A DNA stretch of 64,000 nucleotides from Christensenellales bacterium. Lineage in GTDB: Bacteria; Bacillota; Clostridia; Christensenellales; DTU072. A program made the translations under genes and the position numbers. Positions 1-64,000 of this stretch are shown here, in pieces. Each line of letters begins with the position of its first letter. Within the stretch, counting starts at the first letter, position 1. The notes beneath the pieces are model-generated. The model worked only from the letters and a program-made list of their open reading frames with translations. It made no database searches and had not been told where the DNA came from. Where the stretch lies: assembly GCA_050945855.1 (NCBI GenBank), contig JBMNTS010000005.1, positions 326 through 64,325 of the forward strand, read 5' to 3'.

Positions 1-946
1 AAGCGGTTTTATCGGACGCGCCGTGGTGGATTACATTTTAAGCATGGGCGCAAAGGTGATTGCGGCGGATATGCGCCCTTCAGACATAAAAAAAGACAAT
101 CTGAGCTTTTGGCAGGTGGACCTTACCGGCGATTACAAGAGCCTGCCCGAAGATATTACCGACGTTATTCACGCCGCCGGCAGGGTGAGCGACTGGGGGA
201 GTTACGAGGCTTTTTATAATATTAACGTGGCGGCGACGCAAAAGCTGCTCAGGCTGGCAAAGAGCGCGGGCGTGAGGAATTTTTTGTTTATCAGCTCCAT
301 TGACATTCACGGCTTTTTCGGGCATAACGGCACCACCGAGGACGGAGTGTATTATTCCTCCAAATGCTATTACCCTATGACAAAAAGTCTGGCGGAAAAA
401 GAGGTGCGCGCTTTTACGAGCAAGGAAATGAAAACGGTGTGTATACGCCCCTGCACCGTTTACGGTCCCGGGGATACCACCGTGCAGGGCCCCATTATGG
501 ACGCCATTCTGAAAAGGCAGATGGGATACATAGATAAAGGGAAATACCTTATTTCCCGCGTATACATTTCCGACCTTGCGGAAGGGCTGTGCCGCGCGCT
601 GGAATACGGCACGGGCGGAGAAGCGTATAACATCACTTCGGGCGAAAAGATAAACTGGGTCCAATGGGTAGAGGCCATAGCGGCAGAATTGGGCGTAAAG
701 CCGCCTAAAAGGAACGCTCCTTACCCCATAGCTTTCGCGCTTGCGGCTACGCTGGAGTGGATTTACAAGCTGTTCAAAGCAAAAAACGCTCCCATATTGA
801 CCAAAATGCGTATCCAGCACGCCGGTCACGACTTTTATTTGGTGCCGGACAAGGCCAAAGCGGAATTGGGTTTTGAGCCCAAAATGCCCTGGCAGGACGG
901 GGTAAAGCTGATGGTGGCCGAATACAAACAGCGCAAAGGACTGTAA
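1..946 (+). CDS. NAD-dependent epimerase/dehydratase family protein (extended SDR), 5' end outside window
   Basis: The frame is open from nt 2. SGFIGRAVVDYIL is the tail of a GxxGxxG Rossmann motif, so the listed M at 23 is internal. YPMTK matches the YxxxK catalytic motif. Stop at 944-946. Confidence 0.8.
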   Translation, partial: SGFIGRAVVDYILSMGAKVIAADMRPSDIKKDNLSFWQVDLTGDYKSLPEDITDVIHAAGRVSDWGSYEAFYNINVAATQKLLRLAKSAGVRNFLFISSIDIHGFFGHNGTTEDGVYYSSKCYYPMTKSLAEKEVRAFTSKEMKTVCIRPCTVYGPGDTTVQGPIMDAILKRQMGYIDKGKYLISRVYISDLAEGLCRALEYGTGGEAYNITSGEKINWVQWVEAIAAELGVKPPKRNAPYPIAFALAATLEWIYKLFKAKNAPILTKMRIQHAGHDFYLVPDKAKAELGFEPKMPWQDGVKLMVAEYKQRKGL

Positions 947-964
947 AAAGGGATTTATAATAAG

Positions 965-993
965 AAAAAAAGGGCGCCGTATTGGCGTCCTTT
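965..993. terminator. bidirectional rho-independent terminator
   Basis: GGGCGCC-gtatt-GGCGTCC stem-loop (972-990) flanked by A7 on the left and TTT on the right. Read on the minus strand it is followed by T7, closing the tRNA operon. It also lies just after the + strand stop. Confidence 0.6.
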
Positions 994-1001
994 ATAATTT
1001 C

Positions 1002-1077
1002 TGGTGGGAACAACAGGACTTGAACCTGTGGCATCTTGCTTGTAAGGCAAGCGCTCTCCCAGCTGAGCTATGCTCCC
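1002..1077 (-). tRNA. tRNA-Val (anticodon UAC)
   Basis: Reverse complement reads GGGAGCATAGCTCAGCTGGGAGAGCGCTTGCCTTACAAGCAAG...GGTTCAAGTCCTGTTGTTCCCACCA. Anticodon loop is CTTACAA. T-arm GGTTCAAGTCC. CCA is encoded. Confidence 0.9.
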
Positions 1078-1080
1078 TTT

Positions 1081-1155
1081 TGGTGACCCCAAGGAGAATC
1101 GAACTCCTGTTACCGCCGTGAAAGGGCGATGTCTTAACCGCTTGACCATGGGGCC
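1081..1155 (-). tRNA. tRNA-Glu (anticodon UUC)
   Basis: Reverse complement reads GGCCCCATGGTCAAGCGGTTAAGACATCGCCCTTTCACGGCGGTAACAGGAGTTCGATTCTCCTTGGGGTCACCA. Anticodon loop is CTTTCAC. It closely resembles Firmicute tRNA-Glu. Confidence 0.9.
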
Positions 1156-1161
1156 GGGAAT

Positions 1162-1238
1162 TGGTAGCGGCGGTCAGATTCGAACCAACGACCTGCCGGG
1201 TATGAACCGGCCGCTCTAACCAACTAAGCTACGCCGCC
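1162..1238 (-). tRNA. tRNA-Met, elongator type (anticodon CAU)
   Basis: Reverse complement reads GGCGGCGTAGCTTAGTTGGTTAGAGCGGCCGGTTCATACCCGGCAGGTC...CGCCGCTACCA. Anticodon loop is TTCATAC. The G1:C72 pair and overall sequence resemble elongator Met rather than initiator or Ile2. Confidence 0.8.
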
Positions 1239-1254
1239 ATGTAAATGTTGATTT

Positions 1255-1332
<78 letters not shown>

Positions 1333-1346
1333 ACGATTGCCTTACT

Positions 1347-1375
1347 ATCATAATATAACGATTAGGTTTTGTCAA
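1347..1375 (-). promoter_or_regulatory. sigma-70 type promoter of the tRNA operon
   Basis: Minus strand reads TTGACA - 17 nt - TATGAT. The -10 ends about 14 nt upstream of the first tRNA nucleotide. Confidence 0.6.
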
Positions 1376-1439
1376 CTAAAATGCGGACAAAACAAAAAAA
1401 TGATTCTTTTGAAATATTGACAAAAAATGTATCTTTTAA

Positions 1440-2393
1440 TCAATAAAACAGCAGTAAAGCCAGAGGAATTGTCAATATTGACAATAATGTGGAAAGCGCC
1501 ACAAGTTTGGCGGGCGTCTTTCTTTCGCCGTTGTTCATTTCCGAAAACATCATAACGTTGGTCGCAACCGGCATGGCGGAGAGCGCAATCATATTAAGGC
1601 GCGCCCCCTGTGTGTCGATTAGTATACCTAATAGCGCAATTAGAGCGAAGCCCAGCAGGGGGGAAAGCAGATTTTTTATCCCCGCCACCTTAATTACGTT
1701 GATATCGTTAAAGACTTCCTTTAAATCCATGGCCGCGAATTTCGCACCCAGTATAGTCATAGAGAGCGGCGCGGTAAGAATGGAAAACAATTCGGAGACT
1801 TTTTTGAGAGGGTAAAGGGCGGGCAGGGAGATAAAATTGAGATTCAATATAAAGAAAGGGAGCAGAAGCAAAAAAGTTACCGTAGGCGGATTGAGGAGTA
1901 TTCTTTTTATGCTTATATCCTTTTTGTTTTTGGTGAAAAGATAGCTTCCGTAAGACCACGCCATTATATTAAAGGATATCATGGAGCCGGAGGCGTACAG
2001 GATAATTTCGGAATTGTAATCGGTCAGCATCTGCAGAAAAGGCACGCACATATATCCGATATTGCCGAAAACGCAGGCAAAATTGTACGCTCCGTATTTT
2101 TCGGACTCCTTTTTGCGGTAAAAAACCGCCTTCGCAATAAGCAGCATTATCAACATGTGCAAAAAGGTGAAGCCTATCACAAGGGCAAGGTTTTTCAGTA
2201 CCTGCGCCCGGAAAGGGGTATTCAAAAAAGCGTCTATGGTGACAAAAGGCTGGCAGATGTATAACAGCATCGCCGCAAGCACCTTGGACGCGCTTTCTTC
2301 ACGCAAAACTTTCGCCTTTACCGCGATAAAGCCGGGTATCGCCAGCAGCGCAAGAATAAATACGTTTTGAAAAGCAATTTCGGGATAGTTCAA
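1440..2393 (-). CDS. AEC (auxin efflux carrier) family transporter
   Basis: 317 aa, about 10 predicted TM segments in two halves with a central loop, typical of AEC/malate-permease-like proteins. TTG start preceded by GAAGGAA at 6 nt. Confidence 0.75.
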   Translation of the reverse strand: MNYPEIAFQNVFILALLAIPGFIAVKAKVLREESASKVLAAMLLYICQPFVTIDAFLNTPFRAQVLKNLALVIGFTFLHMLIMLLIAKAVFYRKKESEKYGAYNFACVFGNIGYMCVPFLQMLTDYNSEIILYASGSMISFNIMAWSYGSYLFTKNKKDISIKRILLNPPTVTFLLLLPFFILNLNFISLPALYPLKKVSELFSILTAPLSMTILGAKFAAMDLKEVFNDINVIKVAGIKNLLSPLLGFALIALLGILIDTQGARLNMIALSAMPVATNVMMFSEMNNGERKTPAKLVALSTLLSILTIPLALLLFY

Positions 2394-2404
2394 TTCGCGT
2401 TCCT

Positions 2405-3130
2405 TCAGATAATTTTATATTTTACAATCAGCGCCTGCATTTCCTTTAAGGGCGCGCGCCCTTTTTTGTAGCCTTTCAGCGCTCTTTTTACCGCCGTCCA
2501 AAACAACTCCAGCAGTAAGGCGTCGTCCTTTTCCAGCACATACTCAAACCCTTTAAGCATGGCGGCGTAATCGCTTTTGTCCTTTTGAATAAGCGTTTTG
2601 TCTACGGCGACAATCTCAATAAGCTCGTCTATCCAGAATTTCAGCTCGGATTTCGCGCCGGAGGGAAAATGCCGGGCGCAGCTTATCCCTTCTATAAGTT
2701 TTTCCCCTTCTCCCGCGTCCTCTTGCGTCAGCATTCTGATAAAGGCGTCCCTGAAAGGCACAATCGCCTGTTCGTAAAACTTCAGGTGCGCCCCCGCTAT
2801 GTTTTTGTCCTTGTAGTACTTGGAGACAAAGTTGGTTATCCCCTTTATGCCCTCCCGGAGCTCGTGCAGCAGCCCTATTATAAGCGCCACCTTTGCCCCG
2901 TCCTCTTCGGGCATCCTGATGTAGTAGCCCTTGTCATATTCGCAGCACGCCTTTTCCAGTTCCTTATAATAATTAAAGTCCTTGGTGGCGTCTTTTACCA
3001 CGTTGATTAATATGGGATTTTCCTCTATGTAGTCAAGCAGCTCGTCAATTACGGCTTCGCTGAGTCCGTGCGCCGTATTGCCTATGCTGGTGCATATCGC
3101 GTAAAACTTGCGGATAATACGTTCTTCCAT
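2405..3130 (-). CDS. hypothetical protein (all-helical, no recognised domain)
   Basis: The ORF is open to 3166, but AGGAGAG sits 5 nt upstream of the ATG at 3128-3130 (MEERIIRKFY...), so I prefer that start. Its stop overlaps the RBS of the AEC gene. Confidence 0.55.
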   Translation of the reverse strand: MEERIIRKFYAICTSIGNTAHGLSEAVIDELLDYIEENPILINVVKDATKDFNYYKELEKACCEYDKGYYIRMPEEDGAKVALIIGLLHELREGIKGITNFVSKYYKDKNIAGAHLKFYEQAIVPFRDAFIRMLTQEDAGEGEKLIEGISCARHFPSGAKSELKFWIDELIEIVAVDKTLIQKDKSDYAAMLKGFEYVLEKDDALLLELFWTAVKRALKGYKKGRAPLKEMQALIVKYKII

Positions 3131-3271
3131 AGTATCTCTCCTAACGGCTTTGCCTTGGCTTTGCATAGATTATAACATACTTTGCGCCATTTTGCATTAG
3201 AATGGGGCAATACTTTTTGGGCAAAGATTCAGCGCAAAAAGGTTTTTTCCGAAAAAAAAGCAATTTCCTTG

Positions 3272-3300
3272 TTGCAAAAAAAAACAAAAGAGTTTATAAT
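3272..3300 (+). promoter_or_regulatory. sigma-70 type promoter of the Crp/Fnr-family gene
   Basis: TTGCAA (3272-3277) - 17 nt - TATAAT (3295-3300). Confidence 0.55.
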
Positions 3301-3305
3301 AATTT

Positions 3306-3321
3306 TGTTGCCCTTGCAACA
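3306..3321. promoter_or_regulatory. perfect 16-bp palindrome, candidate operator
   Basis: TGTTGC-cctt-GCAACA lies immediately downstream of the -10, about at the predicted transcription start. A TTGTTGCAA half-site-like copy overlaps the -35. Confidence 0.45.
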
Positions 3322-3341
3322 TTTATTATGCGGAGGAAGAA

Positions 3342-4049
3342 GTGGATATATTTTCCCTGATCAGAAAAAACGCGCTTTTTGCTGATTTTACAGAAGAAGA
3401 AATCAACGGTGTGTTCGAATGCTTAAACGGCAAAATGAGTAAGGCCGGCACGGGCACGATAATCGCGCGCTCGGGCGAGGCGATAGAAAATATTACCATC
3501 ATCCTGAAGGGCGGAGCGATAAAATTCCGGATTAAGGAAAACGGGGAAAACGAGGCGCTGGAAGAAATCAAGGAAGGAGGCTGCTACGGCGACGTGGAAG
3601 GCTTTTTGCCGGGGCCGAAATACACCTACTTTGTGGTGACCAGCAAGGACAGTCTGCTTTTGAACATCAATATCGGCAGCATAGTCACATTAAGCGACGT
3701 CAGCTACGCGCCGCACCAGAAACTTATCCGCAACTGCCTTGCCCAGCTTGCTCGCAAGGTGCTGGGGCTGGAGCGGGGCACCTCTTACCTTATGATAAAG
3801 TCCATGCGCCTAAAGCTGGCGACTCTGATATGCGACTGCTACAAAAAGCAGCAGAGTGCGGAAATCAATCTGGGAATGAACCGCAACGAAATGGCGGAAT
3901 TTCTAAACGTAAGCAGACCTTCCATGAGCAGGGAAATGTGCAGAATGCGGGACGAGGGCATGTTCGACTTCCGCAAGGAGATAATAAAAATCAAAAATCT
4001 TGCCGCATTGGAAGAAATAGTAAGAACGGGAGAAAAGCCCAAAGCGTAA
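3342..4049 (+). CDS. Crp/Fnr family transcriptional regulator
   Basis: N-terminal cNMP-binding-like beta-roll (FADFTEEEINGV...GEAIENITIILKGG). C-terminal HTH (RNEMAEFLNVSRPSMSREMCRMRDEG). GTG start preceded by GGAGGA. Confidence 0.85.
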   Translation: MDIFSLIRKNALFADFTEEEINGVFECLNGKMSKAGTGTIIARSGEAIENITIILKGGAIKFRIKENGENEALEEIKEGGCYGDVEGFLPGPKYTYFVVTSKDSLLLNINIGSIVTLSDVSYAPHQKLIRNCLAQLARKVLGLERGTSYLMIKSMRLKLATLICDCYKKQQSAEINLGMNRNEMAEFLNVSRPSMSREMCRMRDEGMFDFRKEIIKIKNLAALEEIVRTGEKPKA

Positions 4050-4074
4050 GCCGCCCAAAAGCGGCTTTTTTGTT
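4048..4074 (+). terminator. rho-independent terminator
   Basis: AAGCCGC-ccaaaa-GCGGCTT followed by TTTTTGTT. It overlaps the crp-family stop codon. Confidence 0.7.
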
Positions 4075-4197
4075 GCGCCCGAAGTGTAATGCGAAAATTA
4101 AACTGCCGCAAAAGCCTTTTCGCGATACCGTTTTGCTTTTTTCGGCAAGCAAACTTCCGAGGCGGCGGGAGCGCGCCAAAAACCTCCCCGGTCAATC

Positions 4198-4227
4198 TTG
4201 ACAGAGCGGCTATATTTATAGTATTAT
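4198..4227 (+). promoter_or_regulatory. candidate promoter of the lipase-like gene
   Basis: TTGACA (4198-4203) - 18 nt - TATTAT (4222-4227). RBS AGAGGT lies 6 nt before the ATG at 4260. Confidence 0.45.
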
Positions 4228-4259
4228 AAGGTATATCGGTTTTTATTAGAGGTAGCCAG

Positions 4260-5753
4260 ATGAAAAAAATTATAGGCATAGTATGCGTTATCGTGCTGTT
4301 AGCCGCCTGCGCCGCAACAGTTTACTTTGGATCGGGCGGGTATAGTGTAAGAGTGGCGCACGCCAACCTTTACAGTGACAAAGGGTATATTGACTATGCA
4401 AAAGAGGTTTACTTTGACGTGGAGGCTCATCCGGAACTTGCCGAGCAGGGCTTGTTCTGGGCTCAATGGAACGAAAGCGAAAACAAGGTGGACCTGCTGC
4501 ACGCGGACAGCGAGGAGGGGGCGGCTGTTATTGACCCCGATAAGCCTACCATAATCAATGTGCACGGCGTATTAATGGACGGAAACAAGGAACCCGAAAT
4601 GTTCAACCTCAATTCCAAGGTAAACAGAGCGGAAGATTTCGGGATGGAAGGCGAGGACGCGTCCATGTTGTATCTTTGGATGCAAAAGGGCTGGAACGTG
4701 GGTGTTTTCCATTACAATAAATTTGCCGCCGACCTGCCCAATATAATAGAAGGCAAGATATGGTCGGGCAAGACGAAAACGGGAGTAAGGTATAAAACAA
4801 GCGATGACCAATACTCCGACCCTTATTTTACTCCCTATACTCTGGCGGAGCATTTTGCCGCCGAATATGTAAGAGCAATGAAGCTGCTTCCCCAAACCAT
4901 GGGTGACAATGAGATAAGGATAGCAGCGCATTCCATGGGCGGACAACTGGCCACGGCGGGCATTTTCCTGCTTACCGAGCTTGCGGAGGCAAAGCAATTG
5001 CCTCATAACCAGCTGCCGGACAGATACGCCTTGCTGGACGCTTTTTTCAGCGTAAAAATGGTCTCGGGCGATTTGTTAATAAAAATAGGTATAAAAGACA
5101 CCAATTTAAGATGGTCGGGCAAGCCCTTGCCGGGCAACAGTACGGGTTATACCATGATAGAGTGCCTTAAGGTAATGAAGGCGAACGGTATCGCGCTGGA
5201 ATATTATGTTTATGAGGAAAGCTTCCTGAAATTATCCATGCTGGAACTGATAGAGGATTTGCGCGCGCTCTGCCCTTATACCGTTGTGCTGCCCGATTAC
5301 AACAACATCAACAGCGAATACACGCTGACTATGGACGGACACAACGGGGTGCGCGAATGGTATATGGTTTCCATGCTCTCCGACCCCATTAAGGATATAA
5401 CCGAAGGTAGAGACTCCGGCGAGCTTGCGCCTTCCGCCGCTATGGATACCGAGACCCTCAAAACGCTTGTCAATAAAGCGTATACGGTAGTGGAAGGAGC
5501 GCAAACGCCCACCACGGCGGATGACGCGATGGTGAGGAGATACTCTATCTATTACGAGTTAAACGAAGGTGTGAACGGCGCCAACCCTGACTACTATACC
5601 AAATTAAGCCCGGAGATTACACTCAAACCGGCCAAACGGACAGGCTATACCTTTAAGGGCTGGTACGCTACCCCCGACTTTTCCGGCGAAAGAATTGAAA
5701 CAATAAACCCCGCGGAAAAGAAAGACATAAAGCTGTACGCCAAATGGAGCTGA
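4260..5753 (+). CDS. lipase-like alpha/beta hydrolase lipoprotein with C-terminal Listeria-Bacteroides repeat
   Basis: Signal peptide with lipobox LAAC. Nucleophile elbow AHSMGG. The C-terminal about 70 aa (YYELNEGVNG...GYTFKGWY...IKLYAKWS) matches the Listeria/Bacteroides (Flg_new-type) repeat. Confidence 0.7.
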   Translation: MKKIIGIVCVIVLLAACAATVYFGSGGYSVRVAHANLYSDKGYIDYAKEVYFDVEAHPELAEQGLFWAQWNESENKVDLLHADSEEGAAVIDPDKPTIINVHGVLMDGNKEPEMFNLNSKVNRAEDFGMEGEDASMLYLWMQKGWNVGVFHYNKFAADLPNIIEGKIWSGKTKTGVRYKTSDDQYSDPYFTPYTLAEHFAAEYVRAMKLLPQTMGDNEIRIAAHSMGGQLATAGIFLLTELAEAKQLPHNQLPDRYALLDAFFSVKMVSGDLLIKIGIKDTNLRWSGKPLPGNSTGYTMIECLKVMKANGIALEYYVYEESFLKLSMLELIEDLRALCPYTVVLPDYNNINSEYTLTMDGHNGVREWYMVSMLSDPIKDITEGRDSGELAPSAAMDTETLKTLVNKAYTVVEGAQTPTTADDAMVRRYSIYYELNEGVNGANPDYYTKLSPEITLKPAKRTGYTFKGWYATPDFSGERIETINPAEKKDIKLYAKWS

Positions 5754-5792
5754 AACTCCGCAAGCCACCAACTCAAAGGAAAAAATGATTAT

Positions 5793-5824
5793 GCAAAAAG
5801 CCTTGATTTATCAAGGCTTTTTGC
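5793..5824. terminator. bidirectional terminator between convergent genes
   Basis: GCAAAAAGCCTTGA-ttta-TCAAGGCTTTTTGC. A perfect long palindrome with A-run and T-run built into the arms. Confidence 0.7.
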
Positions 5825-5882
5825 ATATAAGACCTTGACTGACCTTGCGGCATAATGCCTTTTTTATCGTATTGCGTCGGGG

Positions 5883-6659
5883 TTATGCTTGGTTATCCTG
5901 TTTTTCCTGCCACTTTTTAAAGGCGTTATAGTTGCGGATATTGTAGAGGCGCACGAGCGGCGGGCAAAGGGCGGTAAGTAGCTTGAAGAACACAAAGACA
6001 AAAGAGGTGTGAATATGGGCTTTGCCGCGCTTTAATCCTTTGACCATTTTTTTGGCTACATGCGAGGCGCTCTGTACGGGCCAGGAGATGGGGATATCGC
6101 CGGCGGCGGCAAAAAAGTCGGTGGCAGTCGCTATAGGGTAGACTACCTGTATCTTTTGGTCTTGCCCCAATTCGTAACGGTAAGCGTCAGCAAACGCCCT
6201 GAGCGCGGCTTTGGTGGCGGAATACAGCGCGTAGCCGGGCAGGGAAATAAAGCCCATCGCGCTTGCGGTTATCAGCACGCTGTAGGGGGACTCGGGATAA
6301 AGCTGTTTCATTTTTTGCGCGCCGTAAAGGGCGCTGAACACATTTAAGTCAAACGCCTTATGATATCGCTCCCAATCGGGAGTGCCCAGTTTTTGATAAA
6401 AAGCGTATCCCGCATTAGCCACAAATATATCAACGCAGCCCATTTTGCCTATCGCGTAATCAAAAACTTTGTCCACTCCTTCCGGAGAGGACACGTCCAT
6501 ATCCAATTTATAAAAATTGGGATGTTCGGTATCGTTTTTTTGCATATTGCGGGAAACGCCCACAACAATCGCGCCTTCGGCAAGCAAGCATTTAGCAAGT
6601 TCGTAACCGATACCGCAGGACGCGCCGGTTATCACAATTTTTTTACCCTTTAGATCCAT
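5883..6659 (-). CDS. SDR family oxidoreductase
   Basis: TGASCGIGYELA (TGxxxGIG), NAG motif (VANAGYA) and YSATK (YxxxK). Confidence 0.85.
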   Translation of the reverse strand: MDLKGKKIVITGASCGIGYELAKCLLAEGAIVVGVSRNMQKNDTEHPNFYKLDMDVSSPEGVDKVFDYAIGKMGCVDIFVANAGYAFYQKLGTPDWERYHKAFDLNVFSALYGAQKMKQLYPESPYSVLITASAMGFISLPGYALYSATKAALRAFADAYRYELGQDQKIQVVYPIATATDFFAAAGDIPISWPVQSASHVAKKMVKGLKRGKAHIHTSFVFVFFKLLTALCPPLVRLYNIRNYNAFKKWQEKQDNQA

Positions 6660-6716
6660 CTTTTTCTCCTATGGCCTTTTTTATAATTTTAAGCGGTAGC
6701 AGAGAGAAAGTCAATA

Positions 6717-6745
6717 TTGTTTTTTATCCGCTTTTGTGCTAAAAT
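6717..6745 (+). promoter_or_regulatory. extended -10 promoter, geometry implies leaderless mRNA
   Basis: TTGTTT - 17 nt - (TGc)TAAAAT. Only 6 nt separate the -10 from the ATG at 6752, and there is no SD. Confidence 0.45.
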
Positions 6746-6751
6746 AAATAT

Positions 6752-7357
6752 ATGTTACAAGCCAAAGCGCTATCCGCACGGAAGCAGATAAAACATATTA
6801 ATGACAAAATACAGGCAATGGAAGAGTTGTTCCGGTATATCCATCTGGCTTCGATAATAATAGTAGCCTTAGGATTCGCGATTGCTTCAATAAAGAATGA
6901 AGGCCCCAGCATACTTATGTTTATAGTGCTGTTCAGCTTTTTTCTGGGAGAGGGGATTGCCCGCATGATATGGACTGCAAAAAAGAAATATCCCATGCTT
7001 GACACTATTAACACACTGGTGAAACAAGAGTTTGGCGAAGTTTCCTCCCCCGATGCGTCAAAGGCCTGGCTTGTGCTGGAATACTGGAAGAGAGCAAAAA
7101 CCCTTTTACTGATAAAAAAAGGTCTCCCCGCGCTTTCCGCGGTAAGGGTAAGCCGTTTGCGTAAAAAGTTCTATGTGCCCTTAAATGACCTCGGTCACGG
7201 CATAAAATCAAATGAAGAAGAAATAAGAGTGATTTGCGAGAATACCTTGAAAGAAATCAAGAAAAGTGTTAATGATTTGGGAGAGGACAAAATAATTGCG
7301 CCTTTGTATCTGGACACCGTAGGGCTGCTTAGCCGCAACGTCTACTGTGAGGAATAA
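6752..7357 (+). CDS. hypothetical membrane protein, paralog 1
   Basis: Two TM helices followed by about 120 aa of soluble tail. Shares WTAKK.Y, FG.V and (S/G)HGIK motifs with the next ORF. Confidence 0.6.
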   Translation: MLQAKALSARKQIKHINDKIQAMEELFRYIHLASIIIVALGFAIASIKNEGPSILMFIVLFSFFLGEGIARMIWTAKKKYPMLDTINTLVKQEFGEVSSPDASKAWLVLEYWKRAKTLLLIKKGLPALSAVRVSRLRKKFYVPLNDLGHGIKSNEEEIRVICENTLKEIKKSVNDLGEDKIIAPLYLDTVGLLSRNVYCEE

Positions 7358-7374
7358 GGTAAAGGGCAGAATAA

Positions 7375-7971
7375 ATGGAAGAAAAATCCGGTTCGATAAC
7401 TCAAATAAAGCAAATCAAGAAAACCCTGCTAATAACCGATACAGTTTTCCGTCATAGTATGATTATAATTATTATCGCCATAGGAATATTGGCGATAGCG
7501 AAAAGCTACACCGAGTCGGCTGTCCCGATTTTTGTACTTTTTCCTCCCATAGTATTCTTTTTTGTATTTGTCTATTCTCTTTTTTGGACTGCAAAAAAAG
7601 GTTATGAATATAATTTGCTGATAAATATTTTGGTCGATATGGCATTCGGCAGGGTGACGGATGAGGACAAGGAAGAGGCAAAAAAACTGGCTGAGCAATG
7701 GAGAGCGCTTTTCCCCATTAAGTCCTTGCTGCGACCTTTGCATCCTTATCTTTGCTACCGCGCCTGCCTTTTGAAATTACGTGTGTATAACCGGGCGATA
7801 GGCTTGTCTCACGGTATAAAAACAGATTGCGGGGAACATAACATAATAAGCGATTTTGCCCGCAATACCTTTTCTATGATTACCCCTTTATTAAAAGATA
7901 AAGAAAAAGCGGGCCGGACTTTGGAACAAGTACTGACCCTGCTAATGAAAAACTCATATTCGCTGAATTAA
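7375..7971 (+). CDS. hypothetical membrane protein, paralog 2
   Basis: Same length class and topology as 6752..7357. Alignable by eye (TQIKQIKK / RKQIKHIN; WTAKKGY / WTAKKKY; LSHGIKT / LGHGIKS). Confidence 0.6.
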   Translation: MEEKSGSITQIKQIKKTLLITDTVFRHSMIIIIIAIGILAIAKSYTESAVPIFVLFPPIVFFFVFVYSLFWTAKKGYEYNLLINILVDMAFGRVTDEDKEEAKKLAEQWRALFPIKSLLRPLHPYLCYRACLLKLRVYNRAIGLSHGIKTDCGEHNIISDFARNTFSMITPLLKDKEKAGRTLEQVLTLLMKNSYSLN

Positions 7972-7988
7972 TTTGAGGTATTTTCCGG

Positions 7989-10379
7989 TTAAACGATAAT
8001 ATTGATTATCTTCCCTTTAAGATAAATAACCTTTTTAATATTTACTCCCTCCAGCAAGGAGGTTTCCGCTTTTATTTTTTCGATTACCTCATCCTGCTCG
8101 GTTTCTCTGTCTATTACTATTTTGCCCTTTAGCTTGCCCATAATCTGAATAGGTATCTCCACCCTGTCCTCAATGAGGTTGTTCTCGTCATACTCCGGCC
8201 ATGCCTGTCTTTCGATAAAGCCGCCGAAATAATTTTGGTACAGTTCGCTTGCGATATGCGGCACAATAGGATTGAGCAGCAACAGCAGGGTGCGGTACTC
8301 TTCGGGCGTGACGAAGCCTCTCTTGTAGAACACGTTGACCGCGCTCATCATTGCGGCTATGGCGGTGTTGAATTTGAGAGCGTCAAAGTCGTCGCTGACC
8401 TTTTTTATCAGCACATCCAAATTGAAATCGTCGGTTTGGGCATCCTTAATCATATCCTGAAGAGCCCAAACTCTGTTTAAGAACTTGTAGCTGCCCTTTA
8501 TGCCCTCAGGCGACCAGGGCGCGCTTTTTTCGTAATCGCCGATAAACATTATAAAGGTGCGCAGGGTGTCGGCACCGTATTCGGCGATAACGTCGTCGGG
8601 GTTTACCACGTTGCCGCGGGACTTGCTCATCTTTTCCCCGTCCGCTCCCAATATTAGCCCTTGCGCGGTGCGCTTGGCGTAAGGCTCCTCATGGCCTACC
8701 ACTCCTATGTCGTATAAAAACATATTCCAGAAGCGGCTGTAGATAAGGTGCCTTGTAACGTGCTCCATACCTCCGTTGTACCAGTCCACCTGCCCCCAAT
8801 ACTTATACGCCCCGGGGTCTACCACGTGCTTATCGTCGCGGGGGGACATATAGCGCAAAAAGTACCAGCTGCTGCCTGCCCATTGCGGCATGGTATCAGT
8901 TTCCCTTTCCGCGGGGCCTCCGCAGACGGGGCACACGGTATGCACCCATTCCTTAACTTTGGCAAGCGGGCTTTGAGCGTCCTCGCCCGGGGTAATATCC
9001 GATACTTCGGGCAGCGTCAGCGGCAAATCTTCTTCCCTCATCGGCACCTGACCGCATTTGGGACAGTTGACAATGGGGATAGGTTCCCCCCAGTATCTTT
9101 GGCGGTTAAACGCCCAATCCTTCATTTTGTAGTCCGTTTTGGGATAGCCTAAGCCTTCCTTTTGCAGATATTCTATCATGGCGGGGATAGCCTCGCCCAC
9201 TTCCATACCGTTAAGGAATCCGGAGTTGACCATTTTGCCTCCTTCCTTAGCGATATACGCCTCTTTTTGAATATCGCCGCCGGAAATGACCTCAATAATG
9301 GGCAAATCGTACGCTTTGGCGAATTCCCAGTCTCTGGTGTCGTGCGCGGGAACTGCCATAATCGCGCCCGTGCCGTAATCCATCATAACGTAATCGGCGG
9401 TAAAAACAGGTATGCGCGTTTTGGTTACGGGATTAATCGCAAATATCCCTTTTGCCGGAACGCCCGTCTTTTCCTTGGATAAAAATACCCTTTCCAGCTC
9501 TTTTTTGCCTTTTGCCTGTTTGCGGTATGCCTCAATCTCCTCTTTGTTTTCCAGGGATTGGCAAAATTCGTCCAGCAAGGGATGTTCGGGGGATATTACC
9601 ATAAAGGTGGCGCCGAAAATAGTGTCCGGACGGGTGGTGTACACCGTCAGATTGTACTCCTTATTGCCGTCGGTAACCTTAAAGATAATGTCCGCGCCTT
9701 TGCTTTTGCCTATCCAGTTTTCCTGCTCAATTTTTATTTTATCCAAAAAGTCCAGATTCTTAAGGTTATTGAGTAGCCGCTCGGCGTATTTCCTTATGCG
9801 CAAAAACCAAACGTCCTTTTCCTTTTGCACCACTTCGGAGCCGCAGCGGTCGCAAATGCCGTTCTGGCTTTCCTCATTGGCAAGCACCACCCTGCAGTCC
9901 GGACAGTAGTTTACCAGCGTGGTGGATTTATACGCCAGCCCGTTTTTGAAAAGCTGAATGAAAATCCATTGCGTCCACTTGAAATAATTGGGGTCTGTGG
10001 TGTCGATAACTCTGGAAAAATCAAAGGAATAGCCCATTTTTTTAAGTTGGGCGTCAAATATTTTGATATTGTCGTCGGTGACCGCTCTGGGATGCCGCCC
10101 CGTTTTGAGGGCATAATTTTCGGTGGGCAAGCCAAAAGCGTCGTATCCTATAGGAAACAGCACGTTATAGCCCTGCATACGCTTTTTGCGGCAAATCATT
10201 TCCATTGCGGAAAAAGCGCGTATATGCCCCACGTGCAGCCCGGAGCCCGAAGGGTACGGGAATTCAATCAGCCCGTAAAACTTCTTTTTGGAGGGGTCTT
10301 CGGTGACCTCAAAAACGTGGTTGTTATACCAATAATCCTGCCATTTTGCTTCAATCTTTTTAAAATCGTATACACCCAT
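7989..10379 (-). CDS. leuS: leucine--tRNA ligase
   Basis: 796 aa. HIGH-type motif (SGLHVGH), KMSKS present, and the Zn-finger CPDC...CDRC insertion typical of bacterial LeuS. Confidence 0.97.
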   Translation of the reverse strand: MGVYDFKKIEAKWQDYWYNNHVFEVTEDPSKKKFYGLIEFPYPSGSGLHVGHIRAFSAMEMICRKKRMQGYNVLFPIGYDAFGLPTENYALKTGRHPRAVTDDNIKIFDAQLKKMGYSFDFSRVIDTTDPNYFKWTQWIFIQLFKNGLAYKSTTLVNYCPDCRVVLANEESQNGICDRCGSEVVQKEKDVWFLRIRKYAERLLNNLKNLDFLDKIKIEQENWIGKSKGADIIFKVTDGNKEYNLTVYTTRPDTIFGATFMVISPEHPLLDEFCQSLENKEEIEAYRKQAKGKKELERVFLSKEKTGVPAKGIFAINPVTKTRIPVFTADYVMMDYGTGAIMAVPAHDTRDWEFAKAYDLPIIEVISGGDIQKEAYIAKEGGKMVNSGFLNGMEVGEAIPAMIEYLQKEGLGYPKTDYKMKDWAFNRQRYWGEPIPIVNCPKCGQVPMREEDLPLTLPEVSDITPGEDAQSPLAKVKEWVHTVCPVCGGPAERETDTMPQWAGSSWYFLRYMSPRDDKHVVDPGAYKYWGQVDWYNGGMEHVTRHLIYSRFWNMFLYDIGVVGHEEPYAKRTAQGLILGADGEKMSKSRGNVVNPDDVIAEYGADTLRTFIMFIGDYEKSAPWSPEGIKGSYKFLNRVWALQDMIKDAQTDDFNLDVLIKKVSDDFDALKFNTAIAAMMSAVNVFYKRGFVTPEEYRTLLLLLNPIVPHIASELYQNYFGGFIERQAWPEYDENNLIEDRVEIPIQIMGKLKGKIVIDRETEQDEVIEKIKAETSLLEGVNIKKVIYLKGKIINIIV

Positions 10380-10415
10380 TATTTTGTCCTTCTTACCCGT
10401 TTTCCGTATTTCTTA

Positions 10416-10444
10416 ACTATAGCAAATATGCCCGCAAAAGTCAA
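10416..10444 (-). promoter_or_regulatory. leuS promoter
   Basis: Minus strand reads TTGACT - 17 nt - TATAGT. It leaves a leader of only about 30 nt before the ATG (RBS GAAGGA). Confidence 0.55.
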
Positions 10445-10543
10445 ACACCTTTCAATTATTGGTAAATCGGGGCAAAAATAAGCGTACCGGCTGAATATAC
10501 GCGCTTATAGGCGGCATACGCGCATAATTAATCGACGTAATTA

Positions 10544-10572
10544 TTGCTTTTACGCCTTATTTTTGATATAAT
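10544..10572 (+). promoter_or_regulatory. promoter of the 10582 operon, near-leaderless geometry
   Basis: TTGCTT - 17 nt - TATAAT. Only 9 nt (tttatcagt, no SD) lie between the -10 and the ATG at 10582. Confidence 0.5.
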
Positions 10573-10581
10573 TTTATCAGT

Positions 10582-11997
10582 ATGAAAAAGCCGGCTTTTT
10601 ATAATAGCGCGTTGGGCAAAATCATTGTCTGGGCGCTGGTTATCTTACTTTTGTTATCGTCTGTAATCCTTATAGGCATATATTACTTCTACCCTTTTCC
10701 CGAAAATAACGAAGAGCCCATTCCCGATCCCGGAGAGGGACCGCTGGTATACGGGCAAGAGGTTTTGCAAGGCTTTCACAACAGCCTTCAGGTGTTTTTG
10801 CAAAACGCGCTTTTCCTCAACCGCGCCAACGCGGAACAGCTGGTAAGGTTTTTCCTTACCGCGTTTTCCCGGGCGCGCGTCCCCGGCGAAAAGGTGCTTG
10901 CCTTCGGTCAGTATCTTGCCGTGCATTGGAAGGAGGCGGATACTTATCTGGAAAGGGTAATAGGCTACCTGGAGGAGGACGGCTCCGGAATCAAGGTCAG
11001 GGAAGGGGTGGATATTTATACTTTTTATGGTGAAATCGCGATAATTTCCGTCGCCCTTATAAATATGCTGGACGCCTGCGGCTTTAGCAGAGGTGAAATC
11101 GGGGCTACCCTTTTCGAGTTTTTGTATCAAATCCCCGACGCGGAATATCACGCCGCCCTGCTCAGCCTTTCCAAACAAGGCTTTATTACCCTTTATGATA
11201 GCATATACGCTGTGCTTGCCGTAGCCAATGCGGATTTTTCCGCGGGCTATACCCCCGAGGGCTTGCGCAGAATGCGCAGCGGGATGTATCAGATAGGCGG
11301 CAATTATATTAATTTGTATAACGACCCGGGCAGCGAAACCATAGAAGGGGTGTTCGGCGTTCGCTTTTTGGTTTTGCCCGAGGATGTAGGCGAAATCGAA
11401 GAGGAGCAGCTTGCCGCCTACAATGACGCGATAGCCTCACTCGACGGGCTTATCGGCTTTTCCCTGCTCTTTTTCAGCGAGTTTTGCGTGCGCGCGACGG
11501 ACGAACTTTACGAAAACGCCGCCGAATACGCGCAAAACAAAGAAGAGGACCGCCTTATCATATCCGCCCTTCAAGCGGCAAGGAGCGCGCGCTCCGCGCT
11601 GGACTCCTGCTATGCCAACAGCAAAAATACCGTCATTAAGAATGATGCTCAACTGGTTTCCGCTTACGCGCTTATGTATGAAAAATTCGGCAGCCTTACA
11701 GGCGCAGGCGGGGGGGATTACTCCTCCGATTTGCAAGAATATTTGGATATCCTTTTCAGCCTTGCGGGAGATGAGTATAAAGATATAGACACCTTAGCCA
11801 AAGCGGGCAACCTCGACGAGGATACAAAAGGCGCACTCTTGGGCAAAATCGAGCAGCTTTCGGAAATCGACGAGGAGACCAAAGCGTTCCCCGCTAAGGT
11901 GGCGGGAGTGCTGATATTCAACATCGCTTTCAAGGTATTGGACGTGAAGGGATTTTTGGAAGAGCTGGCGCAAAACGCGGCAGGGGGTATGGTATAA
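10582..11997 (+). CDS. hypothetical membrane-anchored protein
   Basis: N-terminal TM helix (IIVWALVILLLLSSVILIGIYYF), then about 430 aa of helical acidic domain with no motif I recognise. The stop overlaps the next ATG (TAATG). Confidence 0.6.
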   Translation: MKKPAFYNSALGKIIVWALVILLLLSSVILIGIYYFYPFPENNEEPIPDPGEGPLVYGQEVLQGFHNSLQVFLQNALFLNRANAEQLVRFFLTAFSRARVPGEKVLAFGQYLAVHWKEADTYLERVIGYLEEDGSGIKVREGVDIYTFYGEIAIISVALINMLDACGFSRGEIGATLFEFLYQIPDAEYHAALLSLSKQGFITLYDSIYAVLAVANADFSAGYTPEGLRRMRSGMYQIGGNYINLYNDPGSETIEGVFGVRFLVLPEDVGEIEEEQLAAYNDAIASLDGLIGFSLLFFSEFCVRATDELYENAAEYAQNKEEDRLIISALQAARSARSALDSCYANSKNTVIKNDAQLVSAYALMYEKFGSLTGAGGGDYSSDLQEYLDILFSLAGDEYKDIDTLAKAGNLDEDTKGALLGKIEQLSEIDEETKAFPAKVAGVLIFNIAFKVLDVKGFLEELAQNAAGGMV

Positions 11998-12683
11998 TGC
12001 TGAAGGTAATAAACGTTTATAAGACTTTTGAAAATGGCGGCTCTTTTGACGCCGGCAAAGACACCCGCCGCATGGTGCTCAAAGGCGTTAGTTTGGATAT
12101 CCAAAAGGGCGATTTTGTGTCTATAATGGGCGCCTCCGGCAGCGGGAAAAGCACGCTGCTCACCATTATGGGCGGCATCGACAGACCCACTGCGGGCGAA
12201 GTGTATTTTCAGGACAGATGCATAAGCAATCTCCCCGAATCCCAGCTTGCCGTACTGCGGCGTACAAAAATCGGTTTTGTGTTTCAGTTCTTTAATCTTG
12301 CCCCATACCTGAGCGTGGAGGAAAATATTTTACTGCCCATAATTCTGGACGGCAAAAAGGTCAGGGATTATGCGGGAAAAGCGGCGGAGCTTATGAAGTA
12401 TCTTGGGATAGCGGAGTATAAAAATTCCCTGCCCGGCAAGCTCTCGGGCGGAGAGCAGCAAAGGGTGGCTATCGCCAAAGGGCTTATCAGCGACCCCGAC
12501 GTAATCCTGCTTGACGAGCCTACCGGCAATCTGGACAGCGTAAGCGCGGAGGATATTATGCGCCTGCTGGTCAAAATCAATAATGAGCGGGGCACCACCA
12601 TAGTGCAGGTCACGCACAGCGAGCATAACGCCCTCTACGCTTCCAAAATCTATCATATCAAAGACGGTCAGATTATAGCCTAA
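11997..12683 (+). CDS. ABC transporter ATP-binding protein (MacB/LolD/FtsE-like)
   Basis: Walker [10 protein letters not shown], signature [12 protein letters not shown], Walker B ILLDEPT, H-loop VTHS. Confidence 0.9.
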
Positions 12684-15226
12684 TGAATATTATTTTAAAG
12701 CACACCTTAATAAGCATGCGCAAAAACAGGGCGCAAATCGCTTTGATTATCGCAACGGTTACCGTGGTTGTGAGTATGCTTTTCGCAAGTTTTTCCATGT
12801 TTGACATATTCTTCAATATCAACGCGGCGGAGTTTACCCGCCTTGCTGCGGACGCGGATATGATAGTGGGCGCCCATTACGACGGCGAATTTTATTCCTC
12901 TAACGAACTAAATGATTTGCTATCTCCTTACGCGGACAAGATAGAATATAAAAAGCATTTTATTAAAATGAGAGGGGTATTGCGGACCGAAAAGGATAAT
13001 ATCGGAGTGCTGATTGAGGCTACCGACCTTGCGGAATACCTTAAAAATACCACTCTTTACGGAAAGTATCGGGAAGGGGGGCTTGCCTATCCCTCCATAG
13101 TTATTAATCAGCGGTTTGCGGGCGAAAACAACCTTGGTTTGGGCGACACCGTGGAGCTTTTTTTGGGCACAGCGGAAGGCTACAAAAAATTCAGCGTATA
13201 CGCCATAAGTCAGAACACCGGCATATTTGCCTCCGGCGCCGCCATTAACGTGCTGATAGACCTTAATGACGCGGAAGGGCAGGGGCTGATTAACGTCACG
13301 CTGCTGAAGTTTAAGGATAAGGCGGTTTATGTCCAAGTGGAAGAACTGCTTAACGAACGCATGCCGAACATAAGCGTGGGCGAAGCCCTGAACACCACGC
13401 GCAACAGACAAATCGCGCTTAACAACACCCTGCTTTTCGGGGTGGCTTTACTGTTTATAGCGGGTATGATGTCGCTTATTCTGGTCACCAGTTACATGAT
13501 AATTGTAAAATCCCGCCTTAACGAAATGATAATATTCAAGACCGCGGGCGCGACTCCGCTGCAGACTACGCTTATTATGCTGTCCGAAGCCCTGATGTAC
13601 GCGGTGGCCGGCTCCCTTTGCGGCCTTATCGTGGGCAGAGGGGGTATGGCGCTTGCGGAATCCGCGCTGCTCAAAAACTTTTCCGCCGCAATTACTTACG
13701 AGTGGTGGAAATGGCTGCTTGCTTTTGCGGGCGGCATAATCTGCGCTCTTGCTTCCGCCCTTGTGCCGATTATCAGGCTTTCCCGCAAATCCATACGCGA
13801 GGCGACCTCGGGCACGGTAAAGGAAGTCAGGAATATAAAGCCGGTATATTTGATAATTTTGCTTGCGGTAATGGGCATAGTAATCTACGCTATGCGCAGC
13901 CTGTCCACATTCTACGTGCTTGTCTTATGCGCGCCGCTTATTGCGCTTATCGCGCTGTTTATCTTTGCCGGCTCTCCAAACGTACATCTTTGGGTATCCA
14001 AAATAGCTGAAAAAATATTCCAAAAAGGCGTATTCAGACTTTCATCGGTAACGACAAGGCGAAACGGAGCGGTGCATAACGTGTCCGTTCTGCTCTCCAC
14101 GGTAATCGCTTTCAGCTTTATGGTGGTGGCGGTAATAGATTTTGTAAACGTGATGCTTACGCCAAGCAACGCAAGGTACGTATCCGATTTTGTAGTGGAG
14201 TACCAAAGCGGCGACAAGCTGCCCTCAAGAGCGGATTTGCTAAGGCTGGAGAGCGGGCTTGCGGGAGTGGAAGGGATAGAAGGGGCGTATCTTGTGGCTT
14301 CAAGCGGTATTGAGTTAAAGGACGAAAGCGGGAAATACGCGGACGACGACAGATGGTTGCAGCTTGTGGGGCTTTCCGATCTCTCCAGGCTGGATTATAT
14401 TTTTGCCGACCCCGGCAACATTGTATACAAGCTGCCCCCTTCCGGCGCGGAGCATCCCGCAATATGCAATATAGACCTTATCAAGCGGTTTGGTCTTAAA
14501 GCGGGGGACGAGCTGCGCTTCCTTATCCGCAACGAGGAGGGAGAAGTAATAAGGGAGTACGGGCAATCCGTCACCATAGTGGGCATTGATTACACCGCAA
14601 CCGAATATGACAAGTATGTTTATACCGATTTGGGCGCGCTGTACGACAATGAGGAAAGCCTTGCGATAGGCGTACGCTATTTTGTCAACGCCGGGCAAGG
14701 CGAGGAGGCCTTTTCGCGTTTGCGCGGCTTTCTGGAGCAGGACGGGGAGTTTGGGGGACGCGCTTTTGTTTTCGGTTATGAGCGGTGGCTGTACTCTTCC
14801 GCCCTGGGGCTGGGCAATGTGAAAGGGCTGCTTGCCATGCTGCAGATTGCCATTTGCCTGGTGGCGTTTTTAGGGATAGTCAACGTCAGTATAGTTACCG
14901 CTTACGACAGGGAGCAGGAATACAATATATATAAATTCAGCGGTATGAGCGAGAAAGGTTACCTATTGCACGCCCTGGGCGAAAGTGTTATAATAGGCAT
15001 GTCCGGCGCCGCTATAGGCGCGGTTATTTGCGTATGCGTGTATCAGATGATGCCCGCGCTTGCCATCGCCGCGGAAAAATATATGGTTTTTGCCGCGATA
15101 AACGTTAAACTTGCGGTTGTGCTTTCCGCCTGTTTTGTCCTCTTCGGGCTGTTGTGGTATTCCATTGCCTGCAGGGGCAGGCGGAGATTTAATCTTATGA
15201 GGAGCCAAAACGAAAGACTGATATAG
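12683..15226 (+). CDS. ABC transporter permease with two FtsX-type domains
   Basis: 847 aa. Two 4-TM FtsX-like blocks, each preceded by a large extracytoplasmic domain. The start overlaps the upstream stop (TAATG). Confidence 0.8.
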   Translation: MNIILKHTLISMRKNRAQIALIIATVTVVVSMLFASFSMFDIFFNINAAEFTRLAADADMIVGAHYDGEFYSSNELNDLLSPYADKIEYKKHFIKMRGVLRTEKDNIGVLIEATDLAEYLKNTTLYGKYREGGLAYPSIVINQRFAGENNLGLGDTVELFLGTAEGYKKFSVYAISQNTGIFASGAAINVLIDLNDAEGQGLINVTLLKFKDKAVYVQVEELLNERMPNISVGEALNTTRNRQIALNNTLLFGVALLFIAGMMSLILVTSYMIIVKSRLNEMIIFKTAGATPLQTTLIMLSEALMYAVAGSLCGLIVGRGGMALAESALLKNFSAAITYEWWKWLLAFAGGIICALASALVPIIRLSRKSIREATSGTVKEVRNIKPVYLIILLAVMGIVIYAMRSLSTFYVLVLCAPLIALIALFIFAGSPNVHLWVSKIAEKIFQKGVFRLSSVTTRRNGAVHNVSVLLSTVIAFSFMVVAVIDFVNVMLTPSNARYVSDFVVEYQSGDKLPSRADLLRLESGLAGVEGIEGAYLVASSGIELKDESGKYADDDRWLQLVGLSDLSRLDYIFADPGNIVYKLPPSGAEHPAICNIDLIKRFGLKAGDELRFLIRNEEGEVIREYGQSVTIVGIDYTATEYDKYVYTDLGALYDNEESLAIGVRYFVNAGQGEEAFSRLRGFLEQDGEFGGRAFVFGYERWLYSSALGLGNVKGLLAMLQIAICLVAFLGIVNVSIVTAYDREQEYNIYKFSGMSEKGYLLHALGESVIIGMSGAAIGAVICVCVYQMMPALAIAAEKYMVFAAINVKLAVVLSACFVLFGLLWYSIACRGRRRFNLMRSQNERLI

Positions 15227-15234
15227 GAGTCATT

Positions 15235-18204
15235 ATGAAATACAGGATAAACAAAGAGAACTACAAAACTTTTTCCGTTTTTGAAGAAAACAGAATGTCC
15301 CCGCGTACATATTTTATTCCCTTTTCTCAAAAAAGCGAACTTGCGATTACCTCTCCGCAAAGCGAGAGGTATTATTCGGACAAGGTTACCCTGCTTTCGG
15401 GGGAATGGGATTTTATCTATTACGATAAGGTAAGCGGGATTGCGGACGAATTTGACTCCGATGAGGTAGGCTGGCAGAGCGTAAGCGTGCCTTCGGTATG
15501 GCAAAGGACGGGTTTTGAGTCTCCCGTATATCTTAACCATTCTTATCCCTTCCCCTCCAAGCCTCCGCGCTTCCCATACGATTGCCCGGCAGGGATATAC
15601 AGAAAACGCTTTAGCGTGCAGGGCTATTCCCGCCATATCCTCACCTTTTTGGGCGCTGCGGGCGGACTGGAAGTTTACGTCAACGGGAAACGGGTAGGTT
15701 ACGGCGAAGGCAGCCACAATACGCAGGAATTTGACATAACCCCCTTTGTTCAAAGCGGGGAAAACGAGCTTGTGGCGGTGCTGTTCAAGTGGAGTAACGG
15801 CACTTATTTGGAATGTCAGGATATGTTCAGGGAAAACGGCATTTTCCGCGACGTATATATTACGTCTTTGGCGGAGTATGATTTTTGGGATATAAAGCTC
15901 ACTCCCAAAAAGAGCGGCTTCGGGTGGGAACTGCAAATAGCCGCCATGCTGAACAATAAGGACGACGATTTTCAGGCAACGGCCTATCTGTATGACAATG
16001 ACCGATTGGTGGCGCAAGCCGAATTAAGGGACAATTACGCCGAGCTAACCGACCTGGAAGTGCAGGAGTGGTCCGCGGAAATACCTTACCTTTACGAATT
16101 GTATCTGGAGATTGTGCACAACGGTGAAACGCTTAGCGTAGTTCGCAGCTTTGTAGGCTTCAAAGAGGTAAGCATAGACGGGGCAGTCTTTAAAATCAAC
16201 GGCAGGGCGGTAAAGCTGTTGGGCGTAAACCGTCACGACACGCATCCGCAAAAGGGATATGCGATTAGCGTGGAGGATATAGAGCGGGATATTTTGCTTC
16301 TTAAGCAATTCAACTGCAATGCCGTTCGCACTTCGCACTATCCCCCCGACCCCGTGTATCTGCAGCTTTGCGACATTTACGGGCTGTACGTGATAGACGA
16401 GGCGGATATAGAGTGTCACGGCGCCATTAGAAAGGGGCGCAGAGGCAGGATAAGCAACCGCCCGGAATGGGAAGGGCATTTTTTGGACAGAGTAAAGCGC
16501 ATGGTAATCCGCGATTACAACCGCGCTTGCGTCGTTATGTGGTCATTAGGTAACGAGTCGGGCGGCAGGCGCAATCAGGACACCTGCGCGCGCTGGATAA
16601 AAAAGGTCAGCCCTCTGCCCGTGCATTACGAAAACGTTTACGGCCCCGTAAGGTTTGGCTACGACGTCACAAGCAGAATGTACACTCATCCCGAAACCCT
16701 GGAGAAAATAGGGCAGGGCAAGGCGAACATTTTTTACGGTAAAGGCAAAAAGCCCTTTTTCCTTTGCGAATACGCTCACGCCATGGGAGTGGGTCCGGGC
16801 AGCTTAAAAGAGTATACGGACGCTTTCTTAAAGTATGACAACTTAATGGGCGGCTGCGTGTGGGAGATGATAGACCACGCGGTGGAGGGCTACAGCGATA
16901 AATACCGTTACACCTACGGAGGCGACCACGGCGAAGCGGCGCATGACGGCAATTTTTGCGTGGACGGCTTGTTTTTCCCGGACAGGACGCCGCATACGGG
17001 AGCGTACGCAATGCTGGAGGCTTACCGCCCTATAAGAGCGCAAATGCTTGCTCCCGACGTCTTTACTTTCAAAAACATACGCAGCTTCAAGAGCGCTGAG
17101 GATATCAGGATAAACTGGCTGCTGCTGAAAAACGGGGAAGAGGCGGACGGAAGTTCCTTTATAGCTGATATCGCCCCCGGCGACACCATAGTAAAAAATA
17201 TCACTTACAAGGATATGGATAAGGATGCGGAATACGTGCTGCGCTTCACTTATACGAATCTTGAAAAAACCTTGACGCTGGGCAACGACGAGTTTATTGT
17301 TCAGGCGGCTGACTTGCGACACATTCCCGGGGAAGGCGAGTGCAAAAGGAGTATTGAGGACGGCAAGTGCATTATAGAATGCGAAAATTCAAGCATAGTT
17401 TTTGACAAAAAGGAAGGCAGACTTGCCGGCATTAAGGTAGCGGGACAGGAAGTGCTGGCGAACGCTGTTGCCCCCAATATTGCGCGCGCGGATCTGGACA
17501 ACGATGGCAAAATCAAAAAACGCTGGAAAAAACAGGGGCTGTACGAAAGAAAGCTCAAGGTCAGAAAAGTGACCGAGACCCTTGAGGCCGGCCGCGCGGT
17601 CTATCAGGTAAGCGCCGCTTACGGCGGAAAGACTAAGTTCAGGCTAAACACCGTATACGAGCTTTTTGCGGACGGCAGCATCAAAATCACCAATTCCATA
17701 AAGAGTATGTTCAAAAAAATCAATCTGCCCCGCTTCGGCAATATGCTGAGACTGAACAGAAGCTATGAAAACATCGAGTATTACGGCAGAGGGGAAAAGG
17801 AAAACCTGCCCGACTTTAAGCTGCAGGCGCAACTGGGCAGATACTCTGCCAAAATCGCCGACTTTGCGCAAAACTACATAAAACCGCAGGAATCCGGCAT
17901 TCATACGGATATGCGCCTGGTAAGCCTTACCAACAAAAAGGGAGAGGGAATAGCCATAAAAGCGTGCTGCGCGCCCTTTATATTTAACGCAAGCCTATAT
18001 GACACCGACAGTATTATAAGCGCCGCCCACCCCGAGGACTTGCGCCCCGCTGACGCCGCTCTTATCTATATAGACGGCTTTATGCGCGGCACAGGCAGCA
18101 ACTCCTGCGGCCCAAAACCCATGGAAATGTATACGGTCAAAGCGGGCAGAGCGCCACTGACCTATTCTTATATTATCTGTCCTATAACAAAAAGCGATAA
18201 ATAA
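15235..18204 (+). CDS. lacZ: beta-galactosidase, glycoside hydrolase family 2 (LacZ architecture)
   Basis: 989 aa. NRHDTHP, acid/base WSLGNESG and nucleophile region FLCEYAHAMG. The C-terminal about 270 aa resembles the LacZ small-chain/domain 5. RBS AGGAG 8 nt after the permease stop. Confidence 0.88.
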   Translation: MKYRINKENYKTFSVFEENRMSPRTYFIPFSQKSELAITSPQSERYYSDKVTLLSGEWDFIYYDKVSGIADEFDSDEVGWQSVSVPSVWQRTGFESPVYLNHSYPFPSKPPRFPYDCPAGIYRKRFSVQGYSRHILTFLGAAGGLEVYVNGKRVGYGEGSHNTQEFDITPFVQSGENELVAVLFKWSNGTYLECQDMFRENGIFRDVYITSLAEYDFWDIKLTPKKSGFGWELQIAAMLNNKDDDFQATAYLYDNDRLVAQAELRDNYAELTDLEVQEWSAEIPYLYELYLEIVHNGETLSVVRSFVGFKEVSIDGAVFKINGRAVKLLGVNRHDTHPQKGYAISVEDIERDILLLKQFNCNAVRTSHYPPDPVYLQLCDIYGLYVIDEADIECHGAIRKGRRGRISNRPEWEGHFLDRVKRMVIRDYNRACVVMWSLGNESGGRRNQDTCARWIKKVSPLPVHYENVYGPVRFGYDVTSRMYTHPETLEKIGQGKANIFYGKGKKPFFLCEYAHAMGVGPGSLKEYTDAFLKYDNLMGGCVWEMIDHAVEGYSDKYRYTYGGDHGEAAHDGNFCVDGLFFPDRTPHTGAYAMLEAYRPIRAQMLAPDVFTFKNIRSFKSAEDIRINWLLLKNGEEADGSSFIADIAPGDTIVKNITYKDMDKDAEYVLRFTYTNLEKTLTLGNDEFIVQAADLRHIPGEGECKRSIEDGKCIIECENSSIVFDKKEGRLAGIKVAGQEVLANAVAPNIARADLDNDGKIKKRWKKQGLYERKLKVRKVTETLEAGRAVYQVSAAYGGKTKFRLNTVYELFADGSIKITNSIKSMFKKINLPRFGNMLRLNRSYENIEYYGRGEKENLPDFKLQAQLGRYSAKIADFAQNYIKPQESGIHTDMRLVSLTNKKGEGIAIKACCAPFIFNASLYDTDSIISAAHPEDLRPADAALIYIDGFMRGTGSNSCGPKPMEMYTVKAGRAPLTYSYIICPITKSDK

Positions 18205-18214
18205 TATATCACGG

Positions 18215-18381
18215 CAATTAATAAGAAAAAAGCCTTGAGAACACTATAAATCTACCTTAACACGCCGCAGGCGTATTGCATTTCGGCATAAGCCGAAATT
18301 GCATATTGCCGGTATAGGCAATATTTCATATTGGCGCAAGCCAATATTTAATTGCGCCGCAAGGCGCCTTGCGGACGCGCA
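18215..18381 (+). repeat. dispersed intergenic element: about 45-nt head plus array of 6 short hairpins with conserved ATTGCAT-type spacers
   Basis: Hairpins are ACGCC-gca-GGCGT, TTCGGC-ataa-GCCGAA, ATTGCC-ggtata-GGCAAT, ATTGGC-gcaa-GCCAAT, GCGCC-gcaa-GGCGC and TGCG-gacg-CGCA. Spacers are ATTGCAT, ATTGCAT, ATTTCAT and ATTTAAT. 18257-18304 matches the reverse complement of 51777-51824 at 46 of 48 positions (manual alignment). Confidence 0.75.
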
Positions 18382-18382
18382 T

Positions 18383-21300
18383 CTATACAAGCATTTTCCC
18401 TATGGATGCCAACTCTTCCTGAGCTTCTTTGGGCAGCAGTACGGGCTGAATGCCCAGTTTATGACATTCCAGAATTTTGTGGGCGGTGATTTCCAATACT
18501 TCGGTAGTATCCGCCGCTCTCCTTACGCTGTTTCCGCAGACTACCAGACCGTGATTTTGCATTAGTGCCGCCGCGCCTTCCGCGCCTAAGGCATCGGCCA
18601 CCATATCGCCCAATTCGGGGGAGCCGGGGATAACAAAGTCCACTACGGGGACTTCGCCGATAAAGGCGGCGTCCGTGGAGACCGGCTTAAAGCTGAGATT
18701 GGTAAGCGCCATAAGGGTGGCCGCGGGGGCGTGGGAGTGAATCACCGCCATAATCTCCGGCCGTTTTTTGTAAATGGCAAGATGCACCATTTTTTCGCTG
18801 CTGGCGGAAAGGCTACTCTCGCCTACCACGTTGCCGTCAAGGTCTATGCGCACCATCATATCCGCCTTAAGGTCACCCTTGAATATGGAACTGGGCGTAA
18901 TCCATACGTGGTTGGGGTTGTCCTCACAGCGCGCGCTTACGTTGCCGCCTATGCCGGTAATAAGCCCTTTGGCGTAAAGCTCGTTGGTGACCTGCAATAT
19001 CTCGTCGCGCACGTCGCCCACTTTGGCAGCTTCAGGTTGGGCGTAAATGATTTTCTGTTCAACTGTTTCCCGCTTTTCCTCGGTTTTTTTCCCGAACAGC
19101 CTTGCAAAGAAACCTTGTTTCTTAGCCTGCCTTTCAACAACGGGCCGCGCCTCTTCCTTTTTGACTGTGTCCGCTTGCGGAGCAATTATCGGAGCCTGTG
19201 AAAGCGCGGAAACATCAGTGATACCCGTGCTTGCCATAGCTTTTCCGTAAGAGGTCATCATCAGCTTAAGCAAGGACTGCATGCTCATTGCCTTGCGCAC
19301 ATTGCCGGTAAAGCTCATTTTTCCCGTCATGGCCGCTTTCGCTCCGTTAACGGTGCCTTTCATCATTCCGTCAAATATCTCAATCGGCATATTCAGGCAC
19401 ACGTCGGCGGCGCCTCCGGTAAACTCGCCCAAGCCGCAAATAACCTCGCCGCCCTTGAAGTACATATAACAGCTTTGCCCGTTGTCCTTAAAGGTGATTT
19501 GGAAACTTATATCCTTACTCGCCGTCTTTTGCCCTACTTCCTCATCGGCGGAAAGCTCCTTTAAAAATGCCTCGATAAGCTGCATATATCCGCCCGCACC
19601 CGCCGGCGTTGCCGCGGTATCGGGTGCCTTTTGGGGCGCCGTTTCCGGCTTTTGAGATACCTTTACTTCTTGTTTCGCCGAAGCGGCGTCCAAATCGCTT
19701 ACCCCGGTCTGCTTGGCTTTAAGGCCGGCAAGCGCCTGTATATCCACCTTCCTTTCGCCCGTAAAGGAAAAGTCTTTAAGCGCCTTGCGGTTGATTACGT
19801 CCGAACTTAACTCTCCTTTGAGCAGCCTCTCGATATTTTCCGCGATTATCAGCCCCTGATGTATGCTTACCTGTTTGGTATTGCCGCCTATATGCGGAGT
19901 GCATAAAACGTTTTCCATTTGCACCAGCGGGTCATTATACGCCGGAGGCTCCACGTCAAATACGTCCAGTGCCGCTCCCGCCAGTTTTCCGCTTTTGAGA
20001 GCGTCCAACAGCGCGGCGCTGTCTACCAGCGCGGCGCGCGCGGTGTTGACGAAATACGCTCCGTCCTTCATTTTCGCGAACGCCTCCGCGTTAATCATCC
20101 CTTTGGTCTGCCCGGTTACCGGAGCATGCAGGCTTATTATATCGCTTTCACTAAGCAACTCGTCCAGTTCTGCCTTACGCGCGCCCATCAGAGCCGCCGC
20201 GCCGAAAGTAAGGTAAGGGTCGTACACCAGCACCTGCGCGCCGAAAGCAAGCAGCCTTTTCGCCACCTTTTTGCCTATCGCCCCGCCGCCTATAAGACCT
20301 ACCTTTTTGCGCCATAGTTCCATGCCCTGATAACGGAAATACGCCGCTCCCATTCTGCCCATATCCCCGGCCTGACCCCCTTCCTCTTTAAGGAAAGCCG
20401 CCGCCTGGGGAATCATGCGCGCGAGGTTGAGCATAAAAGCCAGCGCCAAATCCGCCACCGCCTCCGAATTTCTGCCCGGTGTGTACACTACCGCTATGCC
20501 CGCCGCGCTGCACGCGTCCACGTCGATATTGGTGGGATTGCCTCTGCATACGCCTATCATTCTGAGGTTGGGCAGCGCCTTTACTATGTCCGCGTCCACA
20601 ATATCCACTTCGGTAATAAAAATATCGTAATTTTTGAGGGTGGATATCATTTCCTCCCCTTCCAGCATGTCTCCGTCCCGGTAATTTTTCGCGGTGACTT
20701 CCCCGTAAGCGCGCAAAAGGTCGATAGCCTCCGCGGATAAATCCGCGTCCGAATAAATGCGCAGCTTAGCCTTTTGGGTGCCGCTCTTTTTTTCGCCCTC
20801 CGCCGACTTTAACTCGCTTATCAGCGCGCCTAACGGCATATTTGTTTCAAAGGAAGAGGCGTACGCCTCCCGCCACTCTTCGTAAATGCGGCGGTAGGTC
20901 TCCTCCTTGCCCGCGAACTTATCCTTTACGCCGACCATTTCGGCCGCTGCTTCCTTTAGCCCTTTGTATATCCCCGCGCCCGCCGCCGCGCATATAGCCG
21001 CGCCCAGTACGGACGCCTCCGGAAGCGCGGTCCTTATTATCTCCTTTTCCGTAACCTGAGAGATAATATAAGGAAAGATATCGTCTTTGCTCGCGCCGCC
21101 GCCTATGGCGATTTTTTCAGGCTCCGCCCCCGCGACCTCGGCAAGCTGGTCTATATTTGCCTTGACCCCGAAGGCAAGCCCTTCCACAACCCCGCGGGAA
21201 ATATTAGACCGGTCAAATTCGTTAGGAATATGATTGGTGGTGGAAAAGTATATCTGGTCAATGGGCAGGGCAAGCACGGAAACGTTGAAAACCGAAGCCC

Positions 21301-22318
21301 CCACCGTAGAGAGAAGCCCGCCCGCGCCGCAGGGAGCGGCGGCGGCGTTTTCCATAAGCGCGCCCACAGGATTGGGCAAGCCCTGATAAAGCAGCCCCGC
21401 TATCCATTCAAGCGCCATGCCCGAGCCGCCCGCGTTACTCTCCAATACATAAACGCCGGGGACGGGTCCCACGCCTGACCATAGCCTTTGCTTAGGGTCG
21501 ATTATCGGTTTTTCGGTAATCAATTGTATGGGCATGGTAGTGCCCGCCACGATTCCGCATTCCCCCGGGTTGACGATATTCATACCCAACAGCGCGCTTT
21601 GCGTATCTCCCGCGCCGTAGACCGCCCGCGCGCCCTCCTTAATATTGAGTTCCTTGCATAAATCGGGGAAAACCGTCCCCGCCTCGCTTGCGCAATCCAC
21701 AAGCGGTGGCAAAAACGCCTTGTTAAGCTCCAGTTTTTCGATAAGCTCATCCGACCAGGCCGAATTTTTAAGGTCGAACAATAAGGTTTCCCCCGCCTGT
21801 GTTCTTTCCACTCCGATTTTTCCGCAAAGACGGTAGATTATGTAATCGGAAAGGGTGAATACGGTGGCGATTTTGTCATACAAATCCCTTTGCGTATCCT
21901 TTAGCCACAGCAGCTTGCACGCCGTAAGGTTGGGCATGGGCTTATGCCCGCAGATGCTATAGATAAGGTCGGCGCAAGTGTCGTTTAAGCGCATTGTCGC
22001 ATCTACCGCGCGCGCGTCCCTGTTGGGGGAAGCAAACAGCGCCTCCCCGTCCTTATCCAGCGCAACCAGGGTATGCCTCATGGAAGATACGCCTATTGCG
22101 GCAATCTCGCTTACCCCCGCGCGCCTGACGCACTCCGCTATGCTTTCCCTGACCGCCTGCCAAATCAGGCCGGTATCCATACCGAAGCCGTAATCGCCTA
22201 TGGCGGATATGCCCCCTTTTACGTCGCGCCTGACCAGAGTAACCAACTCCTTACCGCAAAAAAGGGCGCACCTTATGGAGCCGCCCCCGATATCAATGCC
22301 TATTACGTTTTTTTTCAT
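18383..22318 (-). CDS. four-domain fusion protein: FGGY carbohydrate kinase / D-2-hydroxyacid dehydrogenase / SCP2 / class II aldolase-adducin
   Basis: A single 1311-aa ORF with RBS AGAGGT. aa 1-495 FGGY (IGIDIGGGSIR, GAGDTQSALLG, IAIGGGASKD). aa 517-845 2-HADH (GLIGGGAIGKKVAKRLLAFGAQVLVYDP, NTARAALVD, DVFDVEPP, TPHIGGNT). aa 908-1025 SCP2-like. aa 1098-1311 class II aldolase (GGNVSAR, HSHAP, QNHGLVV). Confidence 0.85.
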   Translation of the reverse strand: MKKNVIGIDIGGGSIRCALFCGKELVTLVRRDVKGGISAIGDYGFGMDTGLIWQAVRESIAECVRRAGVSEIAAIGVSSMRHTLVALDKDGEALFASPNRDARAVDATMRLNDTCADLIYSICGHKPMPNLTACKLLWLKDTQRDLYDKIATVFTLSDYIIYRLCGKIGVERTQAGETLLFDLKNSAWSDELIEKLELNKAFLPPLVDCASEAGTVFPDLCKELNIKEGARAVYGAGDTQSALLGMNIVNPGECGIVAGTTMPIQLITEKPIIDPKQRLWSGVGPVPGVYVLESNAGGSGMALEWIAGLLYQGLPNPVGALMENAAAAPCGAGGLLSTVGASVFNVSVLALPIDQIYFSTTNHIPNEFDRSNISRGVVEGLAFGVKANIDQLAEVAGAEPEKIAIGGGASKDDIFPYIISQVTEKEIIRTALPEASVLGAAICAAAGAGIYKGLKEAAAEMVGVKDKFAGKEETYRRIYEEWREAYASSFETNMPLGALISELKSAEGEKKSGTQKAKLRIYSDADLSAEAIDLLRAYGEVTAKNYRDGDMLEGEEMISTLKNYDIFITEVDIVDADIVKALPNLRMIGVCRGNPTNIDVDACSAAGIAVVYTPGRNSEAVADLALAFMLNLARMIPQAAAFLKEEGGQAGDMGRMGAAYFRYQGMELWRKKVGLIGGGAIGKKVAKRLLAFGAQVLVYDPYLTFGAAALMGARKAELDELLSESDIISLHAPVTGQTKGMINAEAFAKMKDGAYFVNTARAALVDSAALLDALKSGKLAGAALDVFDVEPPAYNDPLVQMENVLCTPHIGGNTKQVSIHQGLIIAENIERLLKGELSSDVINRKALKDFSFTGERKVDIQALAGLKAKQTGVSDLDAASAKQEVKVSQKPETAPQKAPDTAATPAGAGGYMQLIEAFLKELSADEEVGQKTASKDISFQITFKDNGQSCYMYFKGGEVICGLGEFTGGAADVCLNMPIEIFDGMMKGTVNGAKAAMTGKMSFTGNVRKAMSMQSLLKLMMTSYGKAMASTGITDVSALSQAPIIAPQADTVKKEEARPVVERQAKKQGFFARLFGKKTEEKRETVEQKIIYAQPEAAKVGDVRDEILQVTNELYAKGLITGIGGNVSARCEDNPNHVWITPSSIFKGDLKADMMVRIDLDGNVVGESSLSASSEKMVHLAIYKKRPEIMAVIHSHAPAATLMALTNLSFKPVSTDAAFIGEVPVVDFVIPGSPELGDMVADALGAEGAAALMQNHGLVVCGNSVRRAADTTEVLEITAHKILECHKLGIQPVLLPKEAQEELASIGKMLV

Positions 22319-22512
22319 GCTTTCTACCTCTAAAAATTATATGTACAGAATATAGAAAATAATATAATTGACCGAGCACAAATCTATAAATCGACAATAA
22401 TCATTGTAAATCAATAACATAATAAAGTCAATACGGACAAAATGCAAAGCCTTCACCAATTGCTTTAAACAAAATTACATACAAAATTTTAAACATTACG
22501 TTTTAAACCTAT

Positions 22513-22540
22513 TGAATTATTTTGATAGAAATGATATAAT
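22513..22540 (+). promoter_or_regulatory. promoter of the SDR/TetR/SDR operon
   Basis: TTGAAT - 16 nt - TATAAT, 27 nt upstream of the ATG. RBS AAGGAGAGG. Confidence 0.5.
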
Positions 22541-22567
22541 TGTGCAAACAACTTTAAGGAGAGGTGT

Positions 22568-24181
22568 ATGCAACCGATAAAAGTATTTATTACCGGGGCT
22601 TCGGGCTCCATGGGCAGCGAAGTGTTAAAAGCTGTTATGAACAATGAAAAGTTCAACGGCATCGTGCTGCTCAGAAAAAAGAAGGCTAACGAAAAGCTGT
22701 GCGCGAAACTCAAAGCCAGATATCAAGACAGAATAGAAGTGGTTTTCGGCGATTTGTCCAATTTCAAAGATTGCGTGGACACGGTGGCAAAGGCGGATTA
22801 CATTATTCATTGCGCCGCCATTATCCCGCCCGCTTCCGACCACAACCCCGAGCTTGCGGAAAAAGCGAATTACATCGGCACAAAAAATCTGGTGGCGGCA
22901 ATAGAGCAGGATAAAAACAAGGATAAAAAGAAGTTCGTTAATATCGGTTCCATCGCCGAATACGGCAACCGCCATTTCCCCGCGCATTGGGGCAGGGTGG
23001 GCGACCCGCTGGTATCCTCCGTTTACGATTACTACGCCGTGACCAAAATAAGAGGGGAGCGCTCCGTGGTGGAATCGGATATAAAGTACTGGGTGTCCCT
23101 AAGACAGAGCGGTATTCTTTACGATAACGTGCTGTTTAACAATATGAACGACGGCCTGATGTTCCACACCAACTGGAACACCTTTATAGAGTGGGCTACC
23201 GCGCGCGACAGCGGGCGTATGATACACAACCTCATAGAGCTTGACTCTACAGGCAAGCTGCCGGAAAAATTCTGGCAAAGAGTGTATAACATCGGCAACG
23301 GCGACGGCGCGCGCGTTACCGGCTATCAGACGCTGGACAGGGGCTTTAAACTTATGGGCAGCAGCGCCGAGAAAATCTTTTCTCCGCATTGGCTTGCTAC
23401 CCGCAATTTCCACTGCTTCTGGTATCTGGACTCCGACGAACTCAACAATTACCTCAATTTCAGGACGGAAAGCTTTGAGGACTTTTTCTCTAAGCTCGGC
23501 AAAAAGCTGTGGTATTTTAAGCTGGGTAAGCCCTTCCCCGGTCTTATCAGAAAATTTGCCATAGAAAGGCTGTTTAACGATACCAACGCGCCCATGTACT
23601 GGGTGAACAACAATATCACGGGCAGAGTAAACGCCTTTTTCGGCTCACGCGAGAAATTTGACAGCATACCCCGCAACTGGGACAATTTCAAGCCCATTCC
23701 CGGTGAGGAATTAAAGGATTTGTCCACGGCGGAAATACTTGACCTCAGAGGAAAAACCGAACTCAGCAAAGAGGATATCGCCTTTATTTCGGACAACGAG
23801 TATAAGGGCAAAAACCGCGCTGTTATTCTCTCCCACGGTTACGACGAATCCAAACCGGACAGCGAACTGACCATAGAGGATATGCGCGGCGCCGCCCAAT
23901 TCAGAGGGGGCAAGTGCTTGTCGCCGTCCATGAAGAAGGGCGATTTGCGCACAAAACTGAAGTGGGCGTGTCATGACGGGCATGAGTTTGAGGCGTCCCC
24001 TTATACGGTAATCAAAGCGGGATTCTGGTGCCCGGTGTGCTGCCAGCCCGTACCCTGGAATTTTGACGCGCTGTCAAAGAAGATACCTTTCTTCGCGCAG
24101 GCCTGGTATAATTCGCACAGTCCGGAAGAAAACGAGTTTTATCCGGCGGACTGCTATAAGGATATATTGAAAAATGAGTAA
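22568..24181 (+). CDS. NAD-dependent epimerase/dehydratase-like SDR with C-terminal zinc-ribbon domain
   Basis: VFITGASGSMGSEV Rossmann motif and YAVTK (YxxxK). The C-terminal LKWACHDGHEFEASPYTVIKAGFWCPVCC resembles the W.C..GHeW......CP.C zinc-ribbon (DUF4379-like) motif. Confidence 0.7.
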   Translation: MQPIKVFITGASGSMGSEVLKAVMNNEKFNGIVLLRKKKANEKLCAKLKARYQDRIEVVFGDLSNFKDCVDTVAKADYIIHCAAIIPPASDHNPELAEKANYIGTKNLVAAIEQDKNKDKKKFVNIGSIAEYGNRHFPAHWGRVGDPLVSSVYDYYAVTKIRGERSVVESDIKYWVSLRQSGILYDNVLFNNMNDGLMFHTNWNTFIEWATARDSGRMIHNLIELDSTGKLPEKFWQRVYNIGNGDGARVTGYQTLDRGFKLMGSSAEKIFSPHWLATRNFHCFWYLDSDELNNYLNFRTESFEDFFSKLGKKLWYFKLGKPFPGLIRKFAIERLFNDTNAPMYWVNNNITGRVNAFFGSREKFDSIPRNWDNFKPIPGEELKDLSTAEILDLRGKTELSKEDIAFISDNEYKGKNRAVILSHGYDESKPDSELTIEDMRGAAQFRGGKCLSPSMKKGDLRTKLKWACHDGHEFEASPYTVIKAGFWCPVCCQPVPWNFDALSKKIPFFAQAWYNSHSPEENEFYPADCYKDILKNE

Positions 24182-24752
24182 AAGATACGGCGGAAAAAGA
24201 GAGCAGATACTGGATGCCGCACTGCGCCTTGTCGCCCGCTACAACGATTTTAACATCACGGTGCGGCAGATAGCCGCGGAGGCCAAAGTCAACGTGGCGG
24301 CCATCAATTACTATTTCAAGAGCAAGAAAGAAATGATGGCGCAAATGGAAAAGTTGTTTATGGACAATCTCCATGACGCCTTTACTCCCGTTTGCGAAAA
24401 GACGCTTTCCCCCGATGAGAGGCTAAAGGAATGGGTGAAGAAGTCATTGGGCTACGCGCGGCGTTATCCCGGCATTTTGGTATTCCTTAAAGATAAGTTC
24501 AGCAACCCGAAAGACAATGAATTTGAAAACGCCATGCGGCGCGCATTAAGCGAAAAGTTCACGCTTCTGAGGGAGCTTATCTTAGACAGCGTGCGCCCCG
24601 AAAGGCAGGAGGAGGAGTTGCTTATTATGACGCTGGGAGCGGTGATGCTCCTCCCCCTTATCGCGGATATGCCGGGCATGGGACTGCCCAAAGACCTGGA
24701 CGAGCATATACAATACGTGATTACGATAATAGAAAAATTTAAAAGCAGATAA
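24174..24752 (+). CDS. TetR/AcrR family transcriptional regulator
   Basis: N-terminal HTH (ILDAALRLVARYNDFNITVRQIAAEAKVNVAAINYYFKSKKEM). 8-nt overlap with the upstream gene. Confidence 0.85.
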   Translation: MSKRYGGKREQILDAALRLVARYNDFNITVRQIAAEAKVNVAAINYYFKSKKEMMAQMEKLFMDNLHDAFTPVCEKTLSPDERLKEWVKKSLGYARRYPGILVFLKDKFSNPKDNEFENAMRRALSEKFTLLRELILDSVRPERQEEELLIMTLGAVMLLPLIADMPGMGLPKDLDEHIQYVITIIEKFKSR

Positions 24753-24773
24753 AATATTAAGGAGAAAAAACGA

Positions 24774-25868
24774 ATGGAAGTAAAAAAAGTGTTTATAGTC
24801 GGCGGAACGGGATTCTTAGGCTATTACTCCGCTCTGGAATTTCTGAAAAAGGGCATAGCGGTAAGCTCCGCTTCTATTCCCGACGTAAAATTGGGGGATT
24901 GGTTTCCCAAGCAGATTGACATTGTAAGCGACAACTTAAACGTGTTTTCCGCAAGCGCGGAAGAGCTTACGGAGGTTTTCGCGGGGCATGACGCCATTGT
25001 TTACGCGGTAGGCCCGGATGACAGGTACACGCCGCCCGCTCCCGCTTTCGAGTTCTTTTTTGACAAGCTGGTTACACAGTGCGTAAAGGTGGTAAAGGCG
25101 GCAAGAGCGGCGGGAGTAAAGAGGGCGGTTATATTAAACTCTTATTTTGCATATTTTGACAGGCAGCCGCAATATAACGGACAGCTTTCCAACAATCACG
25201 CTTATATCAAGTCAAGGGTAAGACAGGCGGAGGAGACCATTAAGGCGGGCAAGGAAGGCGTTATGGACGTTATGATTCTGGAATTGCCTTATATATTCGG
25301 CAGTATGCCGGGCAGAATGCCTTTATGGAAAGAGGTGTTTTTAGACAGATTCGACACAATGCCCGCCGTATTCTTCCCCAAGGGGGGTACGGTTATGGTG
25401 CACGTGAGAGGAGTGGCTCACGCCGTGGTGGGCGCGACATTAAACGGCAAACACGGCGAAAGGTATCCTATCGGACTGTACAATATGAAGTATAAGGACA
25501 TGATAAGGATAATGTACGATGCCATAGACAATAAGAAAAAAATCATCAATTCTCCCACCTGGATTGCGTATCTGGCAGGCTTGTTCTTAAAGATGAAGGA
25601 CAAGAGGGAAGGAAAGGAAGGCGGGCTTGATTACGCCAAACTTATGACGGATATTCAATCGCGCGATTTGTTCTATTCGCAGGAAGTCATTGACAAGACC
25701 AAAGAGGATTTAGGCTATGACGAGCTGGGCTTTGAGGACTTCGACGTAAAGGAAGGCATTCAAAGCACCATGCAGGCTTGCTATCCGGAAAAATTCCCCT
25801 CTTCCGACCCCGCCAATCAGGTAAAAGAGGATCTGGAGATAATTAATAAAGTTTGGAAAAACAAATAG
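24774..25868 (+). CDS. NAD(P)-binding (epimerase/NmrA-like) oxidoreductase
   Basis: VFIVGGTGFLGYYSALEFLKKG Rossmann motif. RBS AAGGAG. Confidence 0.7.
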   Translation: MEVKKVFIVGGTGFLGYYSALEFLKKGIAVSSASIPDVKLGDWFPKQIDIVSDNLNVFSASAEELTEVFAGHDAIVYAVGPDDRYTPPAPAFEFFFDKLVTQCVKVVKAARAAGVKRAVILNSYFAYFDRQPQYNGQLSNNHAYIKSRVRQAEETIKAGKEGVMDVMILELPYIFGSMPGRMPLWKEVFLDRFDTMPAVFFPKGGTVMVHVRGVAHAVVGATLNGKHGERYPIGLYNMKYKDMIRIMYDAIDNKKKIINSPTWIAYLAGLFLKMKDKREGKEGGLDYAKLMTDIQSRDLFYSQEVIDKTKEDLGYDELGFEDFDVKEGIQSTMQACYPEKFPSSDPANQVKEDLEIINKVWKNK

Positions 25869-25891
25869 TTAAAAAGACACATAATACAGAG

Positions 25892-25928
25892 CGGCCGCCC
25901 CGAGCATTCTTTGGGCGGCCGTTTTATT
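25892..25928 (+). terminator. rho-independent terminator
   Basis: CGGCCGCCC-12 nt loop-GGGCGGCCG followed by TTTTATTGT. Confidence 0.7.
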
Positions 25929-25955
25929 GTTATGCTTTTTCCGGCCTGTAAGTTA

Positions 25956-25984
25956 TTTACTTTTGAGTGTAAATATTGTACAAT
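25956..25984 (+). promoter_or_regulatory. candidate promoter of the transporter-iol operon
   Basis: TTTACT - 17 nt - TACAAT, about 27 nt upstream of the transporter start. Confidence 0.4.
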
Positions 25985-26010
25985 GTGCTTAATTGTGAGG
26001 TGACAAAAAA

Positions 26011-27402
26011 TTGATGGAAAAGAGATATTTAACCAAAAGGGAAAAATGGTCTTTCAGCCTTGCCGGATTGGGTCAGAATATGGCTTACGGCATAATGAGC
26101 AGCTTCCTGCTTACCTTTTATACGGACATTATGTTTTCGGACGCGCTCTGGGTGATTACCGTGATTATGATTATCGCGCGGGTGTGGGACGCGGTGAACG
26201 ACCTTATTATGGGCTCTATCGTAGACCGTACGCGCACCCGGCTGGGTAAGTGCAGACCGTATCTTCTGGCCGCGCCCCTGCCCATAGCGGTATTTACCGT
26301 ATTGATATTTATTAAGCCGGAACTGCCGCTGGCGGCCAGGGTGGCATACGCTATGTTTACTTATATTATGTGGGGTATGCTCTATACGATAGCTGACGTG
26401 CCTTTCTGGGCGCTTCCCTCCACCATGACTCCCAACGCCGCGGAAAGGGCGGACTTTTTAAGCTTTGCCCGCATAGTCAACGGCATTGGGGCGGCGCTGC
26501 CCATATTGGTTATGGAATTGTTCAAAGGGGACAGCGGCTACACCAAGCAAAGCTACCTGTATTCTGCGATAATTATGGCAGCGGCGGGCTGCAGCCTGTA
26601 TCTGCTCGCCTTTTTCAATTGCAGGGAAAGGATAAGACCGCCGGAGAAAAAGGAAACGCTTATTGACAATATCAAACTTATCCGGCTTAACAAGCCGCTT
26701 AAACTGGTGATTTGCTTAGGCGTGCTTTGCTTCGGGCGGTATATCGTAAATATGTTTTTGATTTACGCCTCCAGGGATATCTTTATCGGCGCGCCGCAGG
26801 GCTTTTCCATGATATTGCTAAGCCTTGTAATCGGCCTGGGCACCTTCCCCGGCATGGCGGTTATGCCCGCTTTGTTTAAGAAATTCAATTATAAGCAGAT
26901 AGCGATAGGCGCGGGTACCGCTTCTTTTGTTTTTCAGCTGGCGCTGTTTATAGCGGGCGTGGCGTCGGGATATAATTATTATGTCGCGCTGCCCTTCTTG
27001 TTTTTCTGCGGCATACCTTTCGGCGTTTACAATACCCTTACTTTCGCGATAATCGGGGACAGCGTGGATTACATGGAATGGAAAACGGGAAAGAGGATAG
27101 AGGGTATAGGCTTTGCCTGTCAGACCTTTATCAACAAAATGGGCGCGGCTATCTCTACCGGCTTGATACCGCTGTTGCTTATTCTGGTGGGATACCTTGC
27201 TCCCGAAAAGCGGGATGCGGACTACGCCATACCCCGTCTGGGACTGCTTATTGTCTTTTCTTTAGTGCCCGCGGTAAGCATGCTTTTGTCCACAATACCC
27301 ATGTATTTTTACGACTATGTGGGCAAGACCAAGGAAAGGGCGTTGGAAGAGCTGGCGGCGACGCGCAGACGTGAAGGCAGAATAATAGAAGGAGAGATTT
27401 AG
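26011..27402 (+). CDS. GPH (glycoside-pentoside-hexuronide):cation symporter family MFS transporter
   Basis: 12-TM profile. N-terminal FSLAGLGQNM...FYTD and the RVWDAVNDLIMGSIVDRTRTRLGKCRPY motif typical of MelB/YicJ-type transporters. The start may be TTG 26011 or ATG 26014. Confidence 0.85.
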   Translation: MMEKRYLTKREKWSFSLAGLGQNMAYGIMSSFLLTFYTDIMFSDALWVITVIMIIARVWDAVNDLIMGSIVDRTRTRLGKCRPYLLAAPLPIAVFTVLIFIKPELPLAARVAYAMFTYIMWGMLYTIADVPFWALPSTMTPNAAERADFLSFARIVNGIGAALPILVMELFKGDSGYTKQSYLYSAIIMAAAGCSLYLLAFFNCRERIRPPEKKETLIDNIKLIRLNKPLKLVICLGVLCFGRYIVNMFLIYASRDIFIGAPQGFSMILLSLVIGLGTFPGMAVMPALFKKFNYKQIAIGAGTASFVFQLALFIAGVASGYNYYVALPFLFFCGIPFGVYNTLTFAIIGDSVDYMEWKTGKRIEGIGFACQTFINKMGAAISTGLIPLLLILVGYLAPEKRDADYAIPRLGLLIVFSLVPAVSMLLSTIPMYFYDYVGKTKERALEELAATRRREGRIIEGEI

Positions 27403-27407
27403 TGCAA

Positions 27408-28424
27408 ATGAAGTATATAGAATTTGATTCCAAAAGACCTCTGGACGTGGTGCCGATAGGCAGAATCGCGATTGATTTCAACCCCATAGATTATTTCAAA
27501 ACGCTGGCGGAAAGCGACAGCTTTAAAAAATATCTGGGCGGCTCCCCCGCCAATATCGCGGTGGGACTGGCGCGGCTCAATAAAAAAGTGGGCTTTATCG
27601 GCGCGGTGAGCGACGACCGCTTCGGCGATTACGTGACCGGCTTTTTTGAAAACGAGGGTATTGACACTTCGCAGATTGTGCGCGCCAAAGGCGGCGAAAA
27701 GCTGGGGCTTACCTTTACCGAAATACTCTCCCCCCACGAGAGCAGCATATTGATGTACCGGGACGGTATCGCGGATCTGACCATCGCTCCCGAAAACGTT
27801 AGCGAGGAATATATAAAGAACGCTAAAATGCTTTTGATATCGGGCACCGCCCTGTCCAAAAGCCCGTCAAGGGAAGCCTGTCTTACCGCTCTGCAATACG
27901 CTCAAAACCATAACACCGTAGTGCTGTTTGATATAGACTACCGTCCGTACAGCTGGCAAAGCGATTACGAAATCGCGCTGTATTATTCGCTGGTAGCGGA
28001 AAAGAGCGACATCATTATGGGCAGCAGAGAAGAATATAACCTGATGGAAGCCTTGATAGAAAAAGGCAGAACGGACACCCGGACAGCCGCGTATTGGCTA
28101 TCCAAAAAGGCGAAAATCGTAATTATCAAGCACGGCAAAAAAGGCTCCACCGCCTACACGGGCGACAACAAGAGCTACAGCATCAAGCCTTTTCCCGTTA
28201 CCGCGCTCAAGTCCTTCGGCGGCGGCGACGGCTACGGCTCCGCTTTTATTTACGCCCTGCTTGAGGGAGAGGATATAGAGCAAGCCTTGGAGTTGGGCTC
28301 CGCCAGCGCGTCCATGCTGGTAGCCGCTCACGGCTGCTCACTGTTTATGCCCACTCTTGAACAAATCCGCGCCTTTATCAAAGAGAGCAAAGAAAAATAC
28401 GGCGAAATGGTAGCTAAGGAGTAG
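27408..28424 (+). CDS. iolC: 5-dehydro-2-deoxygluconokinase (PfkB family)
   Basis: FDVVPIGRIAIDFNP...KYLGGSPANIAVGLARL closely parallels the B. subtilis IolC N-terminus. Sits in an iol operon context. The ORF track starts at GTG 27402, but I prefer ATG 27408. Confidence 0.8.
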   Translation: MKYIEFDSKRPLDVVPIGRIAIDFNPIDYFKTLAESDSFKKYLGGSPANIAVGLARLNKKVGFIGAVSDDRFGDYVTGFFENEGIDTSQIVRAKGGEKLGLTFTEILSPHESSILMYRDGIADLTIAPENVSEEYIKNAKMLLISGTALSKSPSREACLTALQYAQNHNTVVLFDIDYRPYSWQSDYEIALYYSLVAEKSDIIMGSREEYNLMEALIEKGRTDTRTAAYWLSKKAKIVIIKHGKKGSTAYTGDNKSYSIKPFPVTALKSFGGGDGYGSAFIYALLEGEDIEQALELGSASASMLVAAHGCSLFMPTLEQIRAFIKESKEKYGEMVAKE

Positions 28425-28428
28425 AAAG

Positions 28429-29190
28429 ATGTTTGATTATCCCGAATATGTGAACAACAAAAAGGTGCTGTCGGAAACAGGCGGCAAAAACGCCGCCATG
28501 ATGATGGATATTACCCTGTATTTAATGGAGGCGGGGGAAAAGAAAACATTTTTTGACAAAGATAAGGAAACGGCGGTATTGCTGCTCAGCGGACGGCTTA
28601 AAGTATCCTGGCAGGATAAAAGCGCCGTCCTTTACCGCAAAAGCGTGTTTGAGCAGGAGGCAAGCTGTCTGCATTTCCCTTGCGGAGTAAGCGCGGAGGT
28701 CGAGGCTGTGGAGCCTTGCGAAATTCTGGCGCAAAGCACGCTCAACGATAAGGTATTTGCGCCCGTTTTGTATAAGCCGGAGGATATTATCCTTGCCACA
28801 TCCTGCGAGGGCAGATGGGAGAATACCGCGGTAAGAAAGGTTAAGACGGTTTTTGATTATTCCGTGGCGCCCTATTCCAATATGGTGTTGGGCGAGGTGG
28901 TCGCGCCCCAAGGGCGTTGGTGGAGTTATATCCCGCACAGCCACCCTCAGCCCGAAGTGTATTATTACAAATTTGAAAGAAAAGAGGGCTTCGGCGCTTG
29001 CTTTATCGGGGAGACGGCGTATACAATAAAGGACGGCTCCTGCGGCGCGTTCGAGGGCGGACTCAATCACCCTCAGGTCACCGCGCCCGGCTACCCTATG
29101 TACTGCTGCTGGATGATAAGACACCTGCCAAATAATCCCTGGACGGACAGGATTGACGATACGAGATATACCTGGTTGCTGAATCAATAA
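28429..29190 (+). CDS. iolB: 5-deoxy-glucuronate isomerase (KduI/IolB cupin)
   Basis: 253 aa. GRWWSYIPHSHPQPEVYYY matches the IolB/KduI core (sSyPpHkH). Positioned between iolC and iolD. Confidence 0.8.
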   Translation: MFDYPEYVNNKKVLSETGGKNAAMMMDITLYLMEAGEKKTFFDKDKETAVLLLSGRLKVSWQDKSAVLYRKSVFEQEASCLHFPCGVSAEVEAVEPCEILAQSTLNDKVFAPVLYKPEDIILATSCEGRWENTAVRKVKTVFDYSVAPYSNMVLGEVVAPQGRWWSYIPHSHPQPEVYYYKFERKEGFGACFIGETAYTIKDGSCGAFEGGLNHPQVTAPGYPMYCCWMIRHLPNNPWTDRIDDTRYTWLLNQ

Positions 29191-29208
29191 TCTTTTTAGG
29201 AGGACAAA

Positions 29209-31101
29209 ATGAATACGGTTAAACTTACCGCGGCGGAGGCCGTAGTACGCTTTTTGGATAACCAGTTTATAGAATACGACGGCGAATTGATTAAATTCGT
29301 GGAAGGCTTTTTTACCTTGTTCGGGCACGGCTGCGTGCTGGGGCTGGGACACGCGCTTGCGCAAAAAAATCACGTGCTTAAAGTGTTTCAGGGCAAAAAC
29401 GAGCAGGGTATGGCGCACGCGGCGATGTCCTTTGCCAAACAGCACAACAGGAAAAAGATTATTGCCTGCACCTCTTCCATAGGACCGGGCGCGGCCAATA
29501 TGATTACCGCGGCGGCGACGGCAACGGTAAACAATATTCCGCTGCTGCTTTTCCCCGGCGACACTTTTGCCTCCAGGCAGCCCGACCCCGTGTTGCAGCA
29601 ATTGGAGCAGCCGCACGATTTGACCCTGACCACCAATGACGCATACCGTCCGGTAGTCAGATATTTTGACAGGATAACCCGTCCGGAAACGGTTATGAGC
29701 GCGCTTATCAACGCGATGCGCGCTCTTACGGACACCGCGCATGCCGGAGCGGTGTGCATAGCCTTTCCGCAGGACGTACAAAGCGAGGCGTACGATTACC
29801 CCGAGGAGTTTTTTGCCCCCCGAGTGCATAAAACAGGCCGTCCGCAAGCGGTAAAGGAAGAAATTGAGGAAGCGGCAAGCCTAATCAGATCCGCCAAAAA
29901 GCCTCTTATTATCTGCGGCGGCGGCGCGCGGTATTCGGAAGCGGGCAAGGCGCTTATGGATTTAAGCGAGCAGTGCAATATCCCCATTGCGGAAACGCAG
30001 GCGGGCAAAAGCACCCTCCCCGCCTCTTTTCCGCTTAATCTGGGCGGCATAGGCGTGACGGGCAACCTTGCCGCCAACACCGTAGCCAAAGACGCGGACG
30101 TTATAATAGGCGTGGGCACACGCTTTTCGGACTTTACCACCGCAAGCAAGTTCTTGTACGCCCAGGCCAAAGTCATTTCCGTAAGCGCGGCGGCGTACCA
30201 CGGCTACAAGCTGGACGCGCTAAAGGTGACGGGCGACGCCCGCGCGGTGCTGTTGCAGTTGACGGAAAGCCTTAAAGGCTACAAGAGCGGCTACACAGGC
30301 GAGATAGCCGCCGCGAAAGCGGAGTGGGAGCGGGAATATGAGCGGCTTGCCTCTCTGACCTGTAACGACCCGCCCGAAGTCAGCGAAAGGACAGAGGATT
30401 GCTTGGAAAAGTTCAGCCTTGCCACGCAAAGCAAACTCTGCCAGACCACGGCGCTTGCGTGCGTGCGCAAGCATATTCCGGCGGACGCTATTGCGGTAGG
30501 CGCATCGGGCAGTCTGCCCGGCTGCATGCAAAGGATGTGGACTACGGACGTGCCCTACACCTATAATATGGAATACGGATTTTCCTGTATGGGCTATGAG
30601 ATAGCGGGCGCGCTGGGCTCCAAATTGGCGGACGGCGCAAAAGAGGTTTACGCTTTCGCGGGAGACGGCAGTTTTCTTATGCTGCATTCGGAAATGGTTA
30701 CCGCCCGCCAACTGGGCATAAAAATCAATATTCTGCTGTTCGACAACGGCGGATTCGGCTGTATTAACAATCTTCAGATGTCACAGGGCATCGAAAGTCT
30801 GGCTACCGAGTTCAGGGATGTCAACAACGATTTTATGTATATTGATTACGCCGCCGTAGCGCGGGGATACGGTTACACCGCGTATACGGTAAGGGATATC
30901 GAAGGCTTGCAGGCCGCGCTGGAAGCCGCCCGCAAAGAGGACAACGGGGTGCTGATAGACATCAAGGTGCTGCCCAAGACCATGACGAGGGGTTACGAGA
31001 GCTGGTGGAACGTGGGCTGCTGCGAGCTTCCCAAGACCGAGGAGCAGGAAAAAGCGTTACAGGACAGAAAAAATCATTTAATAAAAGCAAGAAGGTATTA
31101 G
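29209..31101 (+). CDS. iolD: 3D-(3,5/4)-trihydroxycyclohexane-1,2-dione acylhydrolase (TPP-dependent)
   Basis: 630 aa. N-terminus KLTAAEAVVRFLDNQFIEYDGE is as in IolD. TPP-binding GDGSFLM...NGG motif. Confidence 0.9.
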   Translation: MNTVKLTAAEAVVRFLDNQFIEYDGELIKFVEGFFTLFGHGCVLGLGHALAQKNHVLKVFQGKNEQGMAHAAMSFAKQHNRKKIIACTSSIGPGAANMITAAATATVNNIPLLLFPGDTFASRQPDPVLQQLEQPHDLTLTTNDAYRPVVRYFDRITRPETVMSALINAMRALTDTAHAGAVCIAFPQDVQSEAYDYPEEFFAPRVHKTGRPQAVKEEIEEAASLIRSAKKPLIICGGGARYSEAGKALMDLSEQCNIPIAETQAGKSTLPASFPLNLGGIGVTGNLAANTVAKDADVIIGVGTRFSDFTTASKFLYAQAKVISVSAAAYHGYKLDALKVTGDARAVLLQLTESLKGYKSGYTGEIAAAKAEWEREYERLASLTCNDPPEVSERTEDCLEKFSLATQSKLCQTTALACVRKHIPADAIAVGASGSLPGCMQRMWTTDVPYTYNMEYGFSCMGYEIAGALGSKLADGAKEVYAFAGDGSFLMLHSEMVTARQLGIKINILLFDNGGFGCINNLQMSQGIESLATEFRDVNNDFMYIDYAAVARGYGYTAYTVRDIEGLQAALEAARKEDNGVLIDIKVLPKTMTRGYESWWNVGCCELPKTEEQEKALQDRKNHLIKARRY

Positions 31102-31103
31102 GT

Positions 31104-31997
31104 ATGACAAAAATCAGATTAGGTATTGCGCCCATAGGCTGGACTAATGACGATATGCCCGATTTGGGCGCGGAAATTTCTTTTGAAAGATGTATCGGCG
31201 AAATGGCGTCGGCGGGTTACGAGGGCACAGAGATAGGCAACAAATATCCCAAAGACCCCGCTTTGCTTAAAACGGAATTGGCGAAAAAAGGGTTGGTAAT
31301 AGCCAACTGCTGGCACAGCACTTTTATTTTAACCCGTCCTTTTTCCGAAGTGGAGGAGGATTTCAGGCAAACCTGCCAAAAGCTGAAGGTGCTGGGCGCG
31401 CGCGTGGTGGGCGTAAGCGAGCAAAGCTACAGCATTCAGGGTACGGACAAAGGCGTTTTTGAGGAAAAATACGTAATGAACGCCGCCGAATGGGACAAGC
31501 TTGCGCAAGGGCTTAACGCGCTGGGCGGCATAGCAAAAGAGTACGGAATATCGCTTACCTTCCATCATCACATGGGCACTGTGGTGCAGTCGGAAGAGGA
31601 AATAGACACCCTTATGGCGGCAACGGATAAGGAGCGGGTATCCCTGCTTTACGATTCCGGTCACGCCGCTTACGCGGGCGCGGATTACGTAAGGGTAATC
31701 AATAAGCATATAGACAGGATAAAACATATTCACCTGAAGGATATAAGGAAAGAGGTTATAGACGAGGTAAAAGCCAAAAAACTCTCTTTCCTGCAGGGGG
31801 TAAGGATGGGCACCTTTACCGTGCCCGGCGATGGCGCGCTGGATTTCGCGCCCATATTCGCCCTTGTAAAGCAGTCGGGATACAGCGGCTGGCTGCTGGT
31901 GGAGGCGGAGCAGGACCCCGCGATAGCCCCGCCGCTGGAATACGCGAAAAAAGCAAAAGCATATATGGATAATTTAATAAAGAGGTATGATTTATGA
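31104..31997 (+). CDS. iolE: inosose (2-keto-myo-inositol) dehydratase
   Basis: MTKIRLGIAPIGWTNDDMPDLG... matches the IolE N-terminus. The track ORF start at 31005 lies inside iolD, and the ATG at 31104 follows the iolD stop by 2 nt. Confidence 0.85.
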   Translation: MTKIRLGIAPIGWTNDDMPDLGAEISFERCIGEMASAGYEGTEIGNKYPKDPALLKTELAKKGLVIANCWHSTFILTRPFSEVEEDFRQTCQKLKVLGARVVGVSEQSYSIQGTDKGVFEEKYVMNAAEWDKLAQGLNALGGIAKEYGISLTFHHHMGTVVQSEEEIDTLMAATDKERVSLLYDSGHAAYAGADYVRVINKHIDRIKHIHLKDIRKEVIDEVKAKKLSFLQGVRMGTFTVPGDGALDFAPIFALVKQSGYSGWLLVEAEQDPAIAPPLEYAKKAKAYMDNLIKRYDL

Positions 31998-33019
31998 TTA
32001 ATGTAGCTATCATAGGCGCGGGCAGAATAGGCAAGGTGCATGCGGAAAGCATTTACACCAGAGTAAAGGGCGCGAAAGTTGTCGCTATCGCCGACCCATT
32101 CTTGACCGAGGAAACCGTCTCCTGGGCAAAAGGGCTGGGCATTGAGCGCTGCGAAAAGGATTACAGGCCGCTGCTTGCGGACAAGAGCATTGAGGCGGTG
32201 CTGATTTGCTCTTCCACGGATACGCATTCCGCGATATCCATAGAGGCGGCAAAGGCGGGCAAGCATATCTTCTGCGAAAAGCCCATTGACCACGACGTGG
32301 AAAAAATCAAACAGGTGCAGGCGGCCGTGGAAAGCGCGGGCGTAAAGTATCAGGTAGGCTTCAACCGCAGGTTCGACCATAATTTTATGGCGGCAAGGCA
32401 GGCTGTGGAAAGCGGCAGCATCGGCGAGCTTAATTTATTAAAAATCGCCTCCCGCGACCCCGCTCCCCCGCCCGTATCCTATATCAAGGTCAGCGGCGGA
32501 CTGTTTTTGGATATGGCTATACATGACTTTGATATGGTGCGCTATATTTCCGGCTCCGAGGTGGAGGAGGTCTTTGCTTACGGCGCCGTTCTGGTGGACG
32601 GGGAAATCGGCAATGCGGGAGACATAGACACCGCGATTATTTCCATGAGGCTGGAAAACGGTGCGCTGGCCGTTATCGACAACTGCAGACGCTCCGCTTA
32701 CGGATATGACCAGAGACTGGAAGCGTTCGGCAGTCTGGGGCAGGCTTCGGTAGGCAACGACACCGCCGCCAATCTGGAAATAGCTTCGGAAAAAGGTATG
32801 ATTTCCCAAAAACCGCTTTATTTCTTTTTGGAAAGGTACATGGACGCTTATGCCAGAGAAATAAAAATGTTTGTGGATTCGCTGACAAACGACACCCCCA
32901 CGCCCGCGGGCTTAAAGGACGGACTTATGGCGGTGGTAGTGGGGCTTGCCGCCAAGGAATCCTTGGACAGGCACGCTCCCGTCAAGGTGAAAGAAATATT
33001 GCGTAAATATAATTTATAA
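31994..33019 (+). CDS. iolG: myo-inositol 2-dehydrogenase (Gfo/Idh/MocA family)
   Basis: INVAIIGAGRIGKVHAE Rossmann motif and the EKP motif (CEKPI). ATGA overlap with iolE. Confidence 0.75.
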   Translation: MINVAIIGAGRIGKVHAESIYTRVKGAKVVAIADPFLTEETVSWAKGLGIERCEKDYRPLLADKSIEAVLICSSTDTHSAISIEAAKAGKHIFCEKPIDHDVEKIKQVQAAVESAGVKYQVGFNRRFDHNFMAARQAVESGSIGELNLLKIASRDPAPPPVSYIKVSGGLFLDMAIHDFDMVRYISGSEVEEVFAYGAVLVDGEIGNAGDIDTAIISMRLENGALAVIDNCRRSAYGYDQRLEAFGSLGQASVGNDTAANLEIASEKGMISQKPLYFFLERYMDAYAREIKMFVDSLTNDTPTPAGLKDGLMAVVVGLAAKESLDRHAPVKVKEILRKYNL

Positions 33020-33020
33020 T

Positions 33021-33455
33021 ATGGTTGTTCTTTCCTATGCGGAAAAGCTTGCGCCCGTCCACGCTAAGACGCATATCAGGCTGCCCTTTATCATAGAGGG
33101 GGAGCATAAAAGGTTGCGCATAAACTATTCCTATACTCCCAAAGCACTGGAGGATAACGGTAAGGCGCTTGCGCTTATCGCCGAGGGTCTGGAGAAGTGC
33201 GGAGAGAGCGTTGACAACGCGAAAGACTACCTGCCCGTGGTCAATCTTATTACATTGTCTTTGGATTCACCGGCGGGCTACATAGGCGCGGCGCACAGGC
33301 ATATTAACACGCAGCGGCATATTATCGGCGCGGAGTATTCAGACAGAGGCTTTATTAAGACGGAGATTATTCCGGGTGAGTGGAGTATTACCCTTTCCTG
33401 CCATTACATAGCGAGCGAAGAAGTATCTGTGGCAATAGAGGTGGAATGTGAATAA
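33021..33455 (+). CDS. hypothetical protein (144 aa)
   Basis: Starts 1 nt after the iolG stop and overlaps the next gene by 8 nt. No SD and no recognisable motif. Coding status is inferred from the tight coupling. Confidence 0.5.
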   Translation: MVVLSYAEKLAPVHAKTHIRLPFIIEGEHKRLRINYSYTPKALEDNGKALALIAEGLEKCGESVDNAKDYLPVVNLITLSLDSPAGYIGAAHRHINTQRHIIGAEYSDRGFIKTEIIPGEWSITLSCHYIASEEVSVAIEVECE

Positions 33456-34395
33456 GTATTTCCCCTACGAATTGCATTGCCACACTACCGCTTCGGACGG
33501 CTCCATGAGCGCGGAAAAGCTTATATCCGCCGCGAAGGAAAGGGGATTTACGGGGATTGCCGTAACCGACCACAATACTTATTCCGCTCTGGATGAGGCG
33601 GAAGCGATAGCAAATAAAGCCGGGTTTGTGCTACTGAAAGGCATAGAATGGACTACCTTTTGGGGGCATTTGACCGTTTTCGGCGGCGAAGCGTTTGATT
33701 GGCGCGCGTTAACTTCGCACAATATCGACGAGGCGCTTGGCAGGGCAAAAAGGCAGGGCGCGCTTATAAATATCGCTCATCCTTTCCGTTTGGGCGAGCC
33801 CGTATGTTCGGGGTGCAGGCTGGAGTATCCCATTAACGATTACGAAAATATCGCGGGCTATGAGATTATGAGCGGACCTTATCCTTACATGCAAATATAC
33901 AACCGCAACGCTATAGCGGCGTATGATAATTTGCTTAAAAAGGGCTACCGCCTTGCCGCTCTTTACGGATACGACTGGCATTCGCGGGACAGCGAGGTTT
34001 GTTACGCCGCCACATACCTGCCCGCGCAAAATCCGGCGGACGCGCTTGCGGCAATAAAGGCGCAGGACACTTTTGTGTCTGTCGGGCTTAATCTAAGCCT
34101 TATGATTGACGGAACACAGACCCCTTTCGGCTCCACAATAATGGGCGGAGAGCATATTGTCAAAATAACAGTATGGGCGGACAATCCCGCGCTCAGGGAT
34201 AAGTTCGGGCTTGTTCCCAAAGAGATTAGCCTAAAGGGCAACGCAAGGGAATATACCGTCTGCGCGGATTGCGGGATAATTAAGGCGGAGATGGAAGAGG
34301 GTTATTTCAGAGTGGAAGTGCGGGGAGATATAGCGGATTGCGCGGACGCGCTGATGCTTTCCTCAAGCCCCGTTTATGTTAAAGGAGGCAGATAA
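33448..34395 (+). CDS. PHP-domain metal-dependent phosphoesterase (CehA/McbA-like)
   Basis: ELHCHTTASDGSMSAEKLISAAKERGFTGIAVTDHNT is the classical PHP N-terminal motif set. GTG start. Confidence 0.75.
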   Translation: MNKYFPYELHCHTTASDGSMSAEKLISAAKERGFTGIAVTDHNTYSALDEAEAIANKAGFVLLKGIEWTTFWGHLTVFGGEAFDWRALTSHNIDEALGRAKRQGALINIAHPFRLGEPVCSGCRLEYPINDYENIAGYEIMSGPYPYMQIYNRNAIAAYDNLLKKGYRLAALYGYDWHSRDSEVCYAATYLPAQNPADALAAIKAQDTFVSVGLNLSLMIDGTQTPFGSTIMGGEHIVKITVWADNPALRDKFGLVPKEISLKGNAREYTVCADCGIIKAEMEEGYFRVEVRGDIADCADALMLSSSPVYVKGGR

Positions 34396-35031
34396 ATGCT
34401 TATTACCGCTCATGGCGGCGCGCTTAATACGGGACGCAACACGCCGAAATTCTTCCAGACGATAAAAGGCTACGAGGTGGACGTCATAGAGGTGGATATA
34501 TACCGGGCAGCGGGAACTCTTTATATTTCCCACATGCCTAAGCTGTTTTACAAAAGAGCGCTTACGCTGGCTTATGTATTTGATTATCTCAAGGATACTA
34601 ACTTTAAGGTCAATTGCGACGTCAAAATGAACGCTCTTGTCGCCCCCGTGACCGAACTTGCGCAAAAGCATAACGTCGCAGACAGGCTGATTTTTACGGG
34701 CGCGGTAAGCCGCAAGGACATAGCGGCCGCCACCGCCGGCGACATTTACCTTAACGCTGCTTTTTTTCTGCCCATGAGGATAAATACGGAGAATCTGGAG
34801 AGGGTAAAGCAAATTATTGACCGGTTGAACAGCGGACATGTCAAAGGGCTTAACCTCAATTACAAAAAAATTGACGACGCCTTTCTGGATAAGGCAAAAG
34901 AACTTGGCATCCCCTTATCCTTATATACAGTGGATGAGGAGGCAAGGCTTGCCGGGTTGTTAAAGAGGGAAGAGCTTGCCAATATTACCACCAATATTGT
35001 GGACGCGGCGATAAAATCTCGGGAAAAATAA
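34396..35031 (+). CDS. glycerophosphodiester phosphodiesterase (GDPD)-like protein
   Basis: ITAHGGA and EVDIYRAAGTLYISH resemble the GDPD HRG / E.D....G....HD motifs. RBS AAAGGAGG. Confidence 0.65.
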   Translation: MLITAHGGALNTGRNTPKFFQTIKGYEVDVIEVDIYRAAGTLYISHMPKLFYKRALTLAYVFDYLKDTNFKVNCDVKMNALVAPVTELAQKHNVADRLIFTGAVSRKDIAAATAGDIYLNAAFFLPMRINTENLERVKQIIDRLNSGHVKGLNLNYKKIDDAFLDKAKELGIPLSLYTVDEEARLAGLLKREELANITTNIVDAAIKSREK

Positions 35032-35104
35032 AGTCGGCGCGTATTTCTTCACGAAAATCAATGTAAAAAAATTTAATTTTGCGCCTAGAGTGCCTTTTAT
35101 TTGC

Positions 35105-35134
35105 TTGTGTATCGGCAATAAAGTGATGTATAAT
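35105..35134 (+). promoter_or_regulatory. candidate gdh promoter
   Basis: TTGTGT - 18 nt - TATAAT, about 70 nt upstream of the ATG at 35204. Confidence 0.4.
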
Positions 35135-35203
35135 TTAACAGTTGATTACCGTTTTTACAGTTTAAAGCATAGATATTTATACAAAGAGGTATATAATAAT
35201 TTT

Positions 35204-36451
35204 ATGAGCAAGTACAACCCGTTTGAGCAATTTCAGGCAAATTTGGATATGGCGGCCGAGGCGTTGGATTACAGCAGAAAGGATTATGAAACTTTCCGTT
35301 ATCCAGAGCGTGAGTTAACCGTTTATGTTCCGGTGGAGATGGATGACGGCTCCATAAAGGTTTTTAAAGGATACAGGGTGCAGCATTCCACGGTCAGAGG
35401 GCCGGGAAAGGGCGGCATAAGATTTCATCAGGACACGGACCTGGAAGAAGTCAAGGCGCTGGCGGGTTGGATGAGCTTAAAATGCGCGGTTGCCAACATA
35501 CCTTACGGCGGCGCGAAAGGGGGAATATGCGTTGACCCCTTCAAATTGTCCAAAGGAGAGCTGGAGCGGCTTACCCGCAGATATACTTCCATGATAGCGC
35601 CCATAATAGGGCCGCATAACGATATCCCCGCCCCCGACGTCAACACCAATGACCAGATAATGGCGTGGATGATGGATACCTATTCCATGCTTGCGGGATG
35701 CACCACGCCCGGCGTGGTTACGGGCAAGCCTTTGGCGATAGGCGGCTCATTGGGCAGAAAGGAAGCTACGGGCAGAGGGGTAATGTTCATTACCAAAGCG
35801 GTAGCGGAAAAATTGGGTATTAAGATGCAAGGCCTTCGCGTTATAGTGCAGGGCTTCGGAAACGTCGGCTCCACAACGGCGGCGTTTCTTGCAGAGCAAG
35901 GCGCAAAAATCGTGGGCATAAGCGATATTAGCACCGCTATTTACAATGAGGACGGCATTGACATACCCGAAGTGCTGCGCCAGAAAGGGAACGGATTGCT
36001 AGACAAAGTAACCGTGCCCGGGGAGAGAATACCCCTTAATAAAATACTTACGGCGGACTGCGACGTACTTATCCCCGCCGCGCTGGAAAACCAGATAGTG
36101 GAAAGCAACGCGCGCGACATTAAAGCTAAGATTATCGTGGAAGCCGCAAACGGTCCCACATCAGTGGAAGCGGACAAGATTTTGGCGGAAAGAGGCATTA
36201 TCGTTATACCCGATATCCTCGCCAACGCGGGCGGCGTGGTGGTAAGCTATTTTGAATGGGTGCAAAACCTGCAATCCTTAATGTGGGAAGAAGCGGAAGT
36301 AAACCAAAGAATGAAAAAGCTGCTCATTACCGCGTTGTATAAAATCATTGGCATTGTGGAGGGCAAAGGCGTATCCTACCGCAAGGCGGCGTATATGATA
36401 GCCTTGGAGGCGCTTTGCTCCAGCATGAAAGTAAGAGGTATTTTTCCTTAA
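35204..36451 (+). CDS. gdhA: glutamate dehydrogenase (Glu/Leu/Phe/Val dehydrogenase family)
   Basis: GYRVQHSTVRGPGKGGIRFH catalytic-lysine motif and NAD(P) site QGFGNVG. The track start at 35090 adds 38 non-homologous residues. The ATG at 35204 gives the usual roughly 415-aa protein. Confidence 0.9.
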   Translation: MSKYNPFEQFQANLDMAAEALDYSRKDYETFRYPERELTVYVPVEMDDGSIKVFKGYRVQHSTVRGPGKGGIRFHQDTDLEEVKALAGWMSLKCAVANIPYGGAKGGICVDPFKLSKGELERLTRRYTSMIAPIIGPHNDIPAPDVNTNDQIMAWMMDTYSMLAGCTTPGVVTGKPLAIGGSLGRKEATGRGVMFITKAVAEKLGIKMQGLRVIVQGFGNVGSTTAAFLAEQGAKIVGISDISTAIYNEDGIDIPEVLRQKGNGLLDKVTVPGERIPLNKILTADCDVLIPAALENQIVESNARDIKAKIIVEAANGPTSVEADKILAERGIIVIPDILANAGGVVVSYFEWVQNLQSLMWEEAEVNQRMKKLLITALYKIIGIVEGKGVSYRKAAYMIALEALCSSMKVRGIFP

Positions 36452-36474
36452 TCAGGTGAAAAATATATCAATCG

Positions 36475-36514
36475 AAAGGGCGCCTTCTTATTGAGTAATA
36501 GGGGGGCGTTTTTT
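36475..36514 (+). terminator. rho-independent terminator of gdh
   Basis: 12-bp stem CGCCTTCTTATT-gagt-AATAGGGGGGCG (including G:U pairs) followed by TTTTTT. Confidence 0.7.
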
Positions 36515-36517
36515 CGT

Positions 36518-36602
36518 GTGTCCTGCGGACACATGATGTACTCACCGGCGGGAGCATGATGTACAAGGCTACGCCTTGCATGATGTGTAAAGACTGCGTC
36601 TT
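36518..36602 (+). repeat. hairpin array with conserved (C)ATGATGT(A/G) spacers
   Basis: GTGTCC-tgc-GGACAC / ATGATGTA / CTCaCC-ggc-GGGAG / CATGATGTA / CAAGGC-tac-GCCTTG / CATGATGTG / AAGAC-tgc-GTCTT. Period 23-24 bp. Confidence 0.7.
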
Positions 36603-36643
36603 GACATTATAAGTGACGTGTAACAGCTCCCTTTTAGCTTTTA

Positions 36644-37678
36644 TCATCGCGGAGCGGCTACGACCTCGTTTATTCTGTCCCTGTAAAAATCATCCGGTTT
36701 CTGTTTAACCACATAGCAATGTGTGCCGGCGGCATCCTCCTCAAATTCGTTTCTGCCGTTGGAAAACACCACTACCCTGCCCGCTACTTTTGAAAAGCCC
36801 GCCTCTTCGGGAGAGCCGATAACCGCTAAATAAGCTGTCATAGGGTCCCATGAACTTCTGCCCCCTATTGCGAATTGAGCACGCAAACAGCGATAGAGCA
36901 AATCGTCGGCACCCAGCTCGCGGCGGATGGTGCCCCCTGTTTTCACGTCCTTTCCGCATTCAAAACCCAAAAACACGATAGGTGTAACCCAACGCTCGCA
37001 TATAGTAATTGCTGATTGAACGGACAAGGGCTTGTGTCGGATATTGTATTCCCGCCCTTGGGGGAATTCTCCCGCCATAGCCCACAGCGTACCCACCCGC
37101 TCACGCACCAGTTCGCTGCCGGTGAGCGGCGAATACTCATCGGGAGGGCTGTCCAACAACCGCGCCAGACTATTCATAAATCCCACGGAAATTATGTCGG
37201 CTTTCACTCCTTCGGGCAAGCCGGCCAAGGTCTTGCGGTAAAATAATACGCTGTCCGTGTATTCGGAGGAAGTCCGGTAAATACTGCCTCCGCCGTGCCG
37301 GATAGCGGCACCGTGATAGGCGGAGGTGATTGCGTACCGTGTCGCCCGGCAGTCTACGGCAATGGGCAGACGAATGCCCTCGTTTGCGACAAAACTGTCC
37401 AAAGCCGGGCCGGACGTTTTGATGGGCGCGTTAATATTTACGCCCAACAGCGTTATCTCTCCCGCCAAATGCTTGCGTACCAGATACCTGACCGCCACCG
37501 CGTCGTCCACGTCCGCAAGCCAGTCCGTATCCAGAATAAAACAGCGATTTGTCCCGGAGACAACAATCTCCTCCGGCTGTTGGTTGACGATAGTCACTTT
37601 GGCGCAACCGGTAAGCAAGCACGCCAAGCAGATTATCTGCGTCAACAACAGCGCAATTTTAAATGAATTTTTTCTCAT
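36644..37678 (-). CDS. lipoprotein with nucleoside hydrolase (IUNH)-like domain
   Basis: Preferred start is the ATG at 37678 (RBS GGGAGGG, 5 nt). Signal peptide with lipobox LTGC. FILDTDWLADVDDAVAV resembles the DxDxxxDD nucleoside-hydrolase signature. Confidence 0.55.
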   Translation of the reverse strand: MRKNSFKIALLLTQIICLACLLTGCAKVTIVNQQPEEIVVSGTNRCFILDTDWLADVDDAVAVRYLVRKHLAGEITLLGVNINAPIKTSGPALDSFVANEGIRLPIAVDCRATRYAITSAYHGAAIRHGGGSIYRTSSEYTDSVLFYRKTLAGLPEGVKADIISVGFMNSLARLLDSPPDEYSPLTGSELVRERVGTLWAMAGEFPQGREYNIRHKPLSVQSAITICERWVTPIVFLGFECGKDVKTGGTIRRELGADDLLYRCLRAQFAIGGRSSWDPMTAYLAVIGSPEEAGFSKVAGRVVVFSNGRNEFEEDAAGTHCYVVKQKPDDFYRDRINEVVAAPR

Positions 37679-37826
37679 AGCGACCCTCCCGAATACCAAT
37701 CAACAGCTTGGTCAGGCTTTACTTTCTTATTCTATCATATTTCCGGTATTTCAAAGCCGTTTGACTGATTTTTTATCTCTTGCGGCGATTAGACCGTGAA
37801 TCTGACAGACAAATGGCGCATTGGCG

Positions 37827-37853
37827 CAAAAAAAGCCGCGTCGGAGCGGCTTT
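37827..37853 (-). terminator. rho-independent terminator
   Basis: Minus strand reads AAAGCCGC-tccgac-GCGGCTTTTTTTGC, directly after the 37887 gene. Confidence 0.7.
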
Positions 37854-37886
37854 GAAAAATACAATAGGATTATTGCGTTTTTTTAA

Positions 37887-39362
37887 TTATATTTCGTCAA
37901 AGAATTTGCCTTTGGTTTCCAGTTTCAGTTTGTAGTATTTGTAGTTGGGGTTGGCTACCTTGATTTTTTCCTTATACTTATTGGATTTTCCGTAGACAAA
38001 GCGGTAATTGTCCAGGCGCAGGCGGTAACGCTTGATGCCGTAGTCGCCGCGCGTGCGGATAACCATATCGTTGTAGGCGATAAAGAGCAGGATAACCATG
38101 GGCAGCAGGTGATACGCCTTAAAGTAGTTGGTGCTGAGAGCGGCGTACGCTCCCGCGGCCATCAGCGCGAAAGCGGACATTTTGCTGAACACGGAAAAGC
38201 TGGAGCCTATCAATATATATTTGTATACGGTAAAGCCCGCGAACAGCACAAGACCCACAATGCCCAGATTGTTCAGTACCTGCAATATACTGCTGTTGTA
38301 CCAGAGGATATTGACCCCGCCGCCCGAAAAAGGCGAATTAAACCCAAACCCGTTGCCGAGCAGCTTTTCGCCGTTAATAAATTCGGTAAGCGCGATTTCC
38401 CAATTAATCAATACATCGCCCAGCCCCGGTTTTAAGGCATTGGTCAATACCGGAGTTACCAAGGGGAAGGCAAGAAGTAGCGCGATAACTATAACGCCGA
38501 TTGCCGCAAGCTGCGCGATTATGCGCTTAGGCTTTCTTGCTCTTACCAGTCCGTAACTCAGCATAATCACGGTAAAGACAATCATTACCAGCAGGGCAAG
38601 CGATTCTCCCGTGGCAAGAATGGTGATCAGATTGAGGGCGTAAAGTATGGAGTAGGCCAGCGGCCGTCTTGCGCGCATGGCAAGATACAGGCTGAAAGGC
38701 GCCAGCACAATCAGCGCCATCGCCACCGCGGAGGCGTCGCCCCAGCCCAGGTTAAAGCCGCCCGCTACCAGATTGTCAAAGAAATCTCCGCCGCCGAGGA
38801 TAAGCGAAAGCCAGAATTGCGCCATAACCACAATGCTTGCGCCCACAAGGCTTTGGGTAAAAAACAGTTTCCAGTTGGTTTTAATCAGATTGCATAAGAG
38901 GATGTAGAGAGAAGTCATCCCCAAGATAATCTGCAGACCCACAAACCAGCCCCGCGAAAAGAGCTGTTTATTGATTAATCCGCCCGCGAGCAGGGCAAGC
39001 CCCAAAAGCAAAAACGCTATCAGACCTCTGTTAAAATGCATAACCAGTTTTTGCTTTTCGTAGTAAATCAGACAGCAAATCAGGTAAACGCCGATTAATA
39101 CGGAGAGCATTATGGTCATTTCCCTGGTGTTTAATAGGCTGCTCTCGGCAAAGATAAATGGGGCGCAAAGCACAATGGGTACCATCCCCGTCATTTCTTT
39201 TTCCAAAAGTACGATTACCAGCATGGCTGCGCAGTACGCAGCTATGGCAATATAAGGAATTTTTGCCACCCAGGCGCCCAGGGTAGCCAGCATAATCAGC
39301 AGTATGTACCCCTTGGACCTGAAGAAGGCGGATGTCTTTTTCCTTGCACTTATTGCGACCAT
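37887..39362 (-). CDS. polytopic membrane protein, O-antigen ligase/polymerase (Wzy_C)-like
   Basis: 491 aa, at least 10 TM helices, a central loop region followed by more TMs and a basic C-terminal tail. The assignment rests on topology and general resemblance only. Confidence 0.45.
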   Translation of the reverse strand: MVAISARKKTSAFFRSKGYILLIMLATLGAWVAKIPYIAIAAYCAAMLVIVLLEKEMTGMVPIVLCAPFIFAESSLLNTREMTIMLSVLIGVYLICCLIYYEKQKLVMHFNRGLIAFLLLGLALLAGGLINKQLFSRGWFVGLQIILGMTSLYILLCNLIKTNWKLFFTQSLVGASIVVMAQFWLSLILGGGDFFDNLVAGGFNLGWGDASAVAMALIVLAPFSLYLAMRARRPLAYSILYALNLITILATGESLALLVMIVFTVIMLSYGLVRARKPKRIIAQLAAIGVIVIALLLAFPLVTPVLTNALKPGLGDVLINWEIALTEFINGEKLLGNGFGFNSPFSGGGVNILWYNSSILQVLNNLGIVGLVLFAGFTVYKYILIGSSFSVFSKMSAFALMAAGAYAALSTNYFKAYHLLPMVILLFIAYNDMVIRTRGDYGIKRYRLRLDNYRFVYGKSNKYKEKIKVANPNYKYYKLKLETKGKFFDEI

Positions 39363-39381
39363 ATCAATCTCTCCTTAATTC

Positions 39382-40287
39382 TCATAGCCTATTATTCTTT
39401 AACACTTCGACCAACTCAAAAATACGCGCCAAATCGTCCTGACTGTAATAGTCTATGTATATCCGGCCTTTGCTTTTATTGCCGGTCACGCTTACTTTTG
39501 TGGCAAAGATCCTCTTCATATCGTTAAGCAAGCCTTTGAATTGGGCCTCCAACTCCTGCTTTTCTTCTTCGCTTAACGCTTTCTTTTGCAGCTCCGGATT
39601 AAGGTATACCCTTACCATGCGCTCCGCCTGCCTTACGCTCAGTCCGTTGTTTATTATTTTCGCGGCGAACTGCAACTGCTTTTCCTCATCCTGAACGCTG
39701 ATAAGACAACGCGCGTGCCCCGCGGAAAGACTGCCTTTGCGCACCAGTTCCTTTACCTCTTCGCATAAGGAAAGCAGCCTTAAGGAATTGGTAACGCTGG
39801 GACGGGCTTTGCCCACTTTGTCCGCGAGCTCCGCCTGGGTGAGGCCGTATAAGTCGATAAGCTCTTTGAGCGCCTCCGCTTCCTCAATCGCGTTAAGGTC
39901 CTCTCTTTGCAGGTTTTCTATAAGGCTTACTTCCTTTGCCTGCCTTTCGTCCAGCGCCTTTACAATAACGGGAATTTTGTCAAGACCCGCAAGTTTTGCC
40001 GCCCTTACCCGTCTTTCCCCGGCGACTACTATGTAACTATCTCCTCTCTTTTGTACGATTATCGGTTGAAGCAAACCGTATTCCCGTATTGATTGAGCCA
40101 GTTCTTCCAATTCCTCTTTGCCGAAATACTTGCGCGGCTGATTGGGATTAAAGATTATTTTGGCAAGCTCCGCCTCATAAATCTTTTCTCCTTCCTCGCT
40201 GCTTATTAACGTAAGTTCTGACAATGAGGCGTCCTCTATGTTGCTGAGCAGCGTAGAGAGACCTTTGCCAATTCGTTTTTTGGACAT
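39382..40287 (-). CDS. parB: ParB/Spo0J/Noc family partition protein
   Basis: NPNQPRKYF, LAQSIREYGLLQPIIV and VAGERRVRAAKLAG ParB-box motifs, plus the HTH GLTQAELADKVGKARPSVTNSLRLL. Confidence 0.85.
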   Translation of the reverse strand: MSKKRIGKGLSTLLSNIEDASLSELTLISSEEGEKIYEAELAKIIFNPNQPRKYFGKEELEELAQSIREYGLLQPIIVQKRGDSYIVVAGERRVRAAKLAGLDKIPVIVKALDERQAKEVSLIENLQREDLNAIEEAEALKELIDLYGLTQAELADKVGKARPSVTNSLRLLSLCEEVKELVRKGSLSAGHARCLISVQDEEKQLQFAAKIINNGLSVRQAERMVRVYLNPELQKKALSEEEKQELEAQFKGLLNDMKRIFATKVSVTGNKSKGRIYIDYYSQDDLARIFELVEVLKNNRL

Positions 40288-40312
40288 AATCGGGCTCCTT
40301 TGCTTGTGTATC

Positions 40313-41002
40313 TTATAAGGGTTTAGCCTTGGCTTTTCCCGCGCTTCTGGGGTACTTGGGATTGGTTTTCCCCAGCTTTTTTATTATCACTAAACTCCTT
40401 AAGTAAGTGTTATCCAGTAAAAACTGATGTGTGTGTTCGATAACGCAGTTCAGTTCGGCAAGCGCGTTGCCGCTTGCGGCGATTTCCGCCGCCGCGTCGC
40501 TCTTGTACGCTATCAGCCTGCCGCCCGTCTTAAGGTAGGGGACGACATACTCTATCAGCACGGGCAGGCTTGCCACCGCCCTTGCCAGACCTACGTCAAA
40601 GCTCTCCCTTAAATGTCCTATGTCCTCCGCCCGCCTGTGGAGCGCGCAAACATTGGAAAGGGCAAGCTCCCCTATTGCCTTAAGAGTGAAATTGACCCTC
40701 TTTGCCAGCGAATCTATTAAGGTGAGCCTGCAATCAGGTCTTGCTATGGCAATGACCAGTCCGGGCAGTCCCGCCCCGCTGCCTACATCCACCACGCTTG
40801 CGCCCGAGGGTATAAAGCTGTGCGCGCTCAGGCTGTCCGCGAGATGTTTAATAAGCACGTCATAAGGCTCGCTCACCGCGGTAAGGTTGTACTTTTTGTT
40901 TTCTTCCAGCAGTATGGCGGAGAATTTCAACAGGGAATCGGCCGCGCTTTCGCTTAAATCCAATCCCAATTCTCCCGCTTTTTGCATCAATATTTCACGC
41001 AT
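40313..41002 (-). CDS. rsmG: 16S rRNA (guanine527-N7)-methyltransferase
   Basis: KYNLTAV...IKHLADSL...VVDVGSGAGLPGLVIAI is typical of RsmG/GidB. Lies immediately upstream of parB, as in Firmicutes. Confidence 0.9.
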   Translation of the reverse strand: MREILMQKAGELGLDLSESAADSLLKFSAILLEENKKYNLTAVSEPYDVLIKHLADSLSAHSFIPSGASVVDVGSGAGLPGLVIAIARPDCRLTLIDSLAKRVNFTLKAIGELALSNVCALHRRAEDIGHLRESFDVGLARAVASLPVLIEYVVPYLKTGGRLIAYKSDAAAEIAASGNALAELNCVIEHTHQFLLDNTYLRSLVIIKKLGKTNPKYPRSAGKAKAKPL

Positions 41003-41136
41003 AACCTACCGTCGATGCGACTGCATAAACCAGTGCATAATATATAATATCATTAATCATGTATTTTTTCAATAGCAAAAAAAGCAAATAAAAAGAAATT
41101 TTTCCAAAAGAAAGAGGAAAAATTTGACCTTTAAGC

Positions 41137-41967
41137 CTACTTCAAAAGCTTTGTAAACACAAAACGGTATAAAAAGTCCTGCACTCTTTCGGGCATGGCG
41201 CTCAATAAAAAGAGGGCTTTGGAGAGGTTGACCTTGTAGGCAAGGCGCGGCTTTTTGGCAAGTAACGCCTTGTAAACCGTGCGCGCCAGAACCTCCGGGG
41301 CCTTTGCGTGTTTTAATTCGTTTTGCATAAGCGGACGCATTCTGGCGATTACCTCTTTATGCAATGAGGTCCTTTCCAGCATTTTATTATAGCTTTCCTC
41401 GGCGGCGGCGTGCATCTGGGTCTTAAACGAGCCTGGATTGATTTTTATTACTTTTATCCCTAAAAACAGCATTTCCCGCCTGAGGGAATCCGAATACGCC
41501 TCCACGGCATATTTGGATGCGCCGTAAAAACCGTTGAAAGGCTGAGGGCTGAACAGCCCTATTTCCGAGCTGATGTTGATTATGCGCCCTTTGGAGGCGT
41601 GGATGAGCGGGAAAAAGTATTTGTTGACGGTGTACATTCCCAGCAGGTTTACTTTCAGCAACCTTTCCATGGTGTTCTCGCTCTCCTCCACCAGCGAACC
41701 CATCGCCATCATACCCGCAAAATTGATTACGGCGTCCAGTCCGCCCCGCGCCTCAATCATTTCCGCCGCACTCTTCACGCTTGCCCCGTCCAGAATGTCC
41801 GTTTTAACAGGGATTATGTTGGCGTGATTAATGCCGGAAAGCAGTTTTTCGTTGATATCCAAGGCGTATACGGTCATACCCTTGTCCGCCAGATAATATG
41901 CTGTGGCAGCGCCCAGTCCGCCGGCGCCTCCGGTTATGGCTACTCTCAGTCCTTTGCCTGCTTGCAT
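41137..41967 (-). CDS. SDR family oxidoreductase
   Basis: ITGGAGGLGAATA glycine motif and YGASK (YxxxK). Confidence 0.85.
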   Translation of the reverse strand: MQAGKGLRVAITGGAGGLGAATAYYLADKGMTVYALDINEKLLSGINHANIIPVKTDILDGASVKSAAEMIEARGGLDAVINFAGMMAMGSLVEESENTMERLLKVNLLGMYTVNKYFFPLIHASKGRIINISSEIGLFSPQPFNGFYGASKYAVEAYSDSLRREMLFLGIKVIKINPGSFKTQMHAAAEESYNKMLERTSLHKEVIARMRPLMQNELKHAKAPEVLARTVYKALLAKKPRLAYKVNLSKALFLLSAMPERVQDFLYRFVFTKLLK

Positions 41968-41978
41968 TTAAGCCTCCG

Positions 41979-42767
41979 TCATAAATTATAAAATTCCCGC
42001 GCGTTTTCGCGCAATATTTTTTCTTCCTTTTCCTGCCCCAGCCCTAAGGAGAGCAGGATATCCCTTTCCTTGTCCGCCCCGCTCATGGGATAATCCGAGC
42101 CGAACATTACTTTATCCGCCCCGAAAAATTCGATAAGCCGCGCCCCCCTTTCCCTGTCCATAAAGCACAGCGCGGAGCAGGAGTCAAAGCGGCAGTCAAC
42201 CTCCGCGTAGCAAGCCACCTCGTCCCATTTGGTATAGCCGCCCAGATGCGCCGCGACGGCCTTCAGCTTAGGATACCTCTTCAACACCTTAACCAGCCTT
42301 TTGGGGTGCGAAAAGTCCTTGTTCGGGTCACCCACATGAAACAATACGGGCAATACGCCGGCAACTGCCGAATAGATGTTTTCCGCCTTTGGACTGTCGA
42401 TATCAAAGCGCTGGAAATCCGAATGCAGCTTGACGCCCTTAAGACCGTTTGCCAGCGCGAACTCGATTTCGCGGTCTATCTCTTTTGGGGTAAGGTCGGG
42501 ATGCAGGCTGATAAGCCCCGCGAAAGCGGGATTGCGGCAGCTTTCGCAAATAAAGGTGTTGATGGAGCGCACTTGATGCACTTTTGTGGCGACGCTGCTG
42601 ACTATGGTTTTTTCAACGCCGTGCTTTGCGCACATATCCAGCAAAACCCCCGCGCTCCCGTCATAGAGCATAGGTATGGAATAAAAGTCACCTATGTTTT
42701 GGGAGGCGGCCGAAGCTATTTTATCCGGGAAAATGTGCGCGTGGGCGTCTATTATTTTATAACGCAT
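41979..42767 (-). CDS. amidohydrolase-2 type metal-dependent TIM-barrel hydrolase
   Basis: IIDAHAHIFP (HxH) at the N-terminus and a C-terminal FGSDYP motif. Confidence 0.75.
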   Translation of the reverse strand: MRYKIIDAHAHIFPDKIASAASQNIGDFYSIPMLYDGSAGVLLDMCAKHGVEKTIVSSVATKVHQVRSINTFICESCRNPAFAGLISLHPDLTPKEIDREIEFALANGLKGVKLHSDFQRFDIDSPKAENIYSAVAGVLPVLFHVGDPNKDFSHPKRLVKVLKRYPKLKAVAAHLGGYTKWDEVACYAEVDCRFDSCSALCFMDRERGARLIEFFGADKVMFGSDYPMSGADKERDILLSLGLGQEKEEKILRENAREFYNL

Positions 42768-42844
42768 GAATTTTCCTTATCATCTTTGATATAAACATTG
42801 TAACACATTTACATTAATAAGCAAAATAAATTGCGCGTTTAGTC

Positions 42845-42873
42845 TTGAAAGTAATGAGGTTATCGGGTATAAT
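42845..42873 (+). promoter_or_regulatory. promoter of the hemolysin-III/lipid kinase genes
   Basis: TTGAAA - 17 nt - TATAAT. Confidence 0.6.
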
Positions 42874-42891
42874 GGTTAGGATATTTTTGCA

Positions 42892-43572
42892 GTGGAGAAC
42901 GCTATGCAGGACGAAAAACCCGGGATGCATCTTTATAAGCCCAAAGAGGAGCTGTTAAACACGATAAGCCACGCTTTTGCCACCTTTCTTTCTTTAATCG
43001 GATTGATTTTTATCCTATTGAAATTGCAGGGCAAAGACAGCGTAACCATTTTTGCCATGATGATTTTTTCTTTGGGGCTAATCGGCGTTTATTCCGCTTC
43101 CACCCTTTATCACGGCACAAAAAATTTACTGCGCAAACGGATATGGCAAAAGGTGGACCACGCCATGGTAGCCATAATTTTATTGGCCGCCGCCGCACCC
43201 CTGCTGCTTATTATCGCGAGCGGAACGGTGGCTTCGGTTATGCTTAGCCTTGTGTTTGCCTCTACCGCGGTAAACGTCGCGCTCAACCTTATCAGCGTGC
43301 AAAAATACAAAAAGCACTCTCTGGGGCTGTTGGGGCTTACGGTAATCTTTGTTATAACGGGGCTTATTGTCAATGGCAGGCCTTACCCCAAAGAGTTTTA
43401 TTCCCTGCTTTGCGCGGGCTTTGCGGTGATTTTCGCGGGAGGCGGGTTTTATCTCAAAAAATCTGTGGATTATACCCATTTTATATGGCATATCAGCAAC
43501 ATTATAGCTACCGGATTTTTATATTTTGCATTTTATTTCTTTGTTATTATAAAGTGCGAAAAAATTTACTAA
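42892..43572 (+). CDS. hemolysin III / PAQR family membrane protein
   Basis: 7-TM profile with NTISH, STLYH, VDHAMV and a C-terminal HFIWH motif. The start is either GTG 42892 or ATG 42904. Confidence 0.8.
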   Translation: MENAMQDEKPGMHLYKPKEELLNTISHAFATFLSLIGLIFILLKLQGKDSVTIFAMMIFSLGLIGVYSASTLYHGTKNLLRKRIWQKVDHAMVAIILLAAAAPLLLIIASGTVASVMLSLVFASTAVNVALNLISVQKYKKHSLGLLGLTVIFVITGLIVNGRPYPKEFYSLLCAGFAVIFAGGGFYLKKSVDYTHFIWHISNIIATGFLYFAFYFFVIIKCEKIY

Positions 43573-43593
43573 AGGAAAGGACGACGAAATAAA

Positions 43594-44505
43594 ATGAACT
43601 GTTTGATTATCAACAACCCCTATAGCGGAAAATGCAAGTCCGAACAGGAACTGGCCTACATCAAGGAAAGGCTGCTGGAGAAATATAGCGCGGTAGACAT
43701 CATCAGCACCGCCCGGCATAAGGAAGCCATAGAGATAAGCGCGGATAATGCCGAAAAATATCATACCTATGTAGTGGTGGGCGGGGACGGCACTTTCAGC
43801 GAGGTGATCCAAGGGATAGCGGGCAGGGAAATCCGGCCCGTTGTAGGTTATGTGCCCACGGGCACCACCAATGATTTTGCCAAATGCTGCAATATCCCTG
43901 TGGATATAAAAGACGCGGTGGACGTGATACTGGCAGGGCGGGAAGCGGAGCGGAGCGCGCTGTTTGTAAACGGCGAAGTGGCGGTATACGTGGTTGCCGC
44001 GGGTATGCTTACCAGTTCCAGCTACACAGCCAAACAGTCCGTCAAAAGGAAAGTAGGACGCATCGCCTATTACTTTGAAGCTTTTTTCAGAGATAAATGC
44101 AGGTGGGGCACGTATCTGCGGATAATCACGGACAAGGTGCATGATGCGCGGTTCAATATCGTGGTTTGCATCCACGGGCTGTATCTGGGCGGGCTGCACA
44201 TTAATTCCGCTTACGAGCAAAACGCGGACAAGTTCGGTCTGGCAATGATTAAAAAGGGCAAAGGACCCATAGCCTTTATCCGGGCGCTGTGGCATACCGG
44301 CAAAGCGATAATCAAAAAAATGGATAAGGTAAAGCAAAACAAATATATAGTTGTCGAATGGGTGGATAAGGTAAAAATCGAGGACCTAAACAATTGCACG
44401 GTATGGAATAAAGACGGCGAAAAGGGCCCGGTGGGCAGCATAGAAATCGAAATCAAGCCCAATCAGTACAGGGCTATCGTGGGCGAAAGCTCGCCAAAAA
44501 AATAA
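43594..44505 (+). CDS. diacylglycerol kinase catalytic-domain lipid kinase (YegS/DagK-like)
   Basis: LIINNPYSGK and VVGGDGTFSEV motifs. Confidence 0.85.
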   Translation: MNCLIINNPYSGKCKSEQELAYIKERLLEKYSAVDIISTARHKEAIEISADNAEKYHTYVVVGGDGTFSEVIQGIAGREIRPVVGYVPTGTTNDFAKCCNIPVDIKDAVDVILAGREAERSALFVNGEVAVYVVAAGMLTSSSYTAKQSVKRKVGRIAYYFEAFFRDKCRWGTYLRIITDKVHDARFNIVVCIHGLYLGGLHINSAYEQNADKFGLAMIKKGKGPIAFIRALWHTGKAIIKKMDKVKQNKYIVVEWVDKVKIEDLNNCTVWNKDGEKGPVGSIEIEIKPNQYRAIVGESSPKK

Positions 44506-44563
44506 GACCAGGGATACCAAAACATTTTAATCGGTCACCCAAAAAGGAGAAAACAAAACAATA

Positions 44564-45994
44564 ATGCAAGATTATAATAAAAAGTATCTGACGCGTACCA
44601 ACGTGTTTTCCTTTGCCGCAGGCGGCTTCGGACAAAATATGATAATAGGAATAGTCAATTCCTTTATCCTGTTTTTTTATACGGACATTCTTCTTATACC
44701 CACCGCCGCGGTAACCGTGCTGATGGCTTCCGCCAGGATTTTTGACGCGCTTAACGACCCGATTATGGGCATAATCGTAGACAAGACGCGCTCACGCTGG
44801 GGCAAACTCAGGCCGTATATTTTCGCAACGGTACTGCCTTTGGCGATAATCACCACCTTGCTGTTTTACGCCCCCGATTTGTCCGAAAAAGGCAAAATCG
44901 TTTACGCTTACATAACTTACTTTAGTTTCGGCATTATTTATACTATTTGCGACGTGCCTTTCTGGGGGCTTGCCTCCGCGATGACGCCCAATCCGGAAGA
45001 GCGTATACGCTTTATTTCTTTTTCCAGACTCTTTCACTCGGTGGGCGGCGCGCTGCCTATTCTGCTGGTGCCGATGTTTGTAAGTCTTGCGGGCGGCAGC
45101 AACCGGAAGGGATATTTTTCCGCGGGCTTGTTTGTGGGTATAGTGGGAGCGGCGCTGTTCTCTCTTGCTTTTTTCGGCACCAATGAAAGATGTGTTCAAT
45201 CGGAAAAAGCGCCCACGCTTAAGGATAACATAAAATTCTTTTTAATCAACCGCCCCCTTCAGCTGGTTGTGGGAGCCAACATTCTGGGCGCGGGCAGGGC
45301 TATCGCAATGGTGGCGAGTATGTATATCGCCGTATACCTTTTAGGCAACCCCTCCCTTAATATCATTGTTTTGGGCTCCTTTGGCGTTACGGGCTATTTA
45401 GGCATGCTGATTACTCCTCTGCTTGCCAAAAAAATCAACTACCGTCAAATGTATATTATGTGTACCATAATCGGCGTAACGGCAAATGCGCTGATGTTTG
45501 TTTGGGGGCAAAGCATGGCGGCTATTCTGGTTTGTATGGTAATAGCGGGCTTCCCTTACGGCGTGGCATCCAATATCAATTACGCCATGATTGCGGACAG
45601 CGTGGATTACGTGGAATGGAAAACGGGCAAACGCACGGAGGGCGTGTCAGCATCCTTCCAGACGCTTATGAACAAGCTTATGTCCGCCCTGCAGGTGGCG
45701 GGCACCGCTTACGCGCTCAAAACAGTCGGTTTTAAGCAGCCGGTTATGATTGACGGCGAACCGGTGACGCAGGTGCAGACGCAAGGCACGCTTAACGGCA
45801 TTTTCTTTGTAATTTCCATTATCCCCATGGTCAGTTGGATAATCGGACTGGCGCCTATGCTCTTCTACACCTTTATAGGCGAAAAGCGGCAGATTGCCCA
45901 CAGGGCGATAATTGATATGCGCAACCAAATCGGCGCGAAAGCCGAAGGGCAAGGCGTAGGGTGTGAAGATATAGAGTTTTTTGAGGAATACTAA
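44564..45994 (+). CDS. GPH:cation symporter family MFS transporter (second copy)
   Basis: Same motif set as 26011..27402 (FSFAAGGFGQNM...FYTD; RIFDALNDPIMGIIVDKTRSRWGKLRPY). Confidence 0.85.
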   Translation: MQDYNKKYLTRTNVFSFAAGGFGQNMIIGIVNSFILFFYTDILLIPTAAVTVLMASARIFDALNDPIMGIIVDKTRSRWGKLRPYIFATVLPLAIITTLLFYAPDLSEKGKIVYAYITYFSFGIIYTICDVPFWGLASAMTPNPEERIRFISFSRLFHSVGGALPILLVPMFVSLAGGSNRKGYFSAGLFVGIVGAALFSLAFFGTNERCVQSEKAPTLKDNIKFFLINRPLQLVVGANILGAGRAIAMVASMYIAVYLLGNPSLNIIVLGSFGVTGYLGMLITPLLAKKINYRQMYIMCTIIGVTANALMFVWGQSMAAILVCMVIAGFPYGVASNINYAMIADSVDYVEWKTGKRTEGVSASFQTLMNKLMSALQVAGTAYALKTVGFKQPVMIDGEPVTQVQTQGTLNGIFFVISIIPMVSWIIGLAPMLFYTFIGEKRQIAHRAIIDMRNQIGAKAEGQGVGCEDIEFFEEY

Positions 45995-46078
45995 TTGCGT
46001 CCGCAAGGCGCGCCCTGCGAACGCAAATGATACGTTCCCTTCGGGAACATGATACACGCCCTTACGGGCGCATGATAC
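45995..46078 (+). repeat. hairpin array with conserved ATGATAC spacers
   Basis: A long hairpin TTGCGT...ACGCAA encloses GGCGCGCC. Then ATGATAC / GTTCCC-ttc-GGGAAC / ATGATAC / CGCCC-ttac-GGGCG / cATGATAC. Period 22-23 bp. It begins 1 nt after the stop of the 44564 gene. Confidence 0.7.
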
Positions 46079-46132
46079 AAGCTACCCTCTTATTTGTGCT
46101 TGCTTTCCGGACGGCTTTTTGCAGAGAATGGG

Positions 46133-47446
46133 TTAAAACGCGTTGTGACACGCCTCGACAAAGCCTTCGGACACGCTTGGGTGAGGCCAGCAAAAAGAGA
46201 TTAAGTCGGCATGCTTTACTCCCATAGCGATAAGCGACCCTATCCCCCCTATTATCTCACCCGCGTTGTGCGCCACGATTTCCGCGCCCAACAGCTTTTT
46301 GGAGTCTTTGTCGAAAATTGCGGAATAATACCCCGTGCTTTTTGCTTCAATCAGCGATTTGCCGTTGGCGGCGGCGCTTGCCCTGCCTATAACGGTCTGA
46401 TACCCTTGCGCTTCCGCTTCCCTCTCATTTAAGCCCACAGAGGCTATTTCCGTATCGAGGTATACTACCTGCGGAACGGGCGGGGCAATAAACATATCCC
46501 TTTTCCCGCATATCATATCCACTGCCGCGGCCGCCTGATAAGAGGCGTAATGGGCAAGCTGTATATTTCCGTATACCGCGTCTCCCGCGGCGTAAATTCC
46601 CTGCGCTGTGGTTTTTAAGTTTTCCGCGATTATGCCGCCCCTCTCCGTGCGCACTCCCGCTTTCTCCTGCCCTTTCGGGATAACGGGCACTCTTCCGCAA
46701 GCCGCGATAACCGCATCGAATTCCGCAAAAGTTTCGCCCAGATAACAGCGGATTTTGTTATCCGCCCTTTCAATTCTGTCAATTTTGGCGTTTGTGAATA
46801 TTTTTATATTTTCTCTGCGCATAAGCAAGCCGGCGTATTTTGCCACTTCCTCGCTGAAAGTAGTCAAAAGCCGTGGCAGCGCCTCGTAAAGGGTGACCTT
46901 CGCGCCTAAATTCGCGAACAAGCCCGCAAACTCCGTCCCGATTACCCCGCCGCCTACTATCGCCACGCTTTGGGGCAGGGCGAACCCTCCCGCCAGCACC
47001 TCTCTTGAGGTGAGCGCCAGTTCTATCCCGGGTATGGGAGGCAGGGCCGCTTTTGCGCCCGTGGCTATAAGAAAGTTTCTGGCCTCGTAAATTCCCTCTC
47101 CTACTTGTACGCAGGTAGGGGATAAAAACTCCGCCTCTCCCTTAACGCACTCTATGCCGCTGTTTTTAATAAGCGCTTCCAGACCGCCTTTGAGCCTTGC
47201 TACCACCGCGCTTTTGCTTTTGAAAATATCCTCCGGCGCAAGAGTATAGCCGGGCGCACTCCTCAGCCGCTTGACCTTTTTGGCTTCCGCAAGCAACGCT
47301 TTTGTGGGTATGCACCCTTCGTTAAGGCAGGCTCCGCCCATCTCCCCCTTTTCTGTTAAGGCAACGGAAAGCCCAAGCTTCCTTGCCTTCAGGGCGGCGG
47401 TATAGCCCGCCGGTCCTCCGCCTATCACAATCAAATCATATATCAT
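46133..47446 (-). CDS. lpdA: dihydrolipoyl dehydrogenase family flavoprotein
   Basis: GGGPAGY FAD motif, redox-active GGACLNEGCIPTK, second Rossmann GGGVIGTEFA and C-terminal HPSVSE. Confidence 0.8.
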   Translation of the reverse strand: MIYDLIVIGGGPAGYTAALKARKLGLSVALTEKGEMGGACLNEGCIPTKALLAEAKKVKRLRSAPGYTLAPEDIFKSKSAVVARLKGGLEALIKNSGIECVKGEAEFLSPTCVQVGEGIYEARNFLIATGAKAALPPIPGIELALTSREVLAGGFALPQSVAIVGGGVIGTEFAGLFANLGAKVTLYEALPRLLTTFSEEVAKYAGLLMRRENIKIFTNAKIDRIERADNKIRCYLGETFAEFDAVIAACGRVPVIPKGQEKAGVRTERGGIIAENLKTTAQGIYAAGDAVYGNIQLAHYASYQAAAAVDMICGKRDMFIAPPVPQVVYLDTEIASVGLNEREAEAQGYQTVIGRASAAANGKSLIEAKSTGYYSAIFDKDSKKLLGAEIVAHNAGEIIGGIGSLIAMGVKHADLISFCWPHPSVSEGFVEACHNAF

Positions 47447-48390
47447 TTTTGCGCCTCTCTTATCAGCTCCTCGATTTTATCAAGTACTTCATTCTCTCTT
47501 TGCGGCAGACCTTTTCCGGACAGGGACAGCCCCCCGGCAAGCCTCTCTTTGGCAAGGGCTATTATATCCGCCTCAAGAAAATCCGAGTATATTTCAATCG
47601 CGTTGTTTTCGTCTATGGTTACCGCTATTTCACCTTCCGGGAACCTAAACGCGGCTTGTCTGTTAAAATTATATTTTTTCCCCATTATGTAATCGGCATC
47701 CTCTATTTTGCTTTTTATGGCGGTTAATCTGCCGAAATCCACTTCGGGCGCAAGAAATTCGGTTTGGTCGTGGCAGGCTAAAAACGCCTGTTTTATGCTT
47801 TCCTTTACCTGCCACGCGCTCAACCCCGGCATAAGCGCGCTAAGGTTTATCACCCTTGAGGACACGCTGTCCACTCCTTTGGAGGCAAGCTTAAGCGCGC
47901 TTGCGTTAAGGTAGCGGGCAAGCCTTGCCATATTCACTCCTATCATAATGGTGCCGTGGTGCACGCTTGCGCCACCCGCCCTATAAAAGGCGTTGCCGCT
48001 GAACTTTTTGCCTTGCGTAAGGATGTCGTTTCTGCCGCTTTTTTCCGCGGATATGCCAAGCGCGCGCAAAGCGTTTATTATGATGCCGTAATTGCGCTCC
48101 GGGTCATAATCCCGCTTGTCGTAAATAAAGGAAAAGTTTAAATTCTTGTCGTCGTGGAATACCGCCCCGCCCCCCGAAGGGCGGCGGGCAAGCGCGATAT
48201 TGTCCTTGCGCATGGCGGCAAGGTCGCATTCCTTATATGGGTTTTGGTGTCTGCCTATTACTACGGTATCCGAATTTTGCCACAAAAACAAAATAGCGGA
48301 GCGCATGGGTATACTCTCCGCCATTGCCTGCTCCATTGCAAGATTGTAATAAACGTCGCGCGCCTTACTCTCCGCAATTAAGCAATTCAT
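47443..48390 (-). CDS. lplA: lipoate--protein ligase
   Basis: LFLWQNSDTVVIGRHQNPYKEC and RRPSGGGAVFHD motifs. ATGA overlap with lpd. Confidence 0.85.
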   Translation of the reverse strand: MNCLIAESKARDVYYNLAMEQAMAESIPMRSAILFLWQNSDTVVIGRHQNPYKECDLAAMRKDNIALARRPSGGGAVFHDDKNLNFSFIYDKRDYDPERNYGIIINALRALGISAEKSGRNDILTQGKKFSGNAFYRAGGASVHHGTIMIGVNMARLARYLNASALKLASKGVDSVSSRVINLSALMPGLSAWQVKESIKQAFLACHDQTEFLAPEVDFGRLTAIKSKIEDADYIMGKKYNFNRQAAFRFPEGEIAVTIDENNAIEIYSDFLEADIIALAKERLAGGLSLSGKGLPQRENEVLDKIEELIREAQK

Positions 48391-48391
48391 A

Positions 48392-49093
48392 CTATATTAC
48401 AAAGAATACACTGGCAATACAAATCTGAGCGGCGTAATAAAGCAGGTGATTTACGATTATAAGCAGCTTGTCGTCCGGCTTGCCTCCGAAGTATTGGGTG
48501 GACAGCACAAGGTCGGACAGCAGGAACAGCACAAAACCTATGGCAAGTATCTTCAGCTCGGGCATATTGAAGGCAAGATAAGTGCTGAACAACGCCATAA
48601 ACACCAGCAGCAGCGTATACACCAGGGCGTGAACAAAGAATTTTCCGAATTTTACGTTTAAGAATTTGCTGGAAAACAGGATACCCGCGCTGATGGGCAG
48701 GGTAACCGCCGCGCAGATAATAATAGGTTTGGTAAGCGCGAAGGAAGGGTCTAAAAATCCTGCCAGCAAGAATACCCCGATAAAGTAAATGATATGGCTG
48801 ATACCGAAGGAAATCATACCCGCGTTAAGGTAGATATCGCCGGATTCCTTATATATTACCTTGAGGTCAAGCACGATATCCCCAATAAGCCCGAACAGCA
48901 GTCCAAGCATGATAAATATACCGAAGCTGTTATATGCGCCCATTTGGGCAAGTCCCGCGAAGCCTAAGCACATAAAGCCTATGCTTGCCACGGTTTTTGC
49001 GAGCAGTCCGGGAATGCCTCCCTTGATGACGCGTATAAACAAAAACATTATCACTGCCGCGCAAGCGGCTGTCAGCATTAAAGTATAATCCAT
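48392..49093 (-). CDS. YhhN/lysoplasmalogenase-like membrane protein
   Basis: 233 aa, about 8 TM helices, with GLIGDIVLD and LLSDLVLS motifs like YhhN family members. Confidence 0.5.
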   Translation of the reverse strand: MDYTLMLTAACAAVIMFLFIRVIKGGIPGLLAKTVASIGFMCLGFAGLAQMGAYNSFGIFIMLGLLFGLIGDIVLDLKVIYKESGDIYLNAGMISFGISHIIYFIGVFLLAGFLDPSFALTKPIIICAAVTLPISAGILFSSKFLNVKFGKFFVHALVYTLLLVFMALFSTYLAFNMPELKILAIGFVLFLLSDLVLSTQYFGGKPDDKLLIIVNHLLYYAAQICIASVFFVI

Positions 49094-49106
49094 AACTATC
49101 TCCTTT

Positions 49107-50048
49107 TTAAATTTGCATTTTTTGTTCCGCTTTTTTGATAAATTCTTGTATGCCCGCGGTAAACTTTTCCGGATAAAGGGTGTAGCTTATCGCGTGCGGG
49201 CTGTGTTCAAACTCGATGTAGTCCGCGTCCGGATTGACGGCAAGCAGGTCGTAGGCATTGTTGACGCCAATCAAATTGTCCGCTTTGGAGTGCATGATAA
49301 GGGTGGGAATTTTTATCTGCTTCATAGGCTCTCTTGCGTCAATTTCCCCGATTTTCACTCCGTAAAGCAGACGGGATATTATCTTGTACGGCGTCATGGC
49401 GGAAAGGATAAGGGGCAAAAACTTTCGTTGTTTGGGACTGATTTTTTTGTCCAGCACTTCCTTGAAGATGCCCGATATGGAAGTATACGCGCAATAGGAA
49501 ATCAAAAACTTTATCCTTTTGTCCAGACTTGCCGTGTATATCGCTATCGTGCCGCCCATAGACTCCCCGTATATGCCGAAAACCGCGTTTTTATCCTGAC
49601 TTTGCAGGTAATCTATCCACGCTATGGTATCATGCTTTTCGTAGTAGCTGAAGGATATGCACCTGCCTCCGCTTTCGGTGGAGTAGCGGTGGTTTACCAC
49701 CAGCACGTTATAGCCTGCCTGCCTGAAAATATCCACGTACTTGAATTGCCCTATGCCTTTGGAAGTCCAGCCGTGGCAGTCTATGACCCATTTGCTGCTT
49801 TCCTGCTGCGTGCGGAAGATAAATCCGTAAAGGTCGTACCCGAAAGGGCTTTTGATTTTTACCTTTTGGTAAGGCATATCCAGATAAGCCCACTTGTAGC
49901 CTTTGCGCGCTATCTGGTCCAGCATAAAATCCCAGTTGCTTTCCTTCTTTGGGATTAAGGTCAGCCTTAAAAACTTATAGCAGAGCACGCCGTAAAGCGC
50001 GGCAACGCAAACGCCGATTATCCCTAAGGCTATGTAAAGATAAATCAT
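49107..50048 (-). CDS. membrane-anchored alpha/beta hydrolase
   Basis: N-terminal TM helix, nucleophile elbow GESMGG, and C-terminal HSKADN...HA consistent with a Ser-Asp-His triad. Confidence 0.75.
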   Translation of the reverse strand: MIYLYIALGIIGVCVAALYGVLCYKFLRLTLIPKKESNWDFMLDQIARKGYKWAYLDMPYQKVKIKSPFGYDLYGFIFRTQQESSKWVIDCHGWTSKGIGQFKYVDIFRQAGYNVLVVNHRYSTESGGRCISFSYYEKHDTIAWIDYLQSQDKNAVFGIYGESMGGTIAIYTASLDKRIKFLISYCAYTSISGIFKEVLDKKISPKQRKFLPLILSAMTPYKIISRLLYGVKIGEIDAREPMKQIKIPTLIMHSKADNLIGVNNAYDLLAVNPDADYIEFEHSPHAISYTLYPEKFTAGIQEFIKKAEQKMQI

Positions 50049-50063
50049 CGCATCTCCTTATTT

Positions 50064-50600
50064 TTAATATTTATTGTAACTCACCAGTTCTTCGGTTGAC
50101 TTTTTTTTGCGCGCCTTATACTCCGCGCCGCCTTCGCCTACCGCGATAAGCAGGCGTATTTCCTTATTCTTTGGCAAATCCAGCAGCTTTGCCAGCTTAT
50201 TTCTGCCAAACCAGCCTATAATGCAGGTATCCAGCCCCGCGTCCGTCGCCGCAAGGCAGAAAGTCTGGACGGCGATACCTATATCGTAAGCGTCGTAATG
50301 GAAATGCGCCTGTGTGGCAAGCGCCTTTTTAAGTCCCGCTTTTTCCCCCGCTATGGCGATAAAGCAGGGCACGTTGCGGGTATAGCGGTTGATGGGTACG
50401 CCGGGGGTCTGAGTCGCTTCCGCTATTTGCTTGACCAGGTTTTCCTCGTCGCACACAATAAATTTATAAGGTTGCCCGTTGCGCGCGGAAGGGCTGTGGC
50501 GCACAAGTTCAAGGCAGTAGGCAAGTTTTTCCCTGTCCACCTTTTCGTCCTTATACGCTCTCGCGCTGAATCTTTTCCTTACCGCGTCTTCCAAATTCAT
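50064..50600 (-). CDS. nitroreductase family protein
   Basis: RFSARAYKDEKV...RHSPSARNGQPYKFIV is the classical nitroreductase N-terminus. Confidence 0.85.
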   Translation of the reverse strand: MNLEDAVRKRFSARAYKDEKVDREKLAYCLELVRHSPSARNGQPYKFIVCDEENLVKQIAEATQTPGVPINRYTRNVPCFIAIAGEKAGLKKALATQAHFHYDAYDIGIAVQTFCLAATDAGLDTCIIGWFGRNKLAKLLDLPKNKEIRLLIAVGEGGAEYKARKKKSTEELVSYNKY

Positions 50601-50622
50601 TTTTTTGGGCCTCTTACACTAA

Positions 50623-50650
50623 ATTATACAATATTTTCCTGTTTTGTCAA
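50623..50650 (-). promoter_or_regulatory. promoter of the nitroreductase-to-lpd operon
   Basis: Minus strand reads TTGACA - 16 nt - TATAAT, then AAGAGG 9 nt before the ATG. Confidence 0.6.
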
Positions 50651-50758
50651 TGCGCGAGGCATAAAATAAGGGGGCACGGCGTCATAATAATAAGGGCGGG
50701 GATTCCCTGCTTTTGGGCAAAATTAAAGGTGTTCGGTCTTTTCAAACCTTGCAGATTA

Positions 50759-50767
50759 TGGTATAAT
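50759..50767 (+). promoter_or_regulatory. extended -10 element upstream of eda-like gene
   Basis: TGgTATAAT lies 28 nt upstream of the ATG. The -35 is weak (TTTTCA). Confidence 0.4.
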
Positions 50768-50795
50768 GTATATGACAACTTTATAGAGGAAGAAA

Positions 50796-51749
50796 ATGGA
50801 CATTTACAAACAAATCGAGCTTGCGGGCATCATCCCTTTGATTAAACTGGAAAGACTGGAAAAAGCGCTGCCGCTTATGGGCGCTTTGACGGCGGGAAGC
50901 ATCAATTTATGCGAAATCGCTTTCCGAACGCAGATAGCCAAGGAAGCGATAGCGCTGATTGCGCAAAAAAGCGCGAATATGGTAGTAGGCGCAAGCACCG
51001 TGCTGTCCACAATGCAGGTGGATGACGCCATAGAGGCGGGAGCGCGGTTTATAGTCACCGCCGGATTTAACGAAAAGGTGGTGGATTACTGCCTGAAAAG
51101 AAAGGTGCCGGTTATCCCCGGCGTATCCTCCCCTTCGGATATAGAAAAAGCGTACGAAAGAGAAATTTATGTGGTCAAATTTTTCCCCGCTGTGCCTTTG
51201 GGCGGCGTGGAAATGCTAAAGGCGCTGGCGCAGCCTTATCCCTTTATGCGTTTTTTGCCCACAGGCGGCATCAATCAGGACAATCTCAACGAATTTTTGG
51301 CTTTCAACAGGGTTATTGCCTGCGGCGGCAGCTATATGGTAAACGAGGAACTGATTAAAGAGGACAGATACGAGGAAATAACCAAAAACGCGCGCAACGC
51401 GGTCAATTCCATGCTCAACCTCAGACTGGACCATATCGTATTATCCGCAAAATCGCAGGAAAGGCAAGACCTTGCCACCGAAATCGCCACCCTTTTGGGC
51501 GCGCCCTTTGTGTATGAGGAAGGGGAAAAAATAGGGGATATGATAGCGGTATCCTCACGGATTGCCTACGGAAAGCACGGGGCTATTTTCTTTTCCACCC
51601 CTCATCTGGAGCGCGCGATATTTTATCTGGAAAAGCGGGGCTTTGAGTTTTGCCGCGCTACCACGATAAAGGATAACGGCAAACTCAACGCCTTATATCT
51701 GAAAGCTAATTTTGCCGGCTTTGCAATCGGCTTGGTGAAAGCGCCGTAA
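50796..51749 (+). CDS. eda: KDPG/KHG aldolase (Eda) with C-terminal VOC/glyoxalase-like extension
   Basis: aa 1-215 carry the Eda pattern (GIIPLIK..., EIAFRT, VVKFFPA Schiff-base lysine context, PTGGI). aa 216-317 (LDHIVLS...HGAIFFSTPHLERAIFYLEKRGFEF...) look like one VOC beta-alpha-beta-beta-beta module. Confidence 0.7.
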   Translation: MDIYKQIELAGIIPLIKLERLEKALPLMGALTAGSINLCEIAFRTQIAKEAIALIAQKSANMVVGASTVLSTMQVDDAIEAGARFIVTAGFNEKVVDYCLKRKVPVIPGVSSPSDIEKAYEREIYVVKFFPAVPLGGVEMLKALAQPYPFMRFLPTGGINQDNLNEFLAFNRVIACGGSYMVNEELIKEDRYEEITKNARNAVNSMLNLRLDHIVLSAKSQERQDLATEIATLLGAPFVYEEGEKIGDMIAVSSRIAYGKHGAIFFSTPHLERAIFYLEKRGFEFCRATTIKDNGKLNALYLKANFAGFAIGLVKAP

Positions 51750-51761
51750 GACGCTCCAAGG

Positions 51762-51868
51762 GCGCCTTACGGCGCAATGCAATATCGGCTTATGCCCAAA
51801 TGCAATACGCCTGCGGCGTGTTAAGGCGGATTGATAGTAAGTTTCTTGAGTTTTTTCTTTATTAATTG
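51762..51868 (-). repeat. inverted copy of the 18215-18381 element (shorter hairpin tail)
   Basis: + strand reads GCGCC-ttac-GGCGC / AATGCAAT / degenerate tCGGC-ttat-GCCca / AATGCAAT / ACGCC-tgc-GGCGT, then GTTAAGG...TTTTTTCTTTATTAATTG. This is the reverse complement of the head of the 18.2-kb copy. Confidence 0.75.
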
Positions 51869-51892
51869 GGCGCCCGCAATCGGCGAAGCGGA

Positions 51893-51921
51893 TTGACAAT
51901 AGCTGGGCGCGGTTATATAAT
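51893..51921 (+). promoter_or_regulatory. consensus promoter of the PRT-DUF2156-GNAT-kinase operon
   Basis: TTGACA - 17 nt - TATAAT. RBS TAAGGAG before the ATG at 51976. Confidence 0.65.
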
Positions 51922-51975
51922 GTGAAAAGTATTAATTTTAATTGCGGCAAGAGCAGCCGCGCTAAGGAGTAACGG

Positions 51976-52512
51976 ATGGCAGAGTTTTATACCGTCAACA
52001 TTAAAGGCAGGGATGTGGATTTGCCCGTGATAAGAATATCCAACGACATCAAAATTGCGTTTTTCAACTTGCACGGCGCGCAGGATTTGACCGAGTTTTG
52101 CGCAAAAGAGATGGCAAAACTGGTGGAGGGCGCCGAAGTTGTGATAACCGCGGAAAGCAAAGGACTTCAGCTTGCCCATTGCGTGGCGCGCAACCTCGGA
52201 CACGAGTATTACGCAGTAGCGAGAAAATCTCAAAAACTGTATATGCAGGACTTTATCAGTTGTACGGTAAAATCCATAACCACCAAAGCGGTGCAGACCT
52301 TTTATCTTTCCCGCCACGACGCCGATTTAATGAAAGGCAAAAAAGTGGCAATAATTGACGACGTTATCTCCACGGGCGGCTCCCTGGACGGACTGGAGGT
52401 GCTTGTAAAGCAGTCCGGCGGCACCGTTTACAAAAAGGCGTTCGTGCTTGCGGAAGGCGACGCTTCCCTAAGAAGGGACGTGGAGTATCTTGCCCAAATA
52501 CCTTTACTGTAA
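51976..52512 (+). CDS. type I phosphoribosyltransferase (purine PRT / PurR C-domain-like)
   Basis: PRPP-binding loop VAIIDDVISTGGSL. Confidence 0.75.
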   Translation: MAEFYTVNIKGRDVDLPVIRISNDIKIAFFNLHGAQDLTEFCAKEMAKLVEGAEVVITAESKGLQLAHCVARNLGHEYYAVARKSQKLYMQDFISCTVKSITTKAVQTFYLSRHDADLMKGKKVAIIDDVISTGGSLDGLEVLVKQSGGTVYKKAFVLAEGDASLRRDVEYLAQIPLL

Positions 52513-52541
52513 AGTTTTACCGATTTACATAGGAAGAATTA

Positions 52542-53438
52542 ATGTTGCGGTTTAGAGAAATTTGTTTAGCCGACAAAGAAAAAATCTATGAATTTTACGC
52601 CCTAAGCGGCTCCTTGGGCACCAATTACAGCATAACCACGCTATGCGGCTGGCAAGGGTGTAACCAAATGCAGATTTGCGTAAGCGCCGATTTCCTTGTC
52701 CTTAAAATCAACAAGCCCGGAGACGTCCGCTTTTTGTCTCCGCTGGCTAAGGATATGACCGCTTATTGTGCCGCCGTTGACGGGATTGTCGAATATATGG
52801 GCAAGGACAGTGTGAAAATCATGGTGGTGTCCACAGAGCAGGCGGAGTTGCTTATCCAAAAGGGCTTCGAGTGCGAGAACGTCAGAGCGTACGCGGAATA
52901 CCTTTACAAAAGCGAGGAACTAATCAGCCTTAAAGGCAAAAAATATAACAGCAAACGGAATTTTATCAACAATTTTCCCGCGCCTTTCTCCTTCAGGGAA
53001 TACCGCAAGGAGGATTACGAGGGAGTAATGGAATTGTTTTTGGAGTGGCAGGAGCAAAAGAGCGCGCATAACGGCGTGGACGAGTTGGACAAGCAGATTA
53101 TGAGCAGCGAATGGGAAAGGCAGGTGGCGCAGGCGGTGCTTGCGGATACCCAAAAATACAACGTTTTCGCGGATATTCTGGAAGTGGAAGGAAAAATCGC
53201 GGGCTTCTGCCTGGGCGAAAGACTGCCCACCAACGTGGGCGCCATTTATTTTCAAAAGGCGGATATTTCATACCGGGGCATTTATCCGCTGCTTGACAAT
53301 TTGTTTATCAAAAAGCATTTTTCCGACCTGCCTTTTGTTAACAAGCAAGAGGACATGGGTCTGGAAGGTTTGAGAAAATCCAAAATGAGTTATCATCCTT
53401 ATATGTTGGTGGAGAGATGGAAAGCGGTGAAAAATTAG
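52542..53438 (+). CDS. DUF2156-like protein (MprF C-terminal / aminoacyl-transferase GNAT fold)
   Basis: Size about 300 aa. The KGKKYNSKRNFINNF motif and tandem-GNAT-like layout are typical of DUF2156. Assigned from memory of family features. Confidence 0.5.
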   Translation: MLRFREICLADKEKIYEFYALSGSLGTNYSITTLCGWQGCNQMQICVSADFLVLKINKPGDVRFLSPLAKDMTAYCAAVDGIVEYMGKDSVKIMVVSTEQAELLIQKGFECENVRAYAEYLYKSEELISLKGKKYNSKRNFINNFPAPFSFREYRKEDYEGVMELFLEWQEQKSAHNGVDELDKQIMSSEWERQVAQAVLADTQKYNVFADILEVEGKIAGFCLGERLPTNVGAIYFQKADISYRGIYPLLDNLFIKKHFSDLPFVNKQEDMGLEGLRKSKMSYHPYMLVERWKAVKN

Positions 53439-54334
53439 AAGTGCTTAAAGCCTTATACAAAGAATGTTTTGACGACAGCGAGCAGATACGCGATTATTTG
53501 TTTTCCACAAAATTGGGTATCCAAAACGCCATAACTTGTACGCTAAAAGGGCGGCTTACGGGCGCGCTGTATCTGGTTGACAAACCCCTCGTATATCTGG
53601 GGCGCAAGATAAAATATCCCTATATCGTGGCATTGGGCGTAAGCAAGACGCAAAGGGGACACGGTATCGCTTCCGCCTTGGTCAAAAGGGCGGCGGCAAA
53701 GGTTTACAAATCGGGGCTGCCTTTTATCGGGCTGTATCCCGCCGTAAGGGGTTTTTACGAAAAGCTGCAGTTTGCCACGGTCACCGAGGAGAGCGCGCTT
53801 TGCACGGAGGGACTGGATTTCAGAAGGACTGCGGACATACCCCTTTTGCTTTCGCTGTATAACGAGGCGGTAAGCAATTTGGATTTCTGTTTGGAGCGTA
53901 CGGAGCAAAGTTTTGCCGCCCGCCTTGAGGAGATTGCCGCGGACAGCGGAAAGGCGCGCCTTATTTACAATCAGGATAAGCCGGTAGGTTACGCGCTGGG
54001 CGGCGGAGAGGAATACGTGATTGAGGGCAATCTCAATTACGACCGCAGAGGTACGGCTGTGGCGGGGCAGATGGCAAGGATAGCCAATCTGGAGGCGGCT
54101 TTTGCCCTGACCGATATTTCCATACCCTTTGCCTTTAAGGTAAACGACGGGATAATCGAGCAAAACAATAAAATAATCGAGGTGGAAAACGGGAAGGTGT
54201 CCTATTGCGCTTACGCGGCAAAAGAAATAGGGATAGATAAACTGACTTCGCTGTTTTTCGGCACCGAAAAGGAAATGTCCGTATTCTCACCCTATTTTAA
54301 GAAAGTCAAAGGGCAGCTGGCGGAAAAATATTAA
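53417..54334 (+). CDS. GNAT family N-acetyltransferase with C-terminal extension (Eis-like layout)
   Basis: Motif A VALGVSKTQRGHGIASALVKRA (Q/RxxGxG/A). About 150 aa of extra C-terminal domain. Overlaps the upstream gene by 22 nt. Confidence 0.6.
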   Translation: MESGEKLEVLKALYKECFDDSEQIRDYLFSTKLGIQNAITCTLKGRLTGALYLVDKPLVYLGRKIKYPYIVALGVSKTQRGHGIASALVKRAAAKVYKSGLPFIGLYPAVRGFYEKLQFATVTEESALCTEGLDFRRTADIPLLLSLYNEAVSNLDFCLERTEQSFAARLEEIAADSGKARLIYNQDKPVGYALGGGEEYVIEGNLNYDRRGTAVAGQMARIANLEAAFALTDISIPFAFKVNDGIIEQNNKIIEVENGKVSYCAYAAKEIGIDKLTSLFFGTEKEMSVFSPYFKKVKGQLAEKY

Positions 54335-55455
54335 TGGAAAAATTACTGAAGATAATCGCAAAATTCGCTGTAACCGGGCAGCCTGCGAGTATTGCGCCTT
54401 ACGGCAACGGGCATATCAATACTACATATAAGGCAACCTGTAAAAAGGACGGCAAAGAATACTGTTATATTCTGCAAAGGATTAACAACAAGGTTTTCCC
54501 CGACGTGCAGGGTCTGATGCGCAATATCGCGGGGATTTGCGCCCACGTAAAAGAAAAAATCGCAAAGGGCGGATACCCGGGAGAGCGCGCGCTTACCATT
54601 GTCCCCACCAACAGGGGCGAAGATTTTCTTTATGACGAAAGCGGCTACTTCCGCGTTTATGATTTTATTTCGGAGGGCATAAGCATTGAGAGCGCTCAAA
54701 GTTTAACGGATTTGGAAGTGGGCGGCAAGGGTATAGGGCGTTTTCAAAGACTGCTTGCGGATTATGACGCCGCCTCTCTTTCCGAGACCATTCCCTATTT
54801 CCATTTTACGCCCAAAAGGTACGCGGATTTGCAGCGGGCGGCAGAAGAGGACGCGGCGGGGAGAGCAAAATATTGCGCCGAGGAGTTGGATTTTTACTTG
54901 TCCCGCTCTCACTTTGCCCGTCTTTTCACGGACGCTTTGGCAGCGGGGCGGATACCTTTAAGAGTCTGCCACAACGACGGCAAGCTTAACAACGTGCTGA
55001 TAGACACCGCGGGCAACAGGTATGTCGCGGTAATAGATTTGGATACCGTTATGCCGGGCGCGGGCGCCTATGACTTGGGCGACAGCGTGCGCTTCGGCGC
55101 CAGCACGGGCGCGGAGGATGAGGCGGATTTGTCCAAGGTGCGCTTTTCCCTGTCCGCGTTCAGGGCTATTTTGCGCGGATATCTCAGCGAAGCCGCGTAC
55201 ATGCTTACCCCGGAAGAAAGGGAGTTGCTGCCCTACGCCGGGCTGATTATGACTTACGAGTGCGGTATGCGTTTTCTTGCCGATTACCTTAACGGGGACA
55301 CCTACTTTGCGGTGCGCAAAGAGGGGCATAATTTGCTCAGGGCAAGAACGCAAATGAAACTTGTTGCGGATATGGAAGAGCTGATGCCCGAAATTAAAAA
55401 CGCCGTAAACGAGGAAATAAAAAACTATAACAAATTACACAGCGAAAAGCATTGA
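54334..55455 (+). CDS. APH-fold kinase, N-acetylhexosamine 1-kinase (NahK)/AmgK-like
   Basis: YGNGHINTTYK...YILQRINNKVF N-lobe and catalytic loop CHNDGKLNNVLID, then IDLDTV (DxD). This resembles anomeric sugar kinases of the APH superfamily. Confidence 0.6.
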   Translation: MEKLLKIIAKFAVTGQPASIAPYGNGHINTTYKATCKKDGKEYCYILQRINNKVFPDVQGLMRNIAGICAHVKEKIAKGGYPGERALTIVPTNRGEDFLYDESGYFRVYDFISEGISIESAQSLTDLEVGGKGIGRFQRLLADYDAASLSETIPYFHFTPKRYADLQRAAEEDAAGRAKYCAEELDFYLSRSHFARLFTDALAAGRIPLRVCHNDGKLNNVLIDTAGNRYVAVIDLDTVMPGAGAYDLGDSVRFGASTGAEDEADLSKVRFSLSAFRAILRGYLSEAAYMLTPEERELLPYAGLIMTYECGMRFLADYLNGDTYFAVRKEGHNLLRARTQMKLVADMEELMPEIKNAVNEEIKNYNKLHSEKH

Positions 55456-56525
55456 ACGGTATGGGCAGGATGCGTGCCCTCCGATGTCTTAAAATGGAGC
55501 GCGAGCCGCTCTTTTTTTATGCCCAAAACTTGAGCAAGGCGCGCTTTCATCTGCTCAGCGTAAGGGGCAAGGCGGGGTTTGTCCGCGATAATCAGCACGA
55601 CAAGATTGTTTATTTTATAATTCAAGCCGCTGATTTTTTTGTTGATTTTGCCAAGCAGCTCCATGCTGTCCGCGCCCTGATACGCCGCGTCGCTGTCCGG
55701 GAAAAAGTGTCCGATATCGGGCAGCCCCGCTGCGGAAAGCAGGGAATCAATAACGGCGTGCGCCGCCACGTCTCCGTCAGAATGGGCTTCCAGACCGTGA
55801 GTATAAGGCACCCTAACGCCGCAAATCACTAACGGCAGACCTTGCTTGAGTTTATGCAGATCCCACCCTAAGCCTATCCTTGTGTTGGATTGAAGCAAGT
55901 CGGAAAGGGTGGTAACCTTGCTGTTGGCTTCCTCCCCATCCACCACACAGGGCGCGCTTACCGTCTCCAGATACAATTCGCTTTCGTCGGTGTAGTCCTG
56001 TCTGCGTGCTTTTTCAAAAGCGCCTTTTATTGCCCGGGTAAGGTAGCCTTGCGGCGTTTGCACCCTCCACAGCTTTGCCCTGTTCGGCGCGCCGGTGATT
56101 TTCCCTTCCCGGATTTCTCTTATCGAGTCAACCGGGGGAAGCGCGGGCACGGCGCTGCCCTCCGCCAAAGTCTTTTCGTATACTCTTTGGATCAACTCCG
56201 CACTGACAAAAGGGCGCGCGCCGTCGTGAATGAGCACGAGAGGAGAAGTTGCCCTCTCCAGCGCCGCCTTTACCGAGAGGTGCCTGGTTGCCCCGCCCTC
56301 AACGATTTCTATGGGTTTAAGCGGAAAATCCGCAAAAATATTCTTTATGCGCTCTATATTGTCCGCGCTTGCCGCGATAATGATTTTTTCCACAAAATCC
56401 AAAACGGCGAACGCGCCCGCCGCTCTTTCCGCTACCGTGTCCTCCGTCAGCGAAAATAGCATCTTGTCCGCGCCCGCTCTGCTGCCCGAGCCCGCCGCAA
56501 GCACGATAACGTCGCAATTACTCAT
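55425..56525 (-). CDS. ispDF: bifunctional MEP cytidylyltransferase / MEcPP synthase
   Basis: N-terminal IspD (VIVLAAGSGSRAG). C-terminal IspF (GLGWDLHKL...GLEAHSDGDVAAHAVIDSLL...DIGHFFPDSD). The 3' end overlaps the convergent kinase gene by 31 nt. Confidence 0.88.
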   Translation of the reverse strand: MSNCDVIVLAAGSGSRAGADKMLFSLTEDTVAERAAGAFAVLDFVEKIIIAASADNIERIKNIFADFPLKPIEIVEGGATRHLSVKAALERATSPLVLIHDGARPFVSAELIQRVYEKTLAEGSAVPALPPVDSIREIREGKITGAPNRAKLWRVQTPQGYLTRAIKGAFEKARRQDYTDESELYLETVSAPCVVDGEEANSKVTTLSDLLQSNTRIGLGWDLHKLKQGLPLVICGVRVPYTHGLEAHSDGDVAAHAVIDSLLSAAGLPDIGHFFPDSDAAYQGADSMELLGKINKKISGLNYKINNLVVLIIADKPRLAPYAEQMKARLAQVLGIKKERLALHFKTSEGTHPAHTVQCFSLCNLL

Positions 56526-56775
56526 TATCCTCTCCGATAATTTCGTACAGGGCGTCCGCCCCCTCTTTGGATACGTTGCCTTCGGGCACCCTTAATATGC
56601 GCGCCTTAAGCTTTTTGTCCCCGAAGGATACAATGATTTCGTCTCCCGCCTTAACCTGCTTGCCGCTCTTTGCCTCTTTTCCGTTGAGCAGCACTCTGCC
56701 CACGCCGCAAGCGCTGTCTGCCACGCTTCTTCTTTTTATTATCCTGCTTACTTTAAGAAATTTATCCAGTCTCAT
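56518..56775 (-). CDS. S4-domain RNA-binding protein
   Basis: MRLDKFLKVSRIIKRRSVA...VLLNGKEAK is the S4 alpha-L motif. 85 aa. Confidence 0.8.
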   Translation of the reverse strand: MRLDKFLKVSRIIKRRSVADSACGVGRVLLNGKEAKSGKQVKAGDEIIVSFGDKKLKARILRVPEGNVSKEGADALYEIIGEDNE

Positions 56776-56784
56776 AATTACCCC

Positions 56785-57279
56785 TTATATTATTGACACA
56801 ATTACGGGAAAATCCTCAACCTCAAGCCGCCAGACCGCTTCCGCGCCCAGCTCCGGATATAAAAATATCTCCGCTTTTTTCACCTTTCGCATATAAAAGG
56901 CGCCCGCTCCGCCCACCGCGTCAAAATGCGCTCCGCCTGCCTCCGCGATGGCTTTTGCGGCGTCCTGTCCCCTGTTGCCTTTGCCTATGGAATATTTTAC
57001 TCCCGCCCCGGCAAAACCGGCGGCGTAAGTATCCATGCGGCAGCTTGTGGTAGGCCCTATGCTGCCTATTACCCCCTTGCCTTTGGGGCAAGGCCCTGCG
57101 TGGTATATCACTTCGCCCGCAAGCGGCATCTCCCCCGTGTCGCGGTAATGCTCAAGCAGTTTTTTGTGCGCGGCGTCCCGCGCGGTGTAGATTACTCCGC
57201 TGAGATATACTATATCGCCTTTGCGTAAGTCCGCCGTTTTTTGAGGGTCAAGCGGCGTGGAAAGATATACTGTTTTTAT
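56785..57279 (-). CDS. class I (Fe-S) fumarate/tartrate hydro-lyase beta subunit, non-canonical start
   Basis: The track lists only 114 aa from an internal ATG (57129). The frame stays open upstream and encodes the conserved N-terminus (...LRKGDIVYLSGVIYTARDAAHKKL). No ATG/GTG/TTG is available. An ATA at 57277-57279 sits 8 nt after AAGGAG. Confidence 0.65.
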   Translation of the reverse strand: MKTVYLSTPLDPQKTADLRKGDIVYLSGVIYTARDAAHKKLLEHYRDTGEMPLAGEVIYHAGPCPKGKGVIGSIGPTTSCRMDTYAAGFAGAGVKYSIGKGNRGQDAAKAIAEAGGAHFDAVGGAGAFYMRKVKKAEIFLYPELGAEAVWRLEVEDFPVIVSII

Positions 57280-57291
57280 TGTGGTTGCTCC

Positions 57292-58125
57292 TTAAAGGTT
57301 GATTATTTTATGGCGCGCGGCGTGGCACTGAACGGTGACCGCAACGGGCAGCCCGGCGATGTGGGTGGGATATTTTTCTATGCACACTTTTAGCGCGCTC
57401 ACTCCGCCGTATCCCCCGGCTCCGATATTCAGCTTGTTGATTTCGTCGCAGATAGTTTTTTCCAGTCTGTCAAGTCCGGGGTCCTCATTGCGGCTGTTAA
57501 GGCTTCTGAACAACGCTTTTTTGCTTAGCAGCGCCGCCTTCTCCATAGTGCCGCCTATACCCACGCCCACTATTACGGGAGGGCAGGGATTTGCGCCCGC
57601 TTCCTTAACGCACGCCGTCACGCTCTCTATTATGCCTTGCTCGCCGCGCGAGGGAGAGAGCATAAAAAGGCGGGACATATTTTCCGAGCCGAAGCCCTTT
57701 GCCATTATTTTCAGGGTCAGCCCGTCCCCCTCTTTTATTTCGTAATGGATGACTGCGGGGGTGTTGTCAAGGGTGTTTTTGCGGGTCAAGGGGTCCAGCA
57801 CGCCGGCGCGGAAATTGCCTTGCGCGTACGCCTCCCTTACCCCGAGGTTTACGGCGTCTTCAATACTTCCGCCGCAAAGGCGCGCGTCCTGCCCTATTTC
57901 GCAAAACACCAACGCCATGCCCGTGTCCTGACAAAAGGGCGCGCCCGATTCTCTTGCTATGCAAAAGTTTTGGCACATTATGCCCAATTCAAAGGCGGCA
58001 AGGGGAGGGGCGGTCTTTGCCGCATCTTTCAAGGCGTCCTCAATCTCCTTGTCCGCGTTGACACAGATTTCCAAAAAACCCGATTTTACCGCGTTTTTTA
58101 TTAAATTTACATCTATTGTTCTCAC
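57292..58125 (-). CDS. class I (Fe-S) fumarate/tartrate hydro-lyase alpha subunit
   Basis: 277 aa, CQDTGM motif and further Cys ligands. GTG start with RBS GGAGA. Confidence 0.85.
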   Translation of the reverse strand: MRTIDVNLIKNAVKSGFLEICVNADKEIEDALKDAAKTAPPLAAFELGIMCQNFCIARESGAPFCQDTGMALVFCEIGQDARLCGGSIEDAVNLGVREAYAQGNFRAGVLDPLTRKNTLDNTPAVIHYEIKEGDGLTLKIMAKGFGSENMSRLFMLSPSRGEQGIIESVTACVKEAGANPCPPVIVGVGIGGTMEKAALLSKKALFRSLNSRNEDPGLDRLEKTICDEINKLNIGAGGYGGVSALKVCIEKYPTHIAGLPVAVTVQCHAARHKIINL

Positions 58126-58142
58126 CTGCGTTCTCCGTTTTG

Positions 58143-58171
58143 ATTTTACAATAGGAAATATTATTTGTCAA
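58143..58171 (-). promoter_or_regulatory. promoter of the fumarate hydratase-S4-ispDF operon
   Basis: Minus strand reads TTGACA - 17 nt - TAAAAT. Confidence 0.55.
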
Positions 58172-58193
58172 TCGCAATCGGTTATGGTACAAT
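58165..58193 (+). promoter_or_regulatory. promoter of the MBL/CPBP genes
   Basis: TTGTCA - 17 nt - (TGg)TACAAT. Its -35 overlaps the -35 of the divergent promoter. Confidence 0.55.
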
Positions 58194-58229
58194 GTAGAGG
58201 TATTTCATTGACAAAAGGACAAAATACTT

Positions 58230-59018
58230 ATGATGAAAATCTGCGCCCTCGCCAGCGGTTCCAAAGGCAACTGCGTGCTGGTGGAGGGCGAGAGTACCAA
58301 ACTGCTTATAGACGTGGGCCTGACCGCAAGAAAACTGGAGTCCGGCCTTATGGAGTACAACGCCAGAGTATCCGACATCGCGGGGTGTCTTATCACTCAC
58401 GAACACATCGACCACGTGAAAGGCGCCAAGCGGATAAGCGAAAAATACAACCTGCCCCTGTACGCACATCCGAGCTGCGCCCGTCTGCTTCATAGCTATT
58501 GGGACGTGAGGGCGGAGTATCTGGCGCATTTCGATATGGCGGGTTTTGCCGTGGGCGAATTTTTTGTGGAGCCTTTCGGCCTCAGCCACGACAGCGTTTA
58601 CGCCGTGGGGTACCGCATCAGCGACGGGAAAAGCGTGTTTGTTTACGCCACCGACTGCGGCTACTGCTCCGAGCGGTTTCTGGAGATGGCGCGGGAAGCG
58701 GATACCGTGCTGATAGAAAGCAACCACGACATAGAAATGCTTAAAACGGGGAGGTATCCGGCGTACCTCAAGCGCAGAATCATGAGCAATTACGGACACC
58801 TTTCCAATCTGGCGTGCGCCTGCGCCGTGGAAAAGCTGGCGGCTGCGGGGCGACCCAAAAACTTTATCCTTGCCCATATCAGCGAGGAAAACAATATTTA
58901 CGAGCTTGCCATGTCTTTTACAAAGCAGAGGCTGAGAGAGGCGGGGATAGAGGGGGTAAGCCTGTTTGTCGCCCGCCAGAATGAGGCTACCGGCTTTATA
59001 AGGTGCAGAAATGACTGA
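58230..59018 (+). CDS. MBL-fold metallo-hydrolase (YycJ-like)
   Basis: LASGSKGNC...LIDVG...ITHEHIDH (HxHxDH) motif. Confidence 0.8.
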   Translation: MMKICALASGSKGNCVLVEGESTKLLIDVGLTARKLESGLMEYNARVSDIAGCLITHEHIDHVKGAKRISEKYNLPLYAHPSCARLLHSYWDVRAEYLAHFDMAGFAVGEFFVEPFGLSHDSVYAVGYRISDGKSVFVYATDCGYCSERFLEMAREADTVLIESNHDIEMLKTGRYPAYLKRRIMSNYGHLSNLACACAVEKLAAAGRPKNFILAHISEENNIYELAMSFTKQRLREAGIEGVSLFVARQNEATGFIRCRND

Positions 59019-60018
59019 AATAAAAAAATACAAGGTGACGGACGGGATAATTATATACTTTGCTTCCCTGCTTGCCGCTTCCCTGCTGTCCCTTGTGATA
59101 AAATCCGAAAAAAACGAGCAATTTAATATTTACGCCGGTTACTTTATCATGCAGGCGTGCTTTTTCGCCGCCGTCCTTATTTTTTCTCGCTTGAAAAAGA
59201 CAGACTTGTTTTACAATATCCCGATAAGGAGCAAAATATCCGGTTATGAAATAATTACCGCGGTAATCCTCTCCTTCTGCCTGTTTGCTTTTACGCTGCT
59301 GCCCGTGTTGGCATACGCCCGCCTGGGTCAGGCATCGGGGATGAAAGCGGTTGTCAGCCTGCCCGCCCTTGACAGTCCGGGCGCTGCAATCCTCTCCCTC
59401 GCGATATTGTGCGCTATGCCCGCCGTTTGCGAGGAGCTGCTTGTCAGAGGAGTGTTTTTGCAGGGTATGCAAAGCTACGGGGGCGTTAAGGCGCTGCTTT
59501 TTTCTTCCGCGGTATTCGCGCTGATGCACCTCAACCTTATGCAGCTGATACATCAGTTTACGGTCGGGCTGGCATTGGGGTATATAGTGCTAAGAACGCA
59601 AAAGCCGGTTTTAGCCATGGTAATACACTTTGTCAACAACGTTATAGCCTTGTTTCTGCCCCTTGCCCTTCCCTTTGAACTGACCCTTTCGGGCGCATCG
59701 CTTGTCTATTTTATCCCCATGATGCTCGCGGGGGCGTTTTTGGGCTTGTGCGCGGTAAGGGTGCTGGTAAAATCGTCTTTTTTGCCGGAAGGCAAGGGGA
59801 TAAAGGCGTACTTAATTCTTTGGAAGCAGTCCGCGCAAAGAGCGGCAAAGGGCTTGCGCTCATTGTTTAAGCCCCTGGGCGCGGAAAACTTAAAAGGCGA
59901 TTTTGTAGCCTCTTTGCCCAAAGAAAGCTCCTCTCCTCTCGTAAAGGCGGAGAGGGCAATCGTGTGGGCTTTTTTGATTTTTTTGGCCTTAATGGGGGCG
60001 GTGAATACTTTCGCGTAA
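59011..60018 (+). CDS. CPBP family intramembrane glutamic endopeptidase (CAAX protease/Abi)
   Basis: Multi-TM protein with EELLVRG, FALMH and HFVNN motifs. 8-nt overlap with the MBL gene. Confidence 0.8.
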   Translation: MTEIKKYKVTDGIIIYFASLLAASLLSLVIKSEKNEQFNIYAGYFIMQACFFAAVLIFSRLKKTDLFYNIPIRSKISGYEIITAVILSFCLFAFTLLPVLAYARLGQASGMKAVVSLPALDSPGAAILSLAILCAMPAVCEELLVRGVFLQGMQSYGGVKALLFSSAVFALMHLNLMQLIHQFTVGLALGYIVLRTQKPVLAMVIHFVNNVIALFLPLALPFELTLSGASLVYFIPMMLAGAFLGLCAVRVLVKSSFLPEGKGIKAYLILWKQSAQRAAKGLRSLFKPLGAENLKGDFVASLPKESSSPLVKAERAIVWAFLIFLALMGAVNTFA

Positions 60019-60158
60019 GCAAAAAAGGCACCGCGGCTCTGCTTGGCAATAAAATAAAAGTAAAATAACCAAAAATGGCTTTAATTGATATTAGATTTAT
60101 GTTATTATATTTAAGCATAATCAAGTATTATGTGTAGTTATCCCTTGTGAGGTATTCA

Positions 60159-63100
60159 ATGAAAAACTATAAACTGATTTCGGATAGAAAGATTCTGCCC
60201 ACGATAGTCGCTGCCCTTGCGCTCTTATTAGCATTTATATGTGCTTTGCAGCCCGTAGGCACGGCTTATGCCGACCTTTACGAGGATATTCACGTCAATG
60301 CTTCTCCGGGCAATCCTGATGAACTGGCGTTCAGTATAAATACCGCGGGCTATACTCCGGGCACCGTTGTGGGAGAGGAGCCCAGCATTACGCTCACTCT
60401 TACCGGTTCCGCGAGAAGGCCGCAGGATACCGAGTTCTATTTTATAGAGCAGGAGCAAATGGGCGCGCCCGGCGTTAACGAGCAATGGATACTGCTGACC
60501 AAGGATATGATAGGAGATGAAATGGCGGTTTATACCCCCACCATGGGCGCCAATTCCTATTTCAAAAAATACGTTTATTTCAAAGCCGTTATCAAAAAGC
60601 AGGACCCCGAAAATCCCCAGCTTTATTACGAATATCTTAAAGAAGAGGTGCCCGTTGAGATTATAGTCGACAAGAGCACCGAACTTAATTACGCCATTAC
60701 GGGCGTGGAGGCGTATTCCAAAGGCGCGGGCGGCGTTTTTGTGCCTTACGATTTTTCCGTCAACGCTCCCTTTGTGTCTACCGAATTGCGCTTTGTGCTG
60801 CAGACGGCAAGCTCCGAGCCTACCGCGATTACATATCAGTATTATTATGAAGGCTGCGGCGTTCCCTCCATTGACAACGAATGGGTTTCCATGGAAGGCA
60901 AGAGCATTACCTTCACCGCGGACAACGCCGGACAAATCAACGGCCCCATCTTTTTCAGGGCAAGGCATCGCGACCAGGGCATAGACCTCAGGTATAACGC
61001 GCAGCCTGTGTTCGCGCGTCTGGACACGGTAAGTCCCTCCTTTACGGTGCTGGCGACCAAGGCGGTTTCGGGCGGAGCATACTCCGTAGGCACCTGGAGC
61101 GATCAGGACGTGGAATATACGATAATCCCCGCAAGCCAGAACGTAAGCGATGTCAACTATTTCTACAGGCTGAGCACGGGAGATTTTATTGAGATTGTCC
61201 CCTCTACCTCCAACGGAAACAGGTTGTACAAAATCACCGTTTCGCAGACTACCGGCACGCTGAAATTTGAAGCGCGCACGTCCGCCGGCATGATTAACAA
61301 CAACAATGACACCAACTACAACACCCTGATAGATAAAAACAGGCCTCAGGTCAATATTATCGCCAAAGATAAGGACAATACCGATATCGCCTCCGTGGGC
61401 ACTCCTCCGGGGGAAGGCTACAGGGTAGGCTACGCTTCGGGCAAGATAGAGTTTACCATACGCAATATGGACGAGTTTGGCGCGCCCATTCCCAATACTT
61501 CCAAAGTTACCTACCTTTACAGCGTGGACGGCGGCGCCTTCAATCCCATACCTCAATCGGGCGGGCAGTACAAGCTTACCATTGAGGCGGGCAGCACCAA
61601 TATCTATAACAGGCAGATTGCCTTTAAGCTGACTTCGGACGCGGGCTTATCGGACACCAAAACCTTTACGGTAAATATTCTCAATGCCAATTTCACCGTG
61701 GAAATGGCCCCCTTATCCTATAACACGCATAACGGCTGGGCAAGCGAGAACATCCTTATAGATTTCTATATCGCGGACGGCGATTACAAATTCTACAATG
61801 AAATTTCCGGCGAAATCGCCGCCAAGCAGGAATTGACCGGCGTTACCAAGGGTCAGATAAGACCTTCGGACGGCAAAAGGCATTTTGAAGTGGTGTTCGA
61901 CAGACCGGTGAATAACGCCGCGATTATTTTCTCCGTGGAAAATATGGCGGGCGACGTTTGTGTCCTCCCCGCCACCGCTCCCATCAATCTGGACAACGTA
62001 TTGCCCGAAGCCACCATCAACGGAGTGGTCTTGGGCAGTCAGCAGCCCATAAGGGATAACGAGTGGTCCAACGGCAAGGTCGTGCTTACCGTTTACCCGC
62101 ACTCCAATCTTTCCGGCATAAGCGTTCAGTATGTGCATACCAACGGCATCCCCGAAAACATGACGGCAAATACGGACGGCAATTATACGGTTACCATTCA
62201 AAAGACCACGACTTGCGTGTTCCGCCTTATCAGCGGCAGCGGTTTGCAAAGGGATTTATCCTTCCAGGTAAATATTGACTTAAGCGATATTGACATTGAC
62301 ATTCAGGACTATGACCTGATTGCCTCCAGAGTGCATTCTCAGGATGTGCCCCTCACCTTTATAACTTCGCATACCGGGGACTTTACAGTATGGTATAAGG
62401 AACTGGGCGTCAACAATGACTTTATTCAGACGCAAAGCCGCACCTTTACCGTACCCGTAAGCAACGAGATCGCGCAGGGCACCAAACAGTTCGTGTTCTT
62501 CCTCGAGGCGAAAGCGATAGACAAAAACGGCAACAGAAAACGCTCGGAACAGCTTTCCATCGCTATCCAATATAATAGGACTCCCAGCGTAATAGAGGTA
62601 ACGAGGAGCAACGACCACGGCAGCGTTATCGAACAGGATTGGCTGAGAGGCAATATCATATTTGATATTACCAATCTGTTCGGGCATACCTATCAGGTTT
62701 CGCTTAACGGCGGAGCGTGGCAGGATATCGACGTTGTGCCGGATAACGATATCGTCAAGTTCTTCTTCTCGGGCATAGCCAACGGCGTGCTGGCTTACGA
62801 TATGAACGACGGCGGCAACTTTAACGGCACCGTTTCGATAAGGGCGATTAACAACGCGGGCTATCCCAGCAACGCCATCGCCATAAATAATATTAAGGTT
62901 GACAACAGCCGTCCCGACGTAATCAACGCGATAAGCATAGAAAAAGGAGAAAGGGACGCCGCCAACAGAAAGATTTACAGCGCGGCGGATATAGTTCTCA
63001 GAAACACCAACGGGCTTACGGCGTTTTCCGCTTACGCTCCTATTACCTATTATTATCAGATAAAGCAGTCCTCGGATATTCCTCCGCAGGCTCCCACCGA

Positions 63101-64000
63101 AGGCAATATGGGCTCTTGGATAAAACTTGAATCCCCGGTCACCTTTGACCAGAACGTATCCCTGTGGCTTTACGCGAGGAACATTCTGCAAGCGGATTCC
63201 ATGCAAATCAATTACTACGACTTTATCATAGATAATGGCAGCATTACTTTCAATGTTTCCTTCCCCACCGAGGCAGGTTCCACCAAGGATGCGAATATAT
63301 TCGAGTACACCTGGGGCACCTCCGCCGCCAACGTCTATTTCTTCAGTTCTTCGGTAACGGACGTATATTACTATTACACCATTTCGCAGGCGGCGCAAGT
63401 ACCCGAAGCGTCCTGGATGCTTATCAATCCGGGCGGCAATCCCGCGGGCAACTTTACTTTCTCTTATACTCAGGATATCAACGCTACTTTCCGTTTCAGG
63501 ATAAGGAACCGCGCGGGCACCGAGATAATTTCGGACAACAAAGCGGTAATAAGGATAGACAACGTAGAGCCTACCTTTACTGTGGAATATACCTCGGGCG
63601 GAAGCGCGTATACTCCCGGCACCTGGGCAAAGGAAGCCATTTCCATCAAGATTACCCCCACCGCGGTCAACCCCGGCGGCGTAAAATACGAGTATTATTT
63701 TGACGGCGTTTGGACGGAAACCCCCAGTCTTAACCTTACCTCGGATATGATTGAGAACTTTGATCCCAACCATAACGGCAACGGACAGGGCTTGTTCAGG
63801 ATAAGCGCGACCAGCAAGGTCAACAACAAAATGATAACCAGCGACCAGATAGCCATCAAGGTGGATAAGGAGAGCCCCAGATTTGACCTTTACGGCGTGA
63901 TAGGCAACAATGTGCAGATTACCTCGGGACAATGGTCAAACGAGGAGAACGTGCGTATAGATATCGTCAAGCAAAACAACAATATCTCCGACGTCACCTA
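60159..64000 (+). CDS. very large secreted surface protein with repeated Ig-like modules, 3' end outside window (absent from ORF track)
   Basis: ATG at 60159 with GAGGT 5 nt upstream. I read the frame codon by codon to nt 63998 with no stop (1280 codons). Signal peptide ...LQPVGTAYA/DL. Six (I/L/V)D..xP module boundaries at 61020, 61329, 61989, 62898, 63555 and 63861, each followed by a G.W motif. Confidence 0.8.
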   Translation, partial: MKNYKLISDRKILPTIVAALALLLAFICALQPVGTAYADLYEDIHVNASPGNPDELAFSINTAGYTPGTVVGEEPSITLTLTGSARRPQDTEFYFIEQEQMGAPGVNEQWILLTKDMIGDEMAVYTPTMGANSYFKKYVYFKAVIKKQDPENPQLYYEYLKEEVPVEIIVDKSTELNYAITGVEAYSKGAGGVFVPYDFSVNAPFVSTELRFVLQTASSEPTAITYQYYYEGCGVPSIDNEWVSMEGKSITFTADNAGQINGPIFFRARHRDQGIDLRYNAQPVFARLDTVSPSFTVLATKAVSGGAYSVGTWSDQDVEYTIIPASQNVSDVNYFYRLSTGDFIEIVPSTSNGNRLYKITVSQTTGTLKFEARTSAGMINNNNDTNYNTLIDKNRPQVNIIAKDKDNTDIASVGTPPGEGYRVGYASGKIEFTIRNMDEFGAPIPNTSKVTYLYSVDGGAFNPIPQSGGQYKLTIEAGSTNIYNRQIAFKLTSDAGLSDTKTFTVNILNANFTVEMAPLSYNTHNGWASENILIDFYIADGDYKFYNEISGEIAAKQELTGVTKGQIRPSDGKRHFEVVFDRPVNNAAIIFSVENMAGDVCVLPATAPINLDNVLPEATINGVVLGSQQPIRDNEWSNGKVVLTVYPHSNLSGISVQYVHTNGIPENMTANTDGNYTVTIQKTTTCVFRLISGSGLQRDLSFQVNIDLSDIDIDIQDYDLIASRVHSQDVPLTFITSHTGDFTVWYKELGVNNDFIQTQSRTFTVPVSNEIAQGTKQFVFFLEAKAIDKNGNRKRSEQLSIAIQYNRTPSVIEVTRSNDHGSVIEQDWLRGNIIFDITNLFGHTYQVSLNGGAWQDIDVVPDNDIVKFFFSGIANGVLAYDMNDGGNFNGTVSIRAINNAGYPSNAIAINNIKVDNSRPDVINAISIEKGERDAANRKIYSAADIVLRNTNGLTAFSAYAPITYYYQIKQSSDIPPQAPTEGNMGSWIKLESPVTFDQNVSLWLYARNILQADSMQINYYDFIIDNGSITFNVSFPTEAGSTKDANIFEYTWGTSAANVYFFSSSVTDVYYYYTISQAAQVPEASWMLINPGGNPAGNFTFSYTQDINATFRFRIRNRAGTEIISDNKAVIRIDNVEPTFTVEYTSGGSAYTPGTWAKEAISIKITPTAVNPGGVKYEYYFDGVWTETPSLNLTSDMIENFDPNHNGNGQGLFRISATSKVNNKMITSDQIAIKVDKESPRFDLYGVIGNNVQITSGQWSNEENVRIDIVKQNNNISDVT

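Follow-up and report, generated by a model that had tools for sequence, protein, structure and literature searches.

A probable, diverged Gut-1-type hairpin array inserted between the stop codons of two converging genes in a Christensenellales genome

Between a transporter gene and an oxidoreductase gene that converge upon it, the DNA of a Christensenellales bacterium carries one large and two small hairpins in alternation with three copies of the word ATGATAC, and the locus raises the question of what kind of element such a row is, how it came to lie exactly there and what, if anything, it does at present. The locus lies in a stretch of 64,000 nucleotides that was analyzed as a whole (hereafter the window), and the host genome comprises 1.47 Mb in 75 contigs and is 93% complete. 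The original prediction had described a 32-nt compound hairpin after the transporter stop, followed by ATGATAC words and hairpins alternating at 22-23 bp; the hairpin does begin directly after the TAA, and all three words and both further hairpins are present as described (Table 1), with start-to-start distances between the words of 22 and 23 nt.

Table 1. Features of the array and of the spacer between the two converging genes (window positions).
Feature	Position	Strand	Remarks
Transporter stop TAA	45992-45994	+	Ends a 476-aa MFS_2/GPH-type transporter (ORF 44564-45994)
Head hairpin TTGCGTCCGCAAGGCGCGCCCTGCGAACGCAA, 32 nt	45995-46026		14 pairs, CGCG loop; begins at the first base after TAA
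Linker 1, ATGATAC	46027-46033	+	
Hairpin GTTCCC-ttc-GGGAAC	46034-46048		C-G closes the TTC loop; - strand reads C-GAA-G
Linker 2, ATGATAC	46049-46055	+	
Hairpin A-CGCCC-ttac-GGGCG-C	46056-46071 (core 46057-46070)		C-G closes the TTAC loop; - strand reads C-GTAA-G
Linker 3, ATGATAC	46072-46078	+	
Remainder of the 138-nt spacer (45995-46132)	46079-46132		Directly after the array
Stop, TAA on the - strand	46133-46135	-	Ends the converging 437-aa pyridine-nucleotide-disulphide oxidoreductase (ORF 46133-47446)

Two pairs of the head hairpin are A.C/C.A mismatches on the + strand and G.U pairs on the - strand, and the A.C that flanks the TTAC hairpin is likewise G.U on the - strand. Read on that strand, the head hairpin is followed by TTAGTATT, which gives it a terminator-like look. 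The remainder of the spacer holds no recognisable motif, GTTAAGG end, promoter-like site or second copy in the genome. The genes around the array encode the transporter, the oxidoreductase, a diacylglycerol-kinase-family protein and a lipoate ligase. The list of open reading frames also includes a 66-aa ORF on the + strand (46027-46227), whose start is the ATG of linker 1, and a 136-aa ORF on the - strand (45647-46057) that runs antisense through the array; both look spurious, and both overlap with real genes or with the hairpins.

Several observations bear on whether the pattern is real. Tandem Repeats Finder reports a period of 23 nt at the array, and a search for any 7-mer present three times at a spacing of 18-28 nt, both gaps being occupied by a hairpin of 5 bp or longer, retrieved a single locus from the 1.47-Mb genome, the ATGATAC array itself, and none from 20 Markov shuffles of the genome. 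By itself the word ATGATAC shows no enrichment in the window (5 observed against 4.3 expected); what stands out is how the words and hairpins are arranged. Folded as DNA, both strands of the array are more stable than their shuffles (z -3.5 and -4.0). An independent assembly (Logan SRR31066337, L150) contains the identical array sequence, and the array is therefore not an assembly artefact.

An Rfam search of the locus returned Gut-1 (RF01706) as the only structured-RNA family covering the array, on the + strand at 46015-46083, with a score of 19 bits (E 0.1-0.3) that does not reach the gathering threshold of 50 bits. Gut-1 was reported from human-gut metagenomes only, as a probable non-coding RNA to which no function was given (Weinberg et al., 2010, Genome Biol 11:R31, PMC2864571). 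Elsewhere in the host genome the Gut-1 model gives matches of 53.5, 53.5, 39 and 38.7 bits, the last of these being the array at 18.3 kb of the window, and six further arrays match weakly, among them the window's 51.7-kb array. The locus is like Gut-1 in being a row of small hairpins with free stems and a constant linker (Gut-1 consensus GUGAAAU, often GUGAUAU in the family), in having a longer hairpin ahead of the row and in its association with gut bacteria. The loops agree as well, since both small hairpins (C-TTC-G and C-TTAC-G) follow the Gut-1 rule of U..C loops closed by C-G in the polarity of the linker. Gut-1 calls for three or more short hairpins set apart by a constant linker of the type (G/A)UGA(A/U)AU; the head hairpin of the locus leads only two short ones, and its three linkers all read exactly AUGAUAC, which agrees with GUGAUAU at 5 of 7 positions and with the AUGAUAU of a sister species at 6 of 7. 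Unlike Gut-1, the locus does not have the GUUAAGG end: AAGCTACCC stands after the last linker, where canonical copies have GTTAAGG.

The original prediction had pointed to the likeness of CGCCC-TTAC-GGGCG to a hairpin at 51762, which turns out to reflect no more than the loop rule common to the whole family. In sequence the locus is linked instead to the 18.3-kb array, through a 15-mer of the head hairpin, GCGTCCGCAAGGCGC, which occurs twice in the genome, both times in array heads and in the same orientation; the second copy lies in the head of the 38.7-bit array (window 18270-18354, - strand). A genome-wide blastn-short search assigns this match an E value of only 0.14, and it is convincing only because both copies sit in array heads. 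Judged from this shared stretch, the head of the ATGATAC array is homologous to that of the 18.3-kb array. Covariance modelling, proposed earlier as a check, did not significantly tie the locus to the family: beside the 19 bits of the Rfam model, a model of the single unit (R1), made from 24 units from relatives (alignment A4) and run against the window with filters off, found no match at the ATGATAC array and recovered one unit of the 18.3-kb array (E 0.042). The 100% pairing in A4 is circular for R1 because the units were chosen as perfect hairpins. A two-hairpin MAFFT alignment was structurally unusable as the basis of a model, and the single-unit R1 was used in its place.

No copy of the ATGATAC array was found elsewhere in the genome or in 60 relatives. 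When the genome collection was scanned for ATGATAC-N12-18-ATGATAC-N12-18-ATGATAC, the matches listed (at least 120) were all plain tandem or coding repeats with identical units, and none of them was a free-hairpin array. The family link is best read as resting on the architecture, the loop rule, the orientation, the head 15-mer and the linker of the sister species; the model scores do not back it. Taken together, these features suggest, with a probability of roughly 0.6, that the ATGATAC stretch is a solitary, diverged copy of the Gut-1 type, an orphan of a system of arrays and Avd-like proteins described below, whose present effect, if it has one, is passive. Within a motif class that is known but still unexplained, its linker marks the locus as a new variant.

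The host genome contains 13 arrays, found by a k-mer scan together with a hairpin-chain scan, and these fall into three linker classes: ATGCAATA, which is canonical; ATGATGTA, used by the 36.5-kb array, C16:2502 and C39; and ATGATA(C/T), used by the ATGATAC array and C19. It had been claimed that the arrays near 18.3, 36.5, 46.0 and 51.7 kb form one family with locus-specific spacers. Their shared architecture is borne out, within the genome-wide family of 13 loci; that family was already known as the Rfam Gut-1 motif class, however, and the covariance models yield no significant tie for the present locus. The linkers, in turn, are specific to subfamilies instead of loci, and the claimed likeness to the linker of the 36.5-kb array is real, ATGATAC being ATGATGTAC minus GT. 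Above-threshold Gut-1 copies with the linker (A/G)TGATAT occur in the same-genus sister species (G001), and the linker in other genera is mostly GTGATAT or GTGAAAT. Across 61 related genomes the Gut-1 model matches 17, patchily even within genera, and copy numbers reach 53, in a genome of 1.3 Mb, with many matches lying at the ends of contigs or overlapping in tandem. Scans for generic hairpin chains and 6-mer pairs were set aside for their noise, with 250 clusters found where shuffles gave about 140.

A canonical element has a compound hairpin at its head, then about four hairpins, and GTTAAGG as its end, and is often followed by a second, inverted array. Its tail was considered as a promoter on the complementary strand; no consistent -35/-10 was present, and the tail usually proved to be the second, inverted array. 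In the orientation of the linker the loops are T..C and C-G closed, which amounts to a sharper structural rule for Gut-1 and is equivalent to G..A loops on the other strand. T..C loops outnumber G..A loops by 19 to 3 among 34 unique hairpins of the host-genome arrays (C-G closure in 31 of the 34) and by 63 to 9 among 156 unique hairpins from relatives, compared with 3 T..C, 9 G..A and 40 other in ordinary terminator-like hairpins of the host genome as a control; these tallies, like those of mismatches given below, are small and their copies are not independent. On the complementary strand, where the loops read C-GNA-G or C-GNNA-G, purines were not preferred at the third position of the tetraloops (15 of 36). 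Outside the window, the array at C19:2766-2900 carries the linker GATGATATA in both orientations, with two hairpins having TATATCATC-type linkers and GCA/CTTG loops, then three with TGC/TAAA loops, and its forward part is enclosed by a perfect 16-bp outer stem (CATTGCGAAAGCGATG ... CATCGCTTTCGCAATG). Two further sites outside the window, C16:285-357 and C26:1281-1353, are identical above-threshold Gut-1 copies, each of them immediately preceded by a tRNA gene with a symmetric terminator that looks bidirectional.

How such arrays are placed was surveyed in 37 cases, 13 from the host genome and 24 from relatives. A bias of position and orientation, which the original prediction had put up for checking, is present: 20 of the 37 have the stop of a same-strand ORF at most 100 nt upstream of the array head, as against 6 in the mirror-image arrangement, and about 7 more have a same-strand tRNA and terminator upstream. 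Within the host genome the linker has the orientation of the upstream gene in 12 of 13 arrays, and the heads of C10, C36, C16:2502 and the 51.7-kb array lie 0-3 nt after a stop codon or contain one.

The history of the site itself can be read from two relatives in which it is empty. In the sister species (L029:583-586) the TAA of the transporter and the TAG of the oxidoreductase overlap as CTAA, and in a metagenome contig (L151, near 1969), whose transporter is 79% identical, the two stops are 5 nt apart. The ends of both proteins are conserved at both sites, and neither site has a terminator between the converging genes. Given abutting stops and conserved protein ends in relatives, the 138-nt spacer is therefore a lineage insertion and not an old control element of the transporter; by this comparison of genomes, the copy sits in an insertion placed exactly between the abutting stops of two converging genes. 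The idea of a conserved transporter-gene feature was dropped, the array being missing at the same site in the two closest relatives. Such clean empty sites indicate that a Gut-1-type array arrives as a discrete insertion, in this case between overlapping stops, and the locus illustrates how far linker and hairpins may drift while the loop rule and the orientation persist.

A candidate partner for the arrays is the PF05635 family of small, Avd-like four-helix-bundle proteins. Among the 61 genomes, 11 have both Gut-1 and PF05635, 6 have Gut-1 only, 4 have PF05635 only and 40 have neither (Fisher p = 2.5e-5 with kinship ignored). The two also vary together inside genera: genus g4 divides into three genomes that have both and two that have neither, and g7 has one of each kind. 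Two genomes (G029 and G017) carry many arrays and zero PF05635 matches. Same-strand arrays precede PF05635 genes by 150-480 nt in G001 (twice), G013, G021, G027 and G054; at one locus (L279) the gene is bracketed by near-identical inverted arrays, and at another (L281) the arrays reach its ribosome-binding site and must therefore be transcribed there. Frequent neighbors of these array/PF05635 loci are tRNA genes. The window contains no PF05635 gene and the host genome no intact copy; its only homolog is a truncated remnant (C66:3902-4120, - strand, residues ~36-115) without the ~35 N-terminal residues, directly after a tRNA gene and terminator, and the array that usually stands between terminator and PF05635 gene is missing. 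A DUF6054 gene (113 aa) that follows the C16 Gut-1 copy was considered and does not represent the partner family. A more regular flavor of the gene-plus-array layout is seen at L280 (G019:C8), where the PF05635 gene at 135522-135827 is preceded by a tandem array of near-identical units with the linker GTGATGT and followed by a repeated block with the reverse linker.

PF05635 proteins resemble Avd, the nucleic-acid-binding helper of the reverse transcriptase in diversity-generating retroelements (DGRs; PMC10053308). The genes beside complete arrays belong to this family, which is annotated as '23S rRNA intervening sequence protein' and resembles the Avd of phage BPP-1; in contrast to the DGR setting, the surroundings of the arrays showed neither a reverse transcriptase nor a template/variable repeat pair. 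Gut-1 as seen here behaves like a multi-copy dispersed repeat tied to PF05635 genes, as opposed to the small-RNA view of 2010, and a motif that has been a function-less orphan since that year now has the Avd-like proteins as a supported, concrete partner candidate. In complete elements the hairpins may keep the linker words single-stranded and regularly spaced, and so offer a multivalent platform to an Avd-like oligomer; the ATGATAC copy would then be an orphan left behind by this system. A fuller version, which we put forward tentatively and consider doubtful as a whole, makes Gut-1 one half, the nucleic acid, of a system of two parts that has not been described: inverted arrays of mini-hairpins with free sequence would present a clade-specific linker of 7-9 nt to the PF05635 oligomer, both would spread to sites just after stops and terminators with no classical transposase involved, the selected strand may be the complement of the Rfam one (C-GNA-G, C-GNNA-G) with hairpins acting as single-stranded DNA, and the ATGATAC array would be an insertion fossil whose empty site is kept in relatives. 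Should the partner model be true, it would give a function to an RNA motif and to a large protein family of gut Clostridia that has no assigned role. Taken alone, the ATGATAC locus is a minor and probably decaying repeat copy, and its value lies in the insertion with preserved empty sites and in the data point that it adds for Gut-1 and PF05635.

Which strand matters at the locus is ambiguous: gene context favors the + strand, which is the Rfam orientation, whereas wobble polarity and folding energy favor the - strand. The array folds at -45.7 kcal/mol on the - strand against -33.1 kcal/mol on the + strand, the whole spacer (148 nt folded) gives z -3.3 on the - strand and -1.05 on the + strand, and all four of the four non-Watson-Crick positions at the locus are G.U on the - strand. 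Family-wide, the transition-type stem mismatches in Rfam orientation are A.C in 14 cases and G.T in 2 (7 and 2 with terminal positions excluded), small, non-independent counts that are suggestive only as a pointer to the strand. A strict assignment by G.U versus A.C inside stems was abandoned, with only 3 cases available. A consensus terminator scan accepts 46026-45995 on the - strand, with the tail TTAGTATTCC and a poor U-tract; the same scan of the + strand at the locus found no U-tract and nothing terminator-like. The - strand is like an intrinsic (Rho-independent) terminator in that its 14-pair, GC-rich head hairpin is followed by the downstream tract given above and passes a simple scan, and unlike one in its poor U-tract, its two extra hairpins and its repeated linker. 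We infer that the likeliest present effect of the copy is that of passive 3' structures for both transcripts, with a weak terminator on the - strand. Lying in the 3' trailers of both converging transcripts, the hairpins could passively block 3' exonucleases, and on the - strand the head hairpin with UUAGUAUU might help to stop the oxidoreductase transcript short of the transporter gene, which it would otherwise enter antisense.

Three other explanations of the locus have to be set against the reading as a diverged Gut-1-type copy. The array could be a functional 3'-UTR element of the transporter mRNA on the + strand, in which a hairpin just after the stop hinders the terminating ribosome or protects the 3' end and so sets expression; Liang, Rudd and Deutscher reportedly found in 2015 such an effect for some E. 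coli REP elements near stop codons. The start of the hairpin right after the TAA fits this idea, as do the four other heads at or within 3 nt of a stop (C10, C36, C16:2502 and 51.7 kb) and the orientation shared with the upstream gene in 12 of the 13 host arrays. Yet the element is missing at the same site in the two closest relatives despite the conserved C-terminus and stop of the transporter, and is therefore not an old part of its control; moreover, the + strand has a head hairpin with two A.C mismatches, a spacer fold no better than shuffles and no U-tract after the hairpin. We consider this explanation rather unlikely. We regard as distinctly improbable a local invention, namely that a hairpin-plus-word unit was tandemly duplicated beside a terminator-like hairpin and resembles Gut-1 by convergence. 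Non-significant Rfam and unit-model scores, a second copy nowhere found and three identical linkers, as a recent duplication would give, are what this account would lead one to expect; a fresh duplication would have copied the hairpins too, however, and the two hairpins are unrelated in sequence. The head 15-mer, the loop rule and the family-typical position are also jointly hard to obtain by chance, and bona fide copies in the sister species use almost the same linker.

An element acting at the level of DNA, either through 7-mers two helical turns apart that serve as docking sites on the duplex or through mini-hairpins of the single-stranded - strand, appears highly improbable for this locus, even though several features fit it. 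The spacing is 22-23 bp; the loops C-GNA-G and C-GNNA-G correspond to the 'mini-hairpin DNA' motif of single-strand replication origins (PMC13037366, PMC3201870). Without third-position purine preference, the complementary GNA/GNNA loops fit DNA mini-hairpins better than RNA GNRA loops, the family-wide excess of A.C over G.T mismatches in Rfam orientation points the same way, and inverted array pairs around PF05635 genes resemble terminal inverted repeats. Against these stand the lack of any Y1/HUH (PF01797) or rve (PF00665) transposase that goes with the arrays, array-rich genomes such as G001, G013, G019 and G027 having neither, the extent of the L281 array up to the PF05635 ribosome-binding site, so that it must be transcribed there, and the finding that half of the Rfam-orientation tetraloops are UNAC, a recognised RNA tetraloop class. 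In addition, stems of 5-6 bp are too short to be extruded from duplex DNA on their own.

The diverged Gut-1-type copy can also be compared with other classes of repeats. REP/BIME elements of enterobacteria are likewise short intergenic palindromes clustered after genes, multi-copy and patchy between relatives, and they can stabilise upstream mRNA or act near stop codons; in REP, however, the palindrome is conserved and the spacers vary, whereas the present arrays have free stems and a conserved linker. A search for RAYT/IS200-type Y1 proteins (PF01797) gave no match in the host genome or in most of the array-rich relatives, and REP/BIME with RAYT was rejected on stems that differ from one another and on the absence of PF01797 from the genome. 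A DDE/rve transposase (PF00665) as the driver was likewise discarded, as it shows no association with array-rich genomes. The pneumococcal BOX elements (boxA-boxB(n)-boxC) are modular, vary in the number of their internal units, are predicted to form stable hairpins and are not known to have a transposase. The arrays are like BOX in being modular intergenic repeats with a variable number of units, and unlike it in that BOX modules are conserved in sequence, measure 45-60 nt and have neither the logic of constant linker and free hairpin nor an Avd-like partner. A CRISPR array, whose repeats measure 23-47 nt and which comes with unique spacers and with cas genes, does not fit, as the constant word here has 7 nt, the variable parts are self-complementary and the neighbors are not cas genes.

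Short words of the mini-hairpins are themselves overrepresented in the host genome. The 9-mer TCCGCAAGG occurs in 69 copies genome-wide against about 11 expected, and CCGCAAGG in 196 copies where about 45 would be expected, no more than 35 of these having a T-run within 25 nt; the C-GCAA-G mini-hairpin word is enriched well outside the arrays too.

Follow-up and report, generated by a model that had tools for sequence, protein, structure and literature searches.

Within the window, the 64,000-nt stretch of DNA analysed here, two intergenic regions hold copies of one module, an array of short hairpins that starts at or beside the stop codon of a metabolic gene. One copy (locus B, 51741-51868, plus strand) lies between eda, which encodes a KDPG-aldolase with a C-terminal extension (50796-51749), and the promoter of a phosphoribosyltransferase (PRTase) gene (51976-52512), a setting with no convergent transcription. 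The other copy (locus A, 18215-18381, minus strand) occupies nearly all of the 178-nt gap between two convergent genes: a GH2 beta-galactosidase gene (lacZ, 15235-18204, plus strand) and a gene (18383-22318, minus strand) encoding a 1311-aa FGGY / 2-Hacid_dh / SCP2 / Aldolase_II fusion, referred to below as the fusion gene. The two copies span 128-167 nt, are unlinked and have opposite genomic orientation. Their parts are listed here from the upstream stop codon onwards, together with the promoter that follows locus B.

Locus B
51741..51775, plus strand: first hairpin (H1), with coordinates checked and sequence folded; homologous to H1 of locus A
51776..51806, plus strand: linker AATGCAAT, degenerate middle hairpin ATCGGC-ttat-GCCCAA, linker ATGCAAT
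51807..51826, plus strand: terminal hairpin ACGCC-tgc-GGCGT, then GTTAAGG; the same in both copies
51827..51868, plus strand: AT-rich tail with T6 (51851-51856) and CTTTATTAATTG (51857-51868)
51893..51921, plus strand: sigma-70-type promoter, outside the element; perfect, with TTGACA, a 17 nt spacer and TATAAT

Locus A
18354..18378, minus strand: first hairpin (H1), GCG(T)CCGCAAG-gcgc-CTTGCGGCGC, 4 nt past the stop codon TAG (18383-18385) of the fusion gene
18275..18353, minus strand: internal hairpins ATTGGC-ttgc-GCCAAT, ATTGCC-tatacc-GGCAAT and TTCGGC-ttat-GCCGAA
18215..18274, minus strand: terminal hairpin ACGCC-tgc-GGCGT (18262-18274), GTTAAGG (18255-18261) and tail (18215-18254)

Architecture of the repeated module

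Each copy begins with a GC-rich hairpin at or beside the upstream stop codon, continues with one (B) or three (A) internal units, and closes with the conserved hairpin ACGCCUGCGGCGU, the heptamer GUUAAGG and an AT-rich tail. At locus A, the tetranucleotide ATGC separates the TAG of the fusion gene from H1, and the 15-mer that opens this hairpin, GCGTCCGCAAGGCGC, recurs exactly at 45997-46011. The linkers of this copy are, in order, AATTAAAT, ATGAAAT, ATGCAAT and ATGCAAT, and its 40-nt AT-rich tail ends with TTTTTTCTTATTAATTG, 10 nt from the lacZ stop codon (18202-18204). At locus B, the arms of H1, GCGCCGTAAG (51741-51750) and CTTACGGCGC (51766-51775), enclose a 15-nt loop, and the eda stop codon TAA (51747-51749) sits within the 5' arm; the same segment offers an alternative inner hairpin, GCGCC-ttac-GGCGC (51762-51775). 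The B tail is homologous to that of A (18215-18254, minus strand), with indels, and the promoter at 51893-51921, which serves the PRTase gene, marks the limit of the module.

We reproduced the match from which the initial annotation had started, the identity of the reverse complement of 51777-51824 with 18257-18304 at 46 of 48 positions. The flanking homology with indels that it had described was recovered by blastn, which aligned 51777-51868 with 18304-18215 (93 nt, 86% identity, 4 gap positions; E=5e-24), and a repeat search returned this match as the strongest inverted pair of the window (69 nt, 88%). Low complexity does not account for the similarity. There are exactly two occurrences of the 27-mer TTAACACGCCGCAGGCGTATTGCATTT in the window, and 0 of 100 shuffles matched it. 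The T6 run followed by CTT(T)ATTAATTG is likewise present at both loci as described (51851-51868 and 18215-18234, minus strand), as is the shared orientation relative to the gene whose stop codon abuts the array, an agreement of n=2 between copies that are paralogues.

A second blastn HSP widens the correspondence. It aligns 51761-51807 with 18368-18322 (81%, E=4e-7) and pairs the first hairpin, first linker and second hairpin of B with the first two units of A, so that the colinearity of loci A and B reaches from the stop codon upstream as far as the AT-rich tail. The hairpin units had been thought to diverge beyond the shared part (ATTGCC-ggtata-GGCAAT versus GCGCC-gtaa-GGCGC), but this reading was a misalignment, because the second HSP makes the GCGCC-hairpin of B the counterpart of the first hairpin of A (18354-18378). 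The repeat is confirmed as real and is more extensive than first described: the linker and both end hairpins are conserved, the number of internal units varies, and two extra internal hairpin units in A are the sole difference in unit make-up between the copies.

The pattern of substitution differs along the module. H1 shows one compensatory change between A and B, from C:G to U:A. Both substitutions within the 48-nt core hit the stem of the B middle hairpin and both break pairs, so no structural constraint on that hairpin is visible. As a side observation, covariation in palindromic repeats may also originate at the DNA level. Logan contigs for lacZ and the fusion gene end within a 32-mer shared by the two loci, breaks that confirm only an exact repeat of at least 31 nt and are expected for any such repeat.

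Relationship to Gut-1 RNA

Two further arrays lie in the window.

36512..36606, plus strand: array C, hairpins joined by CATGATGTAC, located 3' of gdh (35090-36451) and its terminator-like hairpin
45995..46078, plus strand: array D, an H1-type hairpin 2 nt past the stop codon of an MFS_2 transporter gene (44564-45994), followed by two more hairpins

Gut-1 RNA (RF01706) is the top Rfam match for three of the arrays, A, B and D. The match at locus A covers 18270-18354 (minus strand) and model positions 1-77 with 38.7 bits, has its core at 18275-18353, and carries E-values of 1.6e-6 in a local search and 5e-4 when the whole window was searched against all 4227 families. Locus B reaches 18.0-19.4 bits and array D 19 bits (46015-46083, a weak match); A, B and D all score below the Rfam gathering threshold for Gut-1 of 50 bits. 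Array C gave no Gut-1 match at E<=10, and its relationship to the others is suggested by architecture only.

Gut-1 was described from human-gut sequences and rated certainly an RNA by covariation and probably not cis-regulatory (Weinberg 2010, PMC2864571), and its seed alignment consists of short covarying hairpins with CARYNAAAU / GUGAAAU / RUGANAU linkers (PMC2864571, Gut-1.sto). Rfam labels the family "Gene; sRNA", and our search of the later literature on Gut-1, after Weinberg 2010, returned no paper.

The module shares the basic build of this family. Gut-1 members have at least three consecutive short hairpins with variable, covarying stems, joined by a heptamer linker of the purine-UGA-N-AU type; locus A has five to six perfect hairpins in a row and locus B three, the middle one degenerate. 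In 1.33 Mb of other loci, a run of at least five perfect hairpins was seen a single time, in a bona fide Gut-1 array. At the 3' end, both the module and Gut-1 carry the terminal hairpin NNGCCUGCGGCNN, with its UGC loop, and then GUU. Six Gut-1 seed rows contain GCCUGCGGCAGUU, with the same loop and the same GUU after it, and the seed BAAV01002358.1 contains GUGAAAUACGCCUGCGGCGUGUGAAAU. Indeed, the 18 nt comprising the terminal hairpin and its flanking bases, AAUACGCCUGCGGCGUGU, are identical in the module, in seed BAAV01002358.1 and in L096, one of three bona fide Gut-1 arrays that a pattern scan recovered from IMG/VR contigs (L096, 77.7 bits; L057, 61.9 bits; L142, 58.2 bits).

Genomic setting is a further point of resemblance. 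Where the upstream gene end is visible, Gut-1 members follow gene or tRNA ends in sense orientation: the L142 array sits between a 619-aa ORF and the following gene, as at locus B, a sub-threshold member (L074) starts 11 nt past an 83-aa ORF, and the upstream stop codon is annotated in several seeds. Like the arrays of this window, Gut-1 elements occur several to a contig, and they are also found as forward and reverse arrays in a BIME-like manner. Both are known only from metagenomic Clostridia-like or phage-like sequence.

The module also departs from the family. Its linkers are of the AUGCAAU/AUGAAAU type, as against GUGAAAU/GUGAUAU in Gut-1: written as RNA, those of A are AAUUAAAU, AUGAAAU, AUGCAAU and AUGCAAU, B has AUGCAAU twice, and one of these fits RUGAAAU while the remainder carry C at the consensus A. 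Its scores of 38.7 and 18-19 bits compare with a gathering score of 50, and the reverse-orientation partner array seen in many Gut-1 seeds is absent after either copy. Relative to the seeds that we read, the conserved first hairpin at or containing the stop codon and the tail U6CUU(U)AUUAAUUG are the module's own. Many seeds show such a partner and/or a closing helix that encloses the forward array; RNAfold predicted an 8 bp closing helix, GCAAUUAA/UUAAUUGC, at locus A only, and the counterpart closing pairing in B is not conserved among other strains. The module is best classed as a diverged, lineage-specific, sub-threshold variant of the Gut-1-type hairpin array.

Array D ties this module to a wider set. 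It opens with the exact 15-mer of the A H1, has ATGATAC linkers, and, like A and B, begins 0-4 nt from a stop codon; its folding energy favours the opposite strand, so that its strand is uncertain. The 6.7 kb to the left of the window, available from a same-species contig (L038), holds no further array, and a search beyond the right end returned no more than a 1.3-kb contig. This gives four arrays in ~71 kb of this species, three of the four between convergent genes. The inverted copy had been presented as proof of a dispersed repeat. The H1 15-mer of array D and the Gut-1 build do place the module in a wider class, but "proof" was too strong a word when this exact module is known from two copies only.

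The architecture itself was already known, being that of the curated family RF01706, an orphan RNA family since 2010 that had been seen in gut metagenomes only. Here a diverged variant appears in a defined Clostridia MAG setting, and what is new is the anchoring at stop codons of ordinary metabolic genes, the modular build and an empty site in a relative.

Distribution and possible mobility

Ten metagenome contigs of the same species (L001-L010), from samples that include ERZ2647914, SRR35641920 and JGI 3300058954, match the window at 99.4-100% identity. Locus B has an unchanged module in nine of them, all spanning the whole eda-PRTase gap, and the tenth (L007) ends within the shared core and is identical up to there. 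To reach beyond the species, we fetched contigs of relatives via homologues of eda, the fusion gene and the MFS transporter (GC 37-45% where measured). The source is an uncultured bacterium of the class Clostridia; the nearest relatives of three window proteins are 60-82% identical and come from organisms labelled Christensenellales, Clostridiales, Oscillospiraceae or Clostridia bacterium.

The comparison of empty and filled sites proposed in the initial annotation was informative at eda. The relative L015 has an eda protein at 82% identity and no module in its eda-PRTase gap, which measures 105 nt against 226 nt in the window; its promoter -35 lies 24 nt from the eda stop codon rather than 143 nt. 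The ~120 nt extra in the window correspond to the size of the module, with exact insertion boundaries not readable at the divergence of L015. For the fusion gene, the closest relative is at most 62% identical, which leaves no usable empty site for locus A. Across ~80 kb of relatives (L012, L015, L016, L041, L042, L044 and L046), we found no comparable arrays.

Searches for additional copies covered large collections. An exact 20-mer had 0 matches in 185,579 species genomes and one match in metagenome contigs, collections from which this species is essentially absent; the single match (L011) comes without the shared flanks or an array and is therefore a chance match. A degenerate scan of the same 185,579 genomes (ATGCAATN{12,20}ATGCAATN{12,20}GTTAAGG) gave 19 matches versus ~20 by a rough chance estimate, all in unrelated sequence without hairpins. 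The H1 15-mer plus linker (GCGTCCGCAAGGCGCN{5,30}ATGMWAY) had 0 matches in viral contigs, and no match to the whole element came up when phage and plasmid collections were searched with blastn. Since the species is absent from the scanned collections, these negative scans carry little weight, and the exact module is known from two copies only, within the ~71 kb of this species.

Taken at face value, the twofold occurrence of the 93-nt module, the sub-threshold Rfam scores of A and B, and scans that ended in nothing or in chance matches would fit an event confined to these two copies, a local duplication or gene conversion, unconnected with any family or function and like Gut-1 only by coincidence. 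We consider this scarcely credible: array D carries the exact H1 15-mer, the Gut-1 match spans the whole model and reaches E=5e-4 window-wide, and the terminal hairpin with its flanks agrees over 18 nt with bona fide Gut-1 members, while the scans that speak for a mere duplication were made in collections without this species.

Several classes of DNA repeat bear comparison with the module. REP and BIME elements, known from enterobacteria and pseudomonads, are extragenic palindromic units in arrays, located within transcription units in 3' untranslated or intercistronic regions and often a few nt from a stop codon, and arrays A, B and D are likewise extragenic, at 3' ends and near stop codons. 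They differ in what is conserved. The REP unit, whose copies in a genome number from tens to hundreds, keeps its sequence (an imperfect palindrome that has 5' GTAG) and is tied to RAYTs, whereas in the module the stems vary (TTCGGC, ATTGCC, ATTGGC, ACGCC, GCGCC) and only the linker is constant. We know of no RAYT in this lineage.

A MITE-like element had also been proposed, and MITEs such as Correia, RUP and BOX are indeed short, non-coding, structured intergenic repeats that may be co-transcribed and alter the expression of neighbours. The module is instead made of hairpins in an array whose unit number varies, and it lacks the hallmarks of a MITE: its two ends, GCG(T)CCG... and ...CTTATTAATTG, do not form an inverted repeat, and no target-site duplication shows in the flanks, which are ATGC / CCGTGATATA for A and GGTGAAA / GGCGCCCGC for B.

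Integron attC sites were considered as well. They share with the module a structured site directly past a stop codon and a GTT-purine-rich core (GTTAAGG versus GTTRRRY), but the seventh base of GTTAAGG is off consensus, no inverse core RYYYAAC lies near the stop codon, the single long imperfect hairpin of attC is replaced in the module by several separate ones, and neither an integrase nor cassettes accompany it.

These comparisons bear on whether the arrays are selfish, DNA-level mobile repeats of the REP or MITE kind with no host function. Such repeats would depend for their copying on a transposase gene elsewhere in the genome, coding for instance for a RAYT or an IS200/IS605-type enzyme that recognises DNA hairpins, and would lie after stop codons either since insertions are tolerated there or since the target is the first hairpin or a structure resembling a terminator. 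The two unlinked copies in opposite orientation, the empty orthologous eda site in L015, the four arrays in 71 kb here versus 0 in ~80 kb of relatives, the decaying middle hairpin of B, and the forward and reverse, BIME-like arrays of Gut-1 with several per contig all lend this view some weight. On the other side, neither copy has terminal inverted repeats or a target-site duplication, and unit stems vary in sequence, unlike RAYT-recognised REPs. A Pfam scan of 16 window proteins found 0 transposases, and precomputed Pfam families for the left 14 kb of the window and its left flank include none. In addition, there is no presence/absence polymorphism: the element is unchanged in each of the nine same-species contigs spanning locus B. 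On balance, a purely selfish repeat is possible, if rather unlikely.

Transcription, folding and possible roles

The initial annotation had offered a terminator among the possible functions, and this suggestion fails at the defining feature. A consensus terminator scan found no sense-strand hairpin with a U-tract at locus A or B; the T6 run lies 31 nt beyond the last hairpin with no stem before it, and the B tail, having no preceding hairpin, is not an intrinsic terminator. The scan hits are antisense only, at 18262-18274 and 18303-18324 (on the lacZ sense strand) and at 51819-51807, and their numbers are near shuffle level (1 vs 0.8; 2 vs 0.6). A broader version would have the hairpins and T6 stop transcription of the upstream gene while an antisense hairpin plus AUUGCAUUU stops convergent transcription. 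That eda lacks any other terminator ahead of the next promoter, that antisense terminator-like sites exist and that most of the arrays lie between convergent genes would suit a terminator or insulator of this kind, but locus B faces no convergent transcription and the window has ordinary hairpin-plus-T-run terminators elsewhere, for example at 4050-4071 and 5790-5827. We regard it as very unlikely.

Folding supports structure most clearly at locus A, which is more stable than shuffled sequence (z = -5.3 and -4.8, with 0 of 200 shuffles equally stable); locus B alone folds no better than shuffled sequence (z = -1.55). Sense and antisense energies, in kcal/mol, are -60.0 and -57.0 for A, -30.2 and -33.8 for B, -33.5 and -30.5 for C, and -33.1 and -45.7 for D, and favour no strand consistently. 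Extension of the terminal hairpin by U.G wobble is available on the sense strand only, in both copies and in the seeds. Overall, the strand evidence for the arrays is weak. GC skew, for its part, tracks gene orientation in the window and is uninformative on the replichore.

No promoter of its own was found ahead of either copy. With no own promoter and no sense-strand terminator before the array, the module should form the 3' end of the upstream mRNA. REPs protect upstream mRNA against 3' exonucleases, and REPs within ~15 nt of a stop codon can reportedly lower translation. We give about an even chance to the reading that the module may be a REP/BIME-like array of the Gut-1 type, co-transcribed as a 3'-UTR and acting on RNA. 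The transcript of the upstream gene would then have the array as its 3' untranslated end, and the stacked hairpins of the array could block 3'-to-5' exonucleases and serve as a processing landmark, as E. coli REPs do; hairpins so near the stop codon may also influence translation termination. Differences in unit number might stem from slippage at the repeated linkers or unequal recombination between them, and new module copies from some copying or recombination process. If this 3'-UTR barrier exists, the arrays would do for Firmicutes and phages what REP elements do in stabilising mRNA; failing that, they would be another lineage-specific selfish repeat.

An RNA acting in trans is a different proposition. 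The arrays might yield a stand-alone or 3'-UTR-derived small RNA, cleaved in the AU-rich linkers, that for instance titrates an RNA-binding protein recognising the linker-plus-hairpin unit. The verdict of Weinberg 2010 that Gut-1 is an RNA and probably not cis-regulatory points this way, the repeated units recall sponge RNAs of the CsrB/RsmZ type, and the terminal hairpin has its U.G wobble on the sense strand alone. Yet neither copy is preceded by a promoter, the arrays start 0-4 nt past a stop codon and are not followed by a terminator, two or three versions stand behind unrelated metabolic genes, unlike a single dedicated sRNA gene, and there is no known candidate for the binding protein. 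A small RNA of this sort therefore appears doubtful.

A separate and likewise doubtful reading holds that Gut-1-type arrays are made by a copying mechanism not described so far, one directed at stop codons or gene 3' ends, and act as stop-adjacent regulators. The role of the first hairpin would in that case be to govern ribosome release or the decay of the mRNA, and that of the linker-plus-hairpin units to bring in an RNA-binding protein or a nuclease dedicated to them. Were it correct, this improbable scheme would give the orphan family a function and make it the Clostridia and phage counterpart of REPs, with the linker conserved and the stems free.

Coding potential was also weighed. The 48-nt core can be read as 15 codons (M-Q-(Y/F)-R-L-M-P-K-C-N-T-P-A-A-C), and we rejected a small ORF: the frame has no ribosome-binding site, is absent in the Gut-1 relatives, and has its amino acid altered by one of the two substitutions. 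For annotation, arrays of this kind should not be labelled terminators, CRISPR-like arrays or small ORFs.

Related hairpin arrays in the window and on viral contigs

Two further arrays resembling the Gut-1-like element (Gut-1, Rfam RF01706) of loci A (18215-18381, minus strand) and B (51741-51868, plus strand) are present in the window, and bona fide Gut-1 arrays scoring 58-78 bits were recovered from IMG/VR viral contigs.

Additional hairpin arrays
Window 36512-36606: array C, hairpins GTGTCC-tgc-GGACAC, CAAGGC-tac-GCCTTG and AAGAC-tgc-GTCTT, plus one imperfect hairpin
Window 45995-46078: array D, downstream of an MFS_2 transporter gene
L142 4284-4397: Gut-1 array, viral contig
L096 9790-9866: Gut-1 array, viral contig
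L057 4998-5071: Gut-1 array, viral contig

Array C, whose hairpins are joined by the linker CATGATGTAC, lies 3′ of the glutamate dehydrogenase gene and that gene's own terminator-like hairpin, with convergent genes on either side; a search of 36512-36606 returned no Rfam match. The 15-mer GCGTCCGCAAGGCGC occurs identically in array D and locus A. The linkers of array D are ATGATAC, and its antisense strand folds much more stably than the sense strand (−45.7 versus −33.1 kcal/mol). Among the viral contigs, the L142 array is flanked by a 619-aa ORF on one side and the next gene on the other, while L057 bears back-to-back arrays, one forward and one reverse. These bona fide arrays reside on IMG/VR contigs, so phage or prophage DNA does contain Gut-1.

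Relatives L042 and L046 possess intergenic repeats of their own, unlike those of the window (L042 3803-4093 and 14374-14622; L046 9782-10000 and 12445-12775): a dispersed repeat of ~250 nt in the Christensenellales MAG, and long tandem runs of the AGCTGATA type in L046.

A divergent promoter patch beside locus B

All nine metagenome contigs of this species that cover the site (L001-L006 and L008-L010) depart from the window at ~15 positions within 45 nt (window 51871-51914). This cluster takes in the −35 element (TTGACA in the window versus TTGACT in the nine contigs) and the entire promoter spacer of the phosphoribosyltransferase gene. Outside it, the same contigs are 99.4-99.7% identical to the window over up to 7 kb, and the cluster marks either a local hot spot or a patch of recombination.

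Other hairpins and genes in the window

A cluster of four tRNA genes (1005-1332, minus strand) is preceded on that strand by a hairpin and then TTTTTTTCTTATTAT at about 950-990, the latter resembling the T-rich tail of the Gut-1-like element. At 5790-5827, convergent genes are separated by a perfect palindrome of 17 bp, TATGCAAAAAGCCTTGA-ttta-TCAAGGCTTTTTGCATA, that has the appearance of a bidirectional terminator, showing that canonical terminators are used elsewhere in the genome.

The 1311-aa protein encoded at 18383-22318 (minus strand) fuses an FGGY kinase, a D-2-hydroxyacid dehydrogenase, SCP2 and a class II aldolase. Only 88 relatives at E≤1e-50 were found among 5.8 billion proteins; the nearest are ~60% identical, and most of these span 1480-1540 aa with an additional PF14864 domain. 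Although their proteins are only distant relatives overall, two MFS_2/GPH sugar transporter genes (26011-27402 and 44564-45994) share stretches of 72-81% nucleotide identity, which constitute repeat families D1 and D2. Finally, three successive minus-strand ORFs at 60228-63932, separated by short gaps that resemble coding sequence, may represent a single large surface-protein gene broken by stop codons or frameshifts; relative L044 encodes a 2443-aa Flg_new/LRR_5 protein at a non-syntenic position.
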